Source of the DNA: a virus | Taxonomy: Duplodnaviria > Heunggongvirae > Uroviricota > Caudoviricetes | IMG/VR virus record: IMGVR_UViG_2703718817_000007 | Length of the DNA stretch: 15,704 bases | Reading direction: 5' to 3' (one strand) | Part shown: piece by piece, positions 1 to 15,704 of the stretch | How positions within the stretch are numbered: the stretch's first letter is position 1 | How the letters are laid out: each line of letters opens with the position of its first letter | The notes under the pieces: model-generated | Database searches by the model: none | The model's input: only the letters and a program-made list of their open reading frames with translations | Told to the model about the DNA's origin: nothing | Translations under genes and position numbers: made by a program

Positions 1-156
1 ATGAGGGACACCCCCGCGAACCATAAACGCGGTAAAAACCCGGTGTGCATCGTTTTTGATTATTCCCGCACACTCACGCAGAAGGAATTCCCCGTCGGGC
101 TACGGTCATGGTTAATGCGGGAATACGGCGACGATACAGCGCAGCTAAAAGGGTAA
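1..156 (+). CDS. Short ORF (51 codons) at the window edge; either a small gene or the 3' end of a gene starting outside the window
   Basis: ATG at 1 to TAA at 154-156, uninterrupted; protein-like composition (MRDTPANHKRGKNPVCIVFDYSRTLTQKEFPVGLRSWLMREYGDDTAQLKG). Not in the ORF track, which appears to list only ORFs of about 60 aa or more. No family recognised. Confidence 0.2.
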   Translation: MRDTPANHKRGKNPVCIVFDYSRTLTQKEFPVGLRSWLMREYGDDTAQLKG

Positions 157-324
157 TGGACAGATAGAGCGGTTTATTTCATTCCACAGGATTCTGAGTG
201 CCCCCCCCTCCTCCAATAGGCTGAGCATCCACCTATATAGTTTTAATTTTCATCAATCCATTTAACTATCGTTTAATTGTTGTCACATAGGATTCTGCCG
301 TTTTTAACAATGCAGGATAATAAG

Positions 325-618
325 ATGAAAAAAATGTTGTTTTCTGCCGCTCTGGCAATGCTTATTACAGGATGTGCTCAACAGACGTTTACTGTTGGAA
401 ACAAACCGACAGCAGTAACACCAAAGGAAACCATCACCCATCATTTCTTCGTTTCGGGAATTGGACAGGAGAAAACTGTTGATGCAGCCAAAATTTGTGG
501 CGGCGCAGAAAATGTTGTTAAAACAGAAACCCAGCAAACATTCGTAAATGGATTTCTCGGTTTTATTACTTTAGGCATTTATACTCCGCTGGAAGCGCGT
601 GTGTATTGCTCACAATAA
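325..618 (+). CDS. bor: Bor outer-membrane lipoprotein (serum-resistance lipoprotein of lambdoid phages), 97 aa
   Basis: ORF track 277..618 is the TTG-extended form; internal ATG at 325 follows AGGA at 313-316. N-terminal lipoprotein signal MKKMLFSAALAMLITGC (lipobox ITGC). Sequence agrees closely with lambda Bor / DLP12 BorD as recalled (QQTFTV..KETITHHFFVSGIGQ..ICGGAENVVKTETQQTF). Convergent with the lysis genes, as in lambda. Confidence 0.9.
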   Translation: MKKMLFSAALAMLITGCAQQTFTVGNKPTAVTPKETITHHFFVSGIGQEKTVDAAKICGGAENVVKTETQQTFVNGFLGFITLGIYTPLEARVYCSQ

Positions 619-625
619 TTGCATG

Positions 626-649
626 AGTTGCCCATCGATATGGGCAGCT
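626..649. terminator. GC-rich hairpin between convergent bor and the Rz remnant; possible weak bidirectional terminator
   Basis: Stem 626-635 pairs with 640-649 (core gcccat/atgggc), loop cgat; lies 8 nt after the bor stop. Flanking U-runs are poor on both strands. Confidence 0.35.
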
Positions 650-882
650 CTATCTGCACTGCTCATTAATATACTTCTGGGTTCCTTCCAGTTGTTTTTG
701 CATAGTGATCAGCCTCTCTCTGAGGGTGAAATAATCCCGTTCAGCGGTAACAGTTCTCTGGCATTTTTGTCGCGCTGGGCTTTGTAGGTAATGGCGTTAT
801 CACGGTAATGATTAACAGCCCATGACAGGCAGACGATGATGCAGATAACCAGAGCGGAGATAATCGCGGTTACTCTGTTCAT
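650..882 (-). pseudogene. Rz: Rz/Rz1 spanin remnant: Rz 5' end fused by internal deletion to the Rz1 reading frame; Rz 3' end retained out of frame
   Basis: Minus-strand ATG at 880-882 overlaps the endolysin stop (ATGA). The product [44 protein letters not shown] matches lambda Rz residues 1-44 as recalled, then continues [13 protein letters not shown], which is the recalled C-terminus of Rz1 (stop 709-711). One frame over, 650-745 encodes ..[31 protein letters not shown], the recalled Rz C-terminus. The ORF-track entry 709..894 is the GTG-extended form. Confidence 0.75.
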
Positions 883-1376
883 TGCTGACCCCACAAACAG
901 ATTTCACGCTCAATCTCACGACGAGTCATGAGACCTTTCCATTGCTTACCGCCAGCATATGTCCAGCGACGTAGCTGATCACATGCGCCTTTGATATCGC
1001 CCTGGTTTATTTTGCGAAGAAGCGTCGATGTTCTGAAATTGCCAGCACCCACGTTGTAAACGAATGAGTAAAGAGCGCCGCGCGTTGTTTCCGGTATATC
1101 GACTTTGATGTACGGGTTAATTTGTCTGGCGACAGTGGCAAGGTCTTTATTCAAGAGTGCTTTGCATTCTGCTTTGGTATACGTTTTACCGAGCATGATG
1201 TCTTTTCCTGTATGCCCGTGACATACAGTCCATACACCAACAATATCTTTGTATGGTATGTAGCTGACACCCTCCAGACCATCGTTACCACTTGAGCCAG
1301 TGATTAACACTGATGCTATAGCAATTGCTCCGCCACCAATAGCAGCAGCAACGGCTTTTCGTAATGATGGAGGCAT
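879..1376 (-). CDS. R: SAR endolysin (phage 21 R / DLP12 RrrD-type lysozyme), 165 aa
   Basis: ORF track 879..1376. N-terminal signal-anchor-release segment rich in Gly/Ala ([26 protein letters not shown]) followed by a lysozyme catalytic region ([13 protein letters not shown]). ATG at 1374-1376 overlaps the holin TAA (TAATG). Length matches RrrD (165 aa) as recalled. Confidence 0.9.
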
Positions 1377-1591
1377 TATTCACCTCTCGCAGCCTTGCGC
1401 TTATCTTCTTTAATCTTGAAATAAAGGTTTGTCAGGTACGTCAGCAAGCCAAATACCAGGCTACCCAGCACTCCAATTGCCGCCCACTGTGAGGGCGTGA
1501 CTTTATCTAGCAGCTGTAAAAACCAGTATCCGGCACTACCTGCTGAGGTGCCATAGGCGACACCCGTTGTTAACTTATCCATGGATTTCAT
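1376..1591 (-). CDS. S: Class II pinholin (S21 / EssD-like), 71 aa, with dual-start motif
   Basis: ORF track 1376..1591. MKSMDK.. N-terminus gives Met1/Met4 dual starts typical of S21 antiholin/holin; two hydrophobic segments; C-terminus [22 protein letters not shown] upstream of the ATG at 1589-1591. Confidence 0.9.
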
Positions 1592-1719
1592 AACCCCACC
1601 TCGCAGACAAAGCGGGTGTAAATTAAGGGGATACTACGTATCGCAATAAAGGCAGAAACGTAACAGATTCGGAGTCAGTGAATAACTCAGGTATTGGGTT
1701 ATCAGCTAATATCGAGACT

Positions 1720-1753
1720 CAAAAAATGGAAAAACCCGCTCGACGGCGGGTTT
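1720..1753 (-). terminator. Intrinsic terminator on the minus strand between the porin upstream region and the holin gene
   Basis: 8-bp stem aaacccgc (1732-1739) / gcgggttt (1746-1753), loop 1740-1745; on the minus strand the stem is followed by uuccauuuuuu (reverse complement of 1721-1731). Lies in the path of the Q-dependent late transcript. Confidence 0.5.
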
Positions 1754-2180
1754 AAGCTGTGTGACGAAGTAACCACTCTTAACAGCATAACCAATTTTTT
1801 ACGTACGTAAACTACTAAATGATATTTGTGAGAATGCCACCGAGTGTTCAAAACACCACCACAAATACATAAGAAAACTTCAACAAATAACCAATGAATA
1901 ATTTCCGATGTTATTTTTAGTTTGTTTAAATTAAGCTAAAGAATTATAGATCTCTTATAAATAAGTGCCATTAATATAAATTAGCTAATAGATTTATTTT
2001 CGTTCAAACAAGAGCCATGAATAGGATTAGATAGAAAAGGTTTAGATAAAAATAGAGATCTACTTCACAAATTAAATGAGAAACTAAAACTTACATCTTG
2101 AAATAATCGCATTGATTAGATGAATATTTATCGCGCAGTGACATCATTTTTTAATAATAGTTCAAAAAAAAGGGCGTACA

Positions 2181-3263
2181 ATGAAAAAATTAACAGTGGC
2201 AATTTCTGCTGTAGCTGCATCAGTACTGATGGCGATGTCTGCTCAGGCAGCTGAAATTTATAATAAAGACAGTAACAAGCTGGATCTATACGGGAAAGTT
2301 AATGCCAAGCACTACTTCTCCTCTAATGATGCAGATGATGGTGATACTACTTATGCCCGTCTTGGCTTCAAAGGTGAAACCCAAATCAACGATCAACTGA
2401 CTGGTTTCGGTCAGTGGGAATATGAATTCAAAGGCAACCGTGCTGAATCTCAAGGTTCTTCCAAAGACAAAACCCGTCTTGCATTTGCAGGCCTGAAATT
2501 TGGTGATTACGGCTCAATCGATTACGGCCGTAACTACGGTGTAGCATACGACATCGGTGCGTGGACTGACGTCCTGCCAGAATTCGGTGGTGATACCTGG
2601 ACCCAAACAGATGTGTTCATGACTGGTCGCACTACTGGTGTTGCAACTTATCGTAACAACGACTTCTTTGGTCTGGTCGATGGCCTGAACTTTGCTGCTC
2701 AGTATCAGGGTAAAAATGACCGCACTGACGTAACTGAAGCCAATGGTGATGGTTTCGGTTTCTCCACTACTTATGAGTATGAAGGATTCGGCGTGGGTGC
2801 AACCTATGCTAAATCAGATCGCACTGACGGTCAGGTCGCCTATGGTAAGAGCAAATTCAATGCCTCCGGCAAAAATGCGGAAGTATGGGCTGCAGGCCTG
2901 AAATATGATGCGAACAATATCTATCTGGCTACCACATATTCTGAAACTCAGAATATGACCGTTTTTGGTAATAACCATATTGCAAACAAAGCACAAAACT
3001 TTGAAGCAGTAGCACAATATCAGTTTGACTTCGGTCTGCGTCCATCTGTTGCTTACCTTCAGTCAAAAGGTAAAGACCTTGGTGTTCATGGTGACCGAGA
3101 CTTAGTCAAGTATGTCGATGTCGGTGCTACTTACTACTTTAATAAAAACATGTCCACTTTTGTTGATTACAAAATCAACTTAATTGACGATAGTAAGTTT
3201 ACCAAAACAGCTGGTATTGATACCGACGACATCGTCGCTGTAGGTCTGGTTTATCAGTTCTAA
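2181..3263 (+). CDS. nmpC: Outer-membrane general porin of the OmpC/OmpF family (NmpC / phage PA-2 Lc-like), intact, 360 aa
   Basis: ORF track 2181..3263. Signal peptide [23 protein letters not shown]|AEIYNK; porin hallmarks ([15 protein letters not shown].., Gly/Tyr-rich beta strands, C-terminal ..VAVGLVYQF). Sits between Q and the lysis genes in the opposite orientation, as nmpC does in DLP12. Preceded by a roughly 400-bp AT-rich region (1780-2180). Confidence 0.9.
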
Positions 3264-3270
3264 TCTGACT

Positions 3271-3311
3271 TACGAAAAAGATATGTTGCGGGAGGCTTTG
3301 CCTCCGCAACA
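3271..3311 (-). terminator. Candidate tR'-like intrinsic terminator for the short pR' transcript (minus strand)
   Basis: GC-rich hairpin tgttgcgggagg (3284-3295) / cctccgcaaca (3301-3311) with one bulge; on the minus strand it is followed by uaucuuuuucg (reverse complement of 3271-3283). No U-run on the plus strand. Confidence 0.45.
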
Positions 3312-3451
3312 TATAAGTGGAGCCCTCAAGCCACTTCCTTTAGAAGCACTACCTTGCTTCTTACTATATAAACCTTCTGTTATATATTACCCTTTATTTT
3401 GGGGGCGTTTCCACGCCCCATTTTTAATAACTTTTAGTAAACAATTGCATA
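3312..3451 (-). promoter_or_regulatory. Region expected to hold the late promoter pR' and the Q-utilisation (qut) site; exact -35/-10 not resolved
   Basis: Lies immediately downstream of the Q stop (3452) and upstream of the tR'-like hairpin, the arrangement known from lambda and 82. Several imperfect sigma70-like hexamers (e.g. ttgata..., tatagt on the minus strand) but none unambiguous. Confidence 0.3.
3402..3426 (+). terminator. Plus-strand intrinsic terminator, likely for the porin transcript
   Basis: Stem ggggcg (3402-3407) / cgcccc (3414-3419), loop tttcca, followed by atttttaat on the plus strand. Confidence 0.45.
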
Positions 3452-3835
3452 TCAATTAGAATTATTAGCAACGATATCCATATCTAACCGGATATCTAAT
3501 GCCATTAACATCCCTTCAATTATGCCCTCAGCCTTCTGTAACCTTTTCCCGATATAACCATCCGAGCAGCAATGCTTACTTGCCAGTGACATGAATGTCA
3601 TACCACATACATAATAATCTACTAATAAATCGTGTAAATCGCTGTTGTTCTTTTTCAGACGGGCCATGCACCCGCAAATGATCATCGCGTCATCGTCACA
3701 ACATTGCGGGCGAGATTTTACTTTTGAAGGAATTAATCCCTTAAAACCGGCGGCAATGGACGACCAGGTCACATCTTCATGATTATTAGCCGCCCACGCT
3801 CCCCAACGTTCAAGAACCATCTGAATATCACGCAT
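3452..3835 (-). CDS. Q: Late-gene antiterminator Q (phage 82 / DLP12 QuuD family), 127 aa
   Basis: ORF track 3452..3850 is the TTG-extended form; ATG at 3833-3835 follows GGAG. Product starts [24 protein letters not shown].. with Cys-rich zinc-binding core ([17 protein letters not shown]); length equals QuuD as recalled. Confidence 0.85.
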
Positions 3836-3852
3836 TAACTTTCTCCACAAAA

Positions 3853-4848
3853 TCAGGCCAGCACACCAATCGCCAGTGCGCGATCGATAAAACGAAATAT
3901 CAGCTCCAGCTGGGAGCCATACTTCTCTTCAAATGCCACGGTATCCGCATGCAGCTCGTCGTGATGCTTTCTGCACAAAGGCAACACAAAAAGGTCATGC
4001 GCTTTTGTACCCATTCCCCCCTGACCGTGGCCTATCAGGTGGTGGGGATCATCAGCAGGTTTTCCACAACATGCGCACGGCTGCGTCTTAACCCAGCGCG
4101 TGTACTTTTCATTAACCCAGCGGTGACGTTTTGGGCGTAACATAAAAGACTCCGGCGACTCCGGATCCACTTTCAGCGCCAGCACCTTTTTCGCCTTATC
4201 CTGGATGATGCTGGTGGCAGGAACCGAAGGCACAAGGTCACTTTCCCGGGTAACAGACGGCACAACAGGCTTCGGTAATCTCAGTGCCTTACGGGCTGCA
4301 CTTTCCGGTAAGGCATCCGCCAGATCATTACGAATCAGCCACCAGCACAGTTCCGGCATTGTCACAACATGACTGTCATCAAAACCGAGATCCCGACGCA
4401 CAACAGACAACACCCAGCGGGCACAGTTATCCGTTGCCATTGATTCCAGCCGTTCCGTGAACTGATCGCGCAGCTGGTTATCGCAGTGCCAGCACAGACG
4501 GATTGCGCCCGGAGCGTGTCGCATTGTTGTCATGTTCTCGCTGTGCCAGTCGGAATGAGGCCACTGGCAGCCTTTTTCACGAAGTAACCAGCTTTCAAGA
4601 CATTCCACGCCACCAGCACGACGGATCACTGCCTCATTGCGGAACACGGCCCGAACGGCAGGATCATCCGCCAGCGGTTGTGATGCCGCCGGAACGGCAC
4701 CACTGGCGAAAGATGAATAACGTTCCGGCTCAGGCTCCAGCAGGACACGCCCCTGCATAAACAAGGGCATCAGCTCTGAACCTGGTCTGAACAATACGAT
4801 CCCCATACGCGGGGCAATTTCAGGGGTCAGTAGTGCTCTCACGGTCAC
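3853..4848 (-). CDS. Phage protein with C-terminal Cys/His-rich HNH-like motif (DUF968-like by recollection); function unknown
   Basis: ORF track 3853..4848 (GTG start overlapping the upstream stop; an alternative ATG at the RMGIVLF codon exists). C-terminus [43 protein letters not shown] has paired Cys and His-His motifs. Family name is from memory, unverified. Confidence 0.5.
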
Positions 4849-4849
4849 C

Positions 4850-5665
4850 TCAATGAACGGTATCGAGCAGCTTTAACAGCTCAGGGAATCGGGATTCGAA
4901 GAAATGCGGCTGCGTCTCGCGCGGATTTGCAGGACTGGTGATGTTCTTGCCGAACATGCAGCCTTTCGCGGTCAGCGACCAGAATTTTTTGATGTTGTTA
5001 ATCGCGGTACGGCTGTATCGTTCGCGTTGTTCAACGATCCCCAGCTTCGCCATCTGGTGATATGCCTGATTAGCCGTCAGGCGGATACCATACTGCTTCA
5101 GCAGTGCACTCAGCGACAGCGTAGGGCGGCTTGAACCATCTGGCGCATCAGCAGGTGCATCAATGGCATAGATCGGCATAAGTTCAGGAAGACCAGCTAC
5201 CTTTGATAATTTCTGGTATGCACCAAGTTTCGAGGAGTTTGACAGATTTAGAGTCTTTGCTGCTGATTCAAGCAGAATGACCCCGGATTTAATTTTGTCG
5301 GATGTGGTTTCTTCTGGTGATGAATTATGAAGCGCATCAAAAGTACGTATCACTTTTAAGCTGAATGCCGGGCTGATCCACATTGCATATGCATAGACCA
5401 GCTCTTTACAGACATACGTCCCACCATTGCGCCCCTGAATGGTGATGACAGGAATACTACGGGAATCTCCCGTAGTTTCTTCTTCCAATAATTCCACAAG
5501 AGCCTTCGTTTCAGGACGACGCATAAACTCGTGAACTTCCAGCGAACGGGAGGAGCGATTCTCACCAGCGGCAAGAAGAGCTGCTTTCTGAAGGTCGTTA
5601 AGACAGTAGTTAGATTCGAAGTACTGGCGCACAGAAACGCCATCAATTACAAGCAACTGATTCAT
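4850..5665 (-). CDS. KilA-N domain protein (phage antirepressor/Bro-like architecture), 271 aa
   Basis: ORF track 4850..5677 is the GTG-extended form; ATG at 5663-5665 follows GGAGAAA. N-terminal 100 aa resemble the KilA-N fold (MNQLLVIDGVSVRQ.., ..TYVCKELVYAYAMWISPAFSLKVIRTF); C-terminal half is a separate domain. A consensus LexA box lies just upstream. Confidence 0.7.
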   Translation of the reverse strand: MNQLLVIDGVSVRQYFESNYCLNDLQKAALLAAGENRSSRSLEVHEFMRRPETKALVELLEEETTGDSRSIPVITIQGRNGGTYVCKELVYAYAMWISPAFSLKVIRTFDALHNSSPEETTSDKIKSGVILLESAAKTLNLSNSSKLGAYQKLSKVAGLPELMPIYAIDAPADAPDGSSRPTLSLSALLKQYGIRLTANQAYHQMAKLGIVEQRERYSRTAINNIKKFWSLTAKGCMFGKNITSPANPRETQPHFFESRFPELLKLLDTVH

Positions 5666-5762
5666 TGGTTTCTCCACAAATTTTTATCCACGAGCGGGAC
5701 TGCACTCCCTTTTCGTTGATGCAGGATGAACTTACTGCGATTTTTAATAGTTATCAAGGATA

Positions 5763-5782
5763 CACTGTTCATAAATACAGTA
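5763..5782. promoter_or_regulatory. Consensus-like LexA (SOS) box in the rusA / KilA-N intergenic region
   Basis: cACTGTtcataaatACAGta at 5763-5782: CTGT-N8-ACAG with an AT-rich spacer, close to the TACTG(TA)5CAGTA consensus. On the minus strand it sits immediately upstream of a candidate promoter (TTGATA-17-TAAGTT) for the KilA-N gene. Confidence 0.55.
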
Positions 5783-5827
5783 TCTTTAACGAGGTAATAC
5801 CCAAATTTAGGGTGTTGCTCAATTCCG

Positions 5828-6223
5828 TTACCGAGTTGCTAATTTGCAACTCGCTTTTTCGTACTTACTGATAGTGATCTCGACCTTCCCCTCCGGGATA
5901 ACCGGTCCCCACTCCACCAGCATTCTTTTCACCTGACTGTCGTCTTCCCACACACCCGCGTGGGTCAGGGCGTCAAACAGCGCCTTGTTATAGTTGTCCA
6001 GATCGCGGATCCGGTTATCCGGAGGAAACAACACGATCTCCACTGAAGCAGGTGCCGACGTTGGTTTCGGCAGACGACGTAACTGCTCAACTATTGCTGC
6101 ACACGCCGCGCTCTGGAATTTTCGCCCCGCCGCGCTTATCAGGCTCTTACCAGCAAACGCCCCTTTGTTGGGGTGTCGCCAGTACGTGTTCACGCTGGGC
6201 GGAAAAGGTAGGATCAGCTTCAT
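5828..6223 (-). CDS. rusA: RusA-family Holliday junction resolvase, 131 aa
   Basis: ORF track 5828..6223. MKLILPFPPSVNTYWRH.. with the RusA acidic catalytic region (..DNRIRDLDNYNKALFDALTHAGVWEDDSQV). ATG overlaps the upstream gene stop (ATGA). Confidence 0.85.
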   Translation of the reverse strand: MKLILPFPPSVNTYWRHPNKGAFAGKSLISAAGRKFQSAACAAIVEQLRRLPKPTSAPASVEIVLFPPDNRIRDLDNYNKALFDALTHAGVWEDDSQVKRMLVEWGPVIPEGKVEITISKYEKASCKLATR

Positions 6224-6546
6224 ACTTTCAGGCCCCTCTCATGTAACCAGTGGGCTGCACGCAGCCTGGCGTTTTCCTCACCGGCAAGCAGTGAGCGGAT
6301 AATCCCGACCGCCTCGCTGTCGTCGTCCTTCACCACGGTATGAAGCGTGATCCCCCGGGCCACACCACGCTTTATCGTGATGACGCCTTTTTTCTCCAGT
6401 GCGCGAAGATGCTCCACCGCTGCATTCACTGAACGGTATCCCAGCATGGTTGCCACCTCCTGATTGGTTGGCGGGAAGCCACGTTCTTTCTGATAAGAAA
6501 TCAGCATATCCAGCACCTGCTGCTGGCATTGAGTTAACGTCGTCAT
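6220..6546 (-). CDS. Small protein consisting of a LexA-type N-terminal winged-helix DNA-binding domain only, no S24 peptidase domain, 108 aa
   Basis: ORF track 6220..6546. LTQCQQQVLDMLISYQKERGFPPTNQEVATMLGYRSVNAAVEHLRALEKKGVITIKRGVARGITL parallels the E. coli LexA N-terminus ([55 protein letters not shown]) as recalled. Only about 35 aa follow. ATGA overlaps at both ends. Confidence 0.7.
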   Translation of the reverse strand: MTTLTQCQQQVLDMLISYQKERGFPPTNQEVATMLGYRSVNAAVEHLRALEKKGVITIKRGVARGITLHTVVKDDDSEAVGIIRSLLAGEENARLRAAHWLHERGLKV

Positions 6547-7196
6547 GCCGCCATCTCCCTGACCAGTTTTTCCGCCTGCTGGCGAACCTGCGCCAGAAAC
6601 GCCTCACCACATGCCTCAAGTTCATCGCGCCCGATGTAGCTGATTGCCGGTCCCTTCCAGGTCTTGTCGAAAACAGCAATAGCACCAGCGAAGAAAGCGC
6701 CTGTCGGCACCTGCTTCTCATCTTTCGGGATAAACCAGGCAGGCAGTTCAAAACCAATACGCCCGCGAATAAAAGCAATATGATCTGCATCTTCCGGCCA
6801 CCACACTTCGCTGGTGGCAGCTTTGATCAGGAAAACATAGCGCCCACCTTTATCACGCATGGCACTGGCATGCTTCATGATGTAACGCATGCCTGTGATG
6901 TATTGCCCCTCATGCTGACTGGCGCGGCTGTATGGGGGATTACCAAAGGCAGCACCTTTAAGCTCCGCAAGACGTTCTGACCAGTCATGCGCCAGCGCGT
7001 TGTCTTCCGCCGTGTAATACGCAGCACATTTGGTGTTATCACCGTCAGTGAACAGATCCAGAACAAACGGGCCAAACAGGGTGTTAATTCCCCAGAAAAT
7101 GTTGTCCGGCGTGCGCCACTGATCGCCCACTTCCTTCAGTTCATGGGCTGGTTTGTTCCGCAGTTCCACCAGCGCCTGGCAATATTTATTACTCAT
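6543..7196 (-). CDS. Phage DNA N6-adenine methyltransferase (Dam-like, YfdM-type), 217 aa
   Basis: ORF track 6543..7229 is the GTG-extended form; ATG at 7194-7196 overlaps the upstream TAA (TAATG). Contains the NPPY catalytic motif (AAFGNPPYS) of amino-methyltransferases. Confidence 0.8.
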   Translation of the reverse strand: MSNKYCQALVELRNKPAHELKEVGDQWRTPDNIFWGINTLFGPFVLDLFTDGDNTKCAAYYTAEDNALAHDWSERLAELKGAAFGNPPYSRASQHEGQYITGMRYIMKHASAMRDKGGRYVFLIKAATSEVWWPEDADHIAFIRGRIGFELPAWFIPKDEKQVPTGAFFAGAIAVFDKTWKGPAISYIGRDELEACGEAFLAQVRQQAEKLVREMAA

Positions 7197-7684
7197 TAAG
7201 CCCCCACGTAATTCCCTGACAGATACCACTCTTCACCCGATGCAGCGCGCTTGCTGCTTTTCCGTAAACACCGCTCACGACGCGCCAGAAAATTGTTTCG
7301 TTCTGGTTGGGAGTGGCTTTCACGGAATGCCGCCATCCACACGGTTGCAGCACGACGGTATAAGCCCCTGGACTCCAGTTCTTCAGCCTGGCGGGTCAGG
7401 CACAAAATTACCCGTGGATCGTTAGTGCCGACATAGAAATTGCGCGCAGGTCTGGTTTCACGAACTGGTTGTGGTTCCGGCTCCTGCGCTCTCTCAGTCA
7501 GGCGCGGGAAATGTCTGCGTGTATCCCCTTCACAACGGTGAGCCACACGCCCACTCTGACGTAACTTGCTTGCTGACTGCAGAACGCGCTGCCGTGAGTA
7601 GCCTGCAAAAGCATCCGCAATGTCTCCGGAAGTACACCCCGGATGGGCTTCAATGAATTTCTGAACTTCATTCAAAAGACTCAT
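7196..7684 (-). CDS. PerC-like / YfdN-like putative transcriptional activator, 162 aa
   Basis: ORF track 7196..7684. C-terminal ..EELESRGLYRRAATVWMAAFRESHSQPERNNFLARRERCLRKS resembles the PerC-family signature as recalled; length close to K-12 YfdN (164 aa). SD AGGGGG before the ATG. Confidence 0.5.
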   Translation of the reverse strand: MSLLNEVQKFIEAHPGCTSGDIADAFAGYSRQRVLQSASKLRQSGRVAHRCEGDTRRHFPRLTERAQEPEPQPVRETRPARNFYVGTNDPRVILCLTRQAEELESRGLYRRAATVWMAAFRESHSQPERNNFLARRERCLRKSSKRAASGEEWYLSGNYVGA

Positions 7685-7686
7685 GA

Positions 7687-8628
7687 TTACCCCCTGAATC
7701 CTGCCGGGATCTGGCTGTAGTCCACGTTGTCGTAACTGGCTTTGAAGTACGCGTCTTCGCGTTTTTCGGTGTACGTGCTTACGGACGGCGATAAGCGCAG
7801 GGAAAGCTCATCCCATTTTTCCCGCAGCTTCGACGGGCTGAGCACGTTACGGCACCAGAACGGATCGCGGCTGACGCGGCTGTACATCTCGCAGATTTGT
7901 TTGTGAGTACGACCATCCTGCACACACATCAGGCGAATTTCGTTTGCCCAGGCTGTCCAGTTCGGTTCTTTGGGACGAACCACCTCGCCGTCACATTCGG
8001 CAGCCTGCTCGTACAGGGCGATGATTTTTTTCCAGAGCCACTGTGCGCAGGTCAAATCATCCTGCGTCCCCCACTGGCGCTTTTTAGGGCTGAATACAAC
8101 CGCATCAGGATGGCGAGTTAAAAAATCCTGTTCAGCCGTCTGCGTGTCCGGTTGCGAAGCGTCCGGACGAGAAGGTTTTTTATCTGACGGATCATGTTTT
8201 GATTTTACTGACGGATCCCCGCCAGATTCTGACGGGTGAAAACCCGCTTTTTTGCCAGATTTCGACGCATCAAATTTTGACGGGTCAGATTTTGATGCGT
8301 CAGATTTTGACGGGTCAGAATCTGACAGTTGAGAAAATGCCGCAGCCTGAAGCTTCGCAACGTTAAGCTGATAAACATTCGACGCATTGCGGTTACCCTG
8401 GCGACGCGCCTTACGCGTTAACCAGCCTTCTGCTTCCAGCCGTGCGATAGCCGTTCTGACTGTACTCATCCCCGCGCCAATCTGGCGGGCAATGGTTTCA
8501 ATCGATGGCCAGCACACACCTTCGTCATTACTGAAATCAGCCAGGCGGGCCATAATTGCCACGCTGGATAATTTCATGCCTGACGCTGCGCAACCATCCC
8601 ATACATAGCCGGTTAATTTAGTGCTCAT
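7687..8628 (-). CDS. Replication initiator (lambda O-like organisation: N-terminal winged-helix domain, repeat-encoded linker, C-terminal domain), 313 aa
   Basis: ORF track 7687..8628. N-terminus (..SSVAIMARLADFSNDEGVCWPSIETIARQIGAGMSTVRTAIARLEAEGWL..) is a typical replication-protein HTH; the middle is a low-complexity linker (SDSDPSKSDASKSDPSKFDASKSGKK..) encoded by tandem DNA repeats; the position after cro/cII matches O. Confidence 0.7.
   Translation of the reverse strand: MSTKLTGYVWDGCAASGMKLSSVAIMARLADFSNDEGVCWPSIETIARQIGAGMSTVRTAIARLEAEGWLTRKARRQGNRNASNVYQLNVAKLQAAAFSQLSDSDPSKSDASKSDPSKFDASKSGKKAGFHPSESGGDPSVKSKHDPSDKKPSRPDASQPDTQTAEQDFLTRHPDAVVFSPKKRQWGTQDDLTCAQWLWKKIIALYEQAAECDGEVVRPKEPNWTAWANEIRLMCVQDGRTHKQICEMYSRVSRDPFWCRNVLSPSKLREKWDELSLRLSPSVSTYTEKREDAYFKASYDNVDYSQIPAGFRG
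8181..8330. repeat. Iteron-like tandem repeats (about 8 copies, 15-bp period) inside the replication initiator gene; candidate origin
   Basis: Copies at 8223-8237 cagattctgacgggt, 8256-8270 cagatttcgacgcat, 8271-8285 caaattttgacgggt, 8286-8300 cagattttgatgcgt, 8301-8315 cagattttgacgggt, 8316-8330 cagaatctgacagtt, plus degenerate copies at 8181-8217 next to an AT-rich patch (8170-8215). Confidence 0.55.
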
Positions 8629-8976
8629 GACCGACCTCTATTTCCCTGAATTTACGACGAAACTGTTCGAGCGGACTGAAGCACTCATGCTCATAGCCTT
8701 CGCGGAGGTAGATAACCCGTTGTGTTTCCGGTTCCCAACGAATGACTCTGACGGGCACTCCGTAGTGATCTTTGAACCAGCGGTTAACTTGTCGCAAAGG
8801 ACTGTCTCCTTCTGCCGGTTGAAATCCCCCACAGCCCACTCTGCAAAGCTGTGGGTTACAATTTCCCTGTCACCTGGTACATTCACTGCATAGCAATATT
8901 CCACCTTCGCTTTTCCACCCGGTACAGGAAGCGCAATCAGTTGCGAGCGACGGTAGTGTGTTGTTAAACTGTTCAT
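8618..8976 (-). CDS. Hypothetical small gene between the cII-position gene and the replication gene; apparently split across two frames (possible -1 frameshift, 1-nt indel, or two overlapping ORFs)
   Basis: Frame A (8638..8976) starts with an ATG overlapping the upstream stop (ATGA at 8973-8976) but its C-terminal half is Ser/Thr-rich and low complexity. Frame B (8618..8839) has globular-looking composition (..[49 protein letters not shown]..) and its stop overlaps the replication gene start. The frames meet at a C5/G5 run (8826-8830). Confidence 0.4.
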
Positions 8977-9542
8977 GCGTTAGTTTCTCCACAACCAGAA
9001 GCAATCGACGCCACGACGCCCGGAGCTGCACACTCGCGGGCGTCATTACTTTCTGAAATGCAAAAAATTTTGTAGACAAGTGCTGCATGCTCCTGCAGCT
9101 TCGAAATTGAGAGATACAGCTCGTCGTTAATTGCTGTCTTCTCATGCGGTTCCACTACACCGTCTTCGATTGCTGAACGAATCTGTTTTGAATAACTGCC
9201 GATCTGTTCAATGACTTCCAGCAGACGCTGGTTAATATCGGCGTTGTCCACATCCTCGACGTCAGGAAGAGACACAAAGACGCCATTTGCAGACTGCGCC
9301 ACAGCATCAGCAATGAAATGAGTGCCACCAGCACGCTGTAAAACCATTGCCCATCCCAGCGGGAAAATCTGATCGCCATCTGCACGAAGGCGGTTGAATA
9401 AAGCGTTTTCTGTTACATCGAGCCAGTCAGCCGCTTCAGCGTAACCACCCGGCAACGCCGCGATAGTTTTTCTGACAGCTTTCACGTACCACTCAGGCTG
9501 TTTTTCTATTTTCCAGTGATGCTTACCCACGATTAGCCTCAT
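8973..9542 (-). CDS. cII-position regulatory protein (HTH-containing; resembles the phage CII / CP76-type family by architecture), 189 aa
   Basis: ORF track 8973..9542. Directly downstream of cro; HTH-like segment [21 protein letters not shown]. Family assignment is from recollection of 186-CII-like proteins and is uncertain. Confidence 0.45.
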
Positions 9543-9573
9543 CGTTCTGTGGTTAAAAATTGAAAGTGTTCTG

Positions 9574-9774
9574 CTAATCTTTCGGATAGATATCCGGTCT
9601 TAAGTCAGATTTCGTAATTGCACCTGACGTGCATTGCTCAAGTTTTTTAGCCAGCACAAAACTGGCTTTTTTATAGCCATTGAAAACCAGCCGTAAGTAG
9701 CCAGGTGTTGAGCCAACTTTTCCGGCCAACTCGCCCTGCTGTTCTTTGGTTAAAGAGTCCCAATACGCTTTCAT
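9574..9774 (-). CDS. cro: Cro-like HTH repressor (YdaS/Cro-type), 66 aa
   Basis: Internal ATG at 9772-9774 of the long ORF 9574..10077, preceded by GGAGGT; product MKAYWDSLTKEQQGELAGKVGSTPGYLRLVFNGYKKASFVLAKKLEQCTSGAITKSDLRPDIYPKD. The upstream 300 nt of the long ORF is antisense to cI and is rejected. Divergent from cI across the operator region. Confidence 0.7.
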   Translation of the reverse strand: MKAYWDSLTKEQQGELAGKVGSTPGYLRLVFNGYKKASFVLAKKLEQCTSGAITKSDLRPDIYPKD

Positions 9775-9777
9775 ACA

Positions 9778-9864
9778 ATATGTACCTCCGGTATACATAT
9801 TACATGATTGAAATGAACCTTCAAGATACTTGTACCTTAACGGTACAAGGGTTTTAATTTCGTT
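9778..9864. promoter_or_regulatory. Immunity-switch operator/promoter region (OR): palindromic operators with divergent pR-like and pRM-like promoters
   Basis: Perfect palindrome CTTGTACC-N5-GGTACAAG at 9829-9849; imperfect ATATGTACC-tcc-GGTATACATAT at 9778-9800. Minus-strand promoter TTGAAG (9819-9824) -16- TAATAT (9797-9802) feeds cro. On the plus strand a TTTAAT-like -10 at 9852-9858 sits about 7 nt before the cI ATG, suggesting a leaderless cI mRNA. Confidence 0.6.
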
Positions 9865-10539
9865 ATGAAAACAATCCATGACATCCGGCGGTCTAACGCC
9901 AGAAAACTGAGAGATGGTGTTGGCGGGAATTCTTCCTTTGCCACTATGATTGATCGCGAGCCAACCCAGACCAGCAGGTTTATGGGAGATGGTGCTACTA
10001 AAAATATCGGTGACAGCATGGCACGACACATCGAAAAATGTTTCGACCTGCCTGTCGGATGGCTCGATCAAGAACACCAGACAACGAACATCACAAAAAA
10101 ACCTGATGTTTCAATCACTAATAAACAAATCACATTAGTCCCTGTCATATCATGGGTACAGGCCGGAGCATGGAAAGAAGTTGGATATTCTGAGGTTGAT
10201 TTGAGCACAGCAGAAACGTATCCCTGCCCTGTACCCTGTGGGGAAATGACTTATATCTTGCGGGTGATAGGTGATTCAATGATTGATGAGTACCGCCCGG
10301 GAGACATGATTTTTGTCGATCCTGAAGTACCTGCCTGCCACGGTGACGACGTTATTGCATTGATGCACGATACAGGTGAAACCACCTTCAAAAGGTTGAT
10401 AGAAGATGGGACACAGCGTTATCTCAAAGCGTTAAACCCAAACTGGCCTGAGCCTTACATTAAGATCAACGGTAATTGCTCTATAATTGGAACTGTGATT
10501 TTCTCAGGAAAACCAAGAAGATACAAAATCAAAGCCTAA
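9865..10539 (+). CDS. cI: CI-type prophage repressor (N-terminal HTH plus C-terminal LexA-like S24 peptidase domain), 224 aa
   Basis: ORF track 9865..10539, ATG start. C-terminal domain has GDSM (Ser nucleophile), ..TFKRLI.. (Lys) and VQAG linker motifs as in lambda cI/LexA. Confidence 0.85.
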   Translation: MKTIHDIRRSNARKLRDGVGGNSSFATMIDREPTQTSRFMGDGATKNIGDSMARHIEKCFDLPVGWLDQEHQTTNITKKPDVSITNKQITLVPVISWVQAGAWKEVGYSEVDLSTAETYPCPVPCGEMTYILRVIGDSMIDEYRPGDMIFVDPEVPACHGDDVIALMHDTGETTFKRLIEDGTQRYLKALNPNWPEPYIKINGNCSIIGTVIFSGKPRRYKIKA

Positions 10540-10551
10540 TCAATGTTTATG

Positions 10552-10576
10552 AACCTGCTTCGGCAGGTTTTTTTAT
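10552..10576 (+). terminator. Intrinsic terminator after cI
   Basis: Stem aacctgc (10552-10558) / gcaggtt (10563-10569), loop ttcg, followed by tttttat (10570-10576); 13 nt after the cI stop. Confidence 0.7.
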
Positions 10577-10578
10577 AC

Positions 10579-10610
10579 TTGACAATGTACCTTTGGGATA
10601 CATAATGTAC
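10579..10610 (+). promoter_or_regulatory. Strong sigma70-like promoter with embedded operator half-sites; candidate pL/OL
   Basis: TTGACA (10579-10584) -16 nt- CATAAT (10601-10606). ATGTACC at 10585-10591 and 10604-10610 with GGATACAT between them resemble the OR half-sites (TTGTACC/ATGTACC). Confidence 0.5.
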
Positions 10611-10690
10611 CCAAGAGAAACAACAAACAGGCAGGACGCCCACGAAGTAGCCGCCTGGAGCATATGAAGTCTAGGATGATTCATTAGCAA

Positions 10691-10718
10691 CAAAAAAGCG
10701 CCCTACAGGACGCTTAGC
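10691..10718 (-). terminator. Intrinsic terminator for the minus-strand moron gene
   Basis: On the minus strand: aagcgucc / gggcgcuu stem (one G-U pair), loop ugua, followed by uuuuguug. The plus strand has an A-run before it, so it should not stop plus-strand transcription. Confidence 0.5.
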
Positions 10719-10728
10719 TCTTTAACAA
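10717..10728 (+). promoter_or_regulatory. boxA-like element (exact match to the rrn boxA core GCTCTTTAACAA), about 105 nt downstream of the pL-like promoter
   Basis: gctctttaacaa at 10717-10728 on the plus strand; followed by a 6-bp hairpin gcaatc-taca-gattgc at 10749-10764 (boxB-like position). May alternatively be part of the cassette boundary repeat. Confidence 0.4.
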
Positions 10729-10747
10729 TCTGGATATCCACAACAGT
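10726..10747. repeat. Left arm of an inverted repeat bracketing the moron gene
   Basis: caatctggatatccacaacagt; core aatctggatatcc is the exact reverse complement of 11294-11306 (ggatatccagatt), with extended similarity (..caaca..) beyond the core. Confidence 0.6.
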
Positions 10748-10753
10748 AGCAAT

Positions 10754-11245
10754 CTACAGATTGCCGTTAAGTTTTCTGGACAACTCCTCAATGGATGGAG
10801 GCGATACGTAATCCGGATTTTTATTCATCAGAAACTTATTTTCACAGTGGAGGCACCTGCTTTTATGAAAAAGCTCATCTTCGCTAACCGGGAATGGTTG
10901 AAGTATCGATACTATCTTTTGTCCAAAACATTTTGGGCAAAGATGCATGGTTATGCTGCCACCGTTCACGATTACCTCCTTCGAGTATACAAAAGTACCC
11001 GACTCAAGTTGGTTAAGGATATAGCCTTCCGTCTGAGCCTCAAAGTTTTCGAATTCTGCAATTTTAGCTTTGAGAGAAGCATTTATTTCTTGATAAGAGC
11101 CCACCAGTTCAACGAGAGACACGCATTCGCGCTGAATAGACGCAAGCTTTGAGTTCAGCTCACCAATAGCCGCATTTACTTCAGCTTGAGTTTTTGCCTC
11201 GTTCATTAGTTTTGCAATCTGGGCTGTTTCACGAATAGCCGTCAT
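10754..11245 (-). CDS. AT-rich moron gene: hypothetical protein with N-terminal coiled-coil-like region and C-terminal CxxC..CxxC zinc-ribbon, about 163 aa
   Basis: ORF track gives 10754..11533, but the first 96 codons are Arg/Pro-rich GC-rich sequence that overlaps the repeats and is unlikely to be coding; the ATG at 11243-11245 begins MTAIRETAQIAKLMNEAKTQAEVNAAIGELNSKLASIQ.. and ends ..HLCPKCFGQK..(24 aa)..CLHCENKF.. The ATG has no clear SD, so the start is uncertain. Base composition is clearly more AT-rich than flanking phage DNA. Confidence 0.5.
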   Translation of the reverse strand: MTAIRETAQIAKLMNEAKTQAEVNAAIGELNSKLASIQRECVSLVELVGSYQEINASLKAKIAEFENFEAQTEGYILNQLESGTFVYSKEVIVNGGSITMHLCPKCFGQKIVSILQPFPVSEDELFHKSRCLHCENKFLMNKNPDYVSPPSIEELSRKLNGNL

Positions 11246-11283
11246 TGCTGCCGTTAATTCAGCGATCACATTGAATACTCTTA

Positions 11284-11329
11284 TTGTTGTTGGGGATATC
11301 CAGATTAACCGAATCCTTGTTGTTGGGGA
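11284..11329. repeat. Right arm of the moron-bracketing inverted repeat plus a 13-bp direct repeat
   Basis: ttgttgttgggga occurs at 11284-11296 and again at 11317-11329; the first copy runs into ggatatccagatt (11294-11306), the reverse complement of 10727-10739. Confidence 0.6.
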
Positions 11330-11557
11330 ATAACCAGGTCCACCTCGCCTGATGTGGCTAAAAGCAGGCACATAACAGCTAAGTATTTTCAACCAGAGAG
11401 AATCCTTAGCGTTGTGGTGAATGCGGCTCAGCGCACGCGGGTTAAGGTTGAGGCTGACAGTCGACCTTCTGTGGATACCCACCCGCCTGGTGTGCAACCT
11501 TCGCCAGGCACCGGGAGGCACCCGGCACCACAACTTTATGCTGTGTGTAGTCCTGGC

Positions 11558-11592
11558 GGTACCAGTTTGTACCCTTGCTTCCGGCTGGTACC
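11558..11592. promoter_or_regulatory. Operator-like GGTACC palindromes upstream of the early-left operon
   Basis: GGTACCAGTTTGTACC at 11558-11573 (contains TTGTACC, the OR half-site) and GGTACC at 11587-11592. Confidence 0.35.
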
Positions 11593-11603
11593 GTCCTTTT
11601 TTG

Positions 11604-11690
11604 CAAAACAGAGAAGAGCATCACCGGACGACGGGCTCATAACCCAATCCATCCGGGCGGCTGCCACCGCAGGTGTTCTTCTCTGTTTTG
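11604..11690 (+). other. Large structured element: 14-bp perfect inverted repeat plus 4-bp extension enclosing a GC-rich loop of about 60 nt, 50 nt upstream of the yfdP-like start
   Basis: caaaacagagaaga (11604-11617) pairs with tcttctctgttttg (11677-11690); cacc (11622-11625) pairs with ggtg (11672-11675). Preceded by a T-run (11595-11602) but not followed by one on either strand, so it is not a canonical terminator. A second small hairpin gacc-ttgcag-ggtc lies at 11704-11717. Confidence 0.5.
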
Positions 11691-11739
11691 TGGAGAAACC
11701 AACCGACCTTGCAGGGTCGATATGATGAGGAGCAGCAAA

Positions 11740-12102
11740 ATGGCTAGCGAACGCAGTACTGATGTGCAGGCATTTATCGGGGAGCTGGACGGCGGCGTAT
11801 TTGAAACCAAAATCGGCGCAGTTCTCAGTGAGGTCGCTTCCGGTGTGATGAACACGAAAACCAAAGGGAAGGTCTCACTCAATCTGGAAATCGAACCGTT
11901 TGATGAGAACCGTGTGAAAATCAAACACAAACTCTCATATGTTCGCCCAACTAACCGCGGGAAAATTTCCGAAGAAGACACCACCGAAACGCCGATGTAT
12001 GTCAATCGCGGTGGTCGGCTGACTATTCTGCAGGAAGACCAGGGACAATTACTGACTCTTGCCGGTGAACCTGACGGAAAACTCCGCGCAGCAGGTCGTT
12101 AA
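11740..12102 (+). CDS. yfdP: YfdP-like hypothetical protein (first gene of the early-left operon), 120 aa
   Basis: ORF track 11575..12102 is the TTG-extended form; ATG at 11740 follows GAGGAG. Length and position (before a 274-aa gene) match CPS-53 yfdP as recalled. Confidence 0.55.
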   Translation: MASERSTDVQAFIGELDGGVFETKIGAVLSEVASGVMNTKTKGKVSLNLEIEPFDENRVKIKHKLSYVRPTNRGKISEEDTTETPMYVNRGGRLTILQEDQGQLLTLAGEPDGKLRAAGR

Positions 12103-12167
12103 TATCGTTCGTAATAAACTGATTATTTATCTCATCACTGAATATCTTTATATAGTGAGGACTTATT

Positions 12168-12992
12168 ATGTCTCAGAACTTAGACGCAACCGCAATTAAT
12201 CAAATCCATGCCCTTATTTCTGCTCAGGGTGTTAATGAAATTATCAGTAAGATTGGTGCCGATGCTGTGGCATTGCCTGAGAATTTCCGCATTCATGATC
12301 TGGAAAAATTTAATTTAAATCGCTTCCGTTTCCGTGGTGCACTTTCCACTGCCAGCATCGATGATTTTACCCGTTATTCTAAAGATCTTGCAGATGAAGG
12401 CACCCGCTGCTTTATCGATGCCGATAATATGCGTGCCGTCAGTGTGCTTAACCTGGGTACTATTGATGAGCCAGGTCACGCAGATAACACTGCCACTCTC
12501 AAACTGAAAAAGACAGCACCGTTCTCTGCTCTGTTGTCTGTTAACGGCGAGCGTAACTCCCAGAAGTCACTTGCAGAATGGATCGAAGACTGGGCCGACT
12601 ACCTTGTGGGCTTTGATGCTAATGGTGACGCTATTCAGGCAACAAAAGCGGCTGCGGCAGTCCGTAAAATCACGATTGAAGCAAACCAGACCGCTGATTT
12701 TGAAGATAATGACTTCAGCGGCAAACGCTCCCTGATGGAGTCTGTCGAAGCGAAGACCAAAGACATTATGCCAGTGGCATTTGAATTTAAATGCGTTCCG
12801 TTTGAAGGTCTGAAAGAACGTCCGTTTAAATTACGCCTCAGCATTATCACTGGCGATCGTCCTGTACTGGTTCTGCGCATTATTCAGCTGGAAGCGGTGC
12901 AGGAAGAAATGGCTAACGAATTTCGTGATCTGCTTGTTGAGAAATTCAAAGACAGCAAAGTAGAAACCTTTATTGGTACTTTCACCGCCTGA
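12168..12992 (+). CDS. yfdQ: YfdQ-like protein (DUF2303-type by recollection), 274 aa
   Basis: ORF track 12168..12992, ATG with GAGGA SD. Length identical to K-12 YfdQ; gene order matches CPS-53. Confidence 0.6.
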
Positions 12993-13004
12993 TTTCATTA
13001 CTGC

Positions 13005-13030
13005 AAATGCCCCTGCGGGGGCATTTATGG
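13005..13030 (+). terminator. Terminator-like hairpin between the yfdQ-like and yfdR-like genes (weak)
   Basis: aaatgcccc (13005-13013) / ggggcattt (13018-13026), loop tgcg; the downstream tail is short (auuuaugg). Confidence 0.35.
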
Positions 13031-13119
13031 AAACGTAATTAACTCAATAATCACCGGATGGTGAGGGCTTCCTTTTACCAGAATTCAGCGCGGTGCAGTG
13101 CATATACGTGGAGAACAAA

Positions 13120-13656
13120 ATGTCATTTATTAAAACTTTTTCCGGGAAGCATTTTTATTATGACAAGATAAATAAAGACGACATCGATATTAACGATATC
13201 GCGGTTTCCCTTTCAAATATCTGTCGCTTTGCCGGTCATCTTTCGCACTTCTACAGCGTCGCCCAACATGCGGTTCTTTGCAGCCAGCTGGTGCCGCAGG
13301 AATTTGCTTTTGAAGCGTTAATGCATGATGCAACAGAAGCGTATTGCCAGGACATTCCCGCACCACTGAAACGCCTTCTTCCTGACTATAAACGGATGGA
13401 AGAAAAAATAGACGCCGTAATCCGTGAGAAATACGGGTTACCCCCAGTTATGAGTACACCCGTGAAATATGCCGATCTCATCATGCTGGCAACCGAACGC
13501 CGCGATCTCGGGCTTGATGATGGCTCTTTCTGGCCTGTACTGGAAGGCATCCCGGCAACAGAGATGTTCAACGTGATTCCACTGGCACCGGGTCATGCCT
13601 ACGGGATGTTTATGGAACGTTTTAACGATTTATCGGAGTTACGCAAATGCGCATGA
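13120..13656 (+). CDS. yfdR: HD-domain phosphohydrolase (YfdR-like 5'-deoxynucleotidase), 178 aa
   Basis: ORF track 13093..13656 is the GTG-extended form; ATG at 13120 follows GGAGAA. His-Asp signature (H..ALMHDATEAY) and length equal to K-12 YfdR. Confidence 0.7.
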   Translation: MSFIKTFSGKHFYYDKINKDDIDINDIAVSLSNICRFAGHLSHFYSVAQHAVLCSQLVPQEFAFEALMHDATEAYCQDIPAPLKRLLPDYKRMEEKIDAVIREKYGLPPVMSTPVKYADLIMLATERRDLGLDDGSFWPVLEGIPATEMFNVIPLAPGHAYGMFMERFNDLSELRKCA

Positions 13657-14009
13657 ATGTTTTCGAAATGGAAGGGTTTCTTCGCGGGAAATGTGTACCG
13701 CGAGATCTGAAAGTGAATGAAACAAATGCTGAGTACCTGTTACGTAAATTCGACGCGCTTGAAGCTAAATGTGCGGCACTGGAAAACAAAATAATACCAG
13801 TGTCAGCTGAACTGCCACCAGCAAATGAAAGTGTTCTGTTATTTGATGCTAATGGAGAAGGCTGGCTGATTGGCTGGCGTTCTCTCTGGTACACCTGGGG
13901 ACAAAAAGAAACCGGAGAATGGCAGTGGACATTTCAGGTCGGGGACCTTGAAAACGTCAATATCACTCACTGGGCAGTAATGCCAAAAGCACCGGAGGCT
14001 GGAGCATAA
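13647..14009 (+). CDS. yfdS: YfdS-like hypothetical protein, 120 aa
   Basis: ORF track 13647..14009; overlaps the yfdR-like stop; length equals K-12 YfdS. An alternative ATG at 13653 gives an ATGA overlap. Confidence 0.6.
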   Translation: MRMNVFEMEGFLRGKCVPRDLKVNETNAEYLLRKFDALEAKCAALENKIIPVSAELPPANESVLLFDANGEGWLIGWRSLWYTWGQKETGEWQWTFQVGDLENVNITHWAVMPKAPEAGA

Positions 14010-14314
14010 TGACCACATTTACCAATAAAGAACTGATTAAAGAAATCAAAGAACGAATCAGCAGCCTAGAGGTTCGAGACGATATTGAGCGCCGTGCTTA
14101 TGAAATCGCACTCGTATCTCTGGAAGTAGAGCCAGATGAACGCGAAGCCTATGAATTATTCATGGAAAAGCGTTTCGGTGACTTAGTAGATCGTCGGAGA
14201 GTAAAAAACGGCGATAACGAATACATGGCATGGGATATGACTCTCGGTTGGATCGTCTGGCAGCAACGAGCTGGTATCCATTTTTCAACAATGACACAGC
14301 AAGAGGTGAAATAA
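14009..14314 (+). CDS. yfdT: YfdT-like hypothetical protein, 101 aa
   Basis: ORF track 14009..14314; TAATG overlap with the upstream gene; length equals K-12 YfdT. Confidence 0.6.
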   Translation: MTTFTNKELIKEIKERISSLEVRDDIERRAYEIALVSLEVEPDEREAYELFMEKRFGDLVDRRRVKNGDNEYMAWDMTLGWIVWQQRAGIHFSTMTQQEVK

Positions 14315-14685
14315 TGGAGCCATACAGCCTCACACTCGATGAGGCCTGTCAGTTTCTTAAGATATCCAGACCAACCGCCACCAACTGGATACGAACAGGC
14401 CGCCTACAGGCAACACGTAAAGATCCAACCAAGCCAAAATCTCCTTACCTCACAACACGGCAAGCTTGCATTGCGGCGCTTCAGTCTCCGCTGCATACTG
14501 TCCAGGTGAGCGCGGGTGATGGCATAACAGAGGAAAGAAAATGTCACTCTTCCGCAGAAATGAAATATGGTATGCCTCGTATTCGCTCCCGGGCGGGAAA
14601 CGAATTAAGGAATCTCTTGGCACAAAGGACAAGCGGCAAGCTCAGGAGTTGCACGACAAGCGAAAAGCAGAACTCTGGCGAGTAG
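14314..14685 (+). CDS. xis: Excisionase-like (Xis / AlpA-type HTH) protein; 3' end uncertain
   Basis: ATG at 14314 follows AAGAGGTGA and overlaps the upstream [38 protein letters not shown] parallels the lambda Xis pattern (YLTLQEW..SLETVRRWVRECRI..EYLF) as recalled. The frame has no stop until 14685, overlapping int by 145 nt, unusually long for an Xis. The ORF-track entry 14230..14685 is the GTG-extended form. Confidence 0.5.
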
Positions 14686-15704
14686 AAAAGCTAGGGGATT
14701 TACCTGATGTCACTTTTGAAGAGGCCTGCCTAAGATGGCTTGAGGAAAAAGCTGATAAAAAATCTCTCGATTCAGATAAAAGCCGGATTGAGTTCTGGCT
14801 TGAACATTTTGAGGGTATAAGGCTTAAAGATATCTCGGAGGCAAAGATTTACTCTGCTGTAAGCAGAATGCATAACAGAAAGACGAAAGAAATATGGAAA
14901 CAGAAAGTTCAGGCCGCCATCAGGAAAGGTAAAGAACCGCCTGTTTATGAACCAAAGCCAGTATCAACTCAGACAAAGGCAAAGCATCTTGCCATGATAA
15001 AGGCCATTCTCCGTGCTGCAGAACGCGACTGGAAGTGGCTGGAAAAAGCGCCTGTCATCAAGATACCAGCGGTCAGAAACAAGCGAGTCAGATGGCTGGA
15101 AAAGGAGGAAGCAAAACGCCTTATTGATGAGTGCCCCGAACCACTGAAATCTGTCGTCAAGTTTGCGCTGGCAACTGGTCTGAGAAAGTCGAACATCATA
15201 AATCTGGAATGGCAACAAATCGACATGCAGCGACGAGTTGCCTGGGTGAATCCAGAAGAGAGCAAATCAAACCGCGCCATTGGTGTGGCGCTGAACGATA
15301 CCGCCTGTAAAGTGTTGCGTGATCAAATAGGCAAGCATCACAAATGGGTGTTTGTACATACCAAGGCGGCTAAGCGAGCAGATGGAACATCAACGCCTGC
15401 GGTCAGGAAGATGCGCATCGACAGCAAGACATCATGGCTATCAGCTTGTCGTCGTGCAGGAATTGAAGATTTCCGTTTCCATGACCTCAGACACACCTGG
15501 GCAAGCTGGCTGATCCAGTCAGGCGTCCCATTATCAGTGCTTCAGGAAATGGGCGGATGGGAGTCCATAGAAATGGTTCGTAGGTATGCTCACCTTGCGC
15601 CTAATCATTTGACAGAGCATGCAAGGAAAATAGACGACATTTTTGGTGATAATGTCCCAAATATGTCCCACTGTGGAATTATGGAGGATATAAAGAAGGC
15701 GTAA
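14541..15704 (+). CDS. int: Tyrosine site-specific integrase (DLP12 IntD-like by length and N-terminus), 387 aa
   Basis: ORF track 14541..15704; SD GAGGAAAG; catalytic R..HxxR..Y signature near the C-terminus ([11 protein letters not shown].., ..MVRRYAHL). Stop coincides with the window end, so the attachment site lies outside. Confidence 0.9.

Follow-up and report, generated by a model that had tools for sequence, protein, structure and literature searches.

A small internal deletion fuses the nested spanin genes Rz and Rz1 in a phage-21-type lysis cassette of a lambdoid prophage

The closest described counterparts of the locus analyzed here are the Rz and Rz1 spanin genes of phage 21 and lambda (rzpD/rzoD; PF03245 and PF06085). 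Saturating mutagenesis of lambda Rz/Rz1 (Cahill et al. 2017, PMC5295617) led to the conclusion that the spanin complex is essential for disruption of the outer membrane in lysis. Lambda Rz has been mapped as a transmembrane domain (residues 1-24), a first coiled coil (27-87), a second coiled coil (121-150) and then a C-terminal domain, and every nonsense allele up to codon 152 was lysis-defective (PMC5295617). Lambda Rz1 requires its proline-rich region (residues 32-36) and its lipoylated Cys20, and a defect in either subunit yields spherical cells that are bounded by the outer membrane and stabilized by Mg2+ (PMC5295617). Unimolecular spanins, the other known architecture considered below, require an N-terminal lipoprotein signal and a C-terminal transmembrane domain (PMC5295617).

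The sequence analyzed, hereafter the window, is a 15,704-nt stretch from the Caudoviricetes record IMGVR_UViG_2703718817_000007. Its left 1.6 kb contains a phage-21-type lysis cassette on the minus strand, made up of a pinholin gene, a SAR endolysin gene and a 57-codon open reading frame. The gene order, S-R-Rz'-bor, is that of phage 21: the Rz remnant follows the SAR endolysin through an ATGA overlap, and bor comes next on the opposite strand. The features of the cassette and of the disrupted spanin locus are as follows.

1376..1591, minus strand: class II pinholin (S21/EssD type), 71 aa, full length (PF04971 Phage_holin_2_1, E=2e-35)
879..1376, minus strand: SAR endolysin (R21/RrrD type), 165 aa, full length (PF00959, E=1.3e-45)
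709..882, minus strand: Rz'-'Rz1 fusion ORF, 57 codons plus stop, from translation; stop codon at 711..709
751..882, minus strand: Rz codons 1-44 (transmembrane domain 1-24 and start of coiled coil 1), DNA 100% identical to phage 21; tblastn
749..750, minus strand: junction, where 2 nt (TT on the minus strand) replace 231 bp (phage 21 locus L001, 1751-1981); blastn
712..747, minus strand: Rz1 codons 49-60, now in frame with Rz 1-44 (tblastn, 100% identity, E=4e-5)
650..748, minus strand: Rz codons 122-153 plus stop, out of frame with the fusion ORF (tblastn, 100% identity, E=6e-18, residues at 748..653)
325..618, plus strand: bor/iss lipoprotein gene, 97 aa, intact, not a spanin (PF06291, E=3.7e-30)

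The pinholin and the SAR endolysin, which a sequence-only reading of this DNA had taken to be intact, were both full length by Pfam and by comparison with phage 21. The pinholin was identical to phage 21 S at 61 of 71 positions in a gap-free alignment and carries the dual-start motif MKSM. The endolysin differed from phage 21 R at only two residues (163/165 identical) and kept the catalytic residues E35, D44 and T50. The two genes belong to the phage 21 pinholin/SAR-endolysin type, in which a dual-start S21-family holin precedes a lysozyme that has an N-terminal signal-anchor-release domain and the E-D-T triad.

The third frame of the cassette is composed of Rz residues 1-44, one Leu and the last 12 residues of Rz1, and it starts at an ATG (882..880) that overlaps the endolysin stop codon. 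Translation and tblastn with the phage 21 proteins bore out the earlier description of an Rz frame that continues for about 44 residues and then reads the Rz1 C-terminus, and they also placed the Rz C-terminus one frame over, as that description had it. This Rz 3' remnant, which ends TAERDYF...INEQCR, matched positions 95-126 of PF03245 (E=1e-11). The resemblance of the remnants to phage 21 Rz and Rz1 is not a matter of chance. No start codon that would give an ORF of at least 20 aa was present in the frame of the 3' remnant, and as judged from its reading frame this segment is untranslated, having no usable start codon. No Pfam spanin family was detected in the 57-aa product, PF03245 included.

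The nature of the lesion was established by nucleotide alignment of the region with phage 21 Rz/Rz1, the check that the sequence-only reading had proposed. Window positions 560-1000 (441 bp) matched phage 21 and many E. coli prophages at 100% identity, in two pieces that together span 670 bp in phage 21 and the prophages vs. 441 bp here. Since both flanks are identical to phage 21 over the whole 441 bp, the lesion lies in an otherwise pristine allele. The blastn breakpoints were at window 748/751 and at 1982/1750 of the phage 21 locus, and 229 bp were lost on balance, a length not divisible by three. The earlier estimate of an out-of-frame deletion of about 230 bp stands in size and frame; the event was not a clean excision, with 231 bp lost and 2 nt gained. 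The same break at 748/751 was recovered against all ten intact comparators, that is, phage 21 and nine prophage relatives fetched through the neighboring porin gene or through whole-window similarity. Likewise, in 10/10 comparators with a completely readable gene pair, either phage-21-type or allelic, Rz was full length at 145-153 aa and enclosed an Rz1 of 60-70 aa. The alignments support a single internal lesion relative to an intact phage-21-type Rz/Rz1.

The breakpoints read ...GAACTG/ACGCTGG... and ...GGCAGAC/ACCGCTG..., the observed product is GAACTG-TT-ACCGCTG, and the two breakpoints have at most 3 nt (GAC) in common. A clean deletion at the GAC microhomology would have yielded CTGACACC; the product observed was CTGTTACC, and this route was rejected. 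A natural allele that reads GCAGTTACC was considered as the origin of the junctional TT and was also rejected, as the complete E. coli genomes held no full-length exact match to this sequence, the best match having one mismatch. The divergent 145-aa Rz allele of E. coli KK19-02, whose prophage is the closest whole-window relative, does not explain the TT either. A two-step deletion model that passes through an internal TGTTGCCGCTGG motif would fit the product with the exception of one base. We infer that the junction arose by illegitimate deletion with a 2-nt filler or, equivalently, by a deletion with two junctional substitutions.

Compared with phage 21, Rz codons 45-121 and Rz1 codons 1-48 are missing and 2 nt are inserted, so that neither subunit can be made and the product is an Rz(1-44)-L-Rz1(49-60) chimera. 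Of the domains on the lambda map, the membrane anchor is retained in the in-frame product, and coiled coil 1 is cut short after its first 18 residues. The deleted part of Rz (residues 45-121) comprises the remainder of coiled coil 1 and the second linker, Cys99 included, and coiled coil 2 and the C-terminal region with Cys152 are present out of frame. The missing block also holds the first 48 codons of Rz1, with its start codon, signal peptide, lipoylated Cys20, Cys29 and penta-proline motif, and the Rz1 ribosome-binding site was lost as well. The earlier claim that the deletion had taken out the Rz1 start and lipobox thus agrees with the alignment, both elements lying within the 231 bp. Since all of Rz1 is nested within Rz, in the +1 frame, a single lesion was enough to destroy both genes. 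A single mutational event would have deleted 231 bp inside Rz/Rz1 and left the 2-nt filler; what remains would be a 57-aa inner-membrane stub, consisting of the Rz transmembrane domain and about 20 periplasmic residues followed by the last 12 residues of Rz1. Such a stub could neither span the periplasm nor reach the outer membrane.

By nucleotide homology and by its position downstream of the endolysin, the locus descends from the Rz-Rz1 family. The inner-membrane subunit of a two-component spanin has a transmembrane domain, two coiled coils and an Rz1-binding end in about 150 aa, and no product of this locus has this build. Nor does the locus encode an outer-membrane subunit, which would be a small lipoprotein read from the +1 frame of Rz, with a signal peptide, a proline-rich region and a Cys in a lipobox. 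The locus is a pseudogene pair of phage-21-type Rz/Rz1, a member of the family by descent that fails both functional features. One could instead suppose a naturally short or unimolecular spanin variant, given that the 57-codon frame is open and includes a transmembrane domain. That supposition was refuted by the alignments, in which the flanks are DNA-identical (100%) to full-length phage 21 Rz/Rz1 with 231 bp missing and the 3' end of Rz is perfectly conserved yet cannot be translated. The periplasmic part of the product, at about 33 residues, is in addition too short to bridge the periplasm. The fusion has its transmembrane domain at the N-terminus and lacks the lipobox that unimolecular spanins need (PMC5295617), and it therefore cannot be a unimolecular spanin of the T1 gp11 type. 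We give a natural short variant practically no credence.

A spanin encoded elsewhere in the window could in principle stand in for the lost pair. We searched the 15.7-kb window by tblastn with Rz1 and by a lipobox scan of all ORFs and internal start codons. No separate o-spanin, u-spanin or Rz1-like ORF was found in the window, and the sole ORF with a lipobox was Bor, in accordance with the sequence-only reading, which had seen no separately encoded o-spanin.

The distribution of the junction was examined with a 58-nt probe, a match being counted when it covered at least 80% of the probe length. Neither the 5,426 complete E. coli genomes nor the 50,697 phage records searched contained a match; in both collections only the 30-nt left half of the probe was matched. 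Scans for exact junction 30-mers or 23-mers gave no match in one genome per GTDB species, in JGI metagenome contigs or in IMG/VR, and an exact look-up in the assembly collection had no record of the fusion protein from either possible start (57 aa or 61 aa). The absence of the junction from all collections searched indicates that the lesion is private to the source of the window, and it is probably recent. A singleton allele that does not recur also fits random recent decay.

Artefacts of sequencing, assembly or cloning look like singletons too, and if the junction were of this kind the true genome would have an intact Rz/Rz1. Its absence from every other public sequence searched and the unrecorded fusion protein are what such an artefact would produce. 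Several properties of the junction speak against this origin, however. There is no repeat long enough for an assembly collapse, as the breakpoints share 3 nt at most. Loss of 231 bp with a 2-nt filler is typical of illegitimate recombination or repair and not of homopolymer or consensus errors. The flanks are free of errors at 100% identity to phage 21, and the remaining window is 99.7% identical to a relative with ORF lengths preserved. An artefact is improbable on these grounds, and we take the deletion to be a genuine feature of the prophage.

Every other ORF in the window had the same length as in the closest relatives, and the spanin deletion appears, from these comparisons, to be the sole lesion within the window that is specific to this sequence. 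The simplest reading is decay of a resident prophage by a recent mutation that is neutral or mildly deleterious. The sequence-only reading had offered prophage decay or domestication; the former is reasonable, and selection or domestication is without support. Taken together, the anatomy of the lesion, the double spanin knockout and the expected lysis consequence, read as a recent decay mutation, very likely constitute the best explanation of the locus.

On induction, the pinholin and the SAR endolysin would still depolarize the membrane, degrade the cell wall and kill the cell. The last step, fusion and rupture of the outer membrane, would be expected to fail, and the outcome would be fragile spherical cells with poor release of virions. 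Shear, low concentrations of divalent cations or the spanin of another, co-induced prophage might rescue release. Spanin mutants still lyse in shaken laboratory cultures to which no Mg2+ has been added, which makes the term "defective" conditional. For the prophage, if otherwise viable, poor virion release is predicted under low-shear, Mg2+-rich conditions. The lysis module is probably defective, as was previously proposed from the sequence, and this assessment follows from lambda genetics (PMC5295617). The locus resembles the lambda null alleles RzQ100am and Rz1W38am and the nonsense series of Cahill et al. 2017 (PMC5295617), in that Rz is truncated and/or Rz1 abolished, and the same Mg2+-stabilized spherical cells bounded by outer membrane would be expected. 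The lambda alleles are engineered laboratory point mutations that affect one subunit each, whereas here a natural deletion hits both.

The lesion may also be real and have little effect, either because another lambdoid prophage complements it in trans or because the outer membrane fails naturally. The Rz region was matched in 5,083 of the 5,426 E. coli genomes, and the matched genomes have a median of two Rz-region places each and up to nine, so that a co-induced prophage could supply the missing function in trans. Lambda Rz/Rz1 alleles do complement in trans from plasmids, and selection of lysis-defective mutants in lambda needed Mg2+-supplemented medium (PMC5295617). On the other hand, late genes of other prophages are expressed only upon co-induction, and the conclusion of the lambda work is that outer-membrane disruption cannot dispense with the spanin complex (PMC5295617). 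We therefore regard a lesion of little consequence as unlikely, if plausible enough to keep in view beside the preferred reading of a defective lysis module.

Retention of the cassette or of the 57-aa fusion for a benefit to the host, through wall turnover, vesicle modulation or action as a spanin decoy, was weighed as well. For the S-R-Rz/Rz1 operon of DLP12 in K-12, transcription and an effect on the production of biofilm and of outer-membrane vesicles have been reported, which makes a host-level role for such cassettes conceivable, and loss of the DLP12 lysis module in Shigella has been discussed as pathoadaptive (PMC7918800). The fusion itself retains a start codon, the ATGA coupling to the endolysin, a transmembrane anchor and 12 C-terminal residues of Rz1. 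Yet the allele is a singleton that showed no spread or recurrence in the collections searched, and a random deletion that shifts the frame would look the same. Truncation at residue 55 leaves Rz1 functional (PMC5295617), and its extreme C-terminus is accordingly no dominant interaction determinant. A benefit to the host is very improbable on this evidence. In the decoy version, the membrane-anchored 12-residue Rz1 end would bind the Rz C-terminus of co-resident or superinfecting lambdoid phages, and their outer-membrane rupture would be blocked or delayed. The open frame is the sole feature of the locus that speaks for such a decoy, or for a cassette kept for wall remodeling without bursting, and we place this version lower still.

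Inactivation of lysis functions in a resident lambdoid prophage has parallels in a second locus, L007 (GCA_044941385.1), and in the loss of the DLP12 module in Shigella (PMC7918800). In L007 (1..2911) a gpJ-like tail gene comes right after the holin, and similarity to the window starts only at window position 1178, most of the endolysin and the spanins being missing. This independent, larger lesion suggests that erosion of such cassettes is not unusual. Unlike those cases, which have different and independent breakpoints, the deletion described here hit only the spanin pair and is private. It is ordinary pseudogenization and nothing new in kind. The appropriate annotation is an rzpD/rzoD pseudogene pair, in place of a short "lysis protein." The locus neatly illustrates, in a natural setting, how nested genes turn one small deletion into a double knockout; beyond annotation it has little import, and it neither raises nor settles a question on spanins or prophage domestication.

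The spanin locus also coincides with a boundary between modules of different ancestry. Over window positions 766-15704, the int-to-Rz side, identity was 99.7% with the prophage at argU in E. coli KK19-02, whose Rz is a different allele (145 aa) and in which a KilA-N module takes the place of bor. In contrast, positions 35-748, the bor and Rz 3' side, were 99.9% identical to another lineage (locus L012). With different closest relatives on its two sides, Rz not only carries the deletion but also marks a seam at which modules have recombined.

Close relatives of the prophage occupy the argU/DLP12 attachment site. An intD-type integrase ORF (14541..15704, plus strand) terminates exactly at the edge of the window; in relatives that are 99.2-99.7% identical over the integrase part, a tRNA-Arg gene (argU) follows 15 bp further on, and then fimZ/sfm genes. 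This order points to the DLP12 attachment site as the probable location of the present prophage. The tRNA and Rfam scans found no tRNA gene or Rfam family inside the window, and the position of the tRNA lies outside it here. At the opposite edge, a 51-aa ORF (1..156, plus strand) had no Pfam match on its own and is probably the 3' end of a ybcV (DUF1398)-like gene cut by the window edge, since ybcV lies just beyond bor in the relative 2014C-4587. In relatives, nohD and the large terminase subunit gene come further beyond the ybcV-like ORF, which puts the packaging and structural genes outside the window.

Two other gene remnants were seen in the prophage. In close relatives, the counterpart of about 11414..11725 (plus strand) bears the annotation of a frameshifted hypothetical gene, and that of about 14314..14380 (plus strand) the annotation of a C-terminally truncated helix-turn-helix gene upstream of int. 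These lesions are older and common to the lineage, whereas the spanin deletion is private. The window also contains an intact gene for a 360-aa porin of the OmpC family (Porin_1/Porin_4; 2181..3263, plus strand), oriented opposite to late-gene transcription and placed between the Q antiterminator gene (3452..3835, minus strand) and the pinholin gene. The same position presumably carries lc in phage PA-2 and nmpC in DLP12. The exact porin protein is extremely widespread and was present in 27,981 blocks of the assembly collection.

Follow-up and report, generated by a model that had tools for sequence, protein, structure and literature searches.

Where does late transcription begin in a lambdoid prophage that carries a porin gene between its late antiterminator and its lysis genes, and does that transcription cross the porin? 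The question is raised by a viral stretch of 15,704 nucleotides (IMG/VR record IMGVR_UViG_2703718817_000007), referred to here as the window. Its content is part of a lambdoid prophage with the early-right and late genes on the minus strand. Gene calls and a profile search place an integrase at 14541-15704 on the plus strand; an e14/ymf-like immunity region follows in the listed gene order, and the replication and nin-type genes are listed between that region and the antiterminator gene Q. Beyond the porin lie the genes for a P21-type holin S (1376-1591, minus strand; Pfam Phage_holin_2_1, E = 2e-35; annotated essD) and endolysin R (879-1376, minus strand; Pfam Phage_lysozyme, E = 1.3e-45; annotated rrrD). 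A damaged Rz remnant comes after R, and bor occupies 325-618 on the plus strand. The segment 1500-3900 is 100% identical to several Escherichia coli chromosomes, in which it is annotated as quuD, 'ompC', and essD and the prophage adjoins tRNA-Arg. The module aligns with DLP12 of E. coli K-12 at 90-95% DNA identity. These data identify the locus as the stretch from Q to the lysis genes in a lambdoid prophage of the DLP12 family, located at argU.

The porin gene (2181-3263, plus strand) is intact and is of the nmpC/lc (OmpD-like) type. It encodes 360 amino acids with a signal peptide in codons 1-23 (2181-2249) and a C terminus that reads ...YQF, ending in phenylalanine. The Pfam Porin_1 match is full length, with residues 29-360 aligned to positions 1-337 of the 337-position profile (E = 1.9e-151). 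The NCBIfam OmpC subfamily model scores the protein at 521 bits against a cut-off of 484, and solved OmpC and OmpK36 structure chains are matched end to end. The gene is 90% identical to K-12 nmpC at the DNA level, and the protein is 91% identical to Lc of phage PA-2. Residues 1-98 are the same as those of Lc and cover the 23-residue signal peptide annotated in the PA-2 record (J02580). The substitutions and indels that distinguish the two proteins fall in four patches at residues ~181-190, 220-232, 263-268, and 335-345. A full-length 16-strand domain, an export signal, the C-terminal phenylalanine, and the location mark the protein as a phage-borne general porin of the nmpC/lc kind. An earlier note on this DNA had described the porin as complete and K-12 nmpC as disrupted by IS5, and both statements are borne out: the K-12 gene is a pseudogene split by IS5B, an insertion that the record of the 434B hybrid phage places after codon 346.

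The DNA 5' of the porin is AT-rich, as had been noted for about 400 bp upstream of the gene. The G+C content is 27% over 1780-2180, compared to 47.5% for the whole window, and ranges from 24 to 29% across the DNA 5' of the gene. Conservation was determined in an alignment of seven DLP12-type modules, consisting of this window and six relatives (K-12, PA-2, and four isolated phages). The comparison of 1780-2180 with nmpC/lc regulatory regions that the earlier note had called for divides this DNA into two parts. The proximal porin regulatory region (2011-2180, plus strand; 170 bp) is 92-95% identical to the six relatives, and it contains a CRP-type site at 2052-2072 that is annotated in J02580 and invariant among them. 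The distal AT-rich spacer (1815-2010; G+C 24-26%) is the least conserved segment, with 82-89% identity. In K-12, the corresponding promoter PnmpC has been located within the 199 bp that precede the start codon (PMC11677980). It yields a clear 5' RACE product and is the promoter from which the transposase gene of the embedded IS5 is transcribed (PMC11677980). It is described as activated by CRP and repressed by OmpR, IHF, and MprA (PMC11677980). The papers on genomic SELEX and the omega subunit gave no usable promoter positions.

The 3' side of the porin gene is also a conserved element. The 188 bp that separate the porin stop codon from Q have a mean column identity of 96% across the seven modules. 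Within this spacer, the ~170-nt porin 3' UTR (3264-3435, plus strand) is identified by sequence identity as the homologue of the DLP12 small RNA IpeX, being 95% identical to the K-12 nmpC-quuD spacer. Its plus strand is predicted to fold far more stably than shuffled sequence (z = -6.5). An Rfam scan of the whole window at gathering thresholds returned no matches, and Rfam holds no matching IpeX family. On homology, the porin 3' UTR is a published small RNA that had been missed in the earlier note. IpeX of K-12 and PA-2 reportedly lowers OmpC and OmpF expression. A Rho-independent terminator of the porin/IpeX transcript lies at 3402-3425 on the plus strand; its stem (3402-3419, GGGGCGT/ACGCCCC; dG -13.8 kcal/mol) is followed by ATTTTT. 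Porin-sense RNA 3' ends mapped by Term-seq in K-12 (574366/7 and 574476) correspond to window positions ~3435 and ~3327 (PMC7815308 supplements), and a region of Rho-dependent termination antisense to quuD lies just past them (PMC7815308 supplements). The K-12 counterpart of the 3402-3425 terminator is thus a mapped 3' end of porin-sense RNA. The claim that the porin has its own plus-strand terminator stands, but the element is 139 nt from the stop codon and closes a probably functional 3' UTR rather than adjoining the gene.

A second hairpin is embedded in IpeX. Its 15-bp stem at 3284-3314 is retained in all seven modules, and its minus-strand side is followed by CUUUUUCG. On the minus strand, the structure has a dG of -21.9 kcal/mol (z = -6.4) with five U after it, whereas the plus strand has no T run. 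Given these properties, it is a candidate site for ending early-operon transcripts of Q on the minus strand. No Q-sense 3' end after quuD appears in the K-12 Term-seq tables.

The antiterminator gene defines the type of late promoter to be expected. Q (quuD) is annotated at 3452-3835 on the minus strand in RefSeq records of the identical sequence, and the longest open reading frame spans 3452-3850. The protein matches Pfam Phage_antitermQ (PF06530; E = 7.7e-54) and is 81-84% identical to Q of 933W and other Stx phages over residues 5-125. Its family and its closeness to Q933 place it with the Q933/DLP12 type of late control. Because QuuD is this similar to the Stx-phage Q proteins, we searched the window for a promoter of the 933W family. 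A blastn comparison matched 933W Q positions 245-577 to window 3835-3503, and DNA-level homology to 933W Q stops near 3503. The same search matched 933W 664-747, which contains pR', its start region, and the first hairpin, to minus-strand positions 1814-1730 of the window (78% identity across 85 bp, E = 2e-12). Thus, cognate promoter and Q-utilization sequence occur together in a single homologous block. This block is not immediately adjacent to Q. It lies 1689 bp from the last Q-homologous base, compared to a separation of 87 bp in 933W, and the porin cassette is in between. The 1689-bp stretch is made up of a remodelled Q C terminus, IpeX, the porin, and the AT-rich control region. Separation of pR' from Q is the normal state of the DLP12 subgroup.

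The pR' homologue occupies 1777-1814 on the minus strand, with a -35 hexamer TTTACG at 1811-1806, a -10 hexamer TATGCT at 1789-1784, and a predicted start at ~1780-1777. The aligned sequence reads TAGTTTACG-TACGTAAAAAATTGGT-TATGCT-GT-TAAGAGTGGTTAC...AAACCCGCCGTCGAGCGGGTTTTT. In a motif search of the window, TAGTTTACGWWCGTAAAAA (1796-1814) and TAAGAGTGGTTAC (1769-1781) were each found in one copy. In the 933W record, the pR' annotation coincides with the aligned position and overlaps the end of Q; a putative qut site and a hairpin come after it. In the Sakai strain, dRNA-seq and Term-seq mapped transcription from pR' to a start that precedes the tR' 3' end by 258 nt (PMC7547250). This start falls on identical 933W sequence at 698-701, which is 4-7 nt past the annotated -10 and yields the start in the window. 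The pR' block is 97-99% identical in the six relatives, compared to 82-95% for its flanks, and it is the best-conserved part of the porin-S spacer; the distal AT-rich DNA is at 82-89% and the S leader at 84-95%. An initial MAFFT alignment with 933W, ev066, and IdasGreatGrand had pointed to a weak pR'-like site at ~3389, and this candidate was dropped when blastn and the motifs led to 1814-1730. The late promoter homologue therefore lies between the porin regulatory region and S (1811-1777, minus strand), as judged by homology to the promoter mapped in Sakai (PMC7547250), and this placement, which the earlier note had itself named as fatal to its model, leaves unsupported the proposal that Q-modified late transcription runs antisense across the porin.

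The hairpin that follows pR' was also reinterpreted. An 8-bp stem at 1753-1732 followed by TTCCATTTTT forms a hairpin and T run (1721-1753, minus strand) at about +27 to +58 from the predicted start. It is the homologue of the first post-pR' hairpin in 933W, whose stem it retains with a different loop. A minus-strand terminator had been proposed at 1720-1753, and the structure is indeed there; what changes is its role, because it is a pR'-proximal element and not a barrier met after the porin has been crossed. Whether it terminates efficiently is uncertain. Its Sakai homologue is read through to give the 258-nt RNA (PMC7547250), the K-12 Term-seq data contain no Q-sense 3' end at this position and so document neither pR' activity nor termination there, and terminator prediction found no second terminator between 1753-1732 and S. 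Leaky termination at this site would fit the basal roles reported for the DLP12 lysis genes. According to the DLP12 literature cited in PMC7918800, the regulatory region of the lysis operon spans -121 to +650, directly upstream of essD, and the operon is reported to respond to a Q-type antiterminator, to RpoE, and to Hha. With initiation near 1780, position +650 would lie within R, consistent with this description. From homology, pR' and its hairpin would be expected to function in this prophage as they do in its relatives.

Taken together, the data are best explained by a porin cassette that sits between Q and Q's own pR', with a late transcription unit that leaves the porin uncrossed, and we consider this arrangement very probable. 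In this arrangement, a reversed cassette of ~1.65 kb lies between the Q 3' end and pR'. It forms a self-contained unit composed of a CRP-type promoter in AT-rich DNA, the 360-residue porin, and the IpeX 3' UTR, and the terminator at 3402-3425 would halt the porin transcript before Q. The late unit would start past the cassette with pR', followed by the hairpin and T run at 1753-1721, S, R, and the damaged Rz. Q encoded at 3452-3835 would have to act on RNA polymerase that initiates ~1.7 kb away, at pR', and that polymerase would head to lower coordinates, into S and away from the porin. Because the porin is situated upstream of pR', Q-modified transcription would not cross it. PnmpC and pR' point away from each other across a shared AT-rich spacer. 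The anatomy, homology, and conservation come from this analysis; the facts on start sites, PnmpC, IpeX, and RNA 3' ends come from the literature on close homologues.

The porin is a moron in the sense that it has its own promoter, its own terminator, and separability from the phage backbone. The promoter is accepted because it is active in the 93%-identical K-12 region, and separability because 933W has the same Q and pR' blocks without the cassette. The description of the porin as an intact moron that stands on its own between Q and the lysis genes, equipped with a regulatory region and a terminator, is upheld, as is its orientation opposite to Q and S, which are both on the minus strand. Expression of the porin in this lysogen would be expected from these features, and by analogy its display in the outer membrane of lysogens is likely. 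Display of a phage porin by lysogens is established for NmpC and for Lc of PA-2. In PA-2 lysogens, Lc is expressed and OmpC falls.

Placing pR' on the lysis-gene side of the porin leaves one potential source of antisense porin RNA on induction, namely the early right operon reading past Q and the 3314-3284 hairpin. Such read-through is compatible with the porin cassette lying between Q and pR', and we regard it as unlikely. The two genes converge, and the Q transcript would extend at least ~140-170 nt into the IpeX region, covering most of IpeX, before it meets the first minus-strand hairpin with a U tract. In lambda, antiterminated early transcription continues past Q. Against this idea, the hairpin at 3314-3284 is strong and has five U after it, and the annotation of a near-identical ST3 prophage contains no N-like antiterminator. 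When a strong terminator was placed between nmpC and quuD in K-12, a downstream read-out hardly changed, and the authors suggested that intrinsic terminators already act between these genes (PMC11677980). The K-12 Term-seq tables, with no Q-sense 3' ends listed, likewise document no read-through. Even with termination at the hairpin, Q and porin/IpeX are convergent and their 3' ends would overlap by ~140 nt, with Q transcripts extending to 3314-3284 and porin transcripts to 3425-3435. Early-operon RNA made on induction, which would be fully complementary to IpeX, may neutralize IpeX or trigger its cleavage, or IpeX may destabilize Q mRNA in the lysogen; we rate either effect as quite improbable. 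If true, the overlap would tie control of host porins to the lysis-lysogeny state. We found no report of regulation through such an overlap.

It is very unlikely that the intact porin gene is cargo that stays silent, for example through nucleoid proteins bound to the AT-rich upstream DNA, with no lysogen phenotype. The idea draws on the low G+C content of that DNA, on the title of Prilipov 1998, which terms nmpC a 'quiescent' porin gene in E. coli B, and on the effect of Hha on the neighbouring lysis operon reported in the literature cited in PMC7918800. It is opposed by the 5' RACE product of K-12 PnmpC, by the ability of that promoter to drive the embedded IS5 transposase gene, and by the porin-sense RNA 3' ends detected at the IpeX terminator in K-12. 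Conservation also extends over the open reading frame, the signal peptide, the proximal regulatory region, and the 3' UTR.

A lambda-like pR' directly downstream of Q, from which Q-modified polymerase would travel antisense through the porin and override the 1753-1732 terminator before S, can be set aside as extremely improbable: pR' abuts Q in lambda, 933W, and most lambdoid phages, a weak Q-proximal promoter-like string (TGGAAA-18 nt-TAATAT; 8 of 12 matches) can be read with the 3314-3284 hairpin as a pR'/tR' pair, and MAFFT loosely pairs the Q-proximal spacer with 933W pR', but blastn places the true 933W homologue at 1814-1730 and finds no significant similarity to 933W pR' in the Q-proximal spacer, the motif searches show no second copy of pR' beside Q, a promoter scan of the minus strand between Q and the porin (3264-3451) found no promoter-like site, and the spacer is already explained by IpeX and its terminator, where porin-sense RNAs end in K-12.

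The main gain from placing the porin cassette between Q and pR' is correct annotation, as published work already covers the porin and its regulation, IpeX, and the DLP12 lysis operon under Q control. In DLP12-type prophages, the porin cassette displaces the late promoter ~1.7 kb from Q, and models in which pR' abuts Q, the antisense idea included, mis-assign the transcription units. The AT-rich spacer shared by PnmpC and pR' may help explain the reported control of the lysis genes by Hha and RpoE.

The module is common. At a coverage of at least 80%, Q-porin-S is present in 2396 of 5426 complete E. coli genomes (~44%) and in 36 phage records, which include plaque-forming isolates and the 434B hybrid, whose module was acquired from K-12. 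DLP12 (qsr') of K-12 has the same gene order and orientation (quuD, reversed nmpC, essD-rrrD) and the same attachment region, with intD beside tRNA-Arg. The pR' block, the proximal regulatory region, and the IpeX region are common to both prophages. IpeX occupies the same place in K-12, running through the porin 3' UTR to the terminator that precedes quuD, and its sequence there is 95-96% identical. The K-12 porin gene is split, whereas the one in the window is intact. The remainder of the prophage sets it apart from DLP12: its immunity region is e14/ymf-like, and DUF968 and KilA-N genes lie upstream of Q. The lc gene of PA-2 (protein 2; J02580) matches the porin gene of the window in its upstream region, where both annotated CRP-type sites are shared. 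Its product has 365 residues compared to 360 here, and the PA-2 pR' hairpin stem has a C-to-A change.

The Stx phages 933W and Sakai Sp5, the source of StxS RNA, share with the window the -35 TTTACG, the 16-nt spacer, the TAAGAGTGGTTAC start region, and the hairpin stem. They differ in what surrounds the promoter. The 933W pR' lies over the end of Q, with tRNA and stx genes after it, whereas pR' in the window is ~1.7 kb from Q. The mapped Stx-phage tR' is at +258, whereas homology in the window stops after the first hairpin and S begins ~130 nt on. In ev066 and IdasGreatGrand, a single envelope gene of host type, encoding the lipocalin Blc, lies on the opposite strand right after a Q of 86-87% identity. 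No TAAGAGTGGTTAC element was found within 3 mismatches behind Blc in ev066. The site after Q is a common cargo position, because these two phages carry Blc there instead of the porin. The module in the window is the classical arrangement of qsr'/DLP12 nmpC and PA-2 lc, which is already known and adds nothing new in kind.

The DNA homology between the window Q gene and that of phage 933W ends near position 3503, at the edge of the segment that encodes the Q carboxy terminus (3452–3503). The window Q ORF encodes 132 amino acids, its similarity to Q933 ends at residue 125, and its final few residues are unlike those of Q933. Because both the DNA and the protein similarity to Q933 break off before the Q terminus, the sequence comparison indicates that the junction of the porin cassette lies within the end of Q. 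In 933W, the Q933 carboxy terminus overlaps its own pR'. The 1986 record for PA-2 annotates a distal 'CRP binding site' that coincides exactly with window 1757–1777. This segment reads TGTGACGAAGTAACCACTCTT on the plus strand and comprises the first ~20 nucleotides transcribed from the pR' homologue. These bases are conserved with 933W, where they are part of pR' and the putative qut region, and for this reason the sequence match behind the distal CRP assignment may be coincidental.

The pR'-proximal hairpin differs among relatives of the window. PA-2, ev099, and PhiR29_1 carry a C-to-A change in the stem (window 1747; column ~169 of alignment A3), so that it reads AAACCAGC in place of AAACCCGC. 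No compensating change was found in these three sequences in alignment A3, and therefore the hairpin should be weaker in PA-2, ev099, and PhiR29_1.

Positions 3284–3314 within IpeX, the small RNA in the porin 3' UTR, form a highly stable hairpin of 15 bp that contains a single bulge. The hairpin can form on both strands, and its U tract is present on the minus (Q-sense) strand only. One porin-sense RNA 3' end in K-12 maps immediately 3' of this hairpin, at a position equivalent to window ~3327. The hairpin may both terminate the Q transcript and act as a structural or processing element of IpeX. The data of Adams et al. place a Rho-dependent termination region at K-12 574331 on the minus strand, which is porin-sense and barely within quuD, the K-12 Q gene. 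This site corresponds to window ~3470 on the plus strand. Because the region is on the porin-sense strand inside quuD, Rho appears to be a second barrier that halts porin/IpeX read-through into Q.

The 9% difference between the window porin (gene 2181–3263) and PA-2 Lc is clustered in four short patches that include two indels. The patches are located at residues ~181–190, 220–232, 263–268, and 335–345, a distribution that would be expected for surface-exposed loops under diversifying pressure.

Compared to K-12 DLP12 and phage 434B, the spanin genes Rz and Rz1, which overlap, lack ~231 bp, with the deletion point at window 748–751. The Rz remnant (709–894, minus strand) encodes 61 amino acids compared to 153 in K-12, and the greater part of Rz1 is lost. 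The lysis cassette of the window prophage is probably spanin-defective. The left end of the window (1–1300) is mosaic. Positions 35–748, bor included, match the DLP12-derived part of 434B at 99.6% identity. Chromosomes that match the remaining window at 99.6% have different DNA at the left end, including an extra KilA-N gene. A one-piece match to the whole window was found in no complete genome.

Other cargo is found behind related Q genes. The Q genes of phages ev066 and IdasGreatGrand are 86–87% identical to the window Q, and a reverse-oriented lipocalin (Blc) gene occupies the place of the porin directly after Q in ev066 (3550–4074) and IdasGreatGrand (3546–4070). In both phages, a strong terminator-like hairpin separates Q from the Blc gene.

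Follow-up and report, generated by a model that had tools for sequence, protein, structure and literature searches.

A predicted LexA operator upstream of a KilA-N gene in the early-right operon of a lambda-like prophage

Results

Organization of the locus

The stretch of DNA analysed here, to which we refer as the window (15,704 nt), is part of a lambda-like prophage of the PhiR49_1/SfIV type. Between positions 4800 and 6300, its identity amounts to 100% with Escherichia phage PhiR49_1 and to 99% with Shigella phage SfIV. Its early-right operon is encoded on the minus strand, and the genes of the right arm are arranged in the order cI (on the plus strand), cro, a cII-like gene, an O-like replication gene, a PerC-like gene, a Dam methylase gene (6543-7229), a gene for a protein limited to a LexA DNA-binding domain (LexA-N), rusA, a spacer, a KilA-N gene, a DUF968/HNH gene and Q. 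Past Q, a porin gene is encoded on the opposite strand, and the late promoter region and lysis genes come after it. The rusA gene (5828-6223, minus strand; Pfam RusA) is the last one ahead of the spacer, a non-coding segment of 150 bp in the nin region. On its other side, the KilA-N gene (4850-5665, minus strand) encodes a protein of 271 amino acids with a Pfam KilA-N domain (E 1.3e-15). This gene is followed by one for a DUF968 protein (3853-4848, minus strand; Pfam DUF968, E 3e-81, and HNHc_6), which combines an Orf/NinB-like N-terminal part with an HNH motif, and by the gene of the Q antiterminator (3452-3850, minus strand; Pfam Phage_antitermQ, E 8e-54). The three genes form a tightly packed block headed by the KilA-N gene, which the first-pass annotation of this DNA had not noted, with 1 nt separating the stop codon of the KilA-N gene from the DUF968 gene and 2 nt separating the latter from Q, and no convincing minus-strand terminator was found between 5665 and 3452. 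Farther upstream, the cI repressor (9865-10539, plus strand) contains a Peptidase_S24 domain (E 1.5e-26) with QAG, GDSM and FKRL motifs, which confirms the autocleavage domain that a first-pass annotation of this DNA had ascribed to it.

The predicted operator

Within the spacer, the region between 5763 and 5782 contains a predicted LexA-type SOS operator (CACTGTTCATAAATACAGTA, not assigned to either strand) with a core of the form CTGT-N8-ACAG at 5765-5780. The window reads cACTGTtcataaatACAGta at these positions. The core is the sole exact copy of this pattern in the window, where 0.20 copies would be expected, and at least one copy was found in 35 of 200 shuffled sequences, so that the 16-bp core by itself is unremarkable. 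We thus scored the full 20-mer by its heterology index (HI, with lower values being better), employing a matrix derived from 29 E. coli boxes, with the consensus TACTGTATATATATACAGTA. The resulting HI of 5.0 is close to the values obtained for the operators of recA (4.99) and lexA (lexA1, 4.91) and was reached in 0 of 200 shuffles, with the runner-up in the window scoring 11.6. In the complete 45-kb genome of PhiR49_1, which is the identical phage, the box is the sole site with an HI below 11.5. As a control, the same scan was applied to 50 kb from the lexA and uvrA/ssb regions of E. coli K-12, where values of 10 or lower were obtained only at the three known boxes (lexA1 as above, lexA2 with 5.09 and uvrA/ssb with 6.29), with these three genomic sites being the only ones on which the matrix was validated. 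The box also displays the organization of an E. coli-type LexA operator, a 20-bp dyad of the form TACTGT-(AT)4-ACAGTA with intact CTG and CAG and a low HI. The match to the SOS-box consensus, which the first-pass annotation had noticed and for which it had proposed scoring with a LexA matrix, is in this way borne out at a level that is on par with the recA and lexA operators. Collectively, these features support the assignment of 5763-5782 as a predicted high-quality LexA-type operator adjoining a putative promoter directed towards the KilA-N gene. In a search of the literature, we found no paper on this box, on the function of the KilA-N gene or on the LexA paralogue of coliphages.

The candidate promoter and its leader

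The start codon of the KilA-N gene is the ATG at 5665, which is preceded by a Shine-Dalgarno sequence (GGAG, 5675-5672) and used in all homologues, and not the GTG of the mechanically called open reading frame at 5677. The box, which is located 45 nt past the stop codon of rusA, is therefore separated from the downstream start codon by 97 nt; its placement in the spacer ahead of the KilA-N gene is as initially described, with the distance now corrected from the immediate vicinity that had been assumed. The best promoter candidate on either strand between 5660 and 5870 is TTGATA-17-TAAGTT on the minus strand, with a putative −35 hexamer at 5752-5757, a putative −10 hexamer at 5729-5734 and a predicted transcription start near 5722, to which we refer as P_kilA. 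The first-pass annotation had described the box as abutting this promoter. The candidate is indeed present and top-ranked, but it matches the consensus at only 8 of 12 positions, with the −10 hexamer matching at 3 of 6, and lies under the threshold of the promoter scan, and the box is separated from the −35 hexamer by 5 nt. The whole box thus precedes the −35 and extends from about −60 to −41, with its centre near −50.5. Operators of this kind usually overlap the −35, the −10 or +1, whereas the present box overlaps with neither of the two hexamers nor with the start site. From this position near −50, where we would predict LexA to bind and repress, repression may be weak, and the same position would also suit an activator. 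In light of the short gaps of 1 to 2 nt between the downstream genes and the lack of a convincing terminator, a transcript from P_kilA would probably run on into the DUF968 gene and Q; of these, the read-through into the DUF968 gene is probable, while that to Q, which is possible, constitutes the weakest step of the proposal. Since a cell that expresses Q while cI is still intact would run the risk of lysing too early, we expect either the read-through to Q to be limited or the promoter to be weak.

The leader contains a predicted hairpin, ACGAAAA-GGGA-GUGCAG-UCCC-GC-UCGU (5690-5716, minus strand), 25 to 50 nt ahead of the start codon. A (G/U)UGCAG loop with stems of at least 4 pairs is found in 17 out of 20 leaders containing TGCAG, where it is enclosed by 14 different stem sequences with compensatory changes at all 5 pairs identified by RNAalifold. 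A different hairpin, CGAGTTGC-taattt-GCAACTCG followed by CTTTTT (5832-5853, plus strand), resides inside the last codons of rusA and resembles a terminator for plus-strand transcripts only; it was not found in the spacers of Kluyvera, Raoultella and Citrobacter. We have considered a short plus-strand RNA that would extend from a promoter over the box to this hairpin and rejected it: the best plus-strand promoters match the consensus at no more than 7 of 12 positions and are poorly spaced, the locus has no Rfam match, the hairpin is missing from homologous spacers and a GTG open reading frame of 19 codons at 5812 does not have a usable ribosome-binding site.

Conservation of the box across species

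To place the box in a comparative context, we scanned one genome per species and identified 80 loci with a related KilA-N domain, 33 of which encode a full-length protein. At these 33 loci, the DUF968 gene is usually next and Q is often present too, with the KilA-N/DUF968 synteny extending to about 30 species. A box with an HI of 10.5 or lower within 200 nt upstream is found for 6 of the 33 full-length homologues compared to 3 of 706 control windows (Fisher p = 4e-7), and one with an HI of 13.6 or lower for 10 of 33 compared to 9 of 706, and since the control windows were taken from the same loci and are mostly coding, some of this enrichment may reflect the AT-rich composition of intergenic DNA, although the effect is still large. 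A box was absent from all 47 loci whose resemblance is confined to the KilA-N domain. The site was therefore maintained ahead of orthologous genes in other species and has decayed in some lineages. Good boxes were identified in relatives from Citrobacter (AACTGTTCAAACATACAGGT), Raoultella (CGCTGGATGTTTGTTCAGTG), Erwinia (GATTGTATATTTATACAGTC), Edwardsiella (GGCTGTTTTAATATCCAGTA) and Serratia (AGTTGTACGTTTATACAGTG), and the box-bearing spacers of Erwinia and Edwardsiella cannot be aligned with the spacer of the window. The relative from Erwinia has a called promoter (TTGCCA-17-TATATT, 10 of 12 consensus positions) with its −10 hexamer inside the box, a predicted arrangement that corresponds to the classical geometry of repression.

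The spacers of E. coli, Kluyvera, Raoultella and an IMG/VR phage (n = 4) can be aligned without gaps. They share the proximal half-site CAGTG, the gap of 5 nt, the TTG of the −35 and the TAAnnT of the −10, while the stretch of 17 nt between the hexamers varies. In the two closest diverged homologous spacers, those of Kluyvera (HI 14.3) and of the IMG/VR phage (HI 10.4), the distal half-site contains a GTG instead of a CTG, which indicates that LexA control was not retained in every lineage, and in a Citrobacter farmeri relative the box is fully decayed (HI 19.6). Boxes occur with both types of N-terminal domain found in the KilA-N protein. We had considered that the box might be the own operator of this protein, co-inherited with its N-terminal domain, an idea prompted by the exchange of the module 5423-5851 described below. 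This was rejected because both domain types are found with the box and also without it; the site is thus not just an operator of the protein travelling with its DNA-binding domain. As far as can be judged from sequence comparison, the distribution of boxes argues for selection on LexA-type control of the KilA-N gene.

Distribution among E. coli prophages

Of 5426 complete E. coli genomes, 187 (~3%) carry the junction with the box, as do 42 IMG/VR loci, and the box, −35 and −10 are invariant in those copies. As the whole spacer is ~99% identical among E. coli copies, with a leader deletion of 11 nt being the sole indel, this invariance proves little, and footprinting inside E. coli was for the same reason uninformative. 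An alignment with Stx2a_1447 identifies positions 5423-5851 of the window as a swapped module that extends from the last codons of rusA across the spacer and through the N-terminal domain of the KilA-N protein. In the alternative junction without box, which is found in the Stx2 and Stx2c phages that were returned, in SfII and in many others, the stop codon of rusA is located 19 bp from the start of the KilA-N gene. The majority of prophages with this operon contain neither the spacer nor the box, which implies that LexA-type control is dispensable. Carriers of the box form include O104:H4 and O111:H8 strains and Shigella phage SfIV. A link to Shiga toxin was considered and dismissed, since the returned Stx2 phages have the no-box junction and since the box-bearing prophage of O111:H8 contains a late region resembling that of Stx phages but no stx genes.

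The KilA-N protein and its neighbour in the operon

The first-pass annotation had labelled the KilA-N gene as antirepressor-like and proposed the cross-induction of other prophages as a potential output. We have found no support for either. The match of residues 10-114 to the KilA-N domain (PF04383, with the E value given above) exceeds the gathering score and establishes membership in this family, whereas residues 123-271, constituting the C-terminal 149 residues, match no Pfam family even at E ≤ 10. Matches of the protein to ANT/KilAC, Bro-N, AntA, Tum or DinI were not found in Pfam, and it belongs to none of the known antirepressor families (Tum/DinI-like, Gfo/Gft, Ant/KilAC, Bro-N and AntA). 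It is assigned to PHROG 129 ('transcriptional regulator'), and its named homologues are all called KilA-N domain or DNA-binding proteins. In a Foldseek search of the PDB with its AlphaFold model (mean pLDDT 77.7), we found nothing under an E of 0.5 and only weak matches to winged-helix proteins (DnaD-N, PadR), and in the viral structure library BFVD, KilA-N proteins are the only fold matches (to E 6e-10). The idea that the C-terminal half might be a hidden ANT/KilAC antirepressor domain was dropped on the basis of the same Pfam and PDB results. Equally, the cognate repressor is not of the non-cleavable kind, since cI contains a full Peptidase_S24 domain, and a self-cleaving cI would not need an antirepressor for induction. 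The KilA-N protein is most likely a DNA-binding regulator. The KilA-N domain is also found in abortive-infection proteins of the BstA type (PMC8585504). A role in defence was considered and rejected, with the KilA-N core matching the PADLOC candidate PDC-S22 only weakly and the DUF968 protein and the LexA paralogue matching nothing. In the DUF968 family, an Orf/NinB-like single-strand-DNA-binding domain is fused to an HNH motif (PMC4118853), a composition that suggests a damage-induced recombination function for the predicted product of this gene.

Two genes upstream of the KilA-N gene in the same operon, we find a truncated LexA paralogue of 108 amino acids (6220-6546, minus strand) that the first-pass annotation had not mentioned and which covers the complete Pfam family LexA_DNA_bind (1-65 of 65, E 3e-19). 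It aligns without gaps to residues 2-69 of E. coli LexA, with the recognition helix reading RSVNAAVEHL compared to RSPNAAEEHL. Like gp6 of phage GIL01, it consists of a LexA winged-helix domain without S24 protease domain and would consequently not be inactivated by RecA. The paralogue is found in 61 phage records, including phages carrying Stx2, Stx2c and cdtI, and in most of the records listed its gene is located between a dam-type methylase and rusA. The order methylase, LexA-N, RusA, spacer, KilA-N, DUF968 and Q recurs in Citrobacter, Kluyvera and Cedecea.

Discussion

In our study, we have characterized a box with the properties of a strong LexA operator in front of a phage gene encoding a KilA-N protein. 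We consider it rather likely that this box serves as a LexA operator that gates P_kilA as an internal σ70 promoter in the nin region, with the gating probably extending to the DUF968 (Orf-HNH) gene and Q. In an undamaged lysogen, pR would be kept silent by cI, and LexA sitting on the DNA between about −60 and −41 would hold P_kilA low, likely by occluding the DNA upstream of the −35 that is needed by the C-terminal domain of the RNA polymerase α subunit and by σ region 4. Upon DNA damage, activated RecA would promote the self-cleavage of LexA, P_kilA would transcribe the KilA-N gene and the transcript would then probably proceed into the genes of the Orf-like/HNH protein and Q, on a route that would be independent of the cleavage of cI. 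Judged from the sequence, the interpretation of the locus as being controlled by LexA is supported, whereas its extension to an antirepressor and to cross-induction is not.

Several other readings of the same features deserve consideration. A chance match or an evolutionary relic without present regulatory role would be compatible with the frequent appearance of the 16-bp core in shuffled sequences (35/200), with the decayed versions found in relatives (HI 14-20) and with the absence of the spacer from most prophages, but we grant it only a small chance, since none of the 200 shuffles reached the score of the full 20-mer, 50 kb of real E. coli DNA contained no false positives at an HI of 10 or below, boxes are enriched upstream of homologues (p = 4e-7) and the box is independently present in spacers that cannot be aligned. 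LexA at the box might also act as a roadblock or insulator in the early-right operon instead of as a repressor of a promoter. During a new infection of an undamaged cell, it would then reduce the read-through from pR into the KilA-N, DUF968 and Q genes, delay late genes and favour lysogeny, with the SOS response lifting the block. The location of the box at a gene junction inside one long operon, 45 nt past the rusA stop and upstream of Q, would suit such a role, as would its position relative to the candidate promoter, which is atypical for repression. Since the −35 and −10 are conserved at fixed spacing and the Erwinia box is located over a strong −10, both of which point towards promoter control, and since a function of LexA as elongation roadblock is to our knowledge not known, we regard this as the least probable of the readings. 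That the KilA-N protein would be a LexA-gated antirepressor, acting on its own cI or on repressors of co-resident prophages and thereby causing cross-induction, appears very unlikely. Although LexA-gated antirepressors exist in coliphage 186 (Tum), in Gifsy phages (GfoA/GftA) and in N15 (AntC) (PMC3121763), the Gifsy locus is found at the corresponding place on the phage map and the box is probably functional, the KilA-N domain as only Pfam match, the assignment to PHROG 129, the names of homologues and the fold matches are all non-antirepressor, with those to winged-helix proteins being non-significant. Moreover, the resident cI cleaves itself, and most prophages keep the gene in the pR operon without control by LexA.

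A larger though still low probability is assigned to the truncated LexA paralogue being the main or an additional user of the box. Produced from pR after induction or infection, the paralogue would bind near −50 and either close P_kilA again after the loss of host LexA, thus generating a pulse of expression, or activate the promoter as gp6 does in GIL01; by extension, host SOS genes might be kept shut too. The paralogue contains a whole LexA DNA-binding domain, in whose recognition helix S39, N41, A42, A43 and E45 are kept, and it is encoded in the same operon, in a gene order that recurs in Citrobacter, Kluyvera and Cedecea. The centre of the box near −50 and its fixed gap of 5 nt to the −35 would fit a protein that touches RNA polymerase, and with gp6 there is a truncated LexA homologue that turns on a lytic promoter, which it does from −43.5 (PMC6182141). 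Kluyvera and one IMG/VR phage have a distal half-site that suits LexA poorly, and yet the remainder of the element is conserved. Conversely, a copy with 99% identity is found in Stx2a_1447, which contains neither the spacer nor the box, and the copy in SfII is 97% identical, so the function of the paralogue cannot depend on the box. Additionally, the target of gp6 is a different palindrome and not a LexA box (PMC6182141), and residues 44 and 45 of the helix vary among phage copies (VE, AD, TA, AT, GD), with no pattern found that would link these variants to those of the box. The paralogue is a candidate DNA-binding protein. A more elaborate and somewhat more doubtful scheme is a circuit of two LexA proteins in coliphages of the SfV/SfII/SfIV/Stx2c type, where the cleavable LexA of the host would shut the promoter of the KilA-N, DUF968 and Q genes in the lysogen, and where after induction the non-cleavable paralogue would take over the same operator and possibly also SOS boxes of the host, thereby timing Q and the late genes and damping the host SOS response.

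If the box acts as LexA operator, as we favour, it would provide a second SOS-sensing input in a type of prophage that is found in ~3% of complete E. coli genomes, where the cleavage of LexA would lead to the expression of a regulator that binds DNA, of a recombination protein of the Orf/HNH type and possibly of Q ahead of the cleavage of cI. LexA responds to lower levels of damage than lambda-type repressors. Owing to this higher sensitivity, these prophage genes could be switched on at antibiotic doses that are too low for induction. The truncated LexA paralogue could in turn be a tool of the phage for manipulating the SOS response. Should the box only render a single accessory gene SOS-inducible, it would add one more LexA-regulated gene of a mobile element to a long list.

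Comparison with known systems

The filamentous Vibrio phage CTXphi offers a relevant comparison, in which LexA acts jointly with the phage repressor RstR. At its rstA promoter, LexA is reported to act from upstream of the −35 and to repress by blocking the access of the C-terminal domain of the RNA polymerase α subunit to promoter DNA (Quinones et al., 2006, J Biol Chem 281:39407, cited in PMC6524683). Such a block is the mechanism that we propose for the box near −50. A second parallel is found in the Bacillus tectivirus GIL01, a temperate phage whose gp6 is essentially a LexA winged-helix domain and where boxes for the LexA of the host coexist (Fornelos et al., 2018, PMC6182141). Unlike in the arrangement considered here, the target of gp6 is a palindrome of its own (GaCACAC GTGTGaC, at −43.5) and not a LexA box (PMC6182141), and GIL01 has no cI. 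The paralogue of coliphages is also found in phages without a box near the KilA-N gene. With Tum of coliphage 186, which is expressed from the LexA-repressed promoter p95, and AntC of N15, the locus shares the predicted organization of a LexA-repressed promoter driving a regulator of the phage, but these two proteins are proven antirepressors of non-cleavable repressors (PMC3121763) and show no similarity in sequence or fold to the KilA-N protein.

[quoted passage not shown] Both have one LexA box, with a promoter of its own that is putative in the present phage, in the early-right arm of a lambda-like prophage downstream of the replication genes, with a palindrome before it (PMC3121763), and in both the SOS output would bypass the immunity repressor. 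The two systems differ in their payload, which in Gifsy phages consists of a DinI homologue and a small antirepressor and here of the 271-residue KilA-N protein, the Orf/HNH protein and probably Q. They also differ in their role, since the Gifsy repressors are not cleaved and the locus is the trigger of induction, whereas the cI of the present phage contains an S24 domain and the locus would not be needed for induction. Finally, the distance between box and ATG amounts to 19 for each Gifsy dinI (table in PMC8072944), whereas here it is 97 nt, with the box located upstream of the −35. As predicted from its operator, the locus thus joins the LexA-controlled loci already known from prophages, with an unusual payload and operator position and an intriguing neighbour.

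Hairpins near the KilA-N gene

The leader of the KilA-N gene contains a conserved hairpin on the minus strand (window 5690-5716), located 25-50 nt upstream of the start codon, which recurs in about 20 leader regions from related loci and is found both in prophages that carry the LexA box in the spacer following rusA and in those where rusA is joined directly to the KilA-N gene. Its loop reads (G/U)UGCAG, while the stems vary by lineage and include GGGA/UCCC, GGCGG/CCGCC, GUCGG/CCGAC and UCAU/AUGA among others. A search of Rfam with this element returned no match. At the end of rusA, a terminator-like hairpin followed by CTTTTT is located on the plus strand (5832-5853) in antisense orientation to the early operon. 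The same stretch encodes the final residues of RusA (..KASCKLATR), and a search for a plus-strand promoter or gene that the hairpin could serve did not identify any.

Accessory genes and the region beside cI

Two plus-strand genes look like typical accessory genes: an OmpC/OmpD-like porin gene (2181-3263), which is encoded on the strand opposite to Q and separates Q from the late promoter, and a Bor-like lipoprotein gene following the lysis genes (277-618). Their names are based on the annotation of phage PhiR49_1, in the case of the porin, and on inspection of the translations. Adjoining cI, a minus-strand ORF of 259 residues (10754-11533), which is hypothetical in the PhiR49_1 annotation and did not show any match in a PADLOC search, occupies a position where accessory or exclusion genes of prophages are often found. 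A plus-strand stretch (11381-11604) that separates cI from the early-left genes matches the Rfam sRNA STnc100 (RF02076) over the full length of the model with an E-value of 6.7e-06, its score of 40.3 bits being below the gathering score of 47.

A truncated LexA paralogue and LexA-type sites in the window and in relatives

[quoted passage not shown] The paralogue is present in 61 phage records, among them SfV, SfII, mEp460, cdtI and Stx2c phages, and most of the listed records have its gene flanked by a dam-type methylase gene on one side and rusA on the other. Our literature search did not reveal a paper describing this protein. Within its gene, a weak LexA-like site, CACTGAACGGTATCCCAGCA (6427-6446), with a heterology index (HI, where lower values denote a better match) of 13.2 and a counterpart of HI 11.4 in Stx2a_1447, a comparison phage without the box, overlaps codons of the recognition-helix region and is probably a coding coincidence.

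Among the relatives, Shigella phage SfII (L083), which likewise encodes the truncated paralogue, carries a perfect LexA box, TACTGTATATAAAAACAGTA (NC_021857.1, 29167-29186; HI 0.77), within the coding sequence of cI, where it is situated at codons 70-77 in the linker joining the HTH and S24 domains. In Edwardsiella anguillarum (L045), the KilA-N gene is preceded by a good LexA box (HI 6.2) and the LexA-domain paralogue (1241-1435) is encoded downstream of the KilA-N gene and not upstream of rusA, with a recognition helix (RSPNAAEDHL) that is nearly the same as in the LexA of the host.

Follow-up and report, generated by a model that had tools for sequence, protein, structure and literature searches.

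What is the role of a phage protein that has the DNA-binding domain of LexA but stops before the peptidase domain? The question is raised by a gene at 6220..6546 (stop codon included) on the minus strand of a 15,704-nucleotide stretch of DNA, referred to as the window, from the Caudoviricetes record IMGVR_UViG_2703718817_000007 of IMG/VR. According to the list of open reading frames and its translation, the gene starts with ATG and encodes a protein of 108 residues, MTTLTQCQQQVLDMLISYQKERGFPPTNQEVATMLGYRSVNAAVEHLRALEKKGVITIKRGVARGITLHTVVKDDDSEAVGIIRSLLAGEENARLRAAHWLHERGLKV, which we refer to as LexL, a name of our own for this LexA-DNA-binding-domain-only protein. The window belongs to a lambda-like E. 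coli prophage, and positions 5600-7300 (1701 bp) are 100% identical to Escherichia phage PhiR49_1 (ECOR13). As an object LexL is already known and annotated, but we found no published study of its function, and our literature search returned no functional study of the enterobacterial LexL family. As the protein is already annotated in databases, the value of an analysis lies only in its function.

The LexA-type domain and the tail of LexL

The Pfam profile LexA_DNA_bind (PF01726) matches LexL significantly (E=2.9e-19, 69 bits with a cut-off of 23.7), and residues 1-65 cover the full profile (1-65/65). PHROG 362 ("transcriptional repressor") is matched over the entire protein, residues 1-108 against 1-106/106 with E=2.4e-59, and LexL is a member of both families. 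In a phmmer search against the PDB, residues 2-69 match the DNA-binding domain of E. coli LexA (1lea, E=7.5e-16). The Pfam profile search gives no match to Peptidase_S24 in LexL, which stops at residue 108, and the NCBIfam lexA model TIGR00498 scores 71 bits, under its cut-off of 110.95, in a match that covers positions 1-91 of the 203 in this model. LexL cannot be counted as a LexA: it has neither the peptidase domain nor the catalytic residues, nor an equivalog-level score. An earlier note on this DNA had claimed a LexA N-terminal domain over the first ~70 residues and the absence of an S24 peptidase domain, and both claims are borne out by these searches together with the model described below. 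Because there is no S24 peptidase domain, LexL is unable to cleave itself, and the note was also right to call the protein uncleavable in this sense. PADLOC reports no known defence system that contains LexL.

An AlphaFold (AF2) model of LexL, with a 30-sequence family alignment as input, has a mean pLDDT of 82.8. Residues 1-68 form helices 6-22, 28-35 and 40-52 and the wing strands 56-58 and 66-68, and Foldseek places this part on LexA of the LexA-DNA crystal 3jso_B with an rmsd of 1.0 Å over 68 columns at 50% identity, i.e., the model fits DNA-bound E. coli LexA. From the AF2 secondary structure and this superposition, the LexA-type winged helix-turn-helix comprises codons 1-68 (6343..6546, minus strand). 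Beyond residue 68 the model continues with a low-confidence linker, followed by helices 75-88 and 93-103.

The C-terminal part, codons 70-108 (6223..6339, minus strand), consists of a hinge, a relic of the cleavage site (LLAGEE) and a two-helix tail, as delimited by hhalign, the model helices and the alignment. In hhalign, LexL 1-92 pairs with LexA 1-88 at 99.6% probability, and LLA-GEE of LexL is aligned to the LexA cleavage site VAA-GEP (Ala84-Gly85); the LexL segment is modelled as a helix. The catalytic Ser119 and Lys156 of LexA have no counterpart in LexL, the hhalign alignment reaching LexA 1-88 only, and the last 16 residues of LexL, ending in ...ERGLKV, have no counterpart in LexA in the profile comparison. 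In the 30-sequence family alignment the tail positions A79, A93, A97, L101 and G105 are conserved, the tail being a predicted hairpin of helices that keeps its pattern of hydrophobic residues, and "AGE" is frequent. LexA depends on its C-terminal domain for dimerisation, and LexA(1-87) joined to a foreign dimerisation domain is a repressor at SOS operators. We propose that the tail of LexL may be a dimerisation element that takes over this function. An origin of LexL by an internal deletion in lexA was considered, as WLKKQG at the C-terminus of the homologue in mEp390 is similar to RLKKQG around Lys156 of LexA, and was rejected, since hhalign finds no match past LexA residue 88.

The DNA contacts reported for LexA helix 3 are Ser39, Asn41, Ala42, Glu44 and Glu45 (PMC3091678); Asn41 and the thymine-methyl pocket are treated in PMC5999292, and the R52-K53-G54 motif in PMC8607333. 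At the contact positions LexL has S39, N41, A42, V44 and E45, so four of the five are identical and E44 is replaced by V. The alignments further place K52-K53-G54 of LexL at the R52-K53-G54 motif, and the wing residues R64-G65 are kept. The recognition-helix segment SVNAAVEHL, located by the alignments to LexA at codons 39-47 (6406..6432, minus strand), is invariant in 76 alleles. The contact positions 42, 44 and 45 differ between lineages of the family, position 45 being D, L, I, T or G, and therefore the host SOS box need not be the target throughout the family.

Among phage proteins that consist of the LexA domain alone, gp6 of the Bacillus thuringiensis tectivirus GIL01 is the only one characterised (Fornelos et al. 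2018, PMC6182141). This truncated homologue of LexA acts at the late promoter P3, as an activator and not a repressor. Both gp6 and LexL are LexA DNA-binding domains of temperate phages without the peptidase domain, and gp6 is expressed from an early operon. However, gp6 has 66 residues, comprising the winged helix-turn-helix only, while LexL has a tail. The helix of gp6 has diverged to SHKTAHRYL with an essential Lys38, whereas LexL has SVNAAVEHL with Asn41 at the aligned position, and the gp6 site at the late promoter that it activates is GaCACA..TGTGtC. Because the host-type contacts are kept in LexL, unlike in gp6, its helix looks built for the host CTGT half-site, to which it is apparently suited, and SVNAAVEHL would predict operators of the host type. 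BLASTP gives no alignment between LexL and gp6, a forced alignment has 36% identity, and there are no Bacillus phages among the 61 tblastn matches of LexL at E<=1e-5. To judge from these comparisons, LexL is of the same broad kind as gp6 but not a close relative.

With the host protein (1lea, 1jhh, 3jso), LexL shares the winged helix-turn-helix and the stretch corresponding to LexA residues 1-88. It differs from LexA in that the S24 peptidase/dimerisation domain with Ser119 and Lys156, and with it self-cleavage, is missing, in the two-helix tail that LexA does not have, and in its location, as LexL lies in the nin region of a prophage while lexA is an autoregulated chromosomal gene. In extent, LexL corresponds nearly exactly to LexA 1-88 and can be compared to the LexA(1-84) fragment, to LexA(Ind-) mutants and to LexA(1-87) fusions. 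The N-terminal cleavage fragment 1-84 is a transient breakdown product with an exposed degradation signal at its C-terminus; the C-terminus of LexL is ...ERGLKV. LexA(Ind-) and the LexA(1-87) fusions are laboratory constructs; assuming that the tail dimerises, LexL would be the equivalent of these fusions in nature and would act as a LexA that cannot be cleaved. Many other LexA_DNA_bind-only proteins of 65-150 residues are present in BFVD, from Caudovirales, Tectiviridae and Mycobacterium phage Wildcat, and proteins of ~160 residues with two LexA_DNA_bind domains in tandem also exist. These share the domain and the lack of S24 with LexL but not the conserved enterobacterial tail, and apart from gp6 we found no characterisation of any of these short or tandem phage proteins.

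Gene neighbourhood, distribution and selection

Around LexL, all genes are on the minus strand. Upstream of it lie the replication gene O (7687-8628) and a PerC/YfdN-like gene (7196-7684), both assigned by Pfam, and a Dam-type N6-adenine methyltransferase (6543..7196, Pfam Dam E=9.6e-46), whose start follows the PhiR49_1 annotation. Downstream are the RusA Holliday-junction resolvase (5828..6223, Pfam RusA E=6.4e-15), a KilA-N domain gene (4850..5665, Pfam KilA-N E=1.3e-15, PHROG 129), a DUF968/HNH gene (3853-4848) and Q (3452-3850), the last two again from Pfam. The likely ATG of the KilA-N gene is at 5665, where GGAGA stands ahead of the ATG, in agreement with the PhiR49_1 annotation; the gene is possibly an SOS-inducible antirepressor or a kil-type gene. 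As read from the sequence, the Dam stop and the LexL start overlap in an ATGA at 6543-6546, and the LexL stop and the RusA start in another at 6220-6223, as the earlier note had described. We found no consensus sigma-70 promoter in 5500-7400. A weak promoter candidate, TTGAGC-17-TATTAC, is present at 5822-5794, and relative to it the SOS box discussed below would be at about +6 to +25. Because of the same-strand packing, the ATGA overlaps and the lack of a consensus promoter in this region, LexL is most simply placed in the delayed-early rightward operon, which runs from the replication genes through the PerC-like gene, Dam, LexL and RusA to Q.

The neighbourhood was compared in 80 close relatives on IMG/VR contigs, in which LexL is 97-100% identical. 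RusA is directly downstream of LexL in 80/80 of these loci and KilA-N is found in 79, while Dam is missing in ~26. RusA also adjoins LexL in the relatives from mEp390, Salmonella and Atlantibacter. The upstream position is occupied by a methyltransferase even when this is from another, non-homologous family, as in Salmonella and Atlantibacter; some loci have Dam and others MethyltransfD12. In the Klebsiella lineage LexL is present without RusA, and in seven relatives LexL is precisely missing and the Dam stop overlaps the RusA start. LexL behaves as an optional cassette that is either present or absent.

Of 5426 complete E. coli genomes, 2233 (41%) carry LexL, with up to four copies each. It is named "LexA family transcriptional regulator" by PGAP, while depositors have used names as different as "unknown" and "LexA DNA binding domain protein". 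At 94-100% identity it is orf42 of SfV and is also present in SfII, SfIV, mEp460, the cdtI phage, 1720a-02 and many Stx2a/Stx2c-converting phages. The "bully phage" 1720a-02 is among these carriers, and its effect on a co-resident prophage was ascribed to Cro. Relatives with 40-65% identity that keep the tail occur in prophages of Citrobacter, Salmonella, Cronobacter, Klebsiella, Enterobacter, Kosakonia, Atlantibacter and Hafnia. In a scan of genome contigs, nearly all matches were host lexA genes.

Over 76 distinct alleles, pN/pS is 0.096 for the entire protein; residues 1-69 alone give 0.028 and the tail gives 0.245. None of the alleles has an internal stop and the recognition helix never varies. 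LexL is under strong purifying selection, and because of the low pN/pS and the absence of internal stops we regard it as functional and not as a relic. Frameshift fusions of Dam or RusA with LexL are present in some genomes.

SOS boxes in the window and in related phages

The 150-bp spacer between rusA and kilA-N contains the strong SOS (LexA) box CACTGTTCATAAATACAGTA at 5763-5782 (no strand assigned), which is the only perfect CTGT-N8-ACAG within the window. With a matrix built from 20 E. coli SOS boxes, which themselves score 12.4-27.3, this box scores 22.3, a value reached by 0/200 shuffles of the window. It is located 438 bp from the 3' end of LexL, and the likely KilA-N start codon (5665) follows 98 bp downstream of it, so the SOS box that the earlier note had seen ahead of the KilA-N gene, ~450 bp away, is indeed there. 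As kilA-N lies downstream in the same orientation, early read-through would reach it whatever occupies the box. The specific link that the note had drawn between LexL and this box is weakened, since the box is found in only ~11 of the 80 close relatives and shows no association with LexL in a lineage-matched control. In SfV and Stx2a_1447 the gap between rusA and kilA-N is ~20 bp and the box is absent. The box may be considered a candidate target of LexL, weakly supported and not specific to it.

Strong SOS boxes are often present elsewhere in phages carrying LexL. One lies within a cI-like repressor ORF, and another overlaps the beginning of the coding sequence of a DNA methyltransferase, which is located downstream of Q. 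Carriers with strong boxes include the window phage, SfV, mEp390, the Klebsiella and Enterobacter lineages and 23/37 close relatives. Klebsiella has a consensus box ahead of dinI, 600 bp upstream of LexL, and the Enterobacter lineage has two boxes; mEp390 has a single one, ahead of dinI, and none near LexL. In the lineages of Salmonella and Cronobacter, no SOS box lies within 4 kb. The picture is thus mixed, and if LexL does mimic LexA, its universal targets would need to be the SOS boxes of the host, with those of the phage as extra ones.

An association between SOS boxes and LexL was also considered as evidence for the target. In a comparison anchored on lysozyme, a box is present in 23/37 LexL-positive and 0/30 LexL-negative loci (p=1e-8), but the negative set is nearly clonal. 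In the lineage-matched control, anchored on YfdQ, 19/52 loci with LexL and 4/10 without it have a box (p=1.0), and four gene orders that contain Dam and RusA but give no LexL match still carry an SOS box in the scanned region. The contigs with the methyltransferase SOS box likewise divide into 27/37 with and 10/37 without LexL. The enrichment is lost after lineage matching and thus reflects the phage backbone and not LexL, so we rejected the association as evidence for a target. Alternative sites were sought as CTGT/ACAG pairs at other spacings. Among the 42 tested, only ACAG-N14-CTGT occurs above expectation, with three sites against 0.23 expected, all of which fall inside ORFs, and no conserved alternative palindrome was found.

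Possible functions of LexL

We suggest, tentatively, that LexL is a RecA-insensitive mimic of LexA that acts on SOS boxes and is made in lytic growth. The earlier note had likewise thought of an uncleavable repressor or a competitor of host LexA, a reading that is partly supported and that the kept contact residues make somewhat more plausible. The mimic is the best hypothesis because LexL keeps four of the five residues by which LexA contacts DNA, and our confidence in it stays short of even since DNA binding, dimerisation and the timing of expression are each an inference. The protein would have arisen from a gammaproteobacterial LexA in which residues 1 to ~88 were kept and the peptidase/dimerisation domain was replaced by the two-helix tail. 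Made from the delayed-early rightward operon, LexL would be present mainly during lytic growth, dimerise through its tail and bind CTGT-N8-ACAG operators of the host chromosome and of phage DNA. Activated RecA could not trigger its self-cleavage, as the Ser/Lys peptidase domain is absent, and LexL might therefore hold or restore the repression of SOS promoters once host LexA has been destroyed. The fit of the helix-turn-helix to LexA, the four contacts, the invariant helix, the conserved tail, the lack of a peptidase, the position in the operon and the SOS boxes in carriers all support such a mimic. Against it are the E44 to V replacement, the variation at positions 42, 44 and 45, boxes that are not linked to LexL and occur in phages without it, the Salmonella and Cronobacter lineages without a box within 4 kb, and gp6, which is an activator.

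The main alternative is that LexL resembles gp6 in binding a phage site, either unrelated or similar to an SOS box, and activates or times Q, the late genes or an antirepressor-type gene rather than controlling the host SOS regulon. We consider this possible, if doubtful. The precedent is gp6 itself with its activation of P3, unrelated phages hold many short LexA-domain-only proteins, and in five genera LexL always stands just upstream of a block of RusA, an antirepressor-type gene, DUF968 and Q; members of the family also differ at positions 42, 44 and 45. On the other hand, LexL of the E. coli lineage has invariant contact residues of the host LexA type, unlike gp6, and the search for other sites gave no conserved palindrome and only a few pairs of other spacing inside ORFs. 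In the nin region of lambda a small DNA-binding protein, NinH, lies beside Rap, and by analogy LexL could be an accessory that, on the DNA of the phage, guides or modulates RusA or the methyltransferase encoded upstream. The constant RusA neighbour, in 80/80 loci as well as in mEp390, Salmonella and Atlantibacter, and the methyltransferase upstream even from a non-homologous family would be expected from such a role, which nevertheless appears unlikely, as Dam and RusA are directly joined without LexL in the seven loci, LexL occurs without Dam in ~26/80 and the Klebsiella lineage has it without RusA. Dam and RusA thus do not need LexL, and the pattern fits the ordinary mosaicism of cassettes in the nin region.

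Two further explanations were considered. As the homology to LexA runs through the Ala84-Gly85 region and "AGE" is common in the family, LLA-GEE could serve as a pseudo-substrate or decoy for S24 peptidases (host LexA, UmuD or phage repressors) or for activated RecA, and thereby modulate cleavage. This is very improbable: the segment is modelled as a helix and not as the strand-loop docked into the LexA active site, pN/pS is 0.245 there compared to 0.028 in the DNA-binding part, and the strongly conserved DNA-binding domain would be left without a role. Least credible of all is that a captured lexA is in decay and LexL is what remains of it, without a function. LexL does resemble a shortened lexA, and the frameshift fusions with Dam or RusA could be read as decay. 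However, the selection analysis effectively refutes this reading, with 76 alleles, no internal stop and a pN/pS of 0.096; moreover enterobacteria of eight or more genera keep the tail, with 40-60% identity, and 41% of the complete E. coli genomes carry the gene.

Returning to the mimic of LexA, its broadest consequence would be that prophages in ~40% of E. coli strains, including Stx2-converting and Shigella serotype-converting ones, use LexL to silence the host SOS regulon again after the start of their own lytic cycle, together with LexA-controlled genes of rival prophages. LexL would then influence SOS mutagenesis, toxin release and whether co-resident prophages are induced. We regard this extension as conceivable but doubtful.

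The question matters as LexL is among the commonest accessory genes of E. coli prophages and is carried by medically relevant phages, i.e., the Stx2a/Stx2c-converting phages, the cdtI phage and the Shigella phages SfII, SfIV and SfV. If LexL has its own target in the phage, as gp6 does, it would be an ordinary phage regulator. If instead it occupies SOS boxes and is immune to the cleavage that RecA stimulates, the virus would have in LexL a brake on the SOS response, with a bearing on cross-induction between prophages, on stress-induced mutagenesis and on the release of Shiga toxin after treatment with SOS-inducing antibiotics.

Gene cassettes and neighbours of LexL

The genes of the nin region, the segment between the replication genes and Q, act as cassettes that are exchanged at ATGA stop/start overlaps, which in the window lie at 6220-6223 and 6543-6546. 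In seven relatives (L381, L398, L403, L416, L423, L449 and L458), LexL, the protein with a LexA DNA-binding domain only, is precisely missing, with a direct joint between Dam and RusA. Dam, located between a PerC-like gene and LexL, is also present or absent, in about one third of the loci.

In most lineages the position directly upstream of LexL is occupied by a methyltransferase, and the families found there are non-homologous. In the window (6543-7196) and in Cronobacter it is a PF05869 Dam, while in Salmonella and Atlantibacter (L172-L174, L374-L375) it is a PF02086 MethyltransfD12, in one case fused to PF00145.

Two other features of the window can be mentioned. The final codons of rusA contain a G+C-rich hairpin, CGAGTTGC..GCAACTCG (5832-5853), followed by a T-run on the plus strand only, i.e., antisense to the operon; this hairpin could be a stop for transcription converging from the opposite direction. 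Further, three ACAG-N14-CTGT pairs (8831, 9116 and 12513, all within ORFs) are observed vs 0.23 expected from shuffles; this is one of 42 spacings tested, and the excess is probably due to chance.

Tandem domains and SOS accessory genes

Two tandem LexA_DNA_bind domains are found in six proteins of the family search (P0155, P0161, P0165, P0133, P0153 and P0157), none of which has a match to S24, the peptidase domain of LexA. Four of them are 161-222 aa long and P0153 has 352 aa, while P0157 (329 aa) is a fusion with a PTPS domain.

In phages whose LexL homologue is divergent, accessory genes of the SOS type are present as well, namely dinI with a consensus LexA box. In mEp390 (L007) the region covers 20396-21308, with the box at 20706-20725, and contains a UmuD-like gene besides dinI. 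In the Klebsiella lineage (L168-L170, 3385-3658), dinI and its box are located 600 bp upstream of LexL.

SOS boxes within phage coding regions

Approximately 27 of the L088-L167 loci encode a cI-like repressor (230 aa, HTH and S24) whose coding sequence contains a near-consensus SOS box, TACTGTTTTTATATACAGTA or the same with T->C at position 12, with a matrix score of 25.8-27.3. The box lies at approximately codons 70-76, i.e., in the inter-domain linker, for example at 3139-3158 in L103 (within ORF 2675..3367, minus strand) and at 5546-5565 in L089. No such internal box is present in the cI of the window itself (9865-10539). To the best of our knowledge, an SOS box inside the coding region of a cI-like repressor has not been described earlier. 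LexA bound here could either block transcription of the repressor or control an internal promoter.

A second strong box, TACTGTAAAAATAAACAGTG, has a score of 22.9 and overlaps codons 3-9 in the gene for an N6/N4 DNA methyltransferase (350 aa, DPPY motif) that sits between Q and the holin gene. It is found at 34170-34189 in SfV (L005), within orf48 (34162-35214), and at 5453-5472 in L105, and exact copies of the 20-mer exist in at least 120 IMG/VR contigs. In the Salmonella relative L172 (8291), the same codons carry a degenerate box with a score of 10.6. The location of the strong box over codons 3-9 suggests that this phage methyltransferase is controlled by LexA.

Follow-up and report, generated by a model that had tools for sequence, protein, structure and literature searches.

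A 15-bp Repeat Array Within the O-Family Initiator Gene of an SfII/SfIV-Like Lambdoid Phage, a Probable Replication Origin

The replication origin of lambdoid phages is situated in the middle of gene O and consists of iterons and an AT-rich tract; in lambda the AT-rich tract follows the iterons (PMC7466680). Binding of the initiator to the lambda and phi80 sites is experimentally established, and silent mutations in the iterons abolish plasmid replication (PMC7466680). The number of iterons varies among lambdoid phages, with four in lambda and six in Stx phages (PMC7466680). The four annotated lambda iterons are found at nt 349–433 of gene O and are 18-bp sites whose starts are 20–24 bp apart. 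A search for published origin work on the phage family considered here (SfIV- and yfdO-related) returned no specific paper. Reported here is a repeat array that is located inside the initiator gene of a member of this family and has the features of a lambda-type origin in part.

The DNA analyzed, termed the window, is a 15,704-nt stretch of a virus of the Caudoviricetes (IMG/VR record IMGVR_UViG_2703718817_000007). It represents a lambdoid temperate phage, SfII/SfIV-like. In the region of the initiator gene, identity is 100% to Escherichia phage PhiR49_1 and approximately 99% to Shigella phages SfII and SfIV. In the annotated record of the identical PhiR49_1, the early region is lambdoid and situated on the minus strand, and the gene corresponding to 7687–8628 is annotated as 'DNA replication protein O'. 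The twin record places cI on the plus strand at 9865–10539 and, on the minus strand, cro, a cII-like gene at 8973–9542 and a ymfM-like gene at 8638–8976, which precedes the initiator gene. The first gene after the initiator is YfdN/PerC-like (7196–7684, minus strand), followed by a Dam methylase gene (6543–7229, minus strand). No P-like, DnaC-like or helicase gene is found after the initiator gene in the twin annotation or in the Pfam and phrog matches of the neighboring genes. A sigma-70 promoter scan of positions 7400–10000 gave no hits, and the terminator-like matches in the scan of this region are weak. Searches for other host protein sites gave no IHF sites by exact match and, for DnaA boxes with one mismatch or less, three one-mismatch sites only, none of which is in the repeat region.

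The initiator gene (7687–8628, minus strand) carries a 313 amino acid open reading frame, whose assignment to the O family by its C-terminal domain draws on the translation, the twin annotation and phrog_391. The protein matches phrog_391, 'replication initiation O-like', at 1.2e-135. The C-terminal domain (7687–8149, minus strand) shows similarity by BLASTP to lambda O (6e-26) and to phi80 gp15 (3e-25). Searches of Pfam and NCBIfam yielded no family for this domain; its identity comes from the direct BLASTP comparison with lambda O. Both the phrog match and the C-terminal homology uphold the first-pass annotation, which had called the gene a replication initiator. Relatives of the protein are numerous, with 2367 protein clusters matched, but most of these are annotated just as 'helix-turn-helix domain-containing protein'.

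The N-terminal part of the protein is of a different type. A winged-helix DNA-binding domain, amino acid positions 1–95 (8344–8628, minus strand), is recognized by Pfam HTH_36 and by AlphaFold and is the presumed reader of the repeats. HTH_36 is found at positions 23–70 (4e-11). In the AlphaFold model, which was built on an alignment of 30 sequences, the N-terminus shows helices at 3–66, a two-strand wing at 70–88 and a helix at 90–98, such that the winged helix comprises positions 1–98. Positions 103–161 are of low confidence (pLDDT <50), and a helical C-terminal domain is found at positions 162–280. The linker between the two domains, positions 103–161, is thus predicted by the model to be disordered. 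PDB searches by sequence and by fold with the N-terminal domain retrieved no initiator structure, just winged helices of the generic MarR/ArsR type. Lambda O and phi80 gp15 both match PF04492 (Phage_rep_O), whereas the window protein does not and displays HTH_36 instead. Judged by its sequence, the protein is an O-family initiator that carries a non-lambda DNA-binding domain. In lambda O, P is bound through the C-terminal domain; the C-terminal domain of the window protein presumably recruits the helicase machinery of the host.

The repeats are found between the segments coding for these two domains. Five 15-bp units, the candidate iterons, are arranged head-to-tail at 8254–8326 (minus strand), with 13-mers that start at 8254, 8269, 8284, 8299 and 8314. 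Tandem Repeats Finder shows 4.3 copies of period 15 at 8256–8319 with 81% matches and a score of 86, and at the same positions a period of 30 with 88% matches and a score of 100. The 13-mer GTCAGATTTTGAC, with three mismatches or less, has 18 matches in the window where 5.5 are expected, a count not attained in any of 200 shuffles. The plus-strand matches in the region are at 8221, 8254, 8269, 8284, 8299 and 8314. The repeats are real, and the repeat search gives six in-register copies with spacings of 33, 15, 15, 15 and 15. In addition, two half-copies that share CTGACGGATC and are 87% alike are found at 8179–8193 and 8203–8217. The first-pass annotation had described five tight and three degenerate copies, and this count agrees with five contiguous copies, one isolated copy and two half-copies.

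On the coding strand the unit reads G TCA AAA TCT GAC nn. Read as TCA AAA TCT GAC NNN it translates to S-K-S-D-(P/A), in accord with the S/P-K-S-D pentapeptides reported previously. At the nucleotide level the unit is a near-palindrome, GTCA-N5-TGAC, of which there are six full copies. The half-sites within each palindromic unit are approximately 7 bp apart, and the copy at 8314–8326 (GTCAGAATCTGAC) is a perfect 6+1+6 palindrome. The isolated copy at 8221–8233 also has dyad symmetry; it was found by the 13-mer search, reads GTCAGAATCTGGC on the minus strand and contains a perfect 5+1+5 core, CAGA-A-TCTG, plus flanks. The array is separated from the isolated copy by a spacer at 8234–8253 (minus strand), AAAAAAGCGGGTTTTCACCC on the coding strand, which is conserved in the alignment of 70 loci with a nucleotide conservation of 0.5–0.9 per position. 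The plus strand of the spacer region displays a weak terminator-like hairpin at 8233–8246. The repeats encode amino acid positions 100–150, within the linker between the winged helix (1–98) and the C-terminal domain (162–280). The earlier assignment of the repeats to the stretch of the gene that codes for the linker thus fits the low-confidence segment of the AlphaFold model (103–161).

A segment such as this could in principle be a low-complexity protein linker and nothing else, an S-K-S-D-x tether made by slippage in which the DNA repeats are a by-product. The predicted disorder of the segment (pLDDT <50, positions 103–161) and the conserved peptide pattern are both in keeping with such a tether. 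The point was addressed with a set of 80 loci, taken from prophages of different bacterial species and having N-terminal domains 52–100% identical to that of the window; 74 of these were usable in most tests and 69–70 in tests anchored on a conserved motif. The repeat units inside one locus are non-independent observations, and the unit counts below are to be read as such. The linker type is the same in all usable copies. Codon choice within the linker is very different from that in the rest of the same genes: TCA or TCT makes up 85% of Ser codons in the linker vs 26% elsewhere, AAA 97% vs 61% of Lys codons, and GTA 73% vs 12% of Val codons. The choice is also specific to position, the first Ser of S-x-S units being TCA in 274 of 301 and the second TCT in 236 of 301. 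These codons are frozen across species (TCA then TCT, AAA at 97%, GTA at 73%), which a tether under selection as peptide does not account for.

Conservation by codon position leads to the same result. In a conserved 96-nt stretch of the linker around the isolated copy, third positions have a conservation of 0.78 vs 0.80 for first and second positions, and are thus conserved like the others. In the N-terminal domain the corresponding values are 0.55 and 0.89. The isolated copy is the most conserved copy in the family, and its sequence TCAGAATCTGG is conserved at ≥90% at nearly every position, third positions included. The core TCAAAATCTGA, with two mismatches or less, reaches a density of 1.87 per 100 nt in the linker vs 0.013 elsewhere, i.e. 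it is approximately 140 times denser, and 237 of 302 pairs of neighboring core copies in the relatives have a spacing of 15 nt. The 3-nt spacer codon varies freely both in base and in the amino acid encoded (P, A, T, G, V), but the core nucleotides do not, and this speaks against a peptide-only role. The core (C/T)CA(G/A)A(A/T)TCTG remains unchanged down to a domain identity of 52%; comparison of the recognition helix with the repeat core gave no informative co-variation within the family.

A further observation comes from loci in which the reading frame differs. At the isolated copy, the sequence TTGACCC(T/G)TCAGAATCTG is retained off-frame, where it encodes L-T-L-Q-N-L or F-T-R-Q-N-L instead of F-H-P-S-E-S-G. 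Three diverged sequences carry TCAGAATCTG in this form as a result of a compensated frameshift: phiP27, Stx2_KH16-043 and the Citrobacter prophage L160. A sequencing error was considered for the phiP27 motif and was rejected, as two independent diverged records share the shift. The motif is kept although the peptide is wholly changed, and this also goes against a tether selected as protein only. Thus the frozen synonymous sites and the survival of the motif through a change of frame indicate that the DNA itself is under selection.

Copy number is variable. All copies returned by a viral-contig scan have an N-terminal domain 100% identical to that of the window, and these were used just for population polymorphism. 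In six of 79 such copies the array length is changed, each time by one or two complete 15-bp units, and the point changes in these near-identical copies are mostly found in the 3-nt spacer codon. Relatives farther off show three to eight recognizable copies. The array thus expands and contracts by slippage with retention of the reading frame, in the way that the iteron number varies among lambdoid phages. A change by whole units among close and distant relatives is also what a slippage-made tether predicts. Given the codon and frame evidence, however, the protein-only reading is largely refuted and is considered very unlikely. The repeats are under selection, and conserved, at the level of the DNA and not of the protein. 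The earlier proposal that the repeats do double duty holds up, since they encode the linker and, by the frozen synonymous sites and the off-frame motif, are constrained at the DNA level as well. The locus illustrates cleanly how a single sequence is selected on two levels, for the protein linker that it encodes and for the site that it forms in the DNA.

Adjacent to the isolated copy there is an AT-rich, easily melted patch at 8176–8217, which is a candidate unwinding element. It contains the two half-copies, here delimited as 8182–8194 and 8206–8218, and GATC sites at 8190 and 8214 bracket it. With an A+T content of 74%, the segment 8177–8207 is less stable than any other 30-mer of the gene, yet shows a z of only 1.8 when compared with the whole window. 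Moron regions of the window are far more AT-rich than 8177–8207. The position of the patch is conserved: in 59 of 69 diverged loci (86%) the 30-mer of lowest stability within the gene begins 0–30 nt past the same anchor. Two GATC sites are found at the patch in 54 of 69 loci, where 0.19 are expected per 60 nt. The patch may be an unwinding element of small size that might respond to Dam methylation. The first-pass annotation had included an AT-rich patch in the layout, and such a patch does exist (74% A+T, at a conserved position), but it is modest (z = 1.8), far weaker than that of lambda and also much shorter.

The initiator gene is mosaic. Phage mEp460_4F5 and the window share 96.9% identity over 7000–8183 and 98.6% over 8623–9043, but are unrelated over 8184–8622. 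The segment exchanged is exactly the N-terminal domain plus the repeats, and its edge at 8184 is within three bases of 8181, where the repeat region had originally been taken to begin. In mEp460_4F5 the replacement consists of an unrelated domain with four to five repeats of its own (core CATTTTGACC), mostly at 23–24-bp spacing, and the cassette also holds three AT-rich 12-bp repeats. The reverse situation is found in phiNP, Flotzy and YeP1, which match the window only from 8146–8173 to approximately 8627 and have a Phg_2220_C-type C-terminus. The cassette of the window is found fused to at least three different C-terminal domains, including the Phg_2220_C-type and the phiP27-type. The DNA-binding domain and the repeats travel as one cassette. 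The junction between this specificity cassette and the C-terminal module is situated at 8150–8184 (minus strand) by the mosaic comparison. Each domain type thus has its own repeats in the same place, the pattern predicted for a protein paired with cognate sites.

As the breakpoints adjoin the repeat region (8146–8184), it could be asked if the repeats are mainly a recombination joint for the exchange of initiator modules among lambdoid phages. The breakpoints are, however, downstream of the repeats, in a shared S-R-P-D-A-S-Q-P junction, and the repeats of the alternative cassette are unrelated and so do not provide shared homology. A role mainly as recombination joint is for these reasons extremely improbable.

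Selection at the level of nucleic acid is evident from the synonymous and off-frame conservation but does not by itself specify a function. The repeats could be a DNA- or RNA-level cis element other than an origin, such as a site of initiator autoregulation or copy control, a set of sites for another protein (e.g. SeqA at the GATC pair), or a structure in the initiator mRNA that tunes translation or stability. The weakness of the AT-rich patch and the presence of two conserved GATC sites are compatible with such an element, and the single-strand fold of the region is better than that of shuffled sequences, with z = −4.8 as DNA and −5.8 as RNA. Folding potential, however, is automatic for tandem palindromic units. 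A search of Rfam at a permissive threshold gave a single match, mir-5880, whose 30.7 bits fall short of the gathering score of 97; this match was rejected as an artefact of the palindromic repeats. The repeats are exchanged together with the DNA-binding domain, and each type has its own sequence and period, as would suit cognate binding sites but not an mRNA fold. Position and order are equal to those of the proven lambda and phi80 origins, and no second repeat or AT-rich candidate origin is seen among the replication genes. A cis element with a function other than that of an origin is on this evidence unlikely.

The explanation that best accounts for the data is that the repeats are the iterons of a phage origin and are situated, like those of lambda, where the initiator gene codes for the linker; the probability of this is put at approximately 75%. 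Binding of the repeats by the initiator, unwinding of the patch, origin activity and recruitment of the helicase without P are steps that we infer. Transcription of the early rightward operon (cro, cII-like, ymfM-like, initiator) would lead to synthesis of the initiator, and the N-terminal winged helix would bind the five 15-bp units (8254–8326) and the isolated palindromic copy (8221–8233). The resulting nucleoprotein complex may strain the adjacent GATC-flanked patch at 8176–8217 such that the patch melts, and the lambda-O-type C-terminal domain would then recruit the helicase machinery of the host. The disordered S-K-S-D-x linker is encoded by the repeat bases too, so that the sequence is read twice.

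If the repeats are iterons, a likely origin is now placed for a very common enterobacterial prophage family. During infection, the Lamassu system shows enrichment at the iterons of lambda (PMC12663957). Since such origins are sensed by some defence systems, the position of the origin in SfII/SfIV-like and related prophages would be of practical use.

When the locus is compared with lambda, the layout is lambda-like. In both, the origin or candidate origin is found in the middle of the initiator gene, and the order is DNA-binding domain, direct repeats with dyad symmetry, AT-rich stretch and C-terminal domain. Along the direction of transcription this order is represented here by the domain at 8628–8344, the repeats at 8326–8221, the AT patch at 8217–8176 and then the C-terminal domain. 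The two also share transcription in the early rightward operon, a homologous C-terminal domain (6e-26) and repeats that code for the linker. The N-terminal domain of lambda O is of the Phage_rep_O type and a P gene is situated beside O, whereas the window has an HTH_36-type winged helix and is without a P gene. The AT-rich tract of lambda is long and strongly AT-rich. The window displays five contiguous 15-bp units plus an isolated copy, and a modest AT patch of approximately 30–40 bp with two GATC sites. The layout had been described previously as the same as that of the lambda origin inside O; the order of parts is indeed the same, but the likeness does not extend to the weaker AT patch or to the N-terminal domain, which is HTH_36 and not Phage_rep_O.

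Phi80 shows a similar relationship. There are four annotated gp15-binding sites inside gene 15, in the same relative place, and the C-terminal domains are homologous (3e-25). The differences are a spacing of 20–21 bp, a Phage_rep_O N-terminal domain, and a P-like gene 14 as the next gene.

The O protein of Stx phage 24B has an HTH_36 winged helix, with 43% identity to that of the window over amino acid positions 25–94, and its gene also carries in-gene direct repeats with internal dyad symmetry right after the winged helix. In 24B there are three GC-rich repeats (GGGGTGGGGCAGGAGCTGCCC) that are 21–24 bp apart, the C-terminal part shows no relationship to that of the window, and the next gene is a P gene of the helicase type. 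In mEp460_4F5 the gene is annotated as 'Primosomal protein I'. Its C-terminal domain and the flanking genes are 97–99% identical to those of the window and repeats are present at the same end of the cassette, but the N-terminal domain is unrelated and has no Pfam match.

The most distinct feature is the period. The first-pass annotation had described 15 bp as shorter than the period in lambda, and this is so not only with respect to lambda (20–24 bp) but to phi80 (20–21 bp), 24B (21–24 bp) and mEp460_4F5 (23 bp) as well. The repeats of these four are spaced at about two helical turns, and the 15-bp period does not follow this lambda-type spacing. Since 15 bp is approximately 1.4 helical turns, successive sites would be on nearly opposite faces of the helix. 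Most likely this is an ordinary lambda-style layout with an unusually tight spacing of the repeats. A more far-reaching proposal is that the gap-free array forms an origin complex unlike the lambda O-some, with initiators on alternating faces or in a continuous filament, a minimal Dam-gated patch and loading of the host helicase without P; this is doubtful. As a natural counterpart to lambda, the locus lends itself to asking whether the helical phasing of iterons matters and in what way an O-type initiator functions in the absence of P.

Origins inside initiator genes are also found elsewhere, e.g. SPP1 oriL in gene 38, P1 oriL in repL, and that of lactococcal TP901-1. In SPP1, P1 and TP901-1 the proteins and the repeat sequences are unrelated to those described here, but the principle is the same, with binding repeats situated inside the initiator's own gene.

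Two GATC sites (8190–8193 and 8214–8217) bracket the AT-rich patch within the initiator gene. The pair is kept in relatives, e.g. two sites are found by the patch in 54 of the 69 diverged loci that carry related initiator genes, and at least one is present in all 69, compared with an expectation of 0.19 per 60 nt. The phage also encodes its own Dam-type methylase (6543–7229, minus strand), the gene of which lies two genes downstream of the initiator. Together, the conserved GATC pair and the phage-encoded methylase suggest that initiation is controlled by methylation or SeqA.

A terminator-like hairpin with a T-run (CGGGTGAAAACCCG CTTTTTTGCC) is found at 8233–8246 on the plus strand, antisense to the initiator gene. 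It is situated within the spacer that separates the array of five 15-bp units from the isolated palindromic copy, and its stem is conserved only in part among relatives. Another 15-bp tandem repeat (GAAAAGGATTAGATA), present in 2.3 copies, is found at 2019–2052, just upstream of an OmpD-like porin gene (2181–3263, plus strand). The surrounding stretch, 1900–2200, is very AT-rich, and DNA stability reaches its minimum for the whole window there.

The alternative cassette of phage mEp460_4F5 displays three AT-rich 12-bp tandem repeats (TATTCTCTGTAG; positions 1993–2028 of record L003), placed between its 23-bp repeats and the cassette junction and translated as T-E-N/I-T. These are a candidate unwinding element of that cassette.

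Among the loci compared, near-identical enterobacterial-type initiator cassettes are found on contigs labelled Vagococcus, Chryseobacterium, Martelella, and Pseudomonas lundensis (L097, L124, L128, and L161), which probably represent contamination or mislabelled assemblies and not true host range. Two E. coli chromosomal loci, L142 and L169, appear to be prophages that have decayed or been rearranged: their initiator gene is cut off after amino acid 79 and passes into unrelated sequence that resembles a large terminase.

Directly after the initiator, in the place occupied by P in lambda, is a gene for a 162 aa YfdN-like protein (7196–7684, minus strand). The N-terminal part of the protein matches phrog_23071, a family without known function, and the C-terminal part a PerC/ANR-type domain. 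Phage KpF5 shares the initiator C-terminal domain of the window but is without the YfdN-like gene, thus the protein is probably not an obligatory loader. Motifs similar to the most conserved repeat copy of the window, GTCAGAATCTGGCGGGGATCC (8213–8233, minus strand), are present in lambda (GTCAGAGAATTCTGGCGAATCC, L172 1162–1186) and phi80 (GTCCGAGAATTCTGACGAATCC, L174 6782–6806), in both cases just beyond the AT-rich tract. Protein alignment places them at positions not homologous to that of GTCAGAATCTGGCGGGGATCC. The likeness may be due to chance or may reflect a common origin element.

Follow-up and report, generated by a model that had tools for sequence, protein, structure and literature searches.

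Positions 8976 to 8618 of the viral DNA analysed here very probably carry two separately initiated genes, ymfM and a DUF4222 gene, that overlap out of frame, and the conservation of the region suggests that ymfM is translated through the DUF4222 gene, probably for coupling to the replication gene that follows. The stretch of DNA (hereafter the window) is 15,704 nucleotides long, and all coordinates refer to its minus strand. An earlier sequence-only reading had described the same interval as one small gene split across two reading frames, here called A and B, and had offered as explanations a pseudogenising indel of one nucleotide, a sequencing error in a homopolymer, programmed frameshifting or two genuinely overlapping genes. 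The evidence favoured the last of these, as both frames were conserved, each in its own part. Two conserved separate ORFs, the outcome that the reading itself had named as contradicting a split gene, were what the homologues contained. This nested arrangement is kept across enterobacterial lambdoid prophages, yet any given database annotates only one of the two genes.

Gene order and junctions of the region

The locus belongs to the early-right operon of a lambdoid prophage of the e14/SfIV type, and the region was present in 2675 of the 5426 complete E. coli genomes searched (about half), K-12 included. Upstream, in the cII position, lies a ymfL-like gene (8973-9542), which matched Pfam Phage_CP76 (E = 1.3e-13) and is named ymfL in RefSeq genomes. 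Frame A (8638-8976) follows and encodes 112 amino acids plus a TAG according to the ORF list and its translation. Its ATG (8976-8974) overlaps the TGA of the ymfL-like gene (8975-8973) as ATGA, which confirmed the coupled start previously noted for this frame. Frame B stands in the -1 frame relative to frame A and is open from 8869 to a TAA at 8620-8618. Within it, the DUF4222 gene (8618-8797, 59 amino acids) would start inside ymfM at TTG 8797-8795, with a Shine-Dalgarno motif (AAGGAG, 8806-8811) read from the sequence 8 nt upstream; the same CDS is called by NCBI PGAP. Downstream, the replication initiator gene (7687-8628) is lambda O-like, matched Pfam HTH_36 and appears in phage records under the name replication protein O, and iteron-like repeats were found inside it at 8208-8330.

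The two stops near the replication start were placed as the sequence-only reading had described them. The DUF4222 stop sits 8 nt past the replication ATG (8628-8626), which gives an overlap of 11 nt between the two genes. At the junction between ymfM and the replication gene (8626-8640), the frame A stop (TAG, 8640-8638) is directly followed by AGGTCGGTC and then by the replication ATG, which shares frame A; the GAGG at 8638-8635 is separated from this ATG by a 6-nt spacer. Both frame A junctions have the spacing of termination-reinitiation, with ATGA at ymfL/ymfM and with the ymfM TAG lying 9 nt 5′ of the replication ATG and GAGG in between.

Each frame is conserved in its own part

Of the 112 residues of the frame A product, 4 differed from K-12 YmfM (b1148, annotated as "cell division inhibitor YmfM"), all of them in the tail, and the product matched phrog_1170 from end to end (E = 6e-70). 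As in K-12, the gene follows ymfL and precedes the replication gene, and sequence and gene order together identify the product as YmfM. The e14 prophage of K-12 shares the flanks of the window (ymfK, ymfT and ymfL upstream and the replication gene downstream) and also has a nested DUF4222 ORF, with a protein sequence identical to that of the window. The differences are a GGGTG in place of a run of five Gs and a replication gene that is a chimeric remnant (ymfN). YmfM homologues were 112-117 amino acids long, with an N-terminal part conserved down to 47% identity, and clusters of the 112-aa form contained from hundreds to 1295 members. Purifying selection on frame A was found in codons 1-52 (8821-8976). 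Specifically, pN/pS in the 5′ 51 codons was 0.47 for frame A, with values near 1 for the remaining two frames, in agreement with the protein-like character that had been ascribed to frame A there. The AlphaFold2 model of the whole protein reached a mean pLDDT of 52, which is low; strands and helices were predicted in the N-terminal part (pLDDT 53-69), and values fell below 40 in the tail. A homologous A gene of 53 amino acids stands alone, without the tail, in YeP2-type phages, and in an Entomohabitans prophage A has been retained after an A-in-frame deletion of the B core, with most of the tail gone. By these conservation criteria frame A is a real gene, ymfM, which would start at the ATG coupled to the ymfL stop and encode a conserved N-terminal domain of about 52-60 residues.

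The frame B product matched the DUF4222 profile PF13973 at positions 1-52 of 53 (68.7 bits, against a gathering cut-off of 27) and aligned with phrog_1343 along its whole length. Members of the family are standalone proteins, usually of 59-70 amino acids, and the protein of the window falls in this range. None of the sources consulted describes the e14/SfIV-type members of the family as nested in another gene. The 139 homologues examined were mostly 59, 61 or 70 amino acids long and aligned from the same Met. Similarly, the start was found at the same codon in 49 out of 49 distinct homologues (ATG in 41, GTG in 5 and TTG in 3), and 46 of the 49 had a Shine-Dalgarno-like motif between -17 and -5. 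The proposal that a single small gene is divided between the two frames found no support. The gene is free-standing in YeP2, Providencia and EKP1 phages. The AlphaFold2 model of the protein was a small beta-barrel (pLDDT 83), and a Tudor/SH3-like small barrel is predicted; searches of PDB sequences and of NCBIfam with YmfM and the DUF4222 protein gave no match for either. In the 3′ part of the interval, pN was 0.157 and pS 0.647 for frame B (pN/pS 0.24), whereas frame A presented a pN of 0.284 and a pS of 0.184. As had been suggested before, only frame B looked protein-like in this part, and within the overlap it is the frame under amino-acid selection. Altogether, the substitution patterns showed purifying selection that acts on frame A in the 5′ part but on frame B further 3′, and frame B most plausibly represents a separately initiated DUF4222 gene whose start would be the TTG.

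Frame A stays open across the overlap and ends at a fixed place

We followed the overlap in 47 genome loci from about 15 enterobacterial genera and in 49 distinct homologue sequences, and the junction with the downstream gene in 43 loci. The two-frame layout was kept in 47 out of 47 loci across these genera. The ymfM tail over the DUF4222 gene (8641-8797; 160 nt including the TAG) was open in frame A in all 47 loci and all 49 sequences, although the probability of an open frame, calculated exactly by dynamic programming given the B protein and the local codon usage, had a median of 0.05 per sequence (range 0.02-0.16). The way in which stops are avoided was visible in the Val, Leu and Ile codons of frame B. 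At sites where such a codon could create a frame A stop, none of 214 codons ended in A or G, compared with 80 out of 248 at sites without this risk (Fisher p = 2.5e-25, a value that overstates independence, as large-sample p-values do for related sequences). Twenty-four phylogenetically independent pairs gave the same picture: sites at risk had undergone 8 changes between T and C and none involving A or G, while 7 and 16, respectively, were counted at the other sites, a contrast (0/8 versus 16/23) that rests on 8 events. Synonymous sites were near saturation (pS about 0.65), so the lineages can be taken as close to independent.

Three controls were available. Frame C closed after 1-3 codons in most loci, the distant DUF4222 genes of phiNP and EKP1 contained frame A stops, and in the serial layout of YeP2-type phages frame A stops inside B had arisen at at least three positions. 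The end of frame A was also fixed. A downstream ATG followed the frame A stop in 42 of 43 loci, at a distance of 9 nt in 40 and of 6 nt in 2, and this spacing held with six or more unrelated N-termini encoded downstream. In line with this, codon 56 of B was NTA in 42 of 43 sequences, rare codons being used. Both frames thus remained open across diverged relatives beyond what chance would give, and the ymfM tail is constrained only in being stop-free and in ending at a fixed place.

Translation through the ymfM tail probably serves coupling to the replication gene

We propose that translation of ymfM would continue for about 52 codons across the DUF4222 gene, as the conservation of the open frame suggests. 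Ribosomes that have translated ymfM would cross B and terminate beside the downstream gene's ribosome-binding site, with termination-reinitiation coupling and protection of the operon from polarity as the probable outcome. The amino-acid sequence of the tail would simply follow from that of B.

Coupling is one among several possible reasons for an open frame A, and the tail might instead matter as protein. Both genes would then be real, and frame A would stay open because YmfM needs a disordered, sequence-tolerant tail for activity, localisation or controlled proteolysis, and not for coupling. A need for the full-length product would account just as well for stop avoidance and a fixed stop, disorder is predicted for the tail, disordered regions tolerate substitutions, and the full 112-aa ORF reportedly gave filamentation on expression (bioRxiv 10.1101/2020.11.19.390815). 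However, we found no measurable extra constraint on the synonymous sites of B, as pS in the overlap was close to that of the adjacent non-overlapped gene (0.647 vs 0.639). Moreover, the tail-less 53-aa A suffices in YeP2-type phages, the Entomohabitans variant has lost most of its tail, and the exact 9-nt spacing in front of unrelated downstream genes suggests a translational role. We consider a required protein tail possible but unlikely, and favour coupling as the reason for the open frame.

Readings with a single gene or with joined frames

The annotations disagree on the interval. Curated K-12 annotation and many phage records list the 112-aa ORF alone, whereas NCBI PGAP lists DUF4222 (8797-8618) alone and leaves 177 nt unannotated. 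Taken literally, they would mean that a single ORF is a gene, either DUF4222 with a non-coding 5′ stretch of 177 nt or ymfM with a spurious frame B. Such a reading is very unlikely on either side, given the selection on frame A over its first codons, its ATGA-coupled start and its lone homologue in YeP2-type phages, and given the Pfam family, the still lower pN/pS, the conserved start and Shine-Dalgarno motif and the free-standing relatives of frame B. As each annotation lists one gene, neither shows the real gene content.

The frames had also been said to be joinable at the run of five Gs (8826-8830), which lies in the Val-Gly-Asp codons of ymfM. This held true in that one extra G creates an ORF of 119 amino acids, but the run is not conserved and found no support as a real shift site. 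In K-12 e14, GGGTGAT puts a TGA in frame B, in a Klebsiella phage a frame B TAA lies between the G run and the ATG of B, and in many loci frame B had 0-9 open codons upstream of the B start. Among assemblies, rare variants with six Gs (a 119-aa fusion, P0065) or four Gs (63 amino acids, P0063 and P0066) occurred, and fused A-B forms were rare and scattered over different positions. The run is a mutational hot spot and not a conserved shift site. Programmed -1 frameshifting at or near it, by which a fusion of the N-terminal domain with DUF4222 would be made besides YmfM, has the correct frame relation (-1); frame B is open from 8869 in the window, and a -1 slip on G GGG G would yield the 119-aa product. 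As in dnaX and the phage tail chaperone G/GT, a homopolymer lies near the switch between coding frames. In contrast to those systems, the zero-frame sequence G GGG GAU does not follow the X XXY YYZ heptamer and the GAU in the A site cannot re-pair in the -1 frame, no stimulatory structure was detected in the 97 nt downstream (z = -0.52 against shuffled sequences), an Rfam search of the window gave no match, relatives do not conserve the site, and the downstream frame comes with a conserved Shine-Dalgarno motif and start of its own. Frameshifting would also leave the 52 open frame A codons past the shift site unexplained, and we regard it as extremely unlikely.

That a single gene made of the N-terminal domain and DUF4222 was broken at the G run by an indel of one nucleotide or a homopolymer error, leaving a pseudogene or an assembly artefact, is barely conceivable: although one extra G joins the frames and the variants with six or four Gs indicate that the run mutates or is misread, isolated phages and at least 30 complete E. 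coli genomes carried the same 481 bases (100% identity), the two-frame layout was kept at 74% nucleotide identity in the Klebsiella phage as well as in every locus across the genera examined, DUF4222 proteins are standalone, frame B is closed 5′ of its start in many homologues (those of K-12 and the Klebsiella phage among them), and fusions are rare and scattered next to the large clusters of 112-aa proteins.

Two candidate products for the division-inhibitor phenotype

The overlap bears on a phenotype described 35 years ago. K-12 YmfM has been reported as the SOS-inducible division inhibitor SfiC, and expression of the K-12 ymfM ORF was reported to inhibit FtsZ-ring formation and to cause filamentation (Ansari et al., bioRxiv 10.1101/2020.11.19.390815). 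The SfiC phenotype was assigned to YmfM by means of an ORF clone and a deletion, both of which touch the nested gene. Specifically, the published pBAD-ymfM clone includes the Shine-Dalgarno motif, the TTG and codons 1-53 of the 59 codons of B. As the clone carries nearly all of B, either YmfM or the DUF4222 protein may be the inhibiting product. Term searches of that preprint's text found no mention of the nested ORF, and literature searches for ymfM with overlap and for DUF4222 returned no paper that discusses the overlap. We tentatively suggest that the 3′ half of ymfM is a stop-free track that carries ribosomes over DUF4222 to the replication start, with its amino acids set wholly by DUF4222; as a corollary, the phenotype ascribed to SfiC or YmfM may be due, wholly or in part, to the nested DUF4222 protein. 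Although there is some case for this proposal, including its corollary, we hold it to be doubtful.

Related arrangements in other phages

Relatives of Yersinia phage YeP2 (YeP2-type phages) carry these three genes in an identical order, with A (53 aa), B and the replication gene joined in series by ATGA (A-ATGA-B-ATGA-rep). Compared with this type, the window keeps ATGA at ymfL/ymfM, while the TGA at the B start is replaced by TGC; in e14-type loci in general the codon at this place is TGC or TGG. As a result of this replacement, A reads through B to a stop 9 nt short of the replication ATG, and B has to initiate alone. The nested layout would probably have originated from such a serial one through loss of the TGA at the start of B. 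In YeP2-type phages, where A ends at the B start, frame A was still open over B in 27 of 34 sequences. As these are close relatives rich in T at third codon positions, part of this openness may be inherited or compositional. These relatives came from a scan of viral contigs with the YeP2 protein alone as the query, and the estimate of synonymous divergence for the clade was unreliable (pN 0.40) and set aside, as end-anchoring had misaligned sequences of unequal length.

Lambda Rz/Rz1 is a nested, out-of-frame pair of phage genes. As in that pair, a larger gene harbours, in another frame, a small gene that has a start of its own, and both frames are kept in relatives. In contrast to it, B is not fully embedded but runs 20 nt past the end of A into the next gene, and the outer gene, ymfM, shows stop avoidance only, with no amino-acid constraint over the overlap. 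The locus offers a natural example, sampled in many relatives, of a long out-of-frame overlap (160 nt) where nothing but stop avoidance is seen in one frame, and it is useful for asking how overlaps arise (here probably because an ATGA stop was lost) and how they are maintained.

A different continuation of frame A was observed in SfV, ST64B, Stx and Hafnia phages, in which it runs on into an Ash domain. This domain may have its own start, which makes the role of read-through in these phages ambiguous. We also considered that in SfV-type phages the ymfM tail may act as a linker to the Ash domain. In the Hafnia phage yong2, two ATG codons are located at the B stop and could independently start the Ash protein.

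Two overlapping frames between ymfL and the replication gene

The stretch 8976-8618 belongs to the part of a lambdoid prophage that holds the immunity and replication genes, and the genes concerned are all on the minus strand. In the listed order, a cI-like repressor gene (9865-10539, +) and a cro-like gene come before the cII-position gene, annotated ymfL (9542-8973, -; Pfam Phage_CP76), and the lambda-O-like replication gene (8628-7687, -; HTH_36) lies downstream. Frame A runs from ATG 8976, which overlaps the ymfL stop as ATGA, to TAG 8640-8638 (-, 112 aa). Frame B, -1 relative to A, is open from 8869 to TAA 8620-8618 (-), which falls 8 nt into the replication gene (start ATG 8628-8626). 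A G5 run is at 8830-8826 (-), and an SD, AAGGAG (8811-8806, -), precedes a TTG by 8 nt. The junction reads TAG, GAGG, 6 nt and ATG, and the replication protein and YmfM share one frame (…NSGK*RSVMSTK…). When the ORF coordinates were re-read, the sequence-only reading proved correct in every element of its description of both frames, their starts and stops and the G5 run.

Frame A is ymfM. Between its product and the e14 YmfM of E. coli K-12 (b1148, annotated 'cell division inhibitor YmfM'), 4 of 112 residues differ, and phrog_1170 is matched over the full length. Frame B matched Pfam DUF4222 with 68.7 bits (cut-off 27) and also phrog_1343. In RefSeq/PGAP genomes only the 59-aa DUF4222 CDS is annotated, with a TTG start and corresponding exactly to 8797-8618; these genomes (retrieved locus L001) have no ymfM, leaving 177 nt between ymfL and the DUF4222 CDS without annotation. 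K-12, SfIV and many other phage records have only the 112-aa ORF. K-12 carries an intact 59-aa frame B ORF with an identical protein sequence, for which the MG1655 reference has no feature (NC_000913.3 1204001-1204180; K-12 locus L004 3502-3681).

Each frame is conserved as a separate gene

Over the 5' 51 codons, pN/pS was 0.47 in frame A, 1.12 in frame B and 0.98 in the third frame, C. In the 3' overlap, pN and pS were 0.284 and 0.184 in frame A and 0.157 and 0.647 in frame B, the frame A values indicating that A is there slaved to B. K-12 and the window differ at four places in the overlap; all four differences were silent in B, and each altered the ymfM tail. DUF4222 proteins are standalone, 59-70 aa long and alignable from the same Met. 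Among 49 distinct e14/SfV-type sequences the B start codon was ATG in 41, GTG in five and TTG in three, and 46 had an SD-like motif 5-17 nt upstream; as judged from these alignments, B is an independently initiated gene. The comparisons thus support two genuinely overlapping genes, with both frames conserved and B independently started, and we consider it very likely that 8976-8618 holds two such genes, each conserved in its own frame.

The sequence-only reading had also raised one gene split over two frames by an indel, an error or a programmed shift, and these possibilities were rejected. A split gene or pseudogene was discarded because the two-frame layout is kept in diverged loci, including a Klebsiella phage (74% nucleotide identity) that retains both ORFs, and because fusions are rare. 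The fused or truncated variants were rare and turned up at dispersed positions, the pattern that sporadic indels would give: G6 gives a 119-aa ymfM-DUF4222 fusion (retrieved protein P0065), G4 gives a 63-aa truncated YmfM (P0063, P0066) and other indels lie away from the run (P0031, P0053, P0059). The 112-aa clusters, by contrast, reach 1295 members. Programmed frameshifting was dismissed for these reasons: the run (G GGG GAU) is no slippery heptamer; the RNA downstream of it was no more stably folded than its shuffles (z = -0.52), an Rfam search of the window also giving no match; the run is unconserved among relatives; and frame B has stops in K-12, where GGGTGAT at the run is synonymous in A and creates a TGA in B, and in the Klebsiella phage, where a TAA lies between the run and an ATG placed at exactly the E. 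coli TTG codon. Upstream of the B start, frame B is often open for just 0-9 codons (47 loci, about 15 enterobacterial genera). Sequencing error was rejected because isolated phages and at least 30 of the complete E. coli genomes listed share, at 100% identity, 481 bases around the region; the region was found in 2675 of 5426 E. coli genomes.

Public assemblies contain rare G-run length variants (entries P0065, P0063, P0066 and P0097), and phrog_20047, whose 63-aa profile corresponds to YmfM residues 1-63, may have been built on such truncated forms. In Phytobacter sp. V91 (L048) and Pantoea rodasii (L049), frame B ends prematurely after 6 and 22 codons, respectively, and the ymfM-type frame that overlaps it remains open for 114 and 198 codons; their B frames could be recent pseudogenes or assembly errors. 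The opposite strand of the overlap also has a long ORF (8621-8893, +, 90 aa), whose equivalent is annotated as a CDS in the Klebsiella phage record (QBQ71618.1; L003 1694-1981, -). Given the evidence for two sense-strand genes, this CDS is probably a spurious call.

Frame A is kept open across B and ends at a fixed position

Frame A was open over all of B in 47 of 47 genome loci and 49 of 49 distinct sequences; frame C closes within 1-3 codons in most of those loci. The exact probability of an open frame A, computed for each B protein with local codon usage taken into account, had a median of 0.05 (range 0.02-0.16). For frame A to stop, a B codon must be NTA or NTG and the next base a purine. 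At such at-risk sites, 0 of 214 Val/Leu/Ile codons ended in A/G, versus 80 of 248 at risk-free sites (Fisher p = 2.5e-25). For example, at-risk column 18 of the B alignment held GTC (22) or GTT (21) and at-risk column 4 only CTT, CTC, GTT, ATC and ATT, whereas the risk-free Leu of column 31 was CTG in 21 of 41. Across 24 phylogenetically independent pairs, at-risk sites showed eight T↔C differences and none with A/G, against seven and 16 at risk-free sites (hypergeometric probability of zero in eight, about 8e-4, calculated by hand). As controls, frame A is interrupted by stops in distant DUF4222 genes lacking an A-type gene ahead in this frame (Citrobacter phiNP, 'Elizabethkingia' EKP1), and in YeP2-type loci, where A ends at the B start, frame A stops occur within B at no fewer than three positions (7 of 34 distinct sequences).

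At B codon 56, 42 of 43 sequences have NTA (ATA 32, TTA 8, GTA 1, CTA 1), all rare codons, so that frame A stops at the same place. A downstream ATG follows in frame A 9 nt after this stop (6 nt in two) in 42 of 43 loci, and the spacing holds across at least six unrelated downstream N-termini, MKANLMKK among them. The B C-terminus is variable (59-86 aa), since frame B runs on into different downstream genes until the first stop met there. In L005-L050 the upstream part (ymfM stop and SD) is common, and the genes after it, replication or regulatory, are of at least six unrelated kinds; the downstream ATG appears to be a module boundary for mosaic replication-gene exchange.

These patterns indicate selection keeping ymfM translation running to a fixed stop beside the downstream ribosome-binding site. 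Ribosomes loaded at ymfL/ymfM would travel over B and stop 9 nt short of the replication ATG, with B made from its own SD; translation of the replication gene would thereby be coupled to the upstream genes, and untranslated RNA and polarity would be avoided. That the open frame serves such coupling is a tentative proposal, to which we give nearly even chances. The main rival, in which the YmfM protein itself requires a disordered tail that tolerates sequence change, seems somewhat less likely. The tail is indeed predicted to be disordered (pLDDT <40, residues 68-112), but at synonymous sites B diverges in the overlap as much as the non-overlapped replication-gene N-terminus does (0.647 vs 0.639, same 136 locus pairs), suggesting that the tail adds no measurable amino-acid constraint. 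This lack of extra constraint favours the translational explanation, as do 53-aa A proteins without a tail and the exact spacing over unrelated downstream genes.

Alternative architectures of the module

YeP2 and 34 distinct IMG/VR relatives carry a 53-aa A-type gene whose TGA overlaps the B ATG (ATGA). In YeP2 this gene is unannotated (MNIVAAKR.IPQLRC…; L054 1010-1171; also L062-L103), and the B stop overlaps the replication ATG. The 53-aa gene (MNIVAAKRFIPQLRCIG…RKWGRV) is homologous to one N-domain type upstream of DUF4222 in enterobacterial loci, and the serial arrangement is the non-nested version of this module. In the nested e14/SfIV type, TGC or TGG replaces that TGA and A reads through B. 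At least three A N-domain types (YmfM-like, MNSLTAKSRLPQLRMIPVPG… and MNSLNRLRPAKQFRCLPLVGK…) share the same B-slaved tail.

In SfV, ST64B, Stx phages and Hafnia phage yong2, frame A has no stop at the B end and enters a Phage_ASH domain right after the overlap, with a Rha domain too in ST64B and the Stx1 phage. The DUF4222 gene thus lies wholly within a long annotated CDS (SfV orf37, L052 1052-1888; ST64B sb41, L053 1058-2215; Stx1 phage 'Ant', L061 1184-2206; yong2 'Ash', L056 1184-1867). Two ATG codons occur at the yong2 B stop, one of which could be the true Ash start. An Entomohabitans teleogrylli prophage has lost the B core by an A-in-frame deletion (L104 1501-1737); its 78-aa ymfM-like gene overlaps the replication-gene start by 11 nt.

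Consequences for the ymfM phenotype

One report describes ymfM as causing SOS-inducible, SulA-independent filamentation, the SfiC phenotype, using the ORF cloned in pBAD24 and a deletion, and the nested frame did not come up in term searches of its text (bioRxiv 10.1101/2020.11.19.390815); earlier screens are described as mapping the activity to fragments with ymfM and parts of its neighbours (PMC6206680). The cloned ORF holds the B SD, TTG and codons 1-53 of 59, with a nearly complete Pfam domain, and the published deletion removes both genes; the inhibitor may therefore be either the A or the B product. Our literature search found no paper on the ymfM/DUF4222 overlap or on any DUF4222 function. 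Overlapping genes are a known phage feature, e.g. lambda Rz/Rz1; the nested pair adds a well-supported new example and is not a new kind of system. It matters mainly for how a K-12 gene of published phenotype is annotated and interpreted, and as a clean example in which to study the maintenance of overlaps.

Within the replication gene (7687-8628, -), a unit of ~15 nt (CAGATTTTGACGGGT-like) recurs five or six times across 8208-8330, once every 15 nt, and the repeats encode a repetitive DSDPSKSDASKSDPSKFDASKSG stretch of the protein. These repeats look like origin iterons within an O-like gene, as in lambda, whose origin iterons lie inside O.

Follow-up and report, generated by a model that had tools for sequence, protein, structure and literature searches.

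The window analysed here is a stretch of 15,704 nucleotides of viral DNA (IMG/VR record IMGVR_UViG_2703718817_000007), in which two divergent regulatory genes are separated by a gap of 90 bp:

9574..9774, minus strand: cro (ymfT/croE), 66 aa, with a YdaS/HTH_3-like helix-turn-helix in its translation; annotated as Cro or ymfT in relatives
9865..10539, plus strand: cI (ymfK/cohE), 224 aa, with a putative N-terminal helix-turn-helix and a C-terminal S24 autocleavage domain (Peptidase_S24, E 1.5e-26)

The region around both genes (9400-10700) is 99.9% identical in DNA sequence to phage PhiR49_1, approximately 98% identical to the Shigella phages SfIV and SfV, and approximately 95% identical to Stx2c-converting phages. 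Of 5426 complete E. coli genomes, 2608 contain a match to this region, with the genes under the names ymfK, ymfT and ymfL. Based on these DNA identities and annotations, the locus was assigned to the e14/SfV immunity type, with ymfK/cohE as its cI and ymfT/croE as its cro. The type is very common: besides about half of the complete E. coli genomes, it is found in e14 of K-12, in SfV and SfIV, in the Stx2c phages and also in a cdt-I phage. Very probably, the gap between the two genes is the oR of an e14/SfV-type lambdoid prophage, and positions 10579-10622 are its oL.

The window is collinear with PhiR49_1 throughout. Left of cro, the minus strand carries ymfL, ymfM, the replication gene O, a methylase gene, rusA, Q and the lysis genes; a porin gene on the plus strand separates Q from the lysis genes. 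Right of cI are yfdP, yfdQ and further early-left genes, followed by the integrase gene. Apparently, the window represents a complete lambdoid prophage.

The initial annotation had described the intergenic region as a compact immunity switch. A lambda-style switch is supported: as in lambda-type systems, the repressor and cro genes point away from each other, from ATG codons at 9865 (cI) and 9774 (cro, minus strand), across a short regulatory gap. It is not particularly compact, as 90 bp is close to the distance between cI and cro in lambda, which is approximately 100 bp.

This cI/cro switch is a known and strongly conserved element of a known, lambda-style kind. The gene pair (CohE/CroE of e14; cI/Cro of SfV and SfIV), the operator region (in the annotation of SfV) and the leaderless mRNA (in K-12) are already on record, and a site-level operator map of the e14/SfV type may add detail to that record. 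In the searchable literature, other than the SfV genome paper (PMC134923) and the analysis of e14 (PMC331406), we found no binding experiments for CohE or CroE, and neither footprints nor operator sequences named for these proteins.

Operators and promoters between cro and cI

Two palindromes in the gap had been proposed as operators, and both were recovered in an inverted-repeat search. One is a perfect 8+5+8 inverted repeat, CTTGTACC-TTAAC-GGTACAAG, at 9829-9849 (arms 9829-9836 and 9842-9849). The other is an imperfect repeat around 9778-9800 (arms 9771-9784 and 9794-9807, 86% complementary), which in the operator register reads TGTACC-TCCGG-TATACA and occupies 9781-9797. Both palindromes are therefore real, but the count of two was too low: a third site, at 9814-9830, had been overlooked, and oR has three. 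The features of the gap are as follows:

9781..9797, no strand assigned: oR-a, TGTACC-TCCGG-TATACA; 18.8 bits (weight matrix built from sites of other genera)
9785..9789, minus strand: cro Shine-Dalgarno, GGAGG (CCTCC on the plus strand), within oR-a; read from the sequence and invariant in 19 loci
9797..9802, minus strand: candidate pR -10, TAATAT; predicted from the sequence
9814..9830, no strand assigned: oR-b, TGAACC-TTCAA-GATACT, a conserved weak site adjoining site c; 8.5 bits
9819..9824, minus strand: candidate pR -35, TTGAAG, 16 nt from the -10; conserved TTG
9830..9835, plus strand: candidate pRM -35, TTGTAC, 17 nt from the -10; read from the sequence
9831..9847, no strand assigned: oR-c, TGTACC-TTAAC-GGTACA, the core of palindrome 9829-9849; 23.0 bits
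9853..9858, plus strand: pRM -10, TTTAAT, ending 6 nt before the cI ATG; conserved nnTAAT box

The palindrome by itself is marginal evidence. Three perfect 8+5+8 palindromes occur in the window against a simulated mean of 0.28 (probability of at least one, 0.23), and the expectation for the intergenic gap is only 0.0016. What decides the matter is the comparison with relatives. Nineteen loci coding for relatives of cI (73–100% identical) were fetched, and 17 of them, two duplicate E. coli loci being left out, were compared with the window, giving 18 loci from Escherichia, Klebsiella, Leclercia, Pantoea, Rahnella, Edwardsiella and other genera. All 18 have site a as TGTACC-TCCnn-nnTACA, site b as TGAACC-nnCAA-GnnACT and site c as TGTACC-N5-GGTACA. 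Information content is maximal, at 2.0 bits, in the half-site columns, against 0.2–0.9 bits in the five spacer positions of sites c and oL-1 (0.2–0.6 bits for site c alone). The geometry is equally constant: site a is 50 bp from site c in all 18 loci, and site c is 34 bp from the cI ATG (35 bp in two loci). Centre-to-centre spacings within oR are 33 bp and 17 bp.

Viral contigs gave the same picture. They were collected with a search pattern that covered sites b and c only; at least 120 matched, and 119, with 67 distinct sequences, were compared. Site a, though outside the search pattern, was at its fixed offset in all 67 distinct sequences listed, and the cI ATG was at c+34 in 66 of the 67. 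At least 25 different spacers separate the invariant half-sites of site c among the contigs listed. In the 18 loci and the 119 viral contigs alike, the sites are 17 bp long, of the form TGTACC-N5-GGTACA, with invariant half-sites and free spacers. This phylogenetic footprint upholds the earlier reading of the palindromes as putative operators, and several partly symmetric oR sites over pR and pRM, here three of 17 bp, are what a lambda-type switch has.

When the window was scanned with a weight matrix trained solely on sites from other genera, four matches reached 12 bits or more, where the null model gives a mean of 0.03; all four are in oR or oL. In a scan of the whole 45-kb genome of PhiR49_1, sites of at least 14 bits were confined to oR and oL. 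The sites, their invariance, their fixed geometry and their restriction to two regions are thus observed directly, as are the domain homologies described below. One further match, inside cI (10230-10246, 9.5 bits), was rejected and taken as chance, since TGTACC is not retained at synonymous positions in other genera.

Site b deserves separate mention. Its TGAACC and terminal CT are invariant across genera within an otherwise variable promoter spacer, a pattern that suggests binding by a protein. Part of this conservation may possibly be attributed to the overlapping -35 elements of pR and pRM; the TTG of the pR -35 is the conserved CAA (plus strand, 9822-9824) inside the spacer of site b.

A pR-like promoter had been placed over the cro-proximal palindrome, and the best candidate -10, TAATAT, indeed abuts that site. 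In relatives, it is replaced at the same position by CATAAT, TAGAAT or TATCCT, with A2 and T6 kept. It should be noted that pR does not appear in the list from the promoter scan, because it matches the consensus at just 8 of 12 positions. Its start is predicted at approximately 9789-9792 on the minus strand, which would give a leader of 15–18 nt beginning at the Shine-Dalgarno sequence. The latter, which is situated 10 nt before the cro ATG and was overlooked in the initial annotation, lies together with the predicted pR start within oR-a.

The pRM-like -10 had been noticed close to the cI ATG, and this was correct: TTTAAT ends 6 nt before it. An nnTAAT box is found 6 nt before the ATG in all loci (7 nt in two), the intervening 6 nt being unconserved, and the variants among the viral contigs listed are TTTAAT, TTAAAT, TCTAAT and TGTAAT. 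The pRM hexamers and their 17-nt spacer put the start of transcription at A9865, i.e. the A of the cI ATG. In K-12, differential RNA-seq mapped the start of ymfK as a class I site with a leader length of 0 (Romero et al. 2014; PMC4681348), and ymfK is one of five leaderless mRNAs in E. coli (PMC4681348). The K-12 e14 sequence is the same as that of the window from 9793 through the cI ATG. The leaderless cI mRNA that had been suspected from the window is therefore supported by experiment in the orthologue, whose start lies on the A of the ATG in an identical sequence; the mapped start likewise underlies the position given to the pRM -35. A leaderless cI mRNA from the maintenance promoter is a further lambda-type feature. 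Site c overlaps the pRM -35 and spacer.

Alternatively, the perfect palindrome could be an intrinsic terminator or another RNA hairpin instead of a protein-binding site, as 9829-9849 followed by GGTTTTAATT was flagged as terminator-like by the terminator scan, and a stem that is conserved around a variable loop could formally also be that of an RNA hairpin. However, no plus-strand gene ends upstream, cro being on the opposite strand, and the stem is invariant, never displaying compensatory changes. The T-rich tract is the pRM -10, and transcription begins 6 nt beyond it. Furthermore, the same half-site sequence is found at five positions, in a fixed register relative to promoter hexamers, and one of these positions is inside the pL spacer. 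We therefore rejected the palindrome as a terminator and consider an RNA hairpin of any kind extremely improbable; the sites are treated below as operators.

The left operator region

Immediately beyond the end of cI, the following features were found:

10551..10577, plus strand: cI intrinsic terminator, an 8-pair stem (10551-10570) and T run; conserved in relatives
10579..10606, plus strand: pL, TTGACA-16 nt-CATAAT; 11 of 12 to consensus in the promoter scan
10586..10602, no strand assigned: oL-1, TGTACC-TTTGG-GATACA, filling the pL spacer; 22.1 bits, one mismatch
10606..10622, no strand assigned: oL-2, TGTACC-CAAGA-GAAACA, over the pL start; 14.1 bits, two mismatches

The pL promoter is directly 3' of the cI terminator, which is annotated as a terminator in SfV and Ayreon, and it reads in the same direction as cI. 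Its hexamers are identical in all loci but one (L015, TTGACAG). As in oR, the half-sites of oL-1 are invariant and its spacer is free. oL-2 begins at the last T of the pL -10, 20 bp centre to centre from oL-1; its left half is TGTACC in 17 of the 18 loci (TGTACT in L020) and its right half is degenerate. Transcription from pL is predicted to begin at approximately 10612-10614 on the plus strand. The recurrence of operator-like half-sites at 10585-10610, already pointed out in the initial annotation, thus marks a genuine second operator region, functionally oL/pL, and a second set of operators (two sites within 10579-10622) on the early-left promoter is again what is seen in lambda-type switches. 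At pR and pL alike, the last T of the -10 is the first operator base, and this shared overlap makes the design internally consistent. The differential RNA-seq data from uninduced K-12 (PMC4681348) list no start site for either promoter, as expected if both are repressed.

The half-sites had, furthermore, been reported to recur at 11558-11573, from which it was suggested that one repressor coordinates three regions. A distal operator there, by which the same repressor would control a third transcription unit, has some superficial attraction: an exact TTGTACC is present at 11567-11573 with GGTACC motifs close by, and the stretch 11558-11573 is conserved in SfV and Ayreon. Nevertheless, it contains no 17-bp site, the best matrix score being -14 bits, and neither the order nor the spacing of the half-sites is that of an operator (GGTACC-N4-TGTACC; TGTACC-N13-GGTACC). 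Ayreon reads TGTACA at this point, e14 is without the region entirely, and the promoter scan gave no promoter-like site near 11558-11573. The search for the half-site recovered the sites of oR and oL, but the total number of TTGTACC heptamers (four in the window against 1.5 expected) is within chance and 11558-11573 yielded no site; as 18 of 200 shuffles reach four, the copy at 11567-11573 is no more than would be expected by chance. With the matrix score, the relatives and the scan of PhiR49_1 all against it, this operator was rejected, and a third regulated region is most improbable. As strong sites occur solely at oR and oL, in the window and in PhiR49_1, one repressor would govern two regions, as in lambda, and not three.

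A separate observation concerns the pL leader. An element of approximately 60 nt, lying approximately 15–70 nt downstream of the predicted pL start, is conserved across genera and contains a hairpin (10654-10658/10671-10675). Three inner pairs of this hairpin change on both sides and stay paired, all cells are paired, and its covariation score was reached by no shuffle. Searches of Rfam with the whole window and with 10560-10740 gave no hit that reached or approached the threshold. The SfIV paper reports no N, cII or cIII in SfIV, SfII or SfV, and no N-like protein was found among the first genes downstream of pL in SfV and e14. The structured RNA of the pL leader may take part in early-left control in phages without N.

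The repressor and the proposed logic of the switch

The Peptidase_S24 domain of cI covers residues 93-212 (Pfam, E 1.5e-26), and the C-terminal domain matches that of lambda cI (E 1.9e-9). Residues G136, S138 and K176 are invariant among six aligned repressors, and A100-G101 is present in four of the six (window, Hafnia, Edwardsiella and a Vibrio phage). The protein thus has the S24 C-terminal domain, the Ala-Gly site and the Ser/Lys dyad of a lambda-type repressor, and is predicted to be cleaved. Its N-terminal 80 residues had no match in Pfam, even at E 10, and were weakly similar to solved phage repressors (5d50, 6e-4; 7nkv, 0.05); a single-sequence AlphaFold model of this domain was poor (pLDDT 62, and below 50 across the putative helix-turn-helix). 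The product of cro has weak Pfam matches to YdaS_toxin (1.5e-5) and HTH_3.

In three E. coli loci of the genome collection, cI has 100% identity to that of the window; SfIV, Ayreon, PhiR49_1_star and phage 2H10 show 100% identity over residues 1-106. The half-sites are identical in K-12 e14, SfV and Ayreon, save for position 12 of site a, where T, G and A all occur. The same repressor and the same half-sites are what members of one immunity group share, and these phages are accordingly predicted to belong to the e14/SfV group.

More distant relatives point to the protein that reads the sites. The repressor of a Pseudomonas phage is 59% identical in its N-terminal part (residues 1-71), has the putative recognition helix TQxSR, and is accompanied by sites of the TGTACC type whose a/b/c arrangement is the same, with 52 bp between a and c and 17 bp between b and c. 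In a Vibrio phage, the N-terminal domain is 55% identical, again with TQxSR, and a c-like site (TGTACG-CGTTT-GGTACA) and a weak a-like site are retained. Repressor and operator thus vary together: relatives with TQxSR keep TGTACC-type operators, and H-19B, with SQLTQ, does not. Most likely, therefore, a dimer of cI binds the 17-bp TGTACC-N5-GGTACA sites. The Cro proteins of the compared phages are homologous to one another. The cassette therefore appears to move as one unit, and these sites may well be used by Cro too, as they probably are by CroE.

Which protein would occupy each site, in what order, and where pR and pL would start, we infer from the sequence as follows. cI (YmfK/CohE), with its own type of putative N-terminal helix-turn-helix and putative recognition helix TQxSR, would bind at site a over the edge of the -10, the start site and the ribosome-binding site of cro, and, together with the weak site b over the pR -35, this would shut off pR and with it the cro-ymfL-ymfM-replication operon. 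oL-1 and oL-2 would silence pL, from which the early-left and integration genes are transcribed. Occupancy of site c would limit the synthesis of cI, via autorepression or via Cro, because the site covers the -35 and spacer of pRM. cI itself would be translated from the leaderless mRNA starting at its ATG. Upon DNA damage, RecA would stimulate self-cleavage of cI at Ala100-Gly101 and the prophage would be induced: cleaved CohE would release pR, and cro, ymfL, ymfM and replication would be turned on. The proposed release of pR agrees with the literature on e14, in which a downstream division inhibitor is SOS-inducible in a LexA-independent manner, attributed to the cI-like repressor.

By analogy with OR2 of lambda, site b might also activate pRM. 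The cooperative and activating logic of lambda is not simply transferable, since the best site lies on the repressor's own promoter and adjoins site b at 17 bp centre to centre, unlike the spacing and affinity order of lambda. The operators could thus be real and their logic still not lambda-like, with the strongest site, c, imposing tight negative autoregulation, with site b being promoter sequence only, or a site specific for Cro, and with no activation of pRM of the OR2 type. Site c is the best match to the consensus (23 bits) and spans -34 to -18 of pRM; site b has 8.5 bits, its distance of 17 bp from c corresponds to a roughly opposite face of the helix, and conservation extends to its deviations (A at position 3, T at position 17). 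On the other hand, a sequence match does not predict the relative affinities of cI and Cro, and in lambda these two proteins rank the same three operator sites in opposite order. The centre of site b falls at -43 of pRM, no more than 1 bp away from where OR2 lies in lambda. In addition, pRM is clearly active in the lysogen-like state of K-12 (PMC4681348). We consider such a departure from lambda possible but rather unlikely. The same holds for the wider proposal that the e14/SfV switch is wired unlike lambda, through strong negative autoregulation or a Cro-first shut-off in place of OR1-OR2 cooperativity and pRM activation, perhaps with the pL-leader RNA involved, for which our expectation is likewise low. 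Were it true, the design would be a widespread one, its geometry kept across genera of Enterobacterales and very similar in a Pseudomonas phage.

Whatever the case, the sites that we read as operators of an e14/SfV-type switch would be expected to decide mutual exclusion among phages of this type, and to determine when the SOS response activates the genes that follow cro, among them the division inhibitor ymfM. The map of five sites, with their promoters and fixed spacing, offers a basis for binding and reporter work and leaves the understanding of such switches unchanged.

Comparison with known systems

The e14 of K-12 is the same element. Its intergenic region is one base off that of the window, with G at 9792 where the window has A, so that site a of the window is one mismatch worse; a few bases differ within cI, and the terminator, pL and oL are the same. 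e14 is a defective remnant, whereas the window is an apparently complete prophage, and downstream of oL the window has a 259-aa reverse-strand gene in place of ymfJ/orf33. YmfK of e14 has been described as an SOS-sensitive cI-like repressor.

In the GenBank record of SfV, a feature named 'putative operator region' corresponds to positions 9780-9848 of the window and spans sites a, b and c. Half-sites are identical in SfV and the window and the spacers differ: site c has CTATC in SfV and TTAAC in the window, and oL-1 of SfV has CATGA.

Among repressors of solved structure, the closest relative of the N-terminal domain is Rep of Salmonella phage SPC32H (PDB 5D50; residues 1-73, E 6e-4), the matching segment starting with MKSIYDIRRKN. 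The match is confined to this domain, with none seen to the rest of Rep. The cI of Stx phage H-19B is homologous in its N-terminal domain (41% over residues 6-81), and the cI and cro genes of this phage are likewise divergent. However, its putative recognition helix is SQLTQ, the repeats are unrelated (TTATC-type), which together imply a different immunity specificity, and its cI has an ordinary Shine-Dalgarno leader. YmfL of the window resembles CII of phage 186.

With lambda, the window shares the divergent cI and cro, three partly symmetric 17-bp sites in oR over back-to-back promoters, a leaderless cI mRNA, a PL that has operators of its own and is transcribed in the direction of cI, and a homologous S24 C-terminal domain. 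It differs in the N-terminal domain of cI, which is unrelated at the sequence level, and in the half-sites, TGTACC against TATCAC in lambda. The spacings in oR are 33 and 17 bp, whereas those of lambda are 23–24 bp, and oL has two sites instead of three. The best-matching site lies over pRM in the window and over pR in lambda, and site a of the window, unlike its counterpart in lambda, includes the ribosome-binding site of cro.

A conserved element in the predicted pL leader

The leader predicted for pL, the early-left promoter that lies just after the cI terminator, carries a conserved element of approximately 60 nt:
10629-10683, conserved leader element
10654-10658 paired with 10671-10675, stem of its hairpin

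The element, which runs from AACAGGCAGGACGCCCACGAAGTAGCCGCC through the hairpin to GATGATTCG, is common to the Shigella phage SfV, the K-12 cryptic prophage e14 and loci of several further genera. Its stem covaries, the two arms reading CCTGG/CCAGG, CCGGT/ACCGG, CCCGG/CCGGG or CCCCA/TGGGG, with two-sided changes in three of the five pairs and pairing kept in all cells of the comparison. A search of Rfam returned no match to the element. In phages that have been reported to lack N, it may serve as a leader RNA or an RNA of the antitermination type.

Downstream of pL and its operator oL, a gene on the opposite strand precedes yfdP:
10754-11533 (-), gene for a 259-aa protein
10696-10715 (-), terminator belonging to this gene

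The same slot is occupied by orf33 in SfV and by ymfJ in e14. Only a weak, coiled-coil-type match was obtained for the 259-aa product in Pfam. The gene looks like an inserted ‘moron’, and pL transcripts would appear to have to traverse it in antisense.

Other genes and palindromic sequences in the window

Three further genes deserve mention:
8973-9542 (-), YmfL gene, next after cro
6220-6546 (-), 108-aa ORF, adjoining rusA and an adenine methylase gene
2181-3263 (+), porin gene, flanked by the gene for the Q antiterminator and by the lysis genes, on the strand opposite to both

YmfL matches Pfam family Phage_CP76 (phage 186/P2-type CII regulator; 1.3e-13), and therefore, judging from this protein match, the window may hold a 186-type establishment regulator inside an otherwise lambdoid layout. 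In the record of PhiR49_1, a phage 99.9% identical to the window over the stretch compared (9400-10700), the 108-aa ORF is annotated as ‘hypothetical protein similar to LexA’ and the porin gene is labelled ‘Outer membrane porin OmpD’. The interval between Q and lysis genes is the slot at which toxin genes sit in Stx phages.

An operator-like 17-mer, TGTACCCTGTGGGGAAA (10230-10246; 9.5 bits with the operator weight matrix), lies inside the cI coding sequence; it was rejected as an operator, being probably a chance occurrence, since no conservation at synonymous positions was found in other genera. Further perfect inverted repeats with arms of at least 8 nt occur at 1734-1755, 2936-2956 (within the porin gene), 5456-5476, 5832-5853 and 13005-13026, and none of the five resembles the operator. 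Two of them look like terminators from their setting, as 13005-13026 (AAATGCCCCTGCGGGGGCATTT) is placed after the yfdQ stop and 5832-5853 is followed by a T run.

Putative operators and immunity in related phages

The repressor of phage Ayreon is identical to that of the window over its first 106 residues (100%), and the Ayreon operator half-sites equal those of e14, bar one base in site a. Despite this match, the Ayreon host is given as E. coli K12, and e14 is normally present in K-12. This leaves two readings: a host strain devoid of e14, or an e14 repressor that does not confer immunity.

More distant repressors, with N-terminal domains 55-59% identical to that of the window, are found in two phages:
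L029 1116-1184, putative operator region of Pseudomonas phage vB_Pae_CF60a
L031 1117-1185, putative operator region of Vibrio phage Va_PF430-3_p42

In Va_PF430-3_p42, TGTACG-CGTTT-GGTACA is retained close to the start of the repressor, and the Shine-Dalgarno sequence of the divergent gene is covered by a weaker site, AGTACC-TCCGA-GGTAAT. The three-site layout of the window recurs in vB_Pae_CF60a, where TGTACC-TCCTG-GGTACA overlies the corresponding Shine-Dalgarno sequence and TGTACC-GTCAA-GGTTCT directly abuts TGTACA-TTTCT-GGTACA.

Follow-up and report, generated by a model that had tools for sequence, protein, structure and literature searches.

The stretch of DNA analyzed here, referred to as the window, comprises 15,704 nucleotides of the IMG/VR virus record IMGVR_UViG_2703718817_000007 and matches Escherichia phage PhiR49_1 (from ECOR13) at 100% identity. 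In this phage, the structural genes are lambda-like and the early region resembles those of SfV and SfIV. On the plus strand, cI (9865 to 10539) is followed by an intrinsic terminator (10551 to 10570), a promoter, about 1.1 kb without a plus-strand gene, a YfdP homologue, YfdQ and, further on, int. The cI terminator, identified by a terminator scan, is annotated in SfV and is conserved in SfV, SfIV, and Ayreon. The YfdP homologue (11740 to 12102, plus strand) is the first translated gene of the pL operon and begins 1,134 nt past the -10 element, in agreement with an earlier sequence-only reading of the locus, which placed the nearest plus-strand gene more than 1 kb away. A structured RNA resembling STnc100 (Rfam RF02076) occupies plus-strand positions 11381 to 11604 and ends in an intrinsic terminator; the match is full length, with 40.3 bits against a gathering score of 47 (E = 5e-7). 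No Rfam family reaches its gathering score in the window, and permissive thresholds yield only STnc100, downstream of the boxA region described below. Among the open reading frames of the window, Pfam matches identify Q, a CII-like protein, Cro, and an S24 repressor, while no N gene is found by Pfam in these frames or in the annotation of the PhiR49_1 record. The locus constitutes the early-left control region of a lambdoid phage that lacks N.

The stretch between the promoter and the operon carries a gene on the opposite strand. This moron (10754 to 11272, minus strand; phrog_1244) encodes 172 amino acids with a coiled coil and a zinc ribbon and probably starts at a GTG codon. PADLOC gives no match for its product, PHROGs matches are confined to families of unknown function, and Pfam returns only a weak coiled-coil match. 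A consensus scan finds no minus-strand promoter for the gene. Set beside SfV, SfIV, Ayreon, and a Klebsiella phage, the sequence from the leader to about position 11340 proves to be a cassette that can be replaced. In SfIV the cassette is another one; in the Klebsiella phage the repressor differs and the cassette gene is only 72% identical. Both share with PhiR49_1 the same left border, consisting of an A-run, a hairpin, boxA, and AATCTGG. Along the antisense stretch, the C-to-G ratio reaches at most 1.44, a mild and local elevation that is uninformative on Rho loading.

The predicted pL promoter lies directly 3' of the cI terminator on the plus strand and consists of TTGACA (10579 to 10584), a 16-nt spacer, and CATAAT (10601 to 10606), with 11 of 12 consensus positions matched. 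It is the top promoter-like site within positions 9400 to 12300, where such sites as a class are not enriched (3 found versus 4.5 expected). The site is kept in SfV, SfIV, and Ayreon, the last of which has a promoter annotated in its record, and many other immunity types have a strong promoter-like site at the equivalent position. Filling the promoter spacer is a 19-bp operator, OL (ATGTACC-N5-GATACAT, 10585 to 10603, no strand assigned), and an extra ATGTACC half-site follows at 10605 to 10611. With up to 2 mismatches allowed, the pattern TGTACCN5GGTACA has 5 matches versus 0.28 expected, a number reached in 0 of 200 shuffles; two of the five lie between cro and cI, at 9781 to 9797 and 9831 to 9847. 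At the OL position of a related locus, the palindrome is perfect. The overlap of the promoter with ATGTACC half-sites (here at 10585 and 10605) had already been reported from sequence alone, and the proposal made from it, a repressor-controlled promoter, is supported: the -35 and -10 elements are of the consensus type, and the operator that overlaps them is like those at OR.

The 5' end of the predicted pL transcript, its first 70 nt, is formed by a conserved three-stem RNA (10620 to 10692, plus strand), identified with RNAalifold and a covariance model. Compensatory changes are seen by RNAalifold in 10 of its 13 pairs, and the covariance model scores 81 bits, with one copy in the window. The element is found behind many different pL promoters, among them those of SfII, ST64B, mEp237, and Yersinia, Pectobacterium, and Aeromonas phages, and corresponds to no Rfam family. 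Homology to the put elements of HK022 was considered and rejected, as the covariance model has no match in the HK022 immunity region, where putL and putR were placed by the residue numbering of PMC9378689, and no second copy in the window.

The predicted transcript contains, about 104 nt from its start, an exact boxA, GCTCTTTAACAA, which matches at 12 of 12 positions (10717 to 10728, plus strand) as the earlier reading had stated, and which is a candidate NusB/NusE site. It lies 111 nt downstream of the strong, conserved promoter and operator, on the same strand. The expected number of such sequences is 0.01 per window, and 3 of 200 shuffles contain one. The first 11 bases, GCTCTTTAACA (10717 to 10727), fit GYTCTTTAANA, the functional boxA consensus derived by Baniulyte et al. 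(PMC5725501), and this is the single match to that consensus in the whole 45-kb phage. On the pR side there is no second nut-like boxA; the only near-match is a sequence within cro that differs at 2 positions, no better than expected by chance. SfV and Ayreon have no boxA.

To avoid circularity, the conservation of boxA was counted among 54 loci that had been retrieved via the right-hand repeat alone. A boxA is present in 44 of these, 460 to 850 nt upstream of the repeat, and 42 of the 44 independently anchored copies fit GYTCTTTAANA, with variation falling on the degenerate positions. Around this conserved core, the spacer base or bases before boxA, the loop of the preceding hairpin, and the cassette itself are all variable. 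One locus type (L129) has a hairpin ahead of boxA that is not a terminator, and boxA is kept there still. On these counts, the element looks to have been selected as a boxA.

Hairpins are found on both sides of boxA. The first, 1 nt 5' of it (10696 to 10715), is the intrinsic terminator of the moron on the minus strand, with its T-run at 10692 to 10697. The stem contains a U.G pair on the minus strand where the plus strand has a C.A mismatch; the stem is kept among related loci while the loop varies, being UUCG in the Klebsiella phage. This hairpin is clearly optimized for the minus strand, and its likeness to a boxB may therefore be incidental. Its position also amends the earlier proposal that the pL transcript runs antisense through the moron and its terminator: a long pL transcript would indeed have to be antisense to the moron, but the terminator lies upstream of boxA on it, not downstream. 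The second hairpin, the 6-bp GCAATC-TACA-GATTGC (10749 to 10764, plus strand), is present downstream of boxA as claimed. It overlaps the moron stop codon (10754 to 10756), and it is absent from SfIV and most other cassette types even though they keep boxA. As it is cassette-specific and overlaps a stop codon, we do not regard it as a boxB.

Directly behind boxA begins the 5' (leader) arm of a long-range helix (10727 to 10749, plus strand), which starts with AATCTGGAT, like the 23S leader arm. Its 3' (trailer) arm, R1 (11284 to 11306, plus strand), lies beyond the antisense cassette and is followed by R2 (11317 to 11338, plus strand), a second direct copy of the arm motif that is nearly invariant. 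In 40 distinct sequences, 83.3% of cells in the helix of about 20 bp are paired, and 13 of the 20 pairs have changed on both sides. None of 500 shuffles reaches the observed value in any of five measures, and a register control peaks at the proposed pairing (83% versus at most 50% elsewhere). Blocks of the two arms are exchanged jointly, as in GTAACCCTC/GAGGGTTAC, GGATGACT/AGTCATCC, and CTGAAT/ATTCAG. The mean duplex energy is -26 kcal/mol, with -26.2 for arms from the same locus versus -22.3 for arms from different loci, and folding of the entire 1,133-nt leader yields the helix in the minimum-energy structure as well as in the centroid.

The helix is more stable on the plus strand in 39 of 52 cases, and pairing covers 83.3% of cells there versus 78.4% on the minus strand, a modest preference. 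Transitions compatible with G.U pairing stand at 51 versus 13, only slightly above the ratio of about 2.7:1 that the 5' arm would give by its base composition; the G.U bias is real, yet largely explained by arm composition. R1 and R2 are also retained, immediately 5' of the minus-strand start codon, where both boxA and the 5' arm are missing, which points to some additional role for them; a convincing partner arm was not found at loci that have R1 and R2 without boxA.

The earlier reading had also noted that boxA overlaps a repeat at the cassette boundary, and had taken the two as competing interpretations. The overlap is real, as the arm starts at 10727, within the last two bases of boxA. Rather than competing, boxA and the repeat form one unit. 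Upstream of 23S rRNA, too, a boxA directly precedes the 5' arm of a long-range helix. The likeness extends to the sequence itself. The 19-mer GCTCTTTAACAATCTGGAT is identical at 18 of 19 positions to the boxA of the Escherichia coli 16S-23S spacer together with the start of the 23S helix (GCTCTTTAAAAATCTGGAT), and phage variants with A at position 10 are identical at all 19. The 3' arms of phage and rrn share the ending CAGATTAA. When species genomes were scanned for GCTCTTTAA[AC]AATCTGG, the matches were mostly the second rrn boxA, in the 16S-23S spacer. In E. coli, the spacer boxA lies 110 nt before the 5' end of 23S, and the bases after it (AATCTGGATCAAGCTGAAAAT) pair with the 23S trailer 3,009 nt downstream (-25.2 kcal/mol), forming the base of the 23S leader-trailer helix. 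Observed directly in the sequences are the phage elements with their conservation and covariation, and the identity that they share with the spacer element of rrn.

The unit is widespread and goes together with antisense genes. Scans of IMG/VR recover over 280 loci, among which at least 20 types of cassette occur, each 460 to 850 nt long. An empty site, in which boxA and the arm would be followed by the partner arm within 34 nt, is not seen in IMG/VR, where the smallest insert is about 460 nt. In all 45 distinct boxA-bearing loci, the longest open reading frame of the next 800 nt is antisense; for 77 loci with the same 5' leader and no boxA, the figure is 35%. Many loci that have the 5' leader and lack boxA have a plus-strand gene that begins at once. 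The module of hairpin plus boxA is present in 1,410 of 5,426 complete E. coli genomes, about a quarter, mostly with other cassettes.

Two precedents bear on how such a unit might act. For the antitermination complex of rrn operons to assemble, boxA is both necessary and sufficient, and it has been proposed that the 5' arm of the leader-trailer helix remains bound at the RNA exit during looping of the insert (PMC10250234). In long untranslated CRISPR transcripts, boxA protects from Rho (PMC7665894).

We propose, with a probability of roughly 0.55, that the locus contains an rrn-type, N-independent Nus loading site coupled to a leader-trailer helix, which carries pL transcription across a looped-out antisense cassette. 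On this model, cI bound to the operator that fills the promoter spacer would shut pL. Upon derepression, a transcript would start near 10613, form the three-stem RNA, and run backwards through the moron terminator hairpin. Exposure of the rrn-type boxA at about +104 would then allow RNA polymerase to withstand Rho over 1.1 kb of untranslated antisense RNA. As proposed for 23S, the Nus complex would keep the 5' arm at the RNA exit for the roughly 550 nt that pass before the 3' arm emerges. The antisense cassette RNA would thereby be looped out, perhaps to be cut by RNase III, and transcription would continue into the STnc100-like RNA and the operon from yfdP to int. Since the interior of the loop is free to vary, the site would serve as an exchange slot for cassettes. 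Promoter activity, Nus binding, resistance to Rho, and cleavage by RNase III are deduced here from sequence. Complexes of the rrn type counter Rho and are reportedly weak against intrinsic terminators, so the terminator of the STnc100-like RNA (at about 11600) would need another device. Also weighing against the model are the modest strand preference of the helix, the small size of the G.U excess, the retention of R1 and R2 beside minus-strand start codons independently of boxA, the minus-strand optimization of the hairpin ahead of boxA, the lack of a boxA in SfV and Ayreon, and the failure to find an empty site.

A different view of the same block is that it serves the moron mRNA, the hairpin being its terminator, the arms pairing its untranslated regions for stability or translational control, and boxA being merely a conserved stretch in between. 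The hairpin at 10696 to 10715 is indeed a canonical minus-strand terminator; R1 and R2 always lie 10 to 25 nt upstream of the minus-strand start codon, whether or not boxA is present; and the helix is fairly stable on the minus strand too (mean -24.0 kcal/mol, at the 78.4% pairing given above). We nevertheless consider this reading unlikely, as it leaves unexplained both the fit of the plus-strand sequence to the boxA consensus, with variation at degenerate positions only, and the identity over 18 to 19 nt to the rrn spacer boxA and helix start. The better pairing on the plus strand in most cases likewise speaks against it, as does the locus type that keeps boxA beside a hairpin that is not a terminator.

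The exchange of at least 20 different cassettes between the same borders, and the presence of the module in 1,410 E. coli genomes with mostly other cassettes, could also be accounted for if the hairpin, boxA, and arms were a border for cassette swapping by homologous recombination, with the rrn likeness a relic of an old capture that has no present role in transcription. Such a linker would need identity and not complementarity, whereas the arms covary in blocks. It would also give no reason for boxA to stay within its functional consensus while adjacent bases drift, or for the Klebsiella phage to have a boxA matching at 12 of 12 positions despite a neighboring gene that is only 72% identical. 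A purely recombinational border is, in our view, quite unlikely.

Still more doubtful is that boxA acts here as it does at suhB, with Nus factors lowering downstream expression, for example through Rho termination or a block to translation, and so throttling pL read-through. While suhB is repressed by Nus factors bound at its boxA (PMC5725501), and while the phage boxA pairs with the yfdP ribosome-binding region in the minimum-energy fold, the suhB boxA is close to the start codon whereas the first translated gene of the phage is about 1 kb away, and the link to antisense stretches and the leader-trailer helix fit a role as in rrn and CRISPR better; we judge an attenuator to be improbable. The lambda-type nutL layout that the sequence-only reading had suggested, with an N-like protein bound to the hairpin at 10749 to 10764 as boxB, has its boxA and, 20 nt on, its hairpin in place downstream of pL, but falls away almost entirely, as the phage has no N gene and no nutR counterpart and the hairpin overlaps the moron stop codon and is missing from other cassette types that keep boxA.

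Extending the proposed Nus loading and looping beyond this phage, we suggest more tentatively that a widespread group of N-less temperate enterobacterial phages has copied the design of the 23S precursor and hijacks the ribosomal antitermination and RNA-chaperone complex, so that pL transcription crosses a backwards defense or moron cassette whose antisense RNA is folded out and perhaps excised by RNase III. The loop of the helix would then be a protected plug-in slot, and the three-stem RNA may be a second, put-like device directed against intrinsic terminators.

N-free, boxA-dependent action of Nus factors is established for rRNA, suhB, and CRISPR arrays. If the proposal is true, a phage early operon would be a further, mobile target of such action, and lambdoid phages would have a third route to early antitermination, beside N and put. 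Leader-trailer looping would be at work outside ribosome synthesis, in a small and easily mutated system. The proposal would also explain how genes of opposite orientation are accommodated within an early leader without loss of early expression, and why the site of boxA and the helix is a hot spot for cassettes. What would be new is the placing of boxA-mediated antitermination and leader-trailer looping, both known, in a phage early leader; no description of an N-independent boxA in a phage leader was found in the literature searched, which omitted most subscription journals.

The phage element can be compared with four known systems. Like HK022 with its put RNA, PhiR49_1 is lambdoid, lacks N, and opens its predicted pL transcript with a conserved structured RNA (10620 to 10692), but this RNA is present as a single copy, has three stems and another architecture, and its covariance model does not match putL or putR. 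As in lambda nutL, a boxA is found just downstream of a repressor-controlled pL; unlike lambda, the phage lacks N, a conserved boxB, and nutR, and its boxA has the full rrn consensus where the lambda form is weaker. CRISPR arrays likewise have one boxA, some 100 nt into a long transcript that is not translated, where only host factors take part and Rho is the presumed threat; a flanking long-range helix is undescribed in that system, and the untranslated RNA of the phage is antisense to a gene.

The fourth system is that of the rrn operons. The insert of the phage element is a 0.5- to 0.8-kb antisense protein-coding cassette and not rRNA, and its helix of about 20 bp is rrn-like in the first 6 to 9 bp only. 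The upstream hairpin touches boxA in the phage and doubles as a terminator for the opposite strand, whereas that of E. coli is 12 nt away. For the phage element, Nus binding and RNase III cleavage are predictions. In both systems, a consensus boxA is preceded by a hairpin and followed immediately by an arm beginning with AATCTGGAT, the partner arm ends in CAGATTAA, a long insert is looped out or, in the phage, predicted to be looped out between the arms, and a phage-type N protein is unnecessary.

The transcript from the predicted early-left promoter pL (10579-10606, plus strand) opens with a conserved three-stem RNA (10620-10692, plus strand). Its closing stem and second hairpin show strong covariation, and its loops are near-invariant, reading CACGAAGUAGCC, GGCAUAUGAAG, and GAUGA. 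The element occurs in phages of Escherichia, Shigella, Salmonella, Klebsiella, Yersinia, Pectobacterium, and Aeromonas, with one copy per phage, and is preceded by many different pL and operator types. No Rfam family corresponds to it, and the known antitermination RNA of HK022, put, does not match it. We consider the three-stem RNA a candidate new cis-acting RNA.

In Escherichia phage PhiR49_1, to which the window is identical, G-to-A changes are found on both strands of the closing stem (10623-10627 with 10680-10684), which reads AACAAA/TTCATT versus AACGAA/TTCGTT in relatives. Two pairs of the stem are thereby broken and are not compensated.

Downstream, the lowest-energy structure predicted for the full leader has boxA, the candidate NusB/NusE site, paired over 10717-10724 with approximately 11722-11735. 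The partner is the purine-rich ribosome-binding region of the yfdP homologue (GAGGAGC), and this predicted pairing may be an artefact of the pyrimidine content of boxA. A second boxA-like 12-mer, ACTCTTTAACCA (9747-9758, minus strand; two mismatches), lies within the start of cro; it is at chance level (1.63 expected) and falls outside the functional consensus.

The segment at 10729-11283 is a cassette hot spot. Across the window and the related loci L004-L194, common borders enclose at least 20 unrelated inserts of 460 to 850 nt each. Most cassettes carry one minus-strand gene per insert, and that of SfIV has a small plus-strand open reading frame in addition. Cassette proteins fall into PHROG families with no functional annotation (phrog_1244, phrog_5286, and phrog_1744), PADLOC returned no match for them, and several have a common N terminus and a divergent C terminus.

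At the far border of the cassette stand R1 and R2 (11284-11338, plus strand), direct copies of TTGTTGTTGGGGA followed by an A/T-rich stretch and CCAG, 33 nt apart. R2 shows almost no variation, and the predicted fold leaves it unpaired. Both copies are retained in loci lacking boxA and the 5' arm of the helix, where they sit 10 to 25 nt upstream of the minus-strand start codon. R1 and R2 might represent the promoter or 5' untranslated region of the cassette genes, or activator sites.

Elsewhere in the window there is a porin gene (2181-3263, plus strand), named OmpD-like in the phage record. Q (3452-3850) and the lysis genes (879-1591) are both encoded on the other strand, and the porin gene is another backwards-facing moron, located in the late leader. 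The pR operon encodes a 108-amino-acid protein (6220-6546, minus strand) with a LexA DNA-binding domain only, without the S24 peptidase part.

Two further predicted structured elements lie on the plus strand between R2 and yfdP. A long near-perfect stem, CAAAACAGAGAAGAGC with GTTCTTCTCTGTTTTG, encloses a structured interior (11603-11690), lies directly 5' of the yfdP ribosome-binding site, and is kept in SfV, SfIV, and Ayreon. The segment at 11381-11604 is a full-length match to the prophage small RNA STnc100 in Rfam (40.3 bits, E = 5e-7, below the gathering score of 47), ending in the stem GGTACCAG/CTGGTACC and a T-run. The Ayreon counterpart has similar ends but a different interior, and the closing stem covaries relative to the Klebsiella phage version.

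What the first reader, a model, noticed from the sequence alone, without database searches (positions are those of the whole stretch)
10726..11329. AT-rich moron gene in the immunity region is bracketed by a 13-bp perfect inverted repeat
The only gene between cI and the early-left operon is on the opposite strand to the pL-like transcript, is more AT-rich than the surrounding phage DNA, and encodes a protein with a coiled-coil-like N-terminus and a CPKC..CLHC zinc-ribbon that I cannot place in a known family. It is bracketed by aatctggatatcc (10727-10739) and its exact reverse complement (11294-11306), and has its own minus-strand terminator. This looks like a self-contained cassette inserted where lambda carries rexAB/sieB, making it a candidate superinfection-exclusion, defence or regulatory gene. 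The inverted repeats could be recombination sites, insertion scars or regulator-binding sites.
Basis: seen in the sequence. Interest (0 to 1): 0.8.

Follow-up and report, generated by a model that had tools for sequence, protein, structure and literature searches.

The report
Rip1-like prophage defence gene cassette
The gene is a relative of Rip1, a recently described prophage protein that kills infected cells when it senses a rival phage's packaging ring, and it sits backwards in a swappable "accessory gene slot" of lambda-like phages whose matching flanking repeats are conserved more strongly than the genes they enclose.

Summary
A perfect 13-bp inverted repeat (19 bp with one mismatch) brackets a minus-strand gene with its own terminator. 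The real CDS is 171 aa (GTG at 11269), not 163 aa. AT-richness is mild.

The gene lies antisense to a cI-controlled pL-like promoter, in the position where lambda carries sieB, behind a sieB-type leader.

The inverted repeat belongs to the slot, not to this gene. At least six unrelated cassettes occupy the slot, and several show arm sequences changed in step on both sides. The arms are not transposon ends, and no inverted cassette was found.

The left arm overlaps a 17-mer containing an exact rrn-type boxA. The same 17-mer occurs in the T7 early leader.

My best reading of the repeat, at about 0.4, is a long-range RNA helix in the early-left transcript, next to boxA, that loops out the antisense cassette.

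Gene: new member of a known kind. Slot architecture: possibly undescribed.

The parts
9865..10539 (+). cI-type repressor (LexA/S24 peptidase family), followed by its terminator at 10551-10570
   Evidence: Pfam Peptidase_S24 E 1.5e-26. Annotated cI in the identical phage PhiR49_1. Terminator scan.
10579..10622 (+). pL-like early-left promoter (TTGACA-16-CATAAT, 10579-10606) overlapped by two operator-like sites (10586-10602, 10606-10622)
   Evidence: 11/12 match to the sigma-70 consensus. TGTACC-N5-GGTACA sites here match three copies in the cI-cro intergenic region at 9781-9847.
10622..10685 (+). Leader of the early-left transcript, conserved even in phages that carry other cassettes (SfV, SfII, mEp460, ST64B)
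   Evidence: blastn breakpoints.
10686..10715 (-). Intrinsic terminator of the cassette gene (stem 10696-10715, then a T run on the minus strand)
   Evidence: Terminator scan, 8 pairs. Conserved in most relatives.
10717..10733 (+). boxA 17-mer GCTCTTTAACAATCTGG on the pL strand. 13 consecutive nt match the rrn boxA-spacer, and the 17-mer is identical to one in the T7 early leader
   Evidence: Exact match at 10717-10728. rrn sequence from PMC2724277 Table 1. T7 leader sequence printed in PMC11863960. The same 17-mer lies 25-60 nt downstream of strong promoters in many unrelated phage contigs. The 23-nt trailer (arm core plus GTTAAAGAGC) averages 95% identity to the window's trailer in relatives with 40-68% protein identity.
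10727..10745 (.). Left arm of the inverted repeat (AATCTGGATATCCACAACA). It overlaps the last 7 nt of the boxA 17-mer and lies 9 nt beyond the stop codon
10754..11269 (-). Rip1-family gene, 171 aa, GTG start. Two long N-terminal helices (residues 2-24, 28-79) plus a beta-rich C-terminal domain with a 4-Cys zinc ribbon (C111, C114, C139, C142)
11288..11306 (.). Right arm of the inverted repeat (TGTTGGGGATATCCAGATT). On the minus strand it forms the second CCCCAACAACAA repeat of the gene's 5' leader, 19-37 nt upstream of the start codon
11311..11369 (-). sieB-type leader. It has a first repeat/hairpin (minus strand GGACCTGGTTATTCCCCAACAACAAGGATTC) and a conserved block (minus strand GCCTGCTTTTAGCCACATCAGGCGAGGTGG, 11340-11369) able to form two interlocked short helices
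   Evidence: Homologous to the region just upstream of lambda sieB, HK620 hkaP and HK446 rip1. The 105-nt leader averages 87% identity to the window's leader in relatives whose CDS is 74% identical to the window's.
11381..11604 (+). STnc100/PasD-like structured RNA region on the pL strand, between the cassette and yfdP
   Evidence: Rfam RF02076: 40.3 bits (gathering score 47), E 5.5e-7, full model length.
11740..12102 (+). yfdP, first annotated gene of the early-left operon (followed by yfdQ/DUF2303 and an HD-domain gene)
   Evidence: PHROG 204. Annotations of PhiR49_1 and E. coli genomes. Pfam.

Best explanation
The window comes from an SfV/CPS-53-like lambdoid phage. It is 100% identical to Escherichia phage PhiR49_1 over 10540-11740.

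Between cI and the early-left operon lies a slot for accessory genes. It corresponds to the place where lambda carries sieB and uses a sieB-type 5' leader. Here the slot holds a 171-aa member of the Rip1 family.

By homology (inferred), the protein is made in the lysogen. When another phage infects, the zinc-ribbon C-terminal domain would dock on that phage's small-terminase or portal ring. The N-terminal amphipathic helices would then assemble into a membrane pore. The cell dies before the intruder matures.

The gene points against a cI-repressed pL-like promoter. Induction of the resident phage would therefore send transcription antisense through it. This probably helps to switch it off (inferred).

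The inverted repeat is not specific to this gene. It flanks every cassette found in this slot, and its two arms change in step.

The left arm overlaps an rrn/T7-type boxA 17-mer on the pL strand. I therefore propose that the arms pair in the early-left transcript. The resulting long-range helix next to boxA would loop out the untranslated antisense cassette. The layout resembles the boxA-plus-processing-stem arrangement of rRNA operons and the boxA-plus-RNase III site of the T7 early leader. It would let early-left transcription and RNA maturation proceed whatever cassette is inserted.

Confidence by step: Rip1-family membership about 0.9; defence function about 0.65; helix in the pL transcript about 0.4.
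For: Family:
- Family profile vs PDB sequences hits only Rip1 (9oox) significantly: E 5.4e-17 over residues 6-151.
- BLASTP vs HK446 Rip1 gives E 4e-11; vs JBD30_030 it gives E 9e-20.
- tblastn finds the Pseudomonas Mu-like phages (DMS3, JBD30, D3112 orf25) and HK620 hkaP.
- The four Cys align with the C-x2-C...C-x2-C of Rip1.
- Rip1 biology is taken from the review PMC13434031.

Slot and orientation:
- The pL-like promoter is overlapped by operators that match the OR copies.
- Lambda sieB, HK620 hkaP, HK446 rip1 and JBD30_030 all lie antisense to their neighbours.
- The leader is homologous to the region upstream of lambda sieB.
- Every intact cassette in the slot has its gene on the minus strand.

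Repeat:
- It is present in Citrobacter, Scandinavium, Symbiopectobacterium, Edwardsiella, Buttiauxella and Kosakonia relatives with 49-62% protein identity.
- Flanks are more conserved than the gene. Identity to the window averages 95% (trailer) and 87% (leader) against 74% for the CDS.
- Unrelated cassettes carry matched arms, for example AATCTGGATGACT / AGTCATCCAGATT.
- On 54 distinct arm pairs, 89.8% of cells pair. 11 pairs (26 cells) changed on both sides, against 5.3 (8.4) in shuffles. 0 of 500 shuffles reach this, and slid controls pair at 20-47%.
- The helix appears in the minimum-energy and centroid folds of both strands.

boxA: exact 12-mer. The 17-mer sits behind strong promoters in many phages.
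Against: - No experiment exists on this protein. It shares only 27-29% identity with characterised Rip1 proteins. The primary paper (Patel et al. 2026) was not available, so Rip1 biology rests on a review.
- No consensus sigma-70 promoter was found for the gene.
- The strand on which the arms pair is not settled. G-U-compatible differences favour the pL strand by cells (76 vs 16). By distinct kinds of change the split is 15 vs 9, which is not significant. The count is also confounded, because mostly the left arm varies.
- The inner part of the arms (positions 14-19) is often unpaired.
- The arm core is conserved in sequence as well as in complementarity. That also fits a protein-binding or DNA-level role.
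- Arms that are specific to a cassette type are explained more simply if the arms travel with the cassette.
- No 'empty' slot or short ancestral hairpin was found.
- The slot loci were collected with AATCTGG/CCAGATT as anchors. Pairing at positions 1-7 is therefore partly by construction.
Confidence: 0.6

Rival explanations
1. The arms pair in the sense mRNA of the cassette gene. The 5' UTR, just upstream of the Shine-Dalgarno sequence, would pair with the 3' UTR just before the terminator. This closes the message into a loop that stabilises it or tunes its translation in the lysogen.
For: - Every cassette shares the same leader and trailer, and both arms lie inside the predicted sense transcript.
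- The helix is in the minimum-energy and centroid structures of the sense RNA.
- The covariation is equally compatible with Watson-Crick pairing on this strand.
- In lambda and HK620 the equivalent second leader element is a local hairpin, which in HK620 contains the Shine-Dalgarno sequence.
Against: - Fewer differences are G-U-compatible on this strand (16 cells against 76).
- A whole clade carries AATCCGG upstream with CCAGATT downstream. That is a C-A mismatch in the sense RNA but a G-U pair in the pL RNA.
- In SfIV/Kati a plus-strand ORF lies between the minus-strand gene and the left arm.
- This model does not explain why the left arm is fused to an exact boxA on the other strand.
Confidence: 0.2
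2. The arms act at the DNA level. They could be recombination sites, terminal repeats or insertion scars through which cassettes are exchanged, inserted or inverted.
For: - Each cassette type has its own matched arms with a common outer end. This is what terminal inverted repeats look like.
- Homology with SfIV/Kati breaks inside or at the arms, at 10733 and 11286.
- Independent rearrangement junctions fall inside the left arm. One is a 6.8-kb deletion joining 10735 to 3949. Another is a break after GGATATC in L017.
- The core GGATATCC is a palindrome, so a direct target duplication would look like an inverted repeat.
Against: - Breakpoints against other relatives lie outside the arms: 10685/11340 and 10717/11377.
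- The cassette was found only in this slot, always with boxA and the leader attached.
- None of the more than 140 loci has the gene inverted relative to leader and trailer.
- No recombinase or transposase lies in or beside the cassette.
- No empty site was found.
- The deletion junction shows only short microhomology.
- AATCTGG is part of the boxA 17-mer in phages that have no right arm at all.
Confidence: 0.15
3. The arms, together with the related first leader repeat, are binding sites for a dimeric DNA-binding protein from the host or the phage. That protein would regulate the cassette or loop the DNA around it.
For: - The 13-nt core is conserved in sequence, not only in complementarity.
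- Each arm is close to a 14-bp palindrome, TCTGGATATCCAGA.
- There are three copies of a related motif: two direct copies upstream and one inverted copy downstream.
Against: - Cassette types with quite different arm interiors (GATGACT, TTATTCC) would each need a different protein specificity.
- The same arms occur in prophages with different repressors, for example RacR-type in EDL933 and cI here. The immunity repressor is therefore excluded.
- The operators of this phage have a different sequence.
- No candidate regulator is linked to the slot.
Confidence: 0.08
4. The protein is not a defence effector. It would be a small zinc-ribbon regulator, such as an anti-repressor or transcription factor, that happens to share a fold with Rip1.
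For: - The gene lies in the immunity region.
- PADLOC (2023) gives no hit.
Against: - The sequence homology to Rip1 covers the full length and is specific. The next PDB match has E 0.12.
- Relatives sit in non-regulatory positions, for example between the terminase genes in Pseudomonas phages.
- PADLOC predates the description of Rip1.
Confidence: 0.07

Closest known systems
Rip1 (ring interacting pore 1), prophage-encoded pore-forming anti-phage protein (Patel et al. 2026, Nature 651:1060; PDB 9oox, phage HK446 Rip1)
   Same: - Full-length sequence homology and similar size (171 vs 164 aa).
- N-terminal long helices plus a C-terminal beta-rich domain with C-x2-C...C-x2-C.
- Top structural match.
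- Prophage-borne single gene, oriented against the surrounding lytic operon.
   Different: - Only 27-29% identical to the characterised proteins. It represents a separate enterobacterial clade (PHROG 1244).
- It sits directly next to cI/pL behind a boxA, rather than after N (HK446, HK620) or between the terminase genes (Pseudomonas phages).
- The bracketing inverted repeat is absent from HK620, HK446 and JBD30.
- Its trigger and activity are untested.
Lambda/P22 sieB superinfection-exclusion locus
   Same: - Same position in the early-left region and the same antisense orientation to pL.
- Homologous 5' leader block (GCCTGTCTTTTAACCACATCAGGCTCGGTGG followed by two CCCC(A/T)ACA-containing repeats).
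- Expected to be expressed from the prophage.
   Different: - The protein is unrelated. There is no Pfam SieB match, whereas lambda SieB matches at E 1e-29.
- Lambda has local hairpins in the leader and neither a long-range repeat nor a boxA trailer.
rrn operon leader (boxA followed by the 5' strand of the long-range 16S RNase III processing stem) and the T7 early leader (boxA followed by the R0.3 RNase III site)
   Same: - 13 consecutive nt identical to the rrn boxA-spacer, and the 17-mer is identical to T7.
- It lies about 100 nt downstream of an early promoter.
- It is immediately followed by one strand of a helix whose partner lies hundreds of nucleotides downstream.
   Different: - The enclosed segment is an antisense protein-coding cassette, not a structural RNA.
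- No RNase III cleavage or Nus-factor dependence has been shown here.
- That rrn and T7 carry RNase III sites at these positions is recalled from established knowledge, not tested here.
Morons of lambdoid phages (autonomous promoter-gene-terminator units inserted between conserved genes)
   Same: - A single gene with its own terminator.
- Replaced by other genes in close relatives.
- Opposite strand to its neighbours, and slightly lower GC.
   Different: - It occupies a structured, reusable slot with conserved leader, trailer and matched arms, not an arbitrary intergenic insertion.
- Its own promoter was not identified.

Membership tests
Rip1 family | Significant sequence similarity to an experimentally characterised Rip1 | tested here: met
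   Profile A1 vs PDB sequences: 9oox_L E 5.4e-17, query 6-151 vs chain 16-160. BLASTP E 4e-11 (HK446_037) and 9e-20 (JBD30_030).
Rip1 family | Architecture: N-terminal helical (amphipathic) half plus a C-terminal ring-binding domain with a four-Cys zinc ribbon | tested here: met
   AlphaFold model pLDDT 88: helices 2-24 and 28-79, then six strands. C111, C114, C139 and C142 are invariant in 23 homologues and align with the Rip1 cysteines. Amphipathicity was only crudely checked by hydrophobic moment.
Rip1 family | Fold similarity to the solved Rip1 structure | tested here: met
Rip1 family | Encoded by a prophage as a stand-alone gene | tested here: met
   Lambdoid phage context. Present in 383 of 5426 complete E. 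coli genomes as the full cassette. Antisense to its neighbours, like HK446_037, hkaP and JBD30_030.
Rip1 family | Anti-phage activity triggered by oligomeric small terminase or portal, with pore formation | not testable with these tools
   Needs phage challenge, escape mutants, and liposome or microscopy assays. Known only for other family members (review PMC13434031).
SieB superinfection exclusion protein | Protein homology to SieB (Pfam PF14163) | tested here: not met
   No SieB hit for the window protein. Lambda SieB scores E 1e-29 in the same library. Only the slot and the leader are shared.
Moron | Own terminator, and presence/absence or replacement among close relatives | tested here: met
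   Terminator. SfIV, Kati, SfV, SfII, mEp460 and ST64B carry other DNA between the same flanks.
Moron | Own promoter | tested here: inconclusive
   No minus-strand sigma-70 consensus site in 9500-12200. A conserved sieB-type leader is present, but the transcription start is unknown.
Transposon-like or site-specific mobile cassette with terminal inverted repeats | Element boundaries coincide with the outer ends of the repeats, with target duplication, occurrence at several unrelated sites, and a linked recombinase | tested here: not met
   Breakpoints at 10685/11340, 10717/11377 and 10733/11286. Found only in this slot. No recombinase. No empty site. No inverted copies.
boxA-type (rrn/nut-like) antitermination site | boxA consensus sequence located in the leader of a transcript, downstream of its promoter | tested here: met
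   GCTCTTTAACAA exact at 10717-10728, about 104 nt after the start predicted from the pL-like promoter. rrn boxA-spacer ugcucuuuaacaauuua (PMC2724277). The same 17-mer follows strong promoters in many phages and in T7.
boxA-type (rrn/nut-like) antitermination site | Nus-factor-dependent read-through; for lambda-type nut sites, also a boxB hairpin and an N protein | not testable with these tools
   No N-like gene was recognised in the early-left operon of the window. The function needs genetics or in vitro transcription.

The most novel reading that the evidence does not exclude
Lambdoid phages of this group maintain a plug-in slot for anti-phage and other accessory genes, placed antisense inside the early-left transcript. 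The slot is framed by an rrn/T7-type boxA and a co-evolving long-range RNA helix. Together these would work like an rRNA-style processing and antitermination device. The helix would loop out, and perhaps excise through RNase III, whatever antisense cassette is inserted. Early-left expression would then be insulated from the cargo. On induction, transcription through the cassette would also silence the resident defence gene.
Probability: 0.3. Interest if true: 0.7.

Novelty: new member of a known kind. Interest (0 to 1): 0.55.

Why it matters
The gene adds a widespread enterobacterial clade to the newly described Rip1 pore-forming defence family. The full cassette is in about 7% of complete E. 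coli genomes and in at least ten other genera. It also ties the family to the classical sieB position of lambdoid phages.

The non-coding frame around the gene is better conserved than the genes it holds, and it is shared by at least six unrelated cassettes. This points to a defined hotspot where unknown defence or exclusion genes can be harvested. The ECs1072 family, small membrane proteins and a secreted LprI-like protein are examples.

If the boxA-plus-helix reading is right, it explains how a phage can carry backward-facing cargo inside an essential early operon without polarity. It would be a phage use of the rRNA-operon strategy.

Tried and rejected
- Rfam at gathering thresholds found nothing in the window. 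The permissive scan gave only a sub-threshold STnc100 match outside the cassette.
- Pfam, NCBIfam and PADLOC gave no meaningful hit for the protein.
- I looked for a sigma-70 promoter for the gene and found none. Reading the leader by eye gave no convincing -10/-35 either.
- The transposon/terminal-repeat idea was rejected because of the breakpoint positions, the single genomic context, and the absence of inverted copies and empty sites.
- I looked for an ancestral 'empty' slot in the viral contig collection and found none. The other allowed the boxA 17-mer within 30 nt of CCAGATT.
- A second boxA on the pR side (9747-9758, 2 mismatches) is at chance level.
- I tried to decide the pairing strand from G-U asymmetry. 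The result is suggestive by cells but not by independent kinds of change, and it is confounded.
- The 6.8-kb deletion joined inside the left arm (L034/L115) turned out to be a single microhomology event, not evidence for site-specific recombination.
- The primary Rip1 paper could not be retrieved.
Full report
**What is there**

Over 10540-11740 the window is 100% identical to Escherichia phage PhiR49_1 and about 99% identical to PhiR29_1/2. The flanks match the SfV, SfIV, SfII, mEp460, ST64B and CPS-53 group of lambdoid phages.

The local order is as follows.
- cro lies on the minus strand.
- Three operator-like sites TGTACC-N5-GGTACA lie at 9781-9847.
- cI is at 9865-10539 (Peptidase_S24), followed by its terminator at 10551-10570.
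- A strong sigma-70 promoter on the plus strand is at 10579-10606, an 11/12 match. Two more copies of the same operator motif overlap it, at 10586-10602 and 10606-10622.
- That promoter is therefore a repressor-controlled pL. Its transcript runs rightwards towards yfdP (11740), yfdQ (DUF2303) and an HD-domain gene.
- The finding lies between pL and yfdP, on the opposite strand.

**Check of the observation**

The 13-bp repeat is exact and extends to 19 nt with one mismatch, at 10727-10745 and 11288-11306. The core GGATATCC is itself palindromic.

The ORF is real, but its start was misplaced. Fifty-six homologues, mostly 170-175 aa, begin MIAEL.... This corresponds to GTG at 11269 with an AAGAG Shine-Dalgarno sequence. 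The CDS is therefore 10754-11269, 171 aa.

The minus-strand terminator is confirmed, with a stem at 10696-10715 and a T run. Four cysteines are invariant.

AT-richness is modest. The CDS is 42.8% GC against 47.5% for the window, the 16th percentile, and close to cI and cro.

**What the protein is**

Pfam, NCBIfam and PADLOC are silent. PHROGs places it in family 1244, of unknown function (E 2e-58).

An AlphaFold model built on 23 homologues (pLDDT 88) shows two long helices, at residues 2-24 and 28-79. A six-stranded domain carrying the zinc ribbon follows.

The relationship is also visible in sequence. The family profile matches the Rip1 chain at E 5.4e-17 over nearly the full length, and the next hit has E 0.12. 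Pairwise BLASTP gives 27% identity to HK446_037 (E 4e-11) and 29% to JBD30_030 (E 9e-20).

tblastn also recovers DMS3, MP42, JBD69 and D3112 orf25 in Pseudomonas Mu-like phages. It also recovers HK620 hkaP, which was annotated long ago as a 'putative superinfection exclusion protein'.

A 2026 review (PMC13434031) describes Rip1. It is a prophage protein that is harmless alone. Phage small-terminase or portal rings activate it. Twelve Rip1 monomers ring an 11-mer terminase. The N-terminal amphipathic helices form a pore, and the C-terminal half contacts the ring. The cell lyses prematurely. I could not obtain the primary paper, Patel et al. 2026.

Family membership is therefore well supported. 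The defence function of this particular protein is inferred.

**Where it sits**

The roughly 105 nt upstream of the gene are homologous to the region just upstream of lambda sieB (34394-34464), HK620 hkaP and HK446 rip1. All have a block GCCTGTCTTTTAACCACATCAGGCTCGGTGG followed by two repeats containing CCCC(A/T)ACA.

In all these phages the gene points against the early-left (or, in JBD30, the late) operon. This is the sieB slot with a sieB-type leader.

I found no consensus promoter for the gene.

**The inverted repeat is a property of the slot**

I collected 146 loci encoding relatives of the protein, with 80 distinct flank combinations. They came from species genomes, viral contigs and metagenomes.

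The repeat is present in Citrobacter, Scandinavium, Symbiopectobacterium, Edwardsiella, Buttiauxella, Kosakonia and Klebsiella relatives with 49-62% protein identity.

I compared the window with 43 relatives at 40-68% protein identity. Mean identities were:

| Region | Mean identity to the window |
|---|---|
| 105-nt leader | 87% |
| 23-nt trailer (arm core plus GTTAAAGAGC) | 95% |
| Coding sequence | 74% |

The non-coding frame is therefore better conserved than the gene.

Close relatives that lack the gene carry other DNA between the same flanks. Their homology breakpoints are at 10685/11340 (SfV, SfII, mEp460), 10733/11286 (SfIV, Kati) and 10717/11377 (E. coli O157:H7 EDL933). In EDL933 the cassette sits in a RacR-type prophage. 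None of these breakpoints coincides with the outer ends of the arms.

I then searched viral contigs for the 17-mer that contains the left arm's outer part. The slot turned out to hold at least six unrelated cassettes. All intact ones have their gene on the minus strand behind the same leader. They are:
- Rip1-like genes;
- the ECs1072 family;
- membrane proteins of about 150 aa;
- a secreted protein weakly similar to LprI;
- an 87-aa ORF;
- a 98-aa ORF.

Their arms match each other, and in several types they differ from the canonical sequence on both sides. Examples are AATCTGGATGACT / AGTCATCCAGATT, and TTATTCC in both arms of the most divergent Rip1-like locus.

On 54 distinct arm pairs, 89.8% of cells pair. 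Eleven of 19 positions show changes on both sides (26 cells), against 5.3 positions (8.4 cells) in shuffles. None of 500 shuffles reaches this, and slid controls pair at 20-47%.

Two caveats apply. Positions 1-7 are partly fixed by how the slot loci were found. The shuffle test also ignores relatedness. Positions 14-19 are often unpaired.

**The link to boxA**

On the pL strand the left arm overlaps the 3' end of GCTCTTTAACAATCTGG (10717-10733). Its first 13 nt equal the rrn boxA-spacer ugcucuuuaacaauuua (PMC2724277).

The whole 17-mer is identical to the T7 early leader just upstream of gene 0.3. That sequence is printed in PMC11863960.

In many unrelated phage contigs the same 17-mer sits 25-60 nt downstream of strong sigma-70 promoters and has no right-arm partner. 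AATCTGG therefore belongs to a boxA element of the pL-strand transcript. The right arm is complementary to it and to the adjacent cassette-specific bases.

From established knowledge, not tested here: in rRNA operons boxA is followed by one strand of the long-range RNase III processing stem that encloses 16S rRNA. In T7, boxA is followed by the R0.3 RNase III site.

The arrangement here has the same logic. There is a promoter, then boxA, then one strand of a helix whose partner follows 350-840 nt later. The enclosed segment is an untranslated antisense cassette that would otherwise invite Rho-dependent polarity.

Both strands fold with the arm helix in their minimum-energy and centroid structures. 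Differences between the arms are more often G-U-compatible on the pL strand (76 cells against 16). By distinct kinds of change the ratio is 15 to 9, and the count is confounded because mostly the left arm varies.

I therefore prefer a helix in the early-left transcript, at about 0.4. Pairing in the sense mRNA, a DNA-level role and protein binding remain live rivals.

**Arguments against a mobile-element reading**

- The breakpoints are misplaced, as described above.
- The cassette occurs in only one genomic context.
- No recombinase is linked to it.
- No inverted copy is seen in more than 140 loci.
- No empty site was found.
- Junctions inside the left arm do exist. The SfIV/Kati breakpoint falls there, as does a break in L017. 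A 6.8-kb deletion also joins 10735 to 3949 by microhomology. The arm may therefore be a fragile or recombination-prone spot.

**Verdict**

The defence-gene interpretation is supported by homology to a family described only in 2026.

The gene itself is a new member of a known kind. The slot architecture is a sieB-type leader, a boxA trailer and matched arms that co-vary across unrelated cassettes. I did not find it described in the papers I could search, and it deserves experimental follow-up.

Noticed in passing
window 11381-11604 (+): The GC-rich conserved stretch between the cassette and yfdP matches Rfam STnc100 (RF02076) over the full model. The score is 40.3 bits, just under the gathering score of 47, with E 5.5e-7. 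STnc100 was recently grouped with the prophage PasD sRNAs (bioRxiv 10.64898/2026.05.13.724894). The stretch ends in a hairpin plus U run, so early-left transcripts must read through it to reach yfdP.
   Followed up: partly
window 11340-11369 (-); also lambda 34394-34464, L028 (HK620), L029 (HK446): A 30-nt block (minus strand GCCTGYCTTTTAACCACATCAGGCKMGGTGG) precedes very different prophage genes: lambda sieB, HK620 hkaP, HK446 rip1, SfIV_36, and an unannotated minus-strand ORF in SfV. It can form two interlocked short helices (GCCTG/CAGGC and CCAC/GTGG). It may be a portable promoter or 5'-UTR element. Its function and transcription start are unknown.
   Followed up: partly
In many of them it lies 25-60 nt after near-consensus sigma-70 promoters of unrelated phages, including T7-like early leaders. 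This suggests a widely shared extended boxA signal.
   Followed up: partly
L166, L173, L210, L215, L171, L217 (slot loci): The same slot carries other small uncharacterised genes. They include the ECs1072 family (NF033230), membrane proteins of about 150 aa starting M(D/N/T)RDD..., a secreted protein with a weak LprI match, and 87- and 98-aa ORFs. All are candidate exclusion or defence genes.
   Followed up: partly
L034, L115 vs window 3949 and 10735: Some prophage copies have a 6.8-kb deletion. It removes the replication genes, cro, cI and pL, and joins the left repeat arm to window position 3949 through a short GGATA/CC microhomology.
   Followed up: partly
window 10754-11482 (-); PV340568.1: The deposited annotation of the identical phage PhiR49_1 calls a 242-aa protein from a GTG at 11482. 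It also calls two tiny ORFs nearby. Comparison with homologues shows that the real start is GTG 11269 (171 aa). The extension would read through the conserved leader.
   Followed up: yes
window 11421-12102 (+); L003 2998-3678: In SfIV and Kati, yfdP is annotated as a 226-aa protein that starts inside the STnc100-like region. In the window that frame is interrupted, giving a 73-aa ORF at 11421-11642. This points to a frameshift difference or an over-extended annotation in the relatives.
   Followed up: no
L027 (E. coli K-12 e14 prophage): The e14 prophage matches the flanks of this region at about 90% identity. It has ymfJ, ymfI (minus strand) and ymfH in place of the cassette. It lacks both the boxA 17-mer and the arm motif.
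   Followed up: no

Follow-up and report, generated by a model that had tools for sequence, protein, structure and literature searches.

The STnc100 RNAs (Rfam family RF02076) form a multi-copy family of prophage small RNAs in Salmonella and E. coli, and PasD1 and PasD2 (EcOnc13) are prophage-encoded RNAs of EPEC and EHEC. PasD1, PasD2 and copies of STnc100 appear as discrete RNAs on Northern blots (PMC8550237; for STnc100_4, PMC5331693), PasD is Hfq-dependent and has RIL-seq targets (PMC8550237; PMC5331693), and a common ancestor has been proposed for PasD and STnc100 (bioRxiv 10.64898/2026.05.13.724894).

The DNA described here lies at positions 11246-11739 of a 15,704-nucleotide stretch of phage sequence, which as a whole is called the window, between a minus-strand moron and yfdP. 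Of 5,426 complete E. coli genomes, about 3,000 carry homologous DNA, K-12 among them in its e14 element, and so do the phages SfV, SfII, SfIV, ST64B and P1. The records either leave it without annotation or name it "YmfH" or "hypothetical protein, frameshifted". In e14, SfV, ST64B and phiES15 the element is again found between the repressor gene and the first ORF of the early-left operon. The region is a plus-strand cassette of several elements rather than a single element, and as a whole it is best explained, with good confidence, as a divergent "ymfH-type" sRNA gene of the STnc100/PasD family, a terminator and a long leader hairpin upstream of yfdP.

Layout of the region

The cassette runs on the plus strand, which is that of the early-left operon yfdP...int, in the order leader hairpin, P0 stem, 124-nt core, 20-nt linker, predicted intrinsic terminator, 95-nt hairpin and yfdP ribosome-binding site. 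The strand is assigned from the G-U pairs, which occur in core helices across variants, and from the T-run, which follows the terminator hairpin on the plus strand only. The individual features are as follows.

11284-11329, minus strand: tandem duplication of about 28-33 nt with the TTGTTGTTGGGGA copies, in the 5' flank of the moron at 10754-11269
11347-11369 (block 11340-11378), plus strand: conserved leader hairpin GCCTG...CAGGC, followed by the CACATAACAG motif
11378-11410, plus strand: P0 hairpin, GCTAAGtATTtTC/GAgAATcCTTAGC, seen as an inverted repeat and in the MFE structure, immediately 5' of the core
11411-11534, plus strand: structured core of the STnc100/PasD superfamily, 124 nt, from Rfam RF02076, our own covariance model and covariation
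11411-11419/11526-11534, plus strand: closing stem of the core
11423-11438, plus strand: core hairpin H1
11439-11442/11481-11484, plus strand: P2, a long-range core helix
11444-11450 with 11495-11501, plus strand: H-type pseudoknot, AAGGTTG with CAACCTT, from covariation
11485-11492/11502-11509, plus strand: core helix P4
11511-11525, plus strand: core helix P5
11535-11554, plus strand: single-stranded linker TTTATGCTGTGTGTAGTCCT, 20 nt, candidate seed/Hfq region
11555-11602, plus strand: predicted intrinsic terminator, stem GGCGGTACCAG/CTGGTACCGTC with a 19-nt loop, then C and TTTTTT
11600-11694, plus strand: 95-nt hairpin enclosing the 87-nt inverted repeat (11604-11690), MFE -56.6 kcal/mol
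11704-11719, plus strand: small hairpin CGACC-TTGCAG-GGTCG, in the 5' end of the yfdP cassette (11704-11742)
11727-11732, plus strand: Shine-Dalgarno sequence GAGGAG of yfdP
11740, plus strand: yfdP start codon, in the 5' end of the yfdP cassette

The sequence features listed in the first-pass annotation are all present where it placed them or within a few bases, though its description of the region as GC-rich holds only moderately (52.6%, against 47.5% for the window; 55.7% for 11340-11700). Of the options it offered, a small RNA was the right one, but the gene is placed here at the 11411-11534 core with the linker and terminator, not at the 11604-11690 stem. The main feature of the region, the conserved structured RNA at 11411-11534 with its terminator, had been absent from that annotation.

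The two copies of TTGTTGTTGGGGA (11284-11296 and 11317-11329) are indeed spaced by 33 bp. The repeated stretch can be followed over about 28 nt and is found again in many related phages, and in at least four different minus-strand morons the same repeats abut the start codon; in one variant, L016, the minus strand reads a perfect TATAAT between the copies in place of the GTTAAT of the window. These repeats are not part of the RNA cassette, and are probably the promoter/5'UTR of the minus-strand moron.

At the other end of the region, the perfect 14-nt inverted repeat that had been described (CAAAACAGAGAAGA, 11604-11617, with TCTTCTCTGTTTTG, 11677-11690) is confirmed, and with 83% complementarity it can be lengthened to 24 nt. 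For the 95-nt hairpin the z-score is -4.7 against shuffles, and its lower stem of about 23 bp is both predicted and conserved; compensatory change in the 11604-11690 stem, which the first-pass annotation had proposed as a check, was found, with 33 pairs conserved and one G-C pair replaced on both sides by A-U in Salmonella. No codon-position bias was found in this hairpin. It is always joined to the upstream terminator while its downstream partner varies (yfdP, a yfdR-type gene, xisE or other), and it is for this reason assigned to the RNA cassette and not to yfdP. It is probably a processing or stabilising leader element, and may be a substrate of RNase III. A mosaic boundary lies just 3' of GTGGAGAAAC(C/T)AA, and at the position of the small hairpin ST64B has a different one, TGGCGG/CCGCCA.

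The structured core and its flanks

The window RNA matches the Rfam model RF02076 (STnc100) over its full length (model positions 1-206) at 40.3 bits (E=5.4e-7), which does not reach the family's gathering threshold of 47 bits; at gathering thresholds Rfam gives no match anywhere in the whole window, and STnc100 surfaced only in E-value mode. A covariance search of Rfam had been suggested with the 11604-11690 stem in mind, and it does return a family, though below the gathering score and at 11411-11534 rather than at that stem. The same model also matches five independent homologues (e14, ST64B, phiES15, SJ46 and P1) at 29-42 bits (E 4.5e-6 to 8e-3). A separate covariance model, R1, built from 58 canonical STnc100-type cores of other Enterobacterales and holding no ymfH-type sequences, detects the window RNA at 11410-11537 with 74.4 bits (E=2.6e-17), a score that is in part built in, since the training sequences were collected with a 20-nt motif that also occurs in the window; R1 scores 58-79 bits with the homologues and 33.5 bits with PasD1. 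The closing stem, H1, P2, P4, P5 and the invariant junction motifs are all shared with canonical STnc100. The H1 stem has a sequence unlike the canonical one, while the position of the hairpin and its CUNNGCG loop motif are retained. On sequence and model comparison, 11411-11602 is very probably a structured RNA gene of the STnc100/PasD family with its own terminator.

R1 has a second match in the window at 12996-13105 (15.6 bits, E=0.023), taken as noise. Two other candidates were rejected: a weak match to DicF at 11542-11596 (15.7 bits) is just the terminator, and PasB, considered for its broad ExPEC distribution, is published as an 83-nt RNA whose probe sequence is unrelated.

Among 30 unique core variants, 93.7% of the cells in helices are paired, against 36-42% when the partners are slid, and two-sided changes occur at 8 base pairs, 3 of them in the pseudoknot. 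Over 93 family members, the complementarity of the two pseudoknot strands is 5.84 within their own sequence, compared to 4.21 +/- 1.22 across sequences and 4.07 with shuffled loops. The junction and loop nucleotides -- GGUGAAU, the CUNNGCG loop and CACCGGGAGGCACCCGGCACC -- are invariant while the helices covary; invariant junctions together with covarying helices and a pseudoknot are typical of RNAs with tertiary structure. To our knowledge, the pseudoknot is missing from the published nested models of the STnc100/PasD family.

Upstream of the core, the leader block at 11340-11378 is kept in Escherichia, Cronobacter and Salmonella lineages, and in P1-like contigs the motif (A)CAYAACAG stands directly 3' of a tRNA CCA end; the block is possibly a 5' processing signal. 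A sigma54 reading of GGCAC-N-AACAGC was rejected, the spacing being off by one and the motif not retained in P1. The leader hairpin at 11347-11369 was also considered as a possible remnant of a tRNA 3' half. The pairing of P0 is kept with other sequences in P1 (AAGAGCATTC/GAATGCTCTT), ST64B (ATAAGAGTT/AACTCTTAT) and phiES15 (ATGAAGCGCATT/AATGCGCTTCAT).

Downstream, the linker, TGCTGTGTG(T/A)AGTC, is kept in lineages of E. coli, Salmonella and Cronobacter whose flanking helices differ. By analogy with PasD it may be the seed; a search within the window gave no complementary target for it beyond chance. The terminator arms (11555-11565 and 11585-11595) form a 13-bp stem in the MFE structure, followed by U6, and are aligned to the STnc100 terminator in the RF02076 match. 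At the same place ST64B has GTCGGCGTC/GACGCCGAC and TTTTT, a fully compensated stem of different sequence, and phiES15 has GCCCGC/GCGGGC and T7. With its G+C-rich hairpin, U-run and conserved structure, 11555-11602 is a predicted intrinsic (Rho-independent) terminator.

Expression and competing interpretations

At the scan threshold no sigma70-like promoter was found on the plus strand from 10607 to the RNA, nor any promoter-like site on either strand in 11246-11739, so that synthesis would need about 770 nt of transcription antisense to the moron. In a scan that took in few ymfH-type sequences, a subset of canonical relatives has a sigma70 promoter that ends 4-5 nt before the closing stem. 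In the mechanism proposed here, the RNA has no promoter of its own and would be transcribed on prophage induction from a promoter under repressor control at 10579-10606 (TTGACA-16-CATAAT, with operators on either side). Processing near CACAUAACAG/P0 would generate its 5' end, in the manner of the P1-like phages and their tRNA arrays. The terminator would stop most transcripts, giving an RNA of about 190-225 nt, and the remaining ones would continue past the long hairpin to yfdP...int. By analogy with PasD1/PasD2, host or phage mRNAs would be targeted in trans by an Hfq/seed module made up of the linker and U-tail, and the long hairpin would serve as a processing (RNase III-type) or anti-Rho/stabilising leader element. 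That the RNA acts as a PasD-like, trans base-pairing sRNA is our best guess, held at something short of even confidence. The e14 ymfH is reported to belong to the intE-xisE-ymfH operon and to the YmfT (prophage induction) iModulon (PMC12132413); a K-12 Hfq dataset makes no mention of ymfH.

The first-pass annotation had read the palindromes as operator-like, with a cI site at 11558-11573, which would make the region a second operator/promoter for the early-left operon. GGTACC is indeed palindromic and present twice (11558-11563 and 11588-11593), and TTGTACC (11567-11573) is one operator half-site. The GGTACC copies, however, are the two arms of the predicted terminator, where they pair with each other; ST64B builds that stem from other sequences, and phiES15 has another terminator. 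The operator pattern TGTACC-N5-KRTACA, with up to two mismatches, is found at OR (9781, 9814 and 9831) and at the post-cI promoter (10586 and 10606) but nowhere in 11246-11739; the sites found fall within 9781-9847 and 10586-10622, and weaker matches occur at 4777 and 10230. The region's lack of a promoter-like site on either strand argues against this reading as well, and TTGTACC is lost in e14 (TTTTTCC) despite an identical repressor, WP_000848748.1; an operator here is hardly credible. A cis antitermination or attenuation RNA (put- or riboswitch-like), enabling expression of yfdP...int with no N gene, has the arrangement in its favor: a structured domain, a short linker, an intrinsic terminator and then ORFs, all on one strand, an element that heads the early-left operon in five phage lineages, and no evident N-like ORF. 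The P4 3' strand, CGCCAGG, could also, as read from the sequence, pair instead with CCUGGCG at the terminator foot, but this alternative pairing is not conserved in ST64B or phiES15, and riboswitch-like switching was dropped because of that. The put-like antiterminator proposed in the first-pass annotation finds no counterpart in the part of HK022 searched: R1 with filters off, run against HK022 24000-31000 (where the immunity region and both put sites should lie; the record annotates neither), gives at best 5.2 bits (E=1.3), and no Rfam family for put matches the window. The put-like reading also sits badly with the settings in which other family members are found -- promoter-to-terminator sRNA genes (PasD1), tandem arrays, tRNA arrays and a copy downstream of stx2 (PMC12370729) -- where a cis antiterminator at the start of an operon has no obvious role, and the 87-nt hairpin comes only after the terminator that it would need to override. 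Nor does the region hold the boxA, boxB and N-like ORF of a lambda-type nutL/N system; the only boxA-like sequence in the window, an exact GCTCTTTAACAA, is at 10717-10728, outside 11246-11739. A cis-acting role of this sort is very unlikely, and the region is in all likelihood a divergent member of a known RNA family, neither an operator nor a put-like antiterminator.

RefSeq treats the DNA as a frameshifted ymfH, a protein gene in decay: the PGAP label for 11414-11725 is "hypothetical protein, frameshifted", and that for the e14 homologue is "protein YmfH". An unbroken 123-codon GTG ORF does run from 11354 to 11725, with PHROG 33599 matching its residues 82-117 and third codon positions accounting for 7 of the 12 core substitutions relative to ST64B. 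The frame is broken, however, by three 1-nt indels relative to e14, by T5/T6 relative to SfV, by a 1-nt deletion in ST64B and by a stop in phiES15, and the conserved frame under purifying selection that would mark a YmfH family is not found, frame-breaking indels or a stop occurring in four lineages. Synonymous and non-synonymous codons stand at 4:9 in the hairpin part and 4:5 in the core, hairpin-part substitutions are spread 4/7/6 over the three codon positions, and the substitutions observed are those that keep the RNA helices paired. The putative ORF has no ATG, no Shine-Dalgarno sequence and no Pfam or NCBIfam match, and passes straight through the intrinsic terminator. The earlier view that there is no credible ORF here is borne out, none being conserved in 11270-11739; its reservation about a recognisable degraded gene applies formally, through the RefSeq ymfH pseudogene call, but the alignments show the ymfH ORF to be unconserved, and a decayed protein gene is highly improbable. 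Another account takes the core to be an autonomous, tRNA-gene-like RNA that acts by its fold, as decoy, sponge or ligand for a host RNA-processing or defence factor, with the linker and terminator only ending the transcription unit in lambdoid contexts. In P1-like contigs the element lies inside tRNA arrays (for example tRNA-Thr, an 85-nt leader, the core, 5 nt and tRNA-Ser) with neither linker nor separate terminator, which suggests that the fold and not the seed is functional. Other P1-like contigs have T6 directly after the closing stem, Superficieibacter genomes have 2-5 copies in tandem at intervals of about 255 nt, and in the sequence P5 directly adjoins the closing stem's 3' strand, much like the T-arm and acceptor stem of a tRNA; the invariant junctions and loops, covarying helices and pseudoknot also point this way. 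Over-expression of a "ymfH" clone triggers the retron-Sen2 toxin RcaT (bioRxiv 10.1101/2020.06.22.160242), though that result was interpreted as a protein effect. Against a fold-acting RNA, the family member PasD is Hfq-dependent with its seed outside the core (PMC8550237), a scan of the window with ARAGORN comes back without a tRNA-like gene, and the element has neither a known partner protein nor a constant neighbouring gene. It is rather unlikely as an account of the core, and it is similarly doubtful that phages at large carry the core as a free-standing, fold-acting RNA, in tRNA and tandem arrays and at the heads of early operons, for example as a decoy or ligand for a host RNA-processing enzyme or an anti-phage defence. 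If they did, K-12 ymfH would be an RNA gene, STnc100, PasD and ymfH would be a new class of structured phage RNAs and not ordinary seed-pairing sRNAs, and the triggering of the retron toxin by the "ymfH" clone could be explained.

Under the preferred reading, a ymfH-type RNA gene of the STnc100/PasD family, recognition of the RNA gene corrects the YmfH records and extends the family past the Rfam threshold, and the published retron-Sen2 trigger "ymfH" may be an RNA effect. The pseudoknot and the occurrence in tRNA arrays suggest that the family is more than a set of seed-pairing sRNAs. The early-left transcript of N-less lambdoid phages would first meet a structured RNA and a strong predicted terminator, which makes the expression of yfdP...xis/int a concrete, testable question.

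Comparison with known systems

The likeness to HK022 putL and putR is that of a structured RNA in an N-less lambdoid early operon, upstream of a terminator. The put sites are two stem-loops of about 70 nt near the promoter, whereas the window element, about 800 nt away from its promoter, has a pseudoknotted, multi-helix core of 124 nt, with no sequence or structure similarity to put detected, and its relatives, unlike put, occur where cis antitermination has no obvious role. The 95-nt hairpin, with its lower stem of about 23 bp, resembles the RNase III hairpin of the lambda N leader and the T7 early intercistronic sites, and like the former it lies in an untranslated leader between promoter-proximal RNA signals and the first early-left ORF. 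It has no sequence similarity to these RNase III sites, and in the window it follows a terminator and travels with the sRNA cassette rather than with the downstream gene.

The e14 YmfH DNA of E. coli K-12 is 89.5% identical to the window over 11340-11729, and lies at the same position, downstream of the identical repressor. In the e14 copy, which scores lower (58.5 bits), P5 is damaged by a loop deletion and a G-to-A change, and xisE follows where the window has yfdP; the protein reading is unconserved.

PasD1 and PasD2 have the same layout of structured 5' core, single-stranded linker and terminator; by 5'-end mapping PasD1 begins at the first base of the closing stem, and the seed mapped in it, UGUGAG, is in the equivalent linker. 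The linker itself differs from that of the window RNA, UGCUGUGUGUAGUC, as does P5, which is degenerate in PasD. PasD also differs in having its own sigma70 promoter and in adjoining Q, LpxR and lysis genes, and Hfq dependence and targets are known for PasD only.

The STnc100 model matches the window RNA over its full length, though there are differences. The H1 stem is GCGGC/GC-CGC in the window and CCCCC/GGGG in STnc100, and the window RNA has the additional 5' P0 stem and leader, shows no obvious promoter of its own and is annotated in RefSeq as a protein (ymfH). The ymfH-type elements lie in the lambdoid early-left operon or in P1-type tRNA arrays, and STnc100 in the Q/lysis/stx region. Common to the two are the motifs GGUGAAU, the CUNNGCG hairpin loop and CACCGGGAGGCACCCGGCACC, the same order of helices, the pseudoknot between the segment after H1 and the P4 loop, the intrinsic terminator that then follows, and a location in prophages.

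An RNA gene of the STnc100 family

The region 11411-11534 is well supported as an RNA gene, of the STnc100 family. The covariance search proposed in the first-pass annotation finds no Rfam match anywhere in the window at gathering thresholds; in E-value mode it returns RF02076 (STnc100), full length, at 11381-11604 (+), with 40.3 bits (E=5.4e-7; gathering score 47 bits), and the same sub-threshold match was obtained independently for the homologues in e14, ST64B, phiES15, SJ46 and P1. As a test free of Rfam's model, a covariance model (R1) was made from 58 canonical cores of Kosakonia, Enterobacter, Klebsiella, Pantoea, Erwinia and other genera, collected from one genome per species as members bearing the invariant 3' motif; all ymfH-type sequences, the divergent form of the family, were left out. 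R1 gives 74.4 bits at 11410-11537 (E=2.6e-17), part of this score being built in since the window shares the 20-nt collecting motif, and 58-79 bits on the homologues. The lowest among full copies is ymfH of e14 (L003 3572-3698; 58.5 bits), where a P5-loop base is deleted and a P5-stem G is changed to A; judging by this score and these changes, it may be decaying. In mEp460-type phages, such as mEp460 itself (L128 2354-2492), the core is reduced to a degenerate remnant (22.5 bits; ...CACCGGTCACCACAAC), with the terminator and the long hairpin behind it intact, and many Stx2c and cdtI phages share this 3' part only. A further weak R1 match in the window, at 12996-13105 (15.6 bits, E=0.023), is probably noise.

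Elements of the RNA and its terminator (all + strand)
11378-11410: P0, additional 5' stem
11411-11419 / 11526-11534: closing stem (9 bp)
11423-11438: hairpin H1
11439-11442 / 11481-11484: P2
11444-11450 / 11495-11501: pseudoknot, AAGGTTG with CAACCTT in the P4 loop
11485-11492 / 11502-11509: P4
11511-11525: P5 (invariant)
11535-11554: linker, 20 nt
11555-11565 / 11585-11595: terminator stem, GGCGGTACCAG / CTGGTACCGTC, followed by C and T6

The strand is assigned as plus because of the G-U pairs and because the T-run is confined to one strand. Across 30 unique ymfH-type variants from viral contigs, standard pairs occupy 93.7% of cells, vs 36-42% with the partners slid by 1-3 columns. Both-sided changes occur at eight pairs, three of them in the pseudoknot, though these represent few independent events in a handful of lineages. 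The pseudoknot strands are AAGGUUG/CAACCUU in the window, UGGUUA/UAACCA in P1 and AAGGCUG/CAGCCUU in phiES15; P0 likewise remains paired in P1, ST64B and phiES15, where its sequence differs. Among 93 unique family members the segment after H1 has a mean complementarity of 5.84 to its own P4 loop, against 4.21 (sd 1.22) to the loops of other members and 4.07 to shuffled loops, and values of 6 or more are reached by 70% of own pairs vs 17% of cross pairs. By this comparison the predicted pseudoknot holds across the wider family.

The 494 bp of the gap (11246-11739) were matched in 3,008 of 5,426 complete E. coli genomes, where the annotation reads 'hypothetical protein' or 'frameshifted' pseudogene; in K-12 strains it is ymfH of the e14 prophage (89.5% identity). 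The refuting condition named at first pass, a recognisable degraded gene, holds only insofar as an annotation pipeline has propagated a doubtful ORF; the frame itself is broken among homologues, and the protein reading was rejected. Within 'ymfH' the window has three separate 1-nt insertions relative to e14, the T-run of the terminator differs by one T in SfV, the core has a 1-nt deletion in ST64B, and there is an in-frame stop in phiES15. A comparison of E. coli with Salmonella gives 4/7/6 substitutions by codon position in the hairpin part, where 4 codons are synonymous and 9 non-synonymous; the codon figures for the core are 4 and 5. Neither Pfam nor NCBIfam has a family for the ymfH reading, and a PHROG 33599 match is confined to the stretch translated from the long hairpin.

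Terminator, long hairpin and border repeats

GGTACC at 11558 and 11588 and TTGTACC at 11567 are all present, as had been noted, but their proposed role as operators failed. The GGTACC 'palindromes' are the arms of a predicted terminator, and the cI site placed at 11558-11573 falls on the 5' arm and loop of this hairpin; TTGTACC is missing in e14, whose repressor is the same, and the region contains no operator-type sites. At the equivalent position ST64B has GTCGGCGTC/GACGCCGAC plus T5 and phiES15 has GCCCGC/GCGGGC plus T7. The linker, UGCUGUGUG(U/A)AGUC, is conserved across genera.

The inverted repeat at 11604-11617/11677-11690, perfect over 14 nt, was confirmed, and the 87-nt structure that it closes is part of a 95-nt hairpin at 11600-11694 (MFE -56.6 kcal/mol, z=-4.7). 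Compensatory changes in this stem, among E. coli and Salmonella variants, give modest support at low divergence: one G-C to A-U change is compensated, several proceed via G-U, and 33 pairs are kept. The hairpin and the terminator upstream of it stay together in all of 101 copies, whereas GTGGAGAAAC(C/T)AA is followed by differing neighbours: yfdP, a yfdR-type junction, xisE or others. The hairpin is therefore part of the RNA cassette and not of yfdP. Lying downstream of the terminator, it cannot antiterminate it. The RNA element as a whole shows no relation to put, with which it had been compared, in an R1 search of the HK022 stretch expected to contain the immunity region, nor to nut. The long hairpin may serve readthrough transcripts as a site of RNase III-type processing or as a stabiliser; the lambda N-leader hairpin would be its analogue. 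At 13009-13045, upstream of yfdR and overlapped by the weak R1 match, lies a hairpin, GCCCCTGCGGGGGC, with its flank, which in other phages lacking yfdP-yfdQ is fused directly to the 95-nt hairpin; the sequence marks a gene-cassette boundary.

The two direct repeats, TTGTTGTTGGGGA at 11284 and 11317, were found as described and lie outside the conserved block, which starts at about 11340. They belong to a ~28-33-nt tandem duplication within 11270-11339 that recurs beside the start codons (5' border) of at least four unrelated minus-strand genes of the moron type. Between the copies, read on the minus strand, stands a -10-like hexamer (a perfect TATAAT in one variant, GTTAAT in the window); one copy precedes it by about 20 nt and the other comes shortly after it. 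This placement suggests that the repeats are part of the divergent gene's control region; the duplication has the look of a promoter/5'UTR common to these genes, or of a linker through which morons are exchanged by recombination. The gap is moderately GC-rich, with 52.6% G+C vs 47.5% for the window.

Prophage setting and the probable early-left promoter

The window is a lambdoid prophage, integrated beside an Arg tRNA gene in matching genomes, and ends within intD (14541-15704). It has an e14-type immunity region, which includes a Cro-like gene on the minus strand.

Features from the repressor gene to yfdP
9865-10539, +: ymfK/cohE, LexA-family repressor; protein accession identical to that of K-12 e14
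10551-10570: terminator of the repressor gene
10579-10606, +: TTGACA-16-CATAAT, likely early-left promoter
10586-10602 and 10606-10622: operator-type sites TGTACCTTTGGGATACA and TGTACCCAAGAGAAACA, overlapping and following the promoter
10754-11269, -: 171-codon gene of unknown function (the moron), PHROG 1244
11740: start codon of yfdP, the other border of the gap

The promoter match, directly after the repressor-gene terminator, agrees at 11/12 positions and is the best sigma70 match of the area. It is flanked by two TGTACC-N5-KRTACA copies, an architecture elsewhere restricted to the interval between cro and the repressor gene. In K-12 e14 the same hexamers and all but one base of the spacer lead directly into ymfJ. 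An operator-like site with two mismatches, TGTACCCTGTGGGGAAA, within the repressor gene (10230-10246) may be due to chance.

An exact 12-mer of the rrn/P22-type boxA, GCTCTTTAACAA, occurs once in the window, at 10717-10728, after a hairpin (10696-10715) that is the moron terminator on the other strand and before another (10749-10764). It was found in 42 of 251 fetched loci; in the loci compared, it precedes the RNA by roughly 700-950 nt and shares its strand. It is absent from e14, where a plus-strand ORF occupies that place. It might shield the early-left transcript from Rho during its antisense run through the moron.

Distribution, proposed mode of action and relation to PasD

Phage homologues are found in SfV, SfII, SfIV and mEp460-like phages, with a ~77% identical one in Salmonella ST64B and more remote ones in Cronobacter phiES15 and in P1, SJ46 and RCS47; in the lambdoid phages the element's place is invariably after the repressor and before the first early-left ORF. 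ST64B also has a clear isrK match (L005 21-97 (-); 64.3 bits, above the gathering score) within the annotated sb41 ORF, a few kb from the element. The P1 member (L004 2501-2628, NC_005856 about 70077-70204; 67 bits with R1) is unannotated and lies between upl and tciA, in a tRNA-bearing stretch downstream of the annotated ban promoters that also contains a 'dicF-like region'.

A Northern blot verified STnc100_4, one of 11 annotated STnc100 copies in EHEC, and RNA-seq reads exist for the copies (PMC5331693). PasD1 and PasD2, linked to STnc100 in a 2026 preprint (10.64898/2026.05.13.724894), are abundant, Hfq-dependent RNAs with RIL-seq targets (PMC8550237). R1 matches PasD1, an RNA whose 5' end has been mapped to the base that opens the closing stem, with a sigma70 promoter just upstream and the seed UGUGAG in the linker 5' of the terminator; the layout of core, linker and terminator is also that of the window RNA. 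No promoter-like site of its own was found for the window RNA, and e14 ymfH is reported within the prophage-induction regulon (PMC12132413). Given the shared layout, the conserved linker, the lack of such a site and the regulon membership, the best explanation is a processed, terminated, trans-acting RNA: it would be transcribed as part of the repressor-controlled early-left transcript, its 5' end created by processing and its 3' end set by its own terminator, while a fraction of transcripts would read on into yfdP...int. Its PasD-like action in trans is proposed by analogy.

Other observations suggest that the functional unit is the fold itself, acting by a different mechanism. In P1-like viral contigs (L086 4255-4645 (-), L046, L077) the RNA is embedded in arrays of tRNA genes, with tRNA-Thr or tRNA-Ser immediately before it. 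One has the order tRNA-Thr, 85-nt P0 leader, core, five bases, tRNA-Ser, without linker or separate terminator; in others T6 comes right after the closing stem. The motif (A)CAYAACAG, which in the window stands 5' of P0, comes after the CCA end of tRNAs in these contigs, and the location in tRNA arrays implies maturation by tRNA-processing enzymes. In Superficieibacter genomes (L168, L169, L187), 2-5 canonical STnc100-type cores (75-97 bits each) stand in tandem at a spacing of about 255 nt, and the invariant junctions and pseudoknot of the core also fit action through the fold. Over-expression of 'ymfH' triggers the retron-Sen2 toxin, ymfH being among the triggers in published screens (10.1101/2020.06.22.160242), and this effect could come from the RNA.

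The preferred reading remains a trans-acting RNA cut from the early-left transcript. The element is homologous to STnc100/PasD and is likened to it in action, though it falls below Rfam's curated threshold. H1, the P0 leader and the genomic context set it apart from STnc100/PasD, as, apparently, does its mode of transcription.

Follow-up and report, generated by a model that had tools for sequence, protein, structure and literature searches.

The yfdPQRST genes as a candidate host-replication shut-off operon in the early-left region of an intact lambdoid phage

Introduction

The CPS-53 (KpLE1) prophage of Escherichia coli K-12 carries the genes yfdP, yfdQ, yfdR, yfdS and yfdT and has torI and intS at argW. 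These genes, their order and their full phage context are already known: the SfV sequence of 2002 covers orf32-orf28 as well as cI, cro, xis and int, and the earliest functional work dates from 2016. In K-12, multicopy yfdQ and yfdR together with either yfdS or yfdT formed the minimal set that blocked initiation at oriC, with yfdQ required and yfdP dispensable for the effect (PMC4776307). Extracts inhibited oriC replication in vitro, and purified YfdR bound domain I of DnaA through Phe46, the docking site of DiaA and DnaB, and competed with both proteins (PMC4776307). Deletion of yfdQRST left initiation unaffected, multicopy genes were needed, and the authors allowed for an overexpression artefact (PMC4776307). 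The initial annotation of the DNA analysed here, which called the module uncharacterised, therefore overstated the case. Like E. coli YfbR, YfdR is an HD-superfamily phosphohydrolase, and K-12 YfdR has been reported, in work cited in PMC4776307, to have 5'-deoxynucleotidase activity, with a substrate affinity described there as much lower than that of YfbR; binding to DnaA domain I is a property of YfdR and not of YfbR (PMC4776307).

A second comparison is offered by the pL operon of phage lambda, which shares with our locus a cI-repressed promoter downstream of cI, a long structured leader, and accessory genes running into xis-int. The lambda N leader contains an RNase III hairpin. Our locus differs from lambda in having no N gene, no recognisable nut site and no exo, bet, gam, kil, cIII or ral, and in a leader that carries an intrinsic terminator.

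Results

The window analysed here is the whole 15,704-nucleotide stretch of the Caudoviricetes record IMGVR_UViG_2703718817_000007. It was 99.6% identical to the deposited Escherichia phage PhiR49_1 across 96% of its length, and the regulatory context of the yfd genes is therefore complete. PhiR49_1, to which the phage analysed here essentially corresponds, is an intact, plaque-forming, working temperate phage that carries the K-12 module at 97–99% identity. The phage is an intact lambdoid of the SfV/mEp460 type, and positions 11740–14314 of the window make up the accessory portion of its pL (early-left) operon. In K-12 CPS-53 the homology passes directly from window position 8395 to 11721, and the intervening 3,325 bp (8396–11720) are absent; the missing part comprises the 5' part of the O gene, ymfM/ymfL, cro, cI, OL/pL, the accessory gene and the leader RNA. 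DNA identity to K-12 was 97.8% over 11721–14367, a segment that starts 19 nt ahead of yfdP and ends shortly after yfdT. CPS-53 is the same phage type minus these 3,325 bp. The two also differ in their integration genes, K-12 having torI and intS at argW and this phage type a xis-like gene and intD, at argU in related genomes, which carry this phage at the DLP12/argU site. The initial annotation had remarked on an apparently complete regulatory context, which the match to PhiR49_1 and the absence of 8396–11720 from K-12 bear out; as a novelty it does not stand, SfV having been sequenced with that context in 2002.

The yfdP-yfdT block is among the commonest prophage modules of E. coli, with at least 80% of it present in 1,931 of 5,426 complete genomes. 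It also occurs in SfV, SfIV, SfII, mEp460, cdtI, Stx2c phages, Ayreon and PhiR49_1, at 97–100% DNA identity over the five genes. The SfV-type layout is shared throughout, i.e., cI, terminator, promoter, variable slot, leader, the five genes and xis-int. In mEp460 and several other phages Ea22/Eae-type genes replace or supplement yfdS and yfdT.

The repressor gene (9865–10539, + strand) encodes a cI-type protein of 224 aa with an HTH and an S24 autopeptidase domain (Peptidase_S24, E 1.5e-26; phrog_4 transcriptional repressor, E 1.7e-49) and is annotated likewise in PhiR49_1 and SfV. The cI-cro spacer contains an OR-like operator cluster (9781–9847) with three 17-mers, at 9781, 9814 and 9831, which are related to TGTACC-N5-GGTACA (repeat family D1 plus a palindrome search); the SfV record has a 'putative operator region' in the corresponding position. 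Downstream of cI lie a predicted intrinsic terminator (10551–10570, + strand; GAACCTGCTTCGGCAGGTTT and then a T-run), which carries the terminator annotation in SfV too, and a pL-like promoter with a putative OL (10579–10622, + strand). Its hexamers, TTGACA-16-CATAAT at 10579–10606, give 11/12 matches, and the overlapping operator-like 17-mers at 10586 and 10606 match those at 9781, 9814 and 9831. Four of the five matches to the operator 17-mer in the window, at two mismatches or fewer, fall in the cI-cro spacer or the pL-like site, and SfV has an almost unchanged copy of the pL/OL segment. The promoter, the operators and the terminator are predicted at the level of consensus matches, from which we infer pL and OL function.

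Between pL and the leader lies a variable slot, here occupied by a minus-strand accessory gene (10754–11269; 171 aa) whose product has a coiled-coil N-terminus and a C-terminal CxxC...CxxC, and which has its own predicted terminator at 10715–10696 on the same strand. The gene corresponds to RefSeq CDS WP_000559922.1 in L001, a related locus annotated by RefSeq/PGAP, and belongs to phrog_1244, of unknown function. SfV has different DNA in the slot, with orf33 on the + strand as cargo, and L001 adds a ParA-family gene upstream of the accessory CDS. The pL-like promoter is thus 1.1 kb upstream of yfdP, with the opposite-strand gene and a conserved, structured, terminator-bearing leader in between. 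The proposed placement of the five genes between a repressor-controlled promoter and xis-int agrees with these predictions, which put the S24 cI and an operator-bearing promoter-like site upstream and xis and intD downstream. The initial annotation is to be corrected for the 1.1-kb distance, the convergent gene and the leader terminator. No N-like ORF was found between pL and yfdP, and no nut or put element was identified. A put-like antiterminator in the leader was considered and rejected, as the leader showed no resemblance to the early region of HK022 and a convincing second copy was not found downstream of pR; the only second match to the leader motif in the window, at 1691–1707, is without the hairpin.

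The 5' half of the leader (11381–11604, + strand) is an STnc100-like structured RNA segment that aligns to the full Rfam model of the STnc100/PasD prophage sRNAs (RF02076; 40.3 bits, E 6.7e-6). Membership of that family was rejected, the score being below the Rfam gathering threshold of 47, which none of 11 diverse related loci reached. This half ends in a terminator-like hairpin (11555–11602, + strand; GGCGGUACCAG...CUGGUACCGUC plus U6 at 11597–11602; fold -23.3 kcal/mol, z -4.0), and according to the supplementary alignment of PMC7719688 the same GGUACC...GGUACC terminator hairpin is found in E. coli K1 sRNA-17. It is followed by a long conserved hairpin (11597–11697, + strand; fold -51.1 kcal/mol, z -6.0) with an outer stem of ~26 bp and the invariant inner motif GGCUCAUAACCCAAUCC. 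In contrast to STnc100, the broadly conserved part of the leader is this hairpin downstream of the terminator, for which a search of Rfam gave no match at E<=1. It is present 5' of yfdP in 34 of 71 species loci. The leader fold gave a z of -5.1, and RNAalifold, applied to leader alignment A4, predicted 40 pairs over the whole leader, with compensatory changes in 14. The leader is conserved with SfV although the slot between it and pL differs. In an E. coli K1 lysogen yfdP and yfdR are almost silent (0.49 and 0 reads), and deletion of sRNA-17 raised yfdP to 47 (~96-fold) and yfdR to 8.5 (PMC7719688). We attribute the silence of yfdP-yfdT in lysogens to the conserved leader, and their expression under a host regulator in K-12 to its loss there.

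The five genes lie on the + strand: yfdP (11740–12102; 120 aa, PF27127), yfdQ (12168–12992; 274 aa, DUF2303), yfdR (13120–13656; 178 aa counted from the ATG within a 187-aa GTG ORF; an HD-domain phosphohydrolase annotated as 5'-deoxynucleotidase), yfdS (13647–14009; 120 aa, C-terminal DUF551) and yfdT (14009–14314; 101 aa, without a Pfam family). In global alignments to the K-12 MG1655 products, which have equal lengths in all five cases, the proteins were 98.3, 99.3, 99.4, 99.2 and 97.0% identical, respectively, and RefSeq gives the same genes these names in near-identical E. coli loci. Their identification as K-12 yfdP-yfdT by order and length was therefore right, and the match is homology and not chance. 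Profile searches assigned YfdP to phrog_204 (E 1.2e-49), with PF27127 precomputed on all 120 of the 120 homologues listed; YfdQ to PF10065 (DUF2303; 309.7 bits, gathering 26.6, profile positions 2–269 of 269); YfdR to phrog_318 (E 5e-110); YfdS to phrog_583 (E 4e-82), with a marginal pass for PF04448 (DUF551; 22.1 bits, gathering 22.0, residues 50–117); and YfdT to phrog_660 (E 1e-30). A similarity between YfdS and YfdT as the cause of their redundancy was rejected, the only match being an insignificant W-rich one (E 0.31).

Each of the five genes is preceded by a Shine-Dalgarno sequence, and overlaps are found at yfdR/yfdS (10 nt), yfdS/yfdT (1 nt) and yfdT/xis (1 nt); translational coupling is accordingly predicted between yfdS and yfdT, and of both with yfdR and with xis-int. 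The excisionase-family gene (14314–14685, + strand; 123 aa) matches phrog_2907 excisionase over the full profile (E 1.1e-45) and HTH_17 (E 1.2e-8), and overlaps by 145 nt the integrase gene intD (14541–15704, + strand; 387 aa), which adjoins the argU tRNA-Arg in related genomes; in L001 RefSeq names the integrase intD, followed by tRNA-Arg. Only a 63-nt fragment is called in the xis region of L001. The + strand from 11740 to int yielded no convincing terminator. From the leader to xis there are only yfdP-yfdT, and PHROG assigns none of them to recombination (no exo/bet/gam or erf/abc), in agreement with the earlier suggestion that these genes occupy the place of the lambda-type recombination functions.

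YfdR matches the HD-domain protein of PDB 2gz4 (E 3.7e-14), and in alignment with the HD protein Atu1052 the metal-binding superfamily motif H...HD...D corresponds to SVAQH, LMHD and KYAD. It scores below the cut-offs of the YfbR-type 5'-deoxynucleotidases (PF12917, 24.3 vs 25.9; NCBIfam equivalog NF003009, 19.9 vs 122). By these profile comparisons YfdR belongs to the HD superfamily but to a different family from YfbR (phrog_318; PDB 2gz4).

The five genes had been described as one module, which did not survive comparison among species. A yfdP gene lies directly 5' of yfdQ in 69 of 71 species loci, yfdR is nearby in 58, and YfdS-like and YfdT-like genes are found in five and four, respectively. 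In all of five distant contexts (Xanthomonas, Pseudomonas, metagenomes) a PF27127 gene precedes a DUF2303 gene without an HD gene. Hence yfdP-yfdT is not one conserved unit: the yfdP-yfdQ pair is widely conserved, yfdR is mostly confined to Enterobacterales, and yfdS and yfdT are mosaic 'ea-type' extras. Since the pair is widespread without YfdR, it probably has a function of its own, outside the explanation by replication shut-off. The DUF2303 family is associated with phages and is large, with 1,749 clusters at 50% identity. Domain fusions were considered as a clue to function and discarded: the best 150 of the 1,749 cluster representatives were all single-domain proteins of ~265–285 aa or fragments. 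A few apparent YfdP+YfdQ 'fusions' look like deletion or frameshift artefacts. An alignment scan of viral contigs with YfdQ returned only copies of 99–100% identity.

YfdQ matches the unpublished PDB entry 9o7m, 'YfdQ Protein' (E 1.2e-44), which contains 36 YfdQ chains, hinting at a large homo-oligomeric or filamentous assembly; its YfdQ was traced to Xanthomonas phage MET23-P3, and we found no paper citing it. The example chain of the entry is 'C', so chains A and B are something else than YfdQ; speculatively, they could be nucleic acid. That 9o7m is a YfdP-YfdQ complex was considered and rejected, the MET23-P3 YfdP and the 401-aa downstream protein being absent from the PDB and a YfdP profile finding nothing. 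The structure prediction proposed for the yfdQ-like protein gave a model of only moderate confidence (pLDDT 76; 72 for YfdP). No fold similarity to SSAPs, Gam or nucleases was found.

Discussion

We favour the view that yfdPQRST is a host-replication shut-off operon in an intact early-left context, and we put the probability of this explanation as a whole at about 0.5. In the lysogen, cI on OL would shut the promoter at 10579–10606, and residual transcription from upstream would halt at the leader terminator (~11555–11602). After induction, transcripts that get past the leader would allow expression of yfdPQRST-xis-int. YfdR on DnaA domain I, acting with YfdQ and with YfdS or YfdT, would then block initiation at oriC, as observed in K-12 under overexpression and in vitro, and host replication would be shut off during lytic growth. 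The gene most tightly linked to yfdQ, namely yfdP, is dispensable for the phenotype, an observation that stands against shut-off.

A different, tentative proposal is that YfdP and YfdQ are a DNA-metabolism or DNA-end-handling pair, an accessory to recombination, repair or replication that acts on phage or host DNA, to which YfdR, YfdS and YfdT were later added. It draws on the invariance of the pair and on its neighbourhoods: in MET23-P3 the pair is closely followed by Erf, a YqaJ exonuclease and SSB, and in another locus (L160) it adjoins SSB, a PD-(D/E)XK nuclease and DUF1351. It would also fit the need for yfdQ in the oriC-inhibition phenotype, the MMS and H2O2 sensitivity of a yfdQ deletion, as cited in PMC4776307, and the speculation that chains A and B of 9o7m are nucleic acid. 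However, it has been argued that the proteins are unlikely to be hidden recombinases, since their genes are found alongside complete Rec modules and not every Rec-less phage has them (PMC12315714), and their models, moderate as they are, resemble no SSAP, Gam or nuclease fold. We consider similarly doubtful a broader proposal, in which YfdP-YfdQ is an obligate two-protein early-phage system, found from Enterobacterales to Xanthomonas and Pseudomonas phages, with YfdQ as a large homo-oligomer or filament, an unrecognised host-takeover or anti-immunity function, and, in Enterobacterales, expression gated by an undescribed cis-regulatory leader RNA that combines a terminator with a long processed hairpin.

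The two functions suggested in the initial annotation, nucleotide-pool manipulation and anti-defence, have nothing to support them except the place of the genes in the operon and the nucleotidase activity that YfdR shows in vitro. If YfdR were chiefly a 5'-deoxynucleotidase that converts dNMPs to deoxynucleosides in infection, the other genes being unrelated accessories, its HD-domain signatures (weak Pfam YfbR-like and HD_3 matches in addition to 2gz4), the RefSeq and PHROGs labels of 5'-deoxynucleotidase or dNMP phosphatase, and the in vitro assay cited for K-12 YfdR in PMC4776307 would be accounted for; but a replicating phage has no obvious gain from degrading dNMPs, YfdR is below the YfbR family thresholds, and yfdQ and either yfdS or yfdT are required as well for the suppressor phenotype, which makes this reading unlikely. 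Equally improbable is that at least one of YfdP-YfdT neutralises a bacterial immune system, as do Gam, Ral and Abc2 from the same operon position. The argument for it is positional, namely accessory genes of unknown function in the early-left region of a phage without gam, ral or abc2, together with the size of the phage-associated DUF2303 family and the 36 chains in the structure of a homologue, large assemblies occurring among some sponge-type inhibitors. PADLOC gave no matches to defence systems, and we found no literature linking yfdP-yfdT to anti-defence. Finally, a benefit to the lysogen, in which prophage-expressed genes raise host tolerance to oxidative, acid or DNA-damage stress, is very unlikely: deletions of CPS-53, yfdQ and yfdS are reported to increase H2O2 sensitivity (Wang 2010, as cited in PMC4776307, where H2O2 or MMS phenotypes are given for yfdQ and yfdS), and the K-12 host regulator SrsR, which binds in the spacer between yfdO and yfdP, is a stationary-phase activator of yfdPQ (PMC9181523), but the K-12 case is a deletion artefact, the SrsR boxes being iterons within the phage O gene moved beside yfdP by the 3,325-bp deletion, whereas the intact operon sits behind a repressed promoter and the leader terminator and is nearly silent in the K1 lysogen.

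The finding as originally stated is correct but ordinary, and it adds little to the published genes, context and first function. Its novelty is modest and lies in the obligate YfdP-YfdQ pairing, the covariation-supported leader RNA and the 36 YfdQ chains of the unpublished 9o7m. The pairing data suggest that the unit to study is yfdP-yfdQ and not the five-gene block. For the shut-off reading that we prefer, PhiR49_1 makes a model of DnaA inhibition known only from overexpression testable in a real infection.

Results

Five consecutive plus-strand ORFs (120, 274, 178, 120 and 101 aa) occupy window 11740–14314, each preceded by a Shine-Dalgarno sequence, with overlaps of 10 nt for yfdR/yfdS, 1 nt for yfdS/yfdT and 1 nt for yfdT/xis. 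The initial annotation had equated them with yfdP to yfdT of K-12 CPS-53 by order and length, and protein alignment to K-12 MG1655 confirmed this as written for all five, with equal lengths and identities of 98.3% (YfdP), 99.3% (YfdQ), 99.4% (YfdR), 99.2% (YfdS) and 97.0% (YfdT). An excisionase-family ORF (14314–14685, +; phrog_2907 over the whole profile, HTH_17) follows and overlaps int by 145 nt; in near-identical genomes PGAP reduces it to a 63-nt "incomplete" HTH pseudogene, probably an artefact of annotation. The downstream integrase IntD (+, 387 aa) adjoins the argU tRNA, i.e., the DLP12 site, in related genomes. An OmpC/NmpC-like porin gene (2181–3263, +) was also observed between the Q-type antiterminator quuD (3452–3850, −) and the lysis cassette, on the opposite strand, a placement shared by nmpC of DLP12.

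Escherichia phage PhiR49_1 (45.3 kb; host ECOR13 according to GenBank) matched the whole window at 99.6% identity over 96% of its length, rising to 99.9–100% across 10540–14314. A 2025 preprint uses phages of the PhiR series as lambda relatives that form plaques, and the regulatory context described as apparently complete in the initial annotation was therefore rightly judged. The cI repressor gene (9865–10539, +; HTH plus S24) is preceded by three 17-mers related to TGTACC-N5-GGTACA at 9781, 9814 and 9831 in the cI-cro spacer. Directly after the cI terminator (10551–10570, +) lies the region's best promoter-like site, TTGACA-16-CATAAT (10579–10606, +), and two further operator-like 17-mers, at 10586 and 10606, overlap it. 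The window holds five 17-mer matches with at most 2 mismatches, four of them at the spacer or the promoter-like site; on sequence grounds the latter is a credible OL/pL, 1.13 kb upstream of yfdP.

Between pL and the leader lies a variable slot (about 10686–11340) in which SfV carries different DNA. Here it contains a minus-strand accessory gene (10754–11269; 171 aa; phrog_1244, unknown function) encoding a coiled-coil N-terminus and a C-terminal CxxC...CxxC, with its own terminator (10715–10696, −), convergent with pL transcription. The gene content of the slot differs in SfV and other relatives, and a near-identical RefSeq-annotated E. coli locus has an additional ParA-family gene. Because its position matches that of lambda rexAB/sieB, the 171-aa gene is a candidate for an exclusion or defence function expressed in the lysogen; a PADLOC search returned no match for it.

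Conservation with SfV resumes 3′ of the slot in a block of about 400 nt (about 11345–11739) that folds much better than shuffled sequence (z −5.1). The structured leader directly 5′ of yfdP (11534–11739, +) comprises a terminator-like hairpin with U6 (11555–11602, +), a long hairpin of about 100 nt (11597–11697, +; −51 kcal/mol, z −6.0) that encloses the invariant motif GGCUCAUAACCCAAUCC, and a small GC hairpin (11704–11719, +) followed by the Shine-Dalgarno sequence and the yfdP ATG. Rfam STnc100 matched the 5′ half, which the terminator-like hairpin ends, below threshold (11381–11604, +; 40.3 bits against 47), and no Rfam family matched the long hairpin. The leader was found by nhmmer directly 5′ of yfdP in 34 of 71 different-species loci, and RNAalifold predicted 40 pairs from a 27-sequence alignment. 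Compensatory changes occur at 14 of these pairs, including one that reads G-C in 13 sequences and C-G in another 13. Part of this region carries a PGAP annotation as a hypothetical CDS with a frameshift; the RNA evidence suggests that it is non-coding.

The terminator hairpin is common to the leader and sRNA-17, which is located in an mEp460-like prophage of E. coli K1 RS218; when sRNA-17 was deleted, yfdP reads rose about 96-fold and those of yfdR went from 0 to 8.5 (PMC7719688). The shared hairpin and this de-repression indicate that sRNA-17 may be a 5′ leader/attenuator of the yfd operon rather than a free-standing regulator. In the simplest reading, the leader terminator would keep the operon silent in lysogens. 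A search for antitermination functions found no N-like gene and no similarity of the leader to the HK022 early region, the site of the put sites. No convincing second copy of the leader element was found. The sequence AGCTGATAACCCAATAC (1691–1707, −) differs from the invariant leader motif at 3 positions (0.01 matches expected by chance). It is situated some 20 nt past a strong terminator, with the holin gene about 100 nt downstream of it and no long hairpin around it; both motifs are loosely boxA-like (GCUCUUUAACAA).

The module is layered and is not a five-gene unit. A YfdP homolog directly precedes YfdQ in 69 of the 71 loci, the two others being a contig end and a 5′-truncated yfdQ fragment, and YfdR comes after YfdQ in 58; a YfdS-like gene is present in 5 loci and a YfdT-like gene in 4. 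Several other PHROG families have N-terminal segments in common with YfdS and YfdT, which resemble typical mosaic "ea" genes. In five distant contexts (Xanthomonas phage MET23-P3, one Pseudomonas prophage and three metagenomic or prophage contigs), PF27127, the YfdP family, immediately precedes DUF2303, the YfdQ family, in all five, and none has an HD gene, the class that includes yfdR; these pairs lie in early operons beside repressors, xis/int or Erf/YqaJ/SSB-type genes. DUF2303 forms 1,749 clusters at 50% identity, and the best 150 of the 1,749 representatives are single-domain proteins or fragments. A solved "YfdQ Protein" structure (PDB 9o7m, 36 chains in one entry) comes from MET23-P3 (8001–8825 of its locus, L157); in this phage YfdP immediately precedes YfdQ, with Erf, YqaJ and SSB on the downstream side. 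The entry gives "C" as its example chain, which means that chains A and B are not YfdQ; a literature search found no papers citing 9o7m.

Judged by sequence, K-12 CPS-53 is the same phage type carrying one deletion. K-12 sequence matching window 6930–8395 runs straight into 11721, 19 nt 5′ of the yfdP ATG, so that exactly 8396–11720 (3,325 bp) is deleted: the 5′ part of the O gene, ymfM/ymfL, cro, cI, OL/pL, the accessory gene and the entire leader. The O-like replication gene (7687–8628, −) contains four TCAGATTTTGA-type iterons (8270–8325), presumably the phage origin. An Rfam match to mir-5880 at 8270–8325 was spurious and caused by these iterons.

Discussion

The five-gene module has been described before and is very widespread. 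Among 5,426 complete E. coli genomes, 1,931 carry 80% or more of the 2.9-kb block and 3,604 carry some part of it; it occurs at 95–100% identity in SfV, SfIV, mEp460, cdtI, Stx2c phages and Ayreon. The SfV counterpart is orf32-orf28, and cI, cro, the operator region, xis and int are all annotated there. The description of the module as uncharacterised is only partly true. Noguchi and Katayama (PMC4776307) reported that multicopy yfdQ and yfdR with yfdS or yfdT, a set that does not include yfdP, both suppresses mutants that over-initiate and inhibits initiation at oriC. In the same study, binding of purified YfdR to DnaA depended on Phe46, and YfdR competed moderately with DiaA and DnaB. Loss of yfdQRST gave no phenotype, and the authors cautioned that the oriC effect might be an overexpression artefact.

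We assign a probability of about 0.5 to the reading that the module is a delayed-early pL operon of a Rec-less lambdoid phage, with an oriC block via YfdR and DnaA domain I as its best-supported activity. A published study (PMC12315714), which cites ST64B, phiNP, LLS and ArgO145, considers it unlikely that these genes are hidden recombinases. The present analysis establishes the identity, context and linkage of the genes and the conservation of the leader, including its covariation. In the proposed mechanism, cI at OL would control the operon, the leader terminator would attenuate its transcription, and YfdR would bind DnaA domain I to block host oriC initiation, assisted by YfdQ plus YfdS or YfdT; the block would then matter for lytic growth. 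YfdR-DnaA binding and inhibition were shown in K-12, under overexpression and in vitro (PMC4776307).

A role of the YfdP-YfdQ pair in DNA metabolism is a less likely alternative; some of the distant pairs have neighbors of the Erf/YqaJ/SSB type, and yfdQ belongs to the oriC-inhibiting set. The initial annotation, whose observation was correct and whose interpretation is supported in part only, had proposed nucleotide-pool manipulation or anti-defence. We consider both proposals improbable, one no less than the other. A stress benefit to the lysogen is very improbable: SrsR boxes footprinted in the K-12 yfdO/yfdP spacer drive yfdPQ there (PMC9181523), but these boxes are the same repeats as the TCAGATTTTGA iterons, moved next to yfdP by the deletion. 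The strongest K-12 SrsR site is thus a phage ori remnant, and the K-12 data on lysogen benefit are probably shaped by the deletion.

The increments over prior knowledge are small, i.e., the obligate YfdP-YfdQ pairing, the conserved leader RNA and the exact K-12 deletion junction, together with the availability of a tractable intact phage and the existence of an unpublished YfdQ structure.
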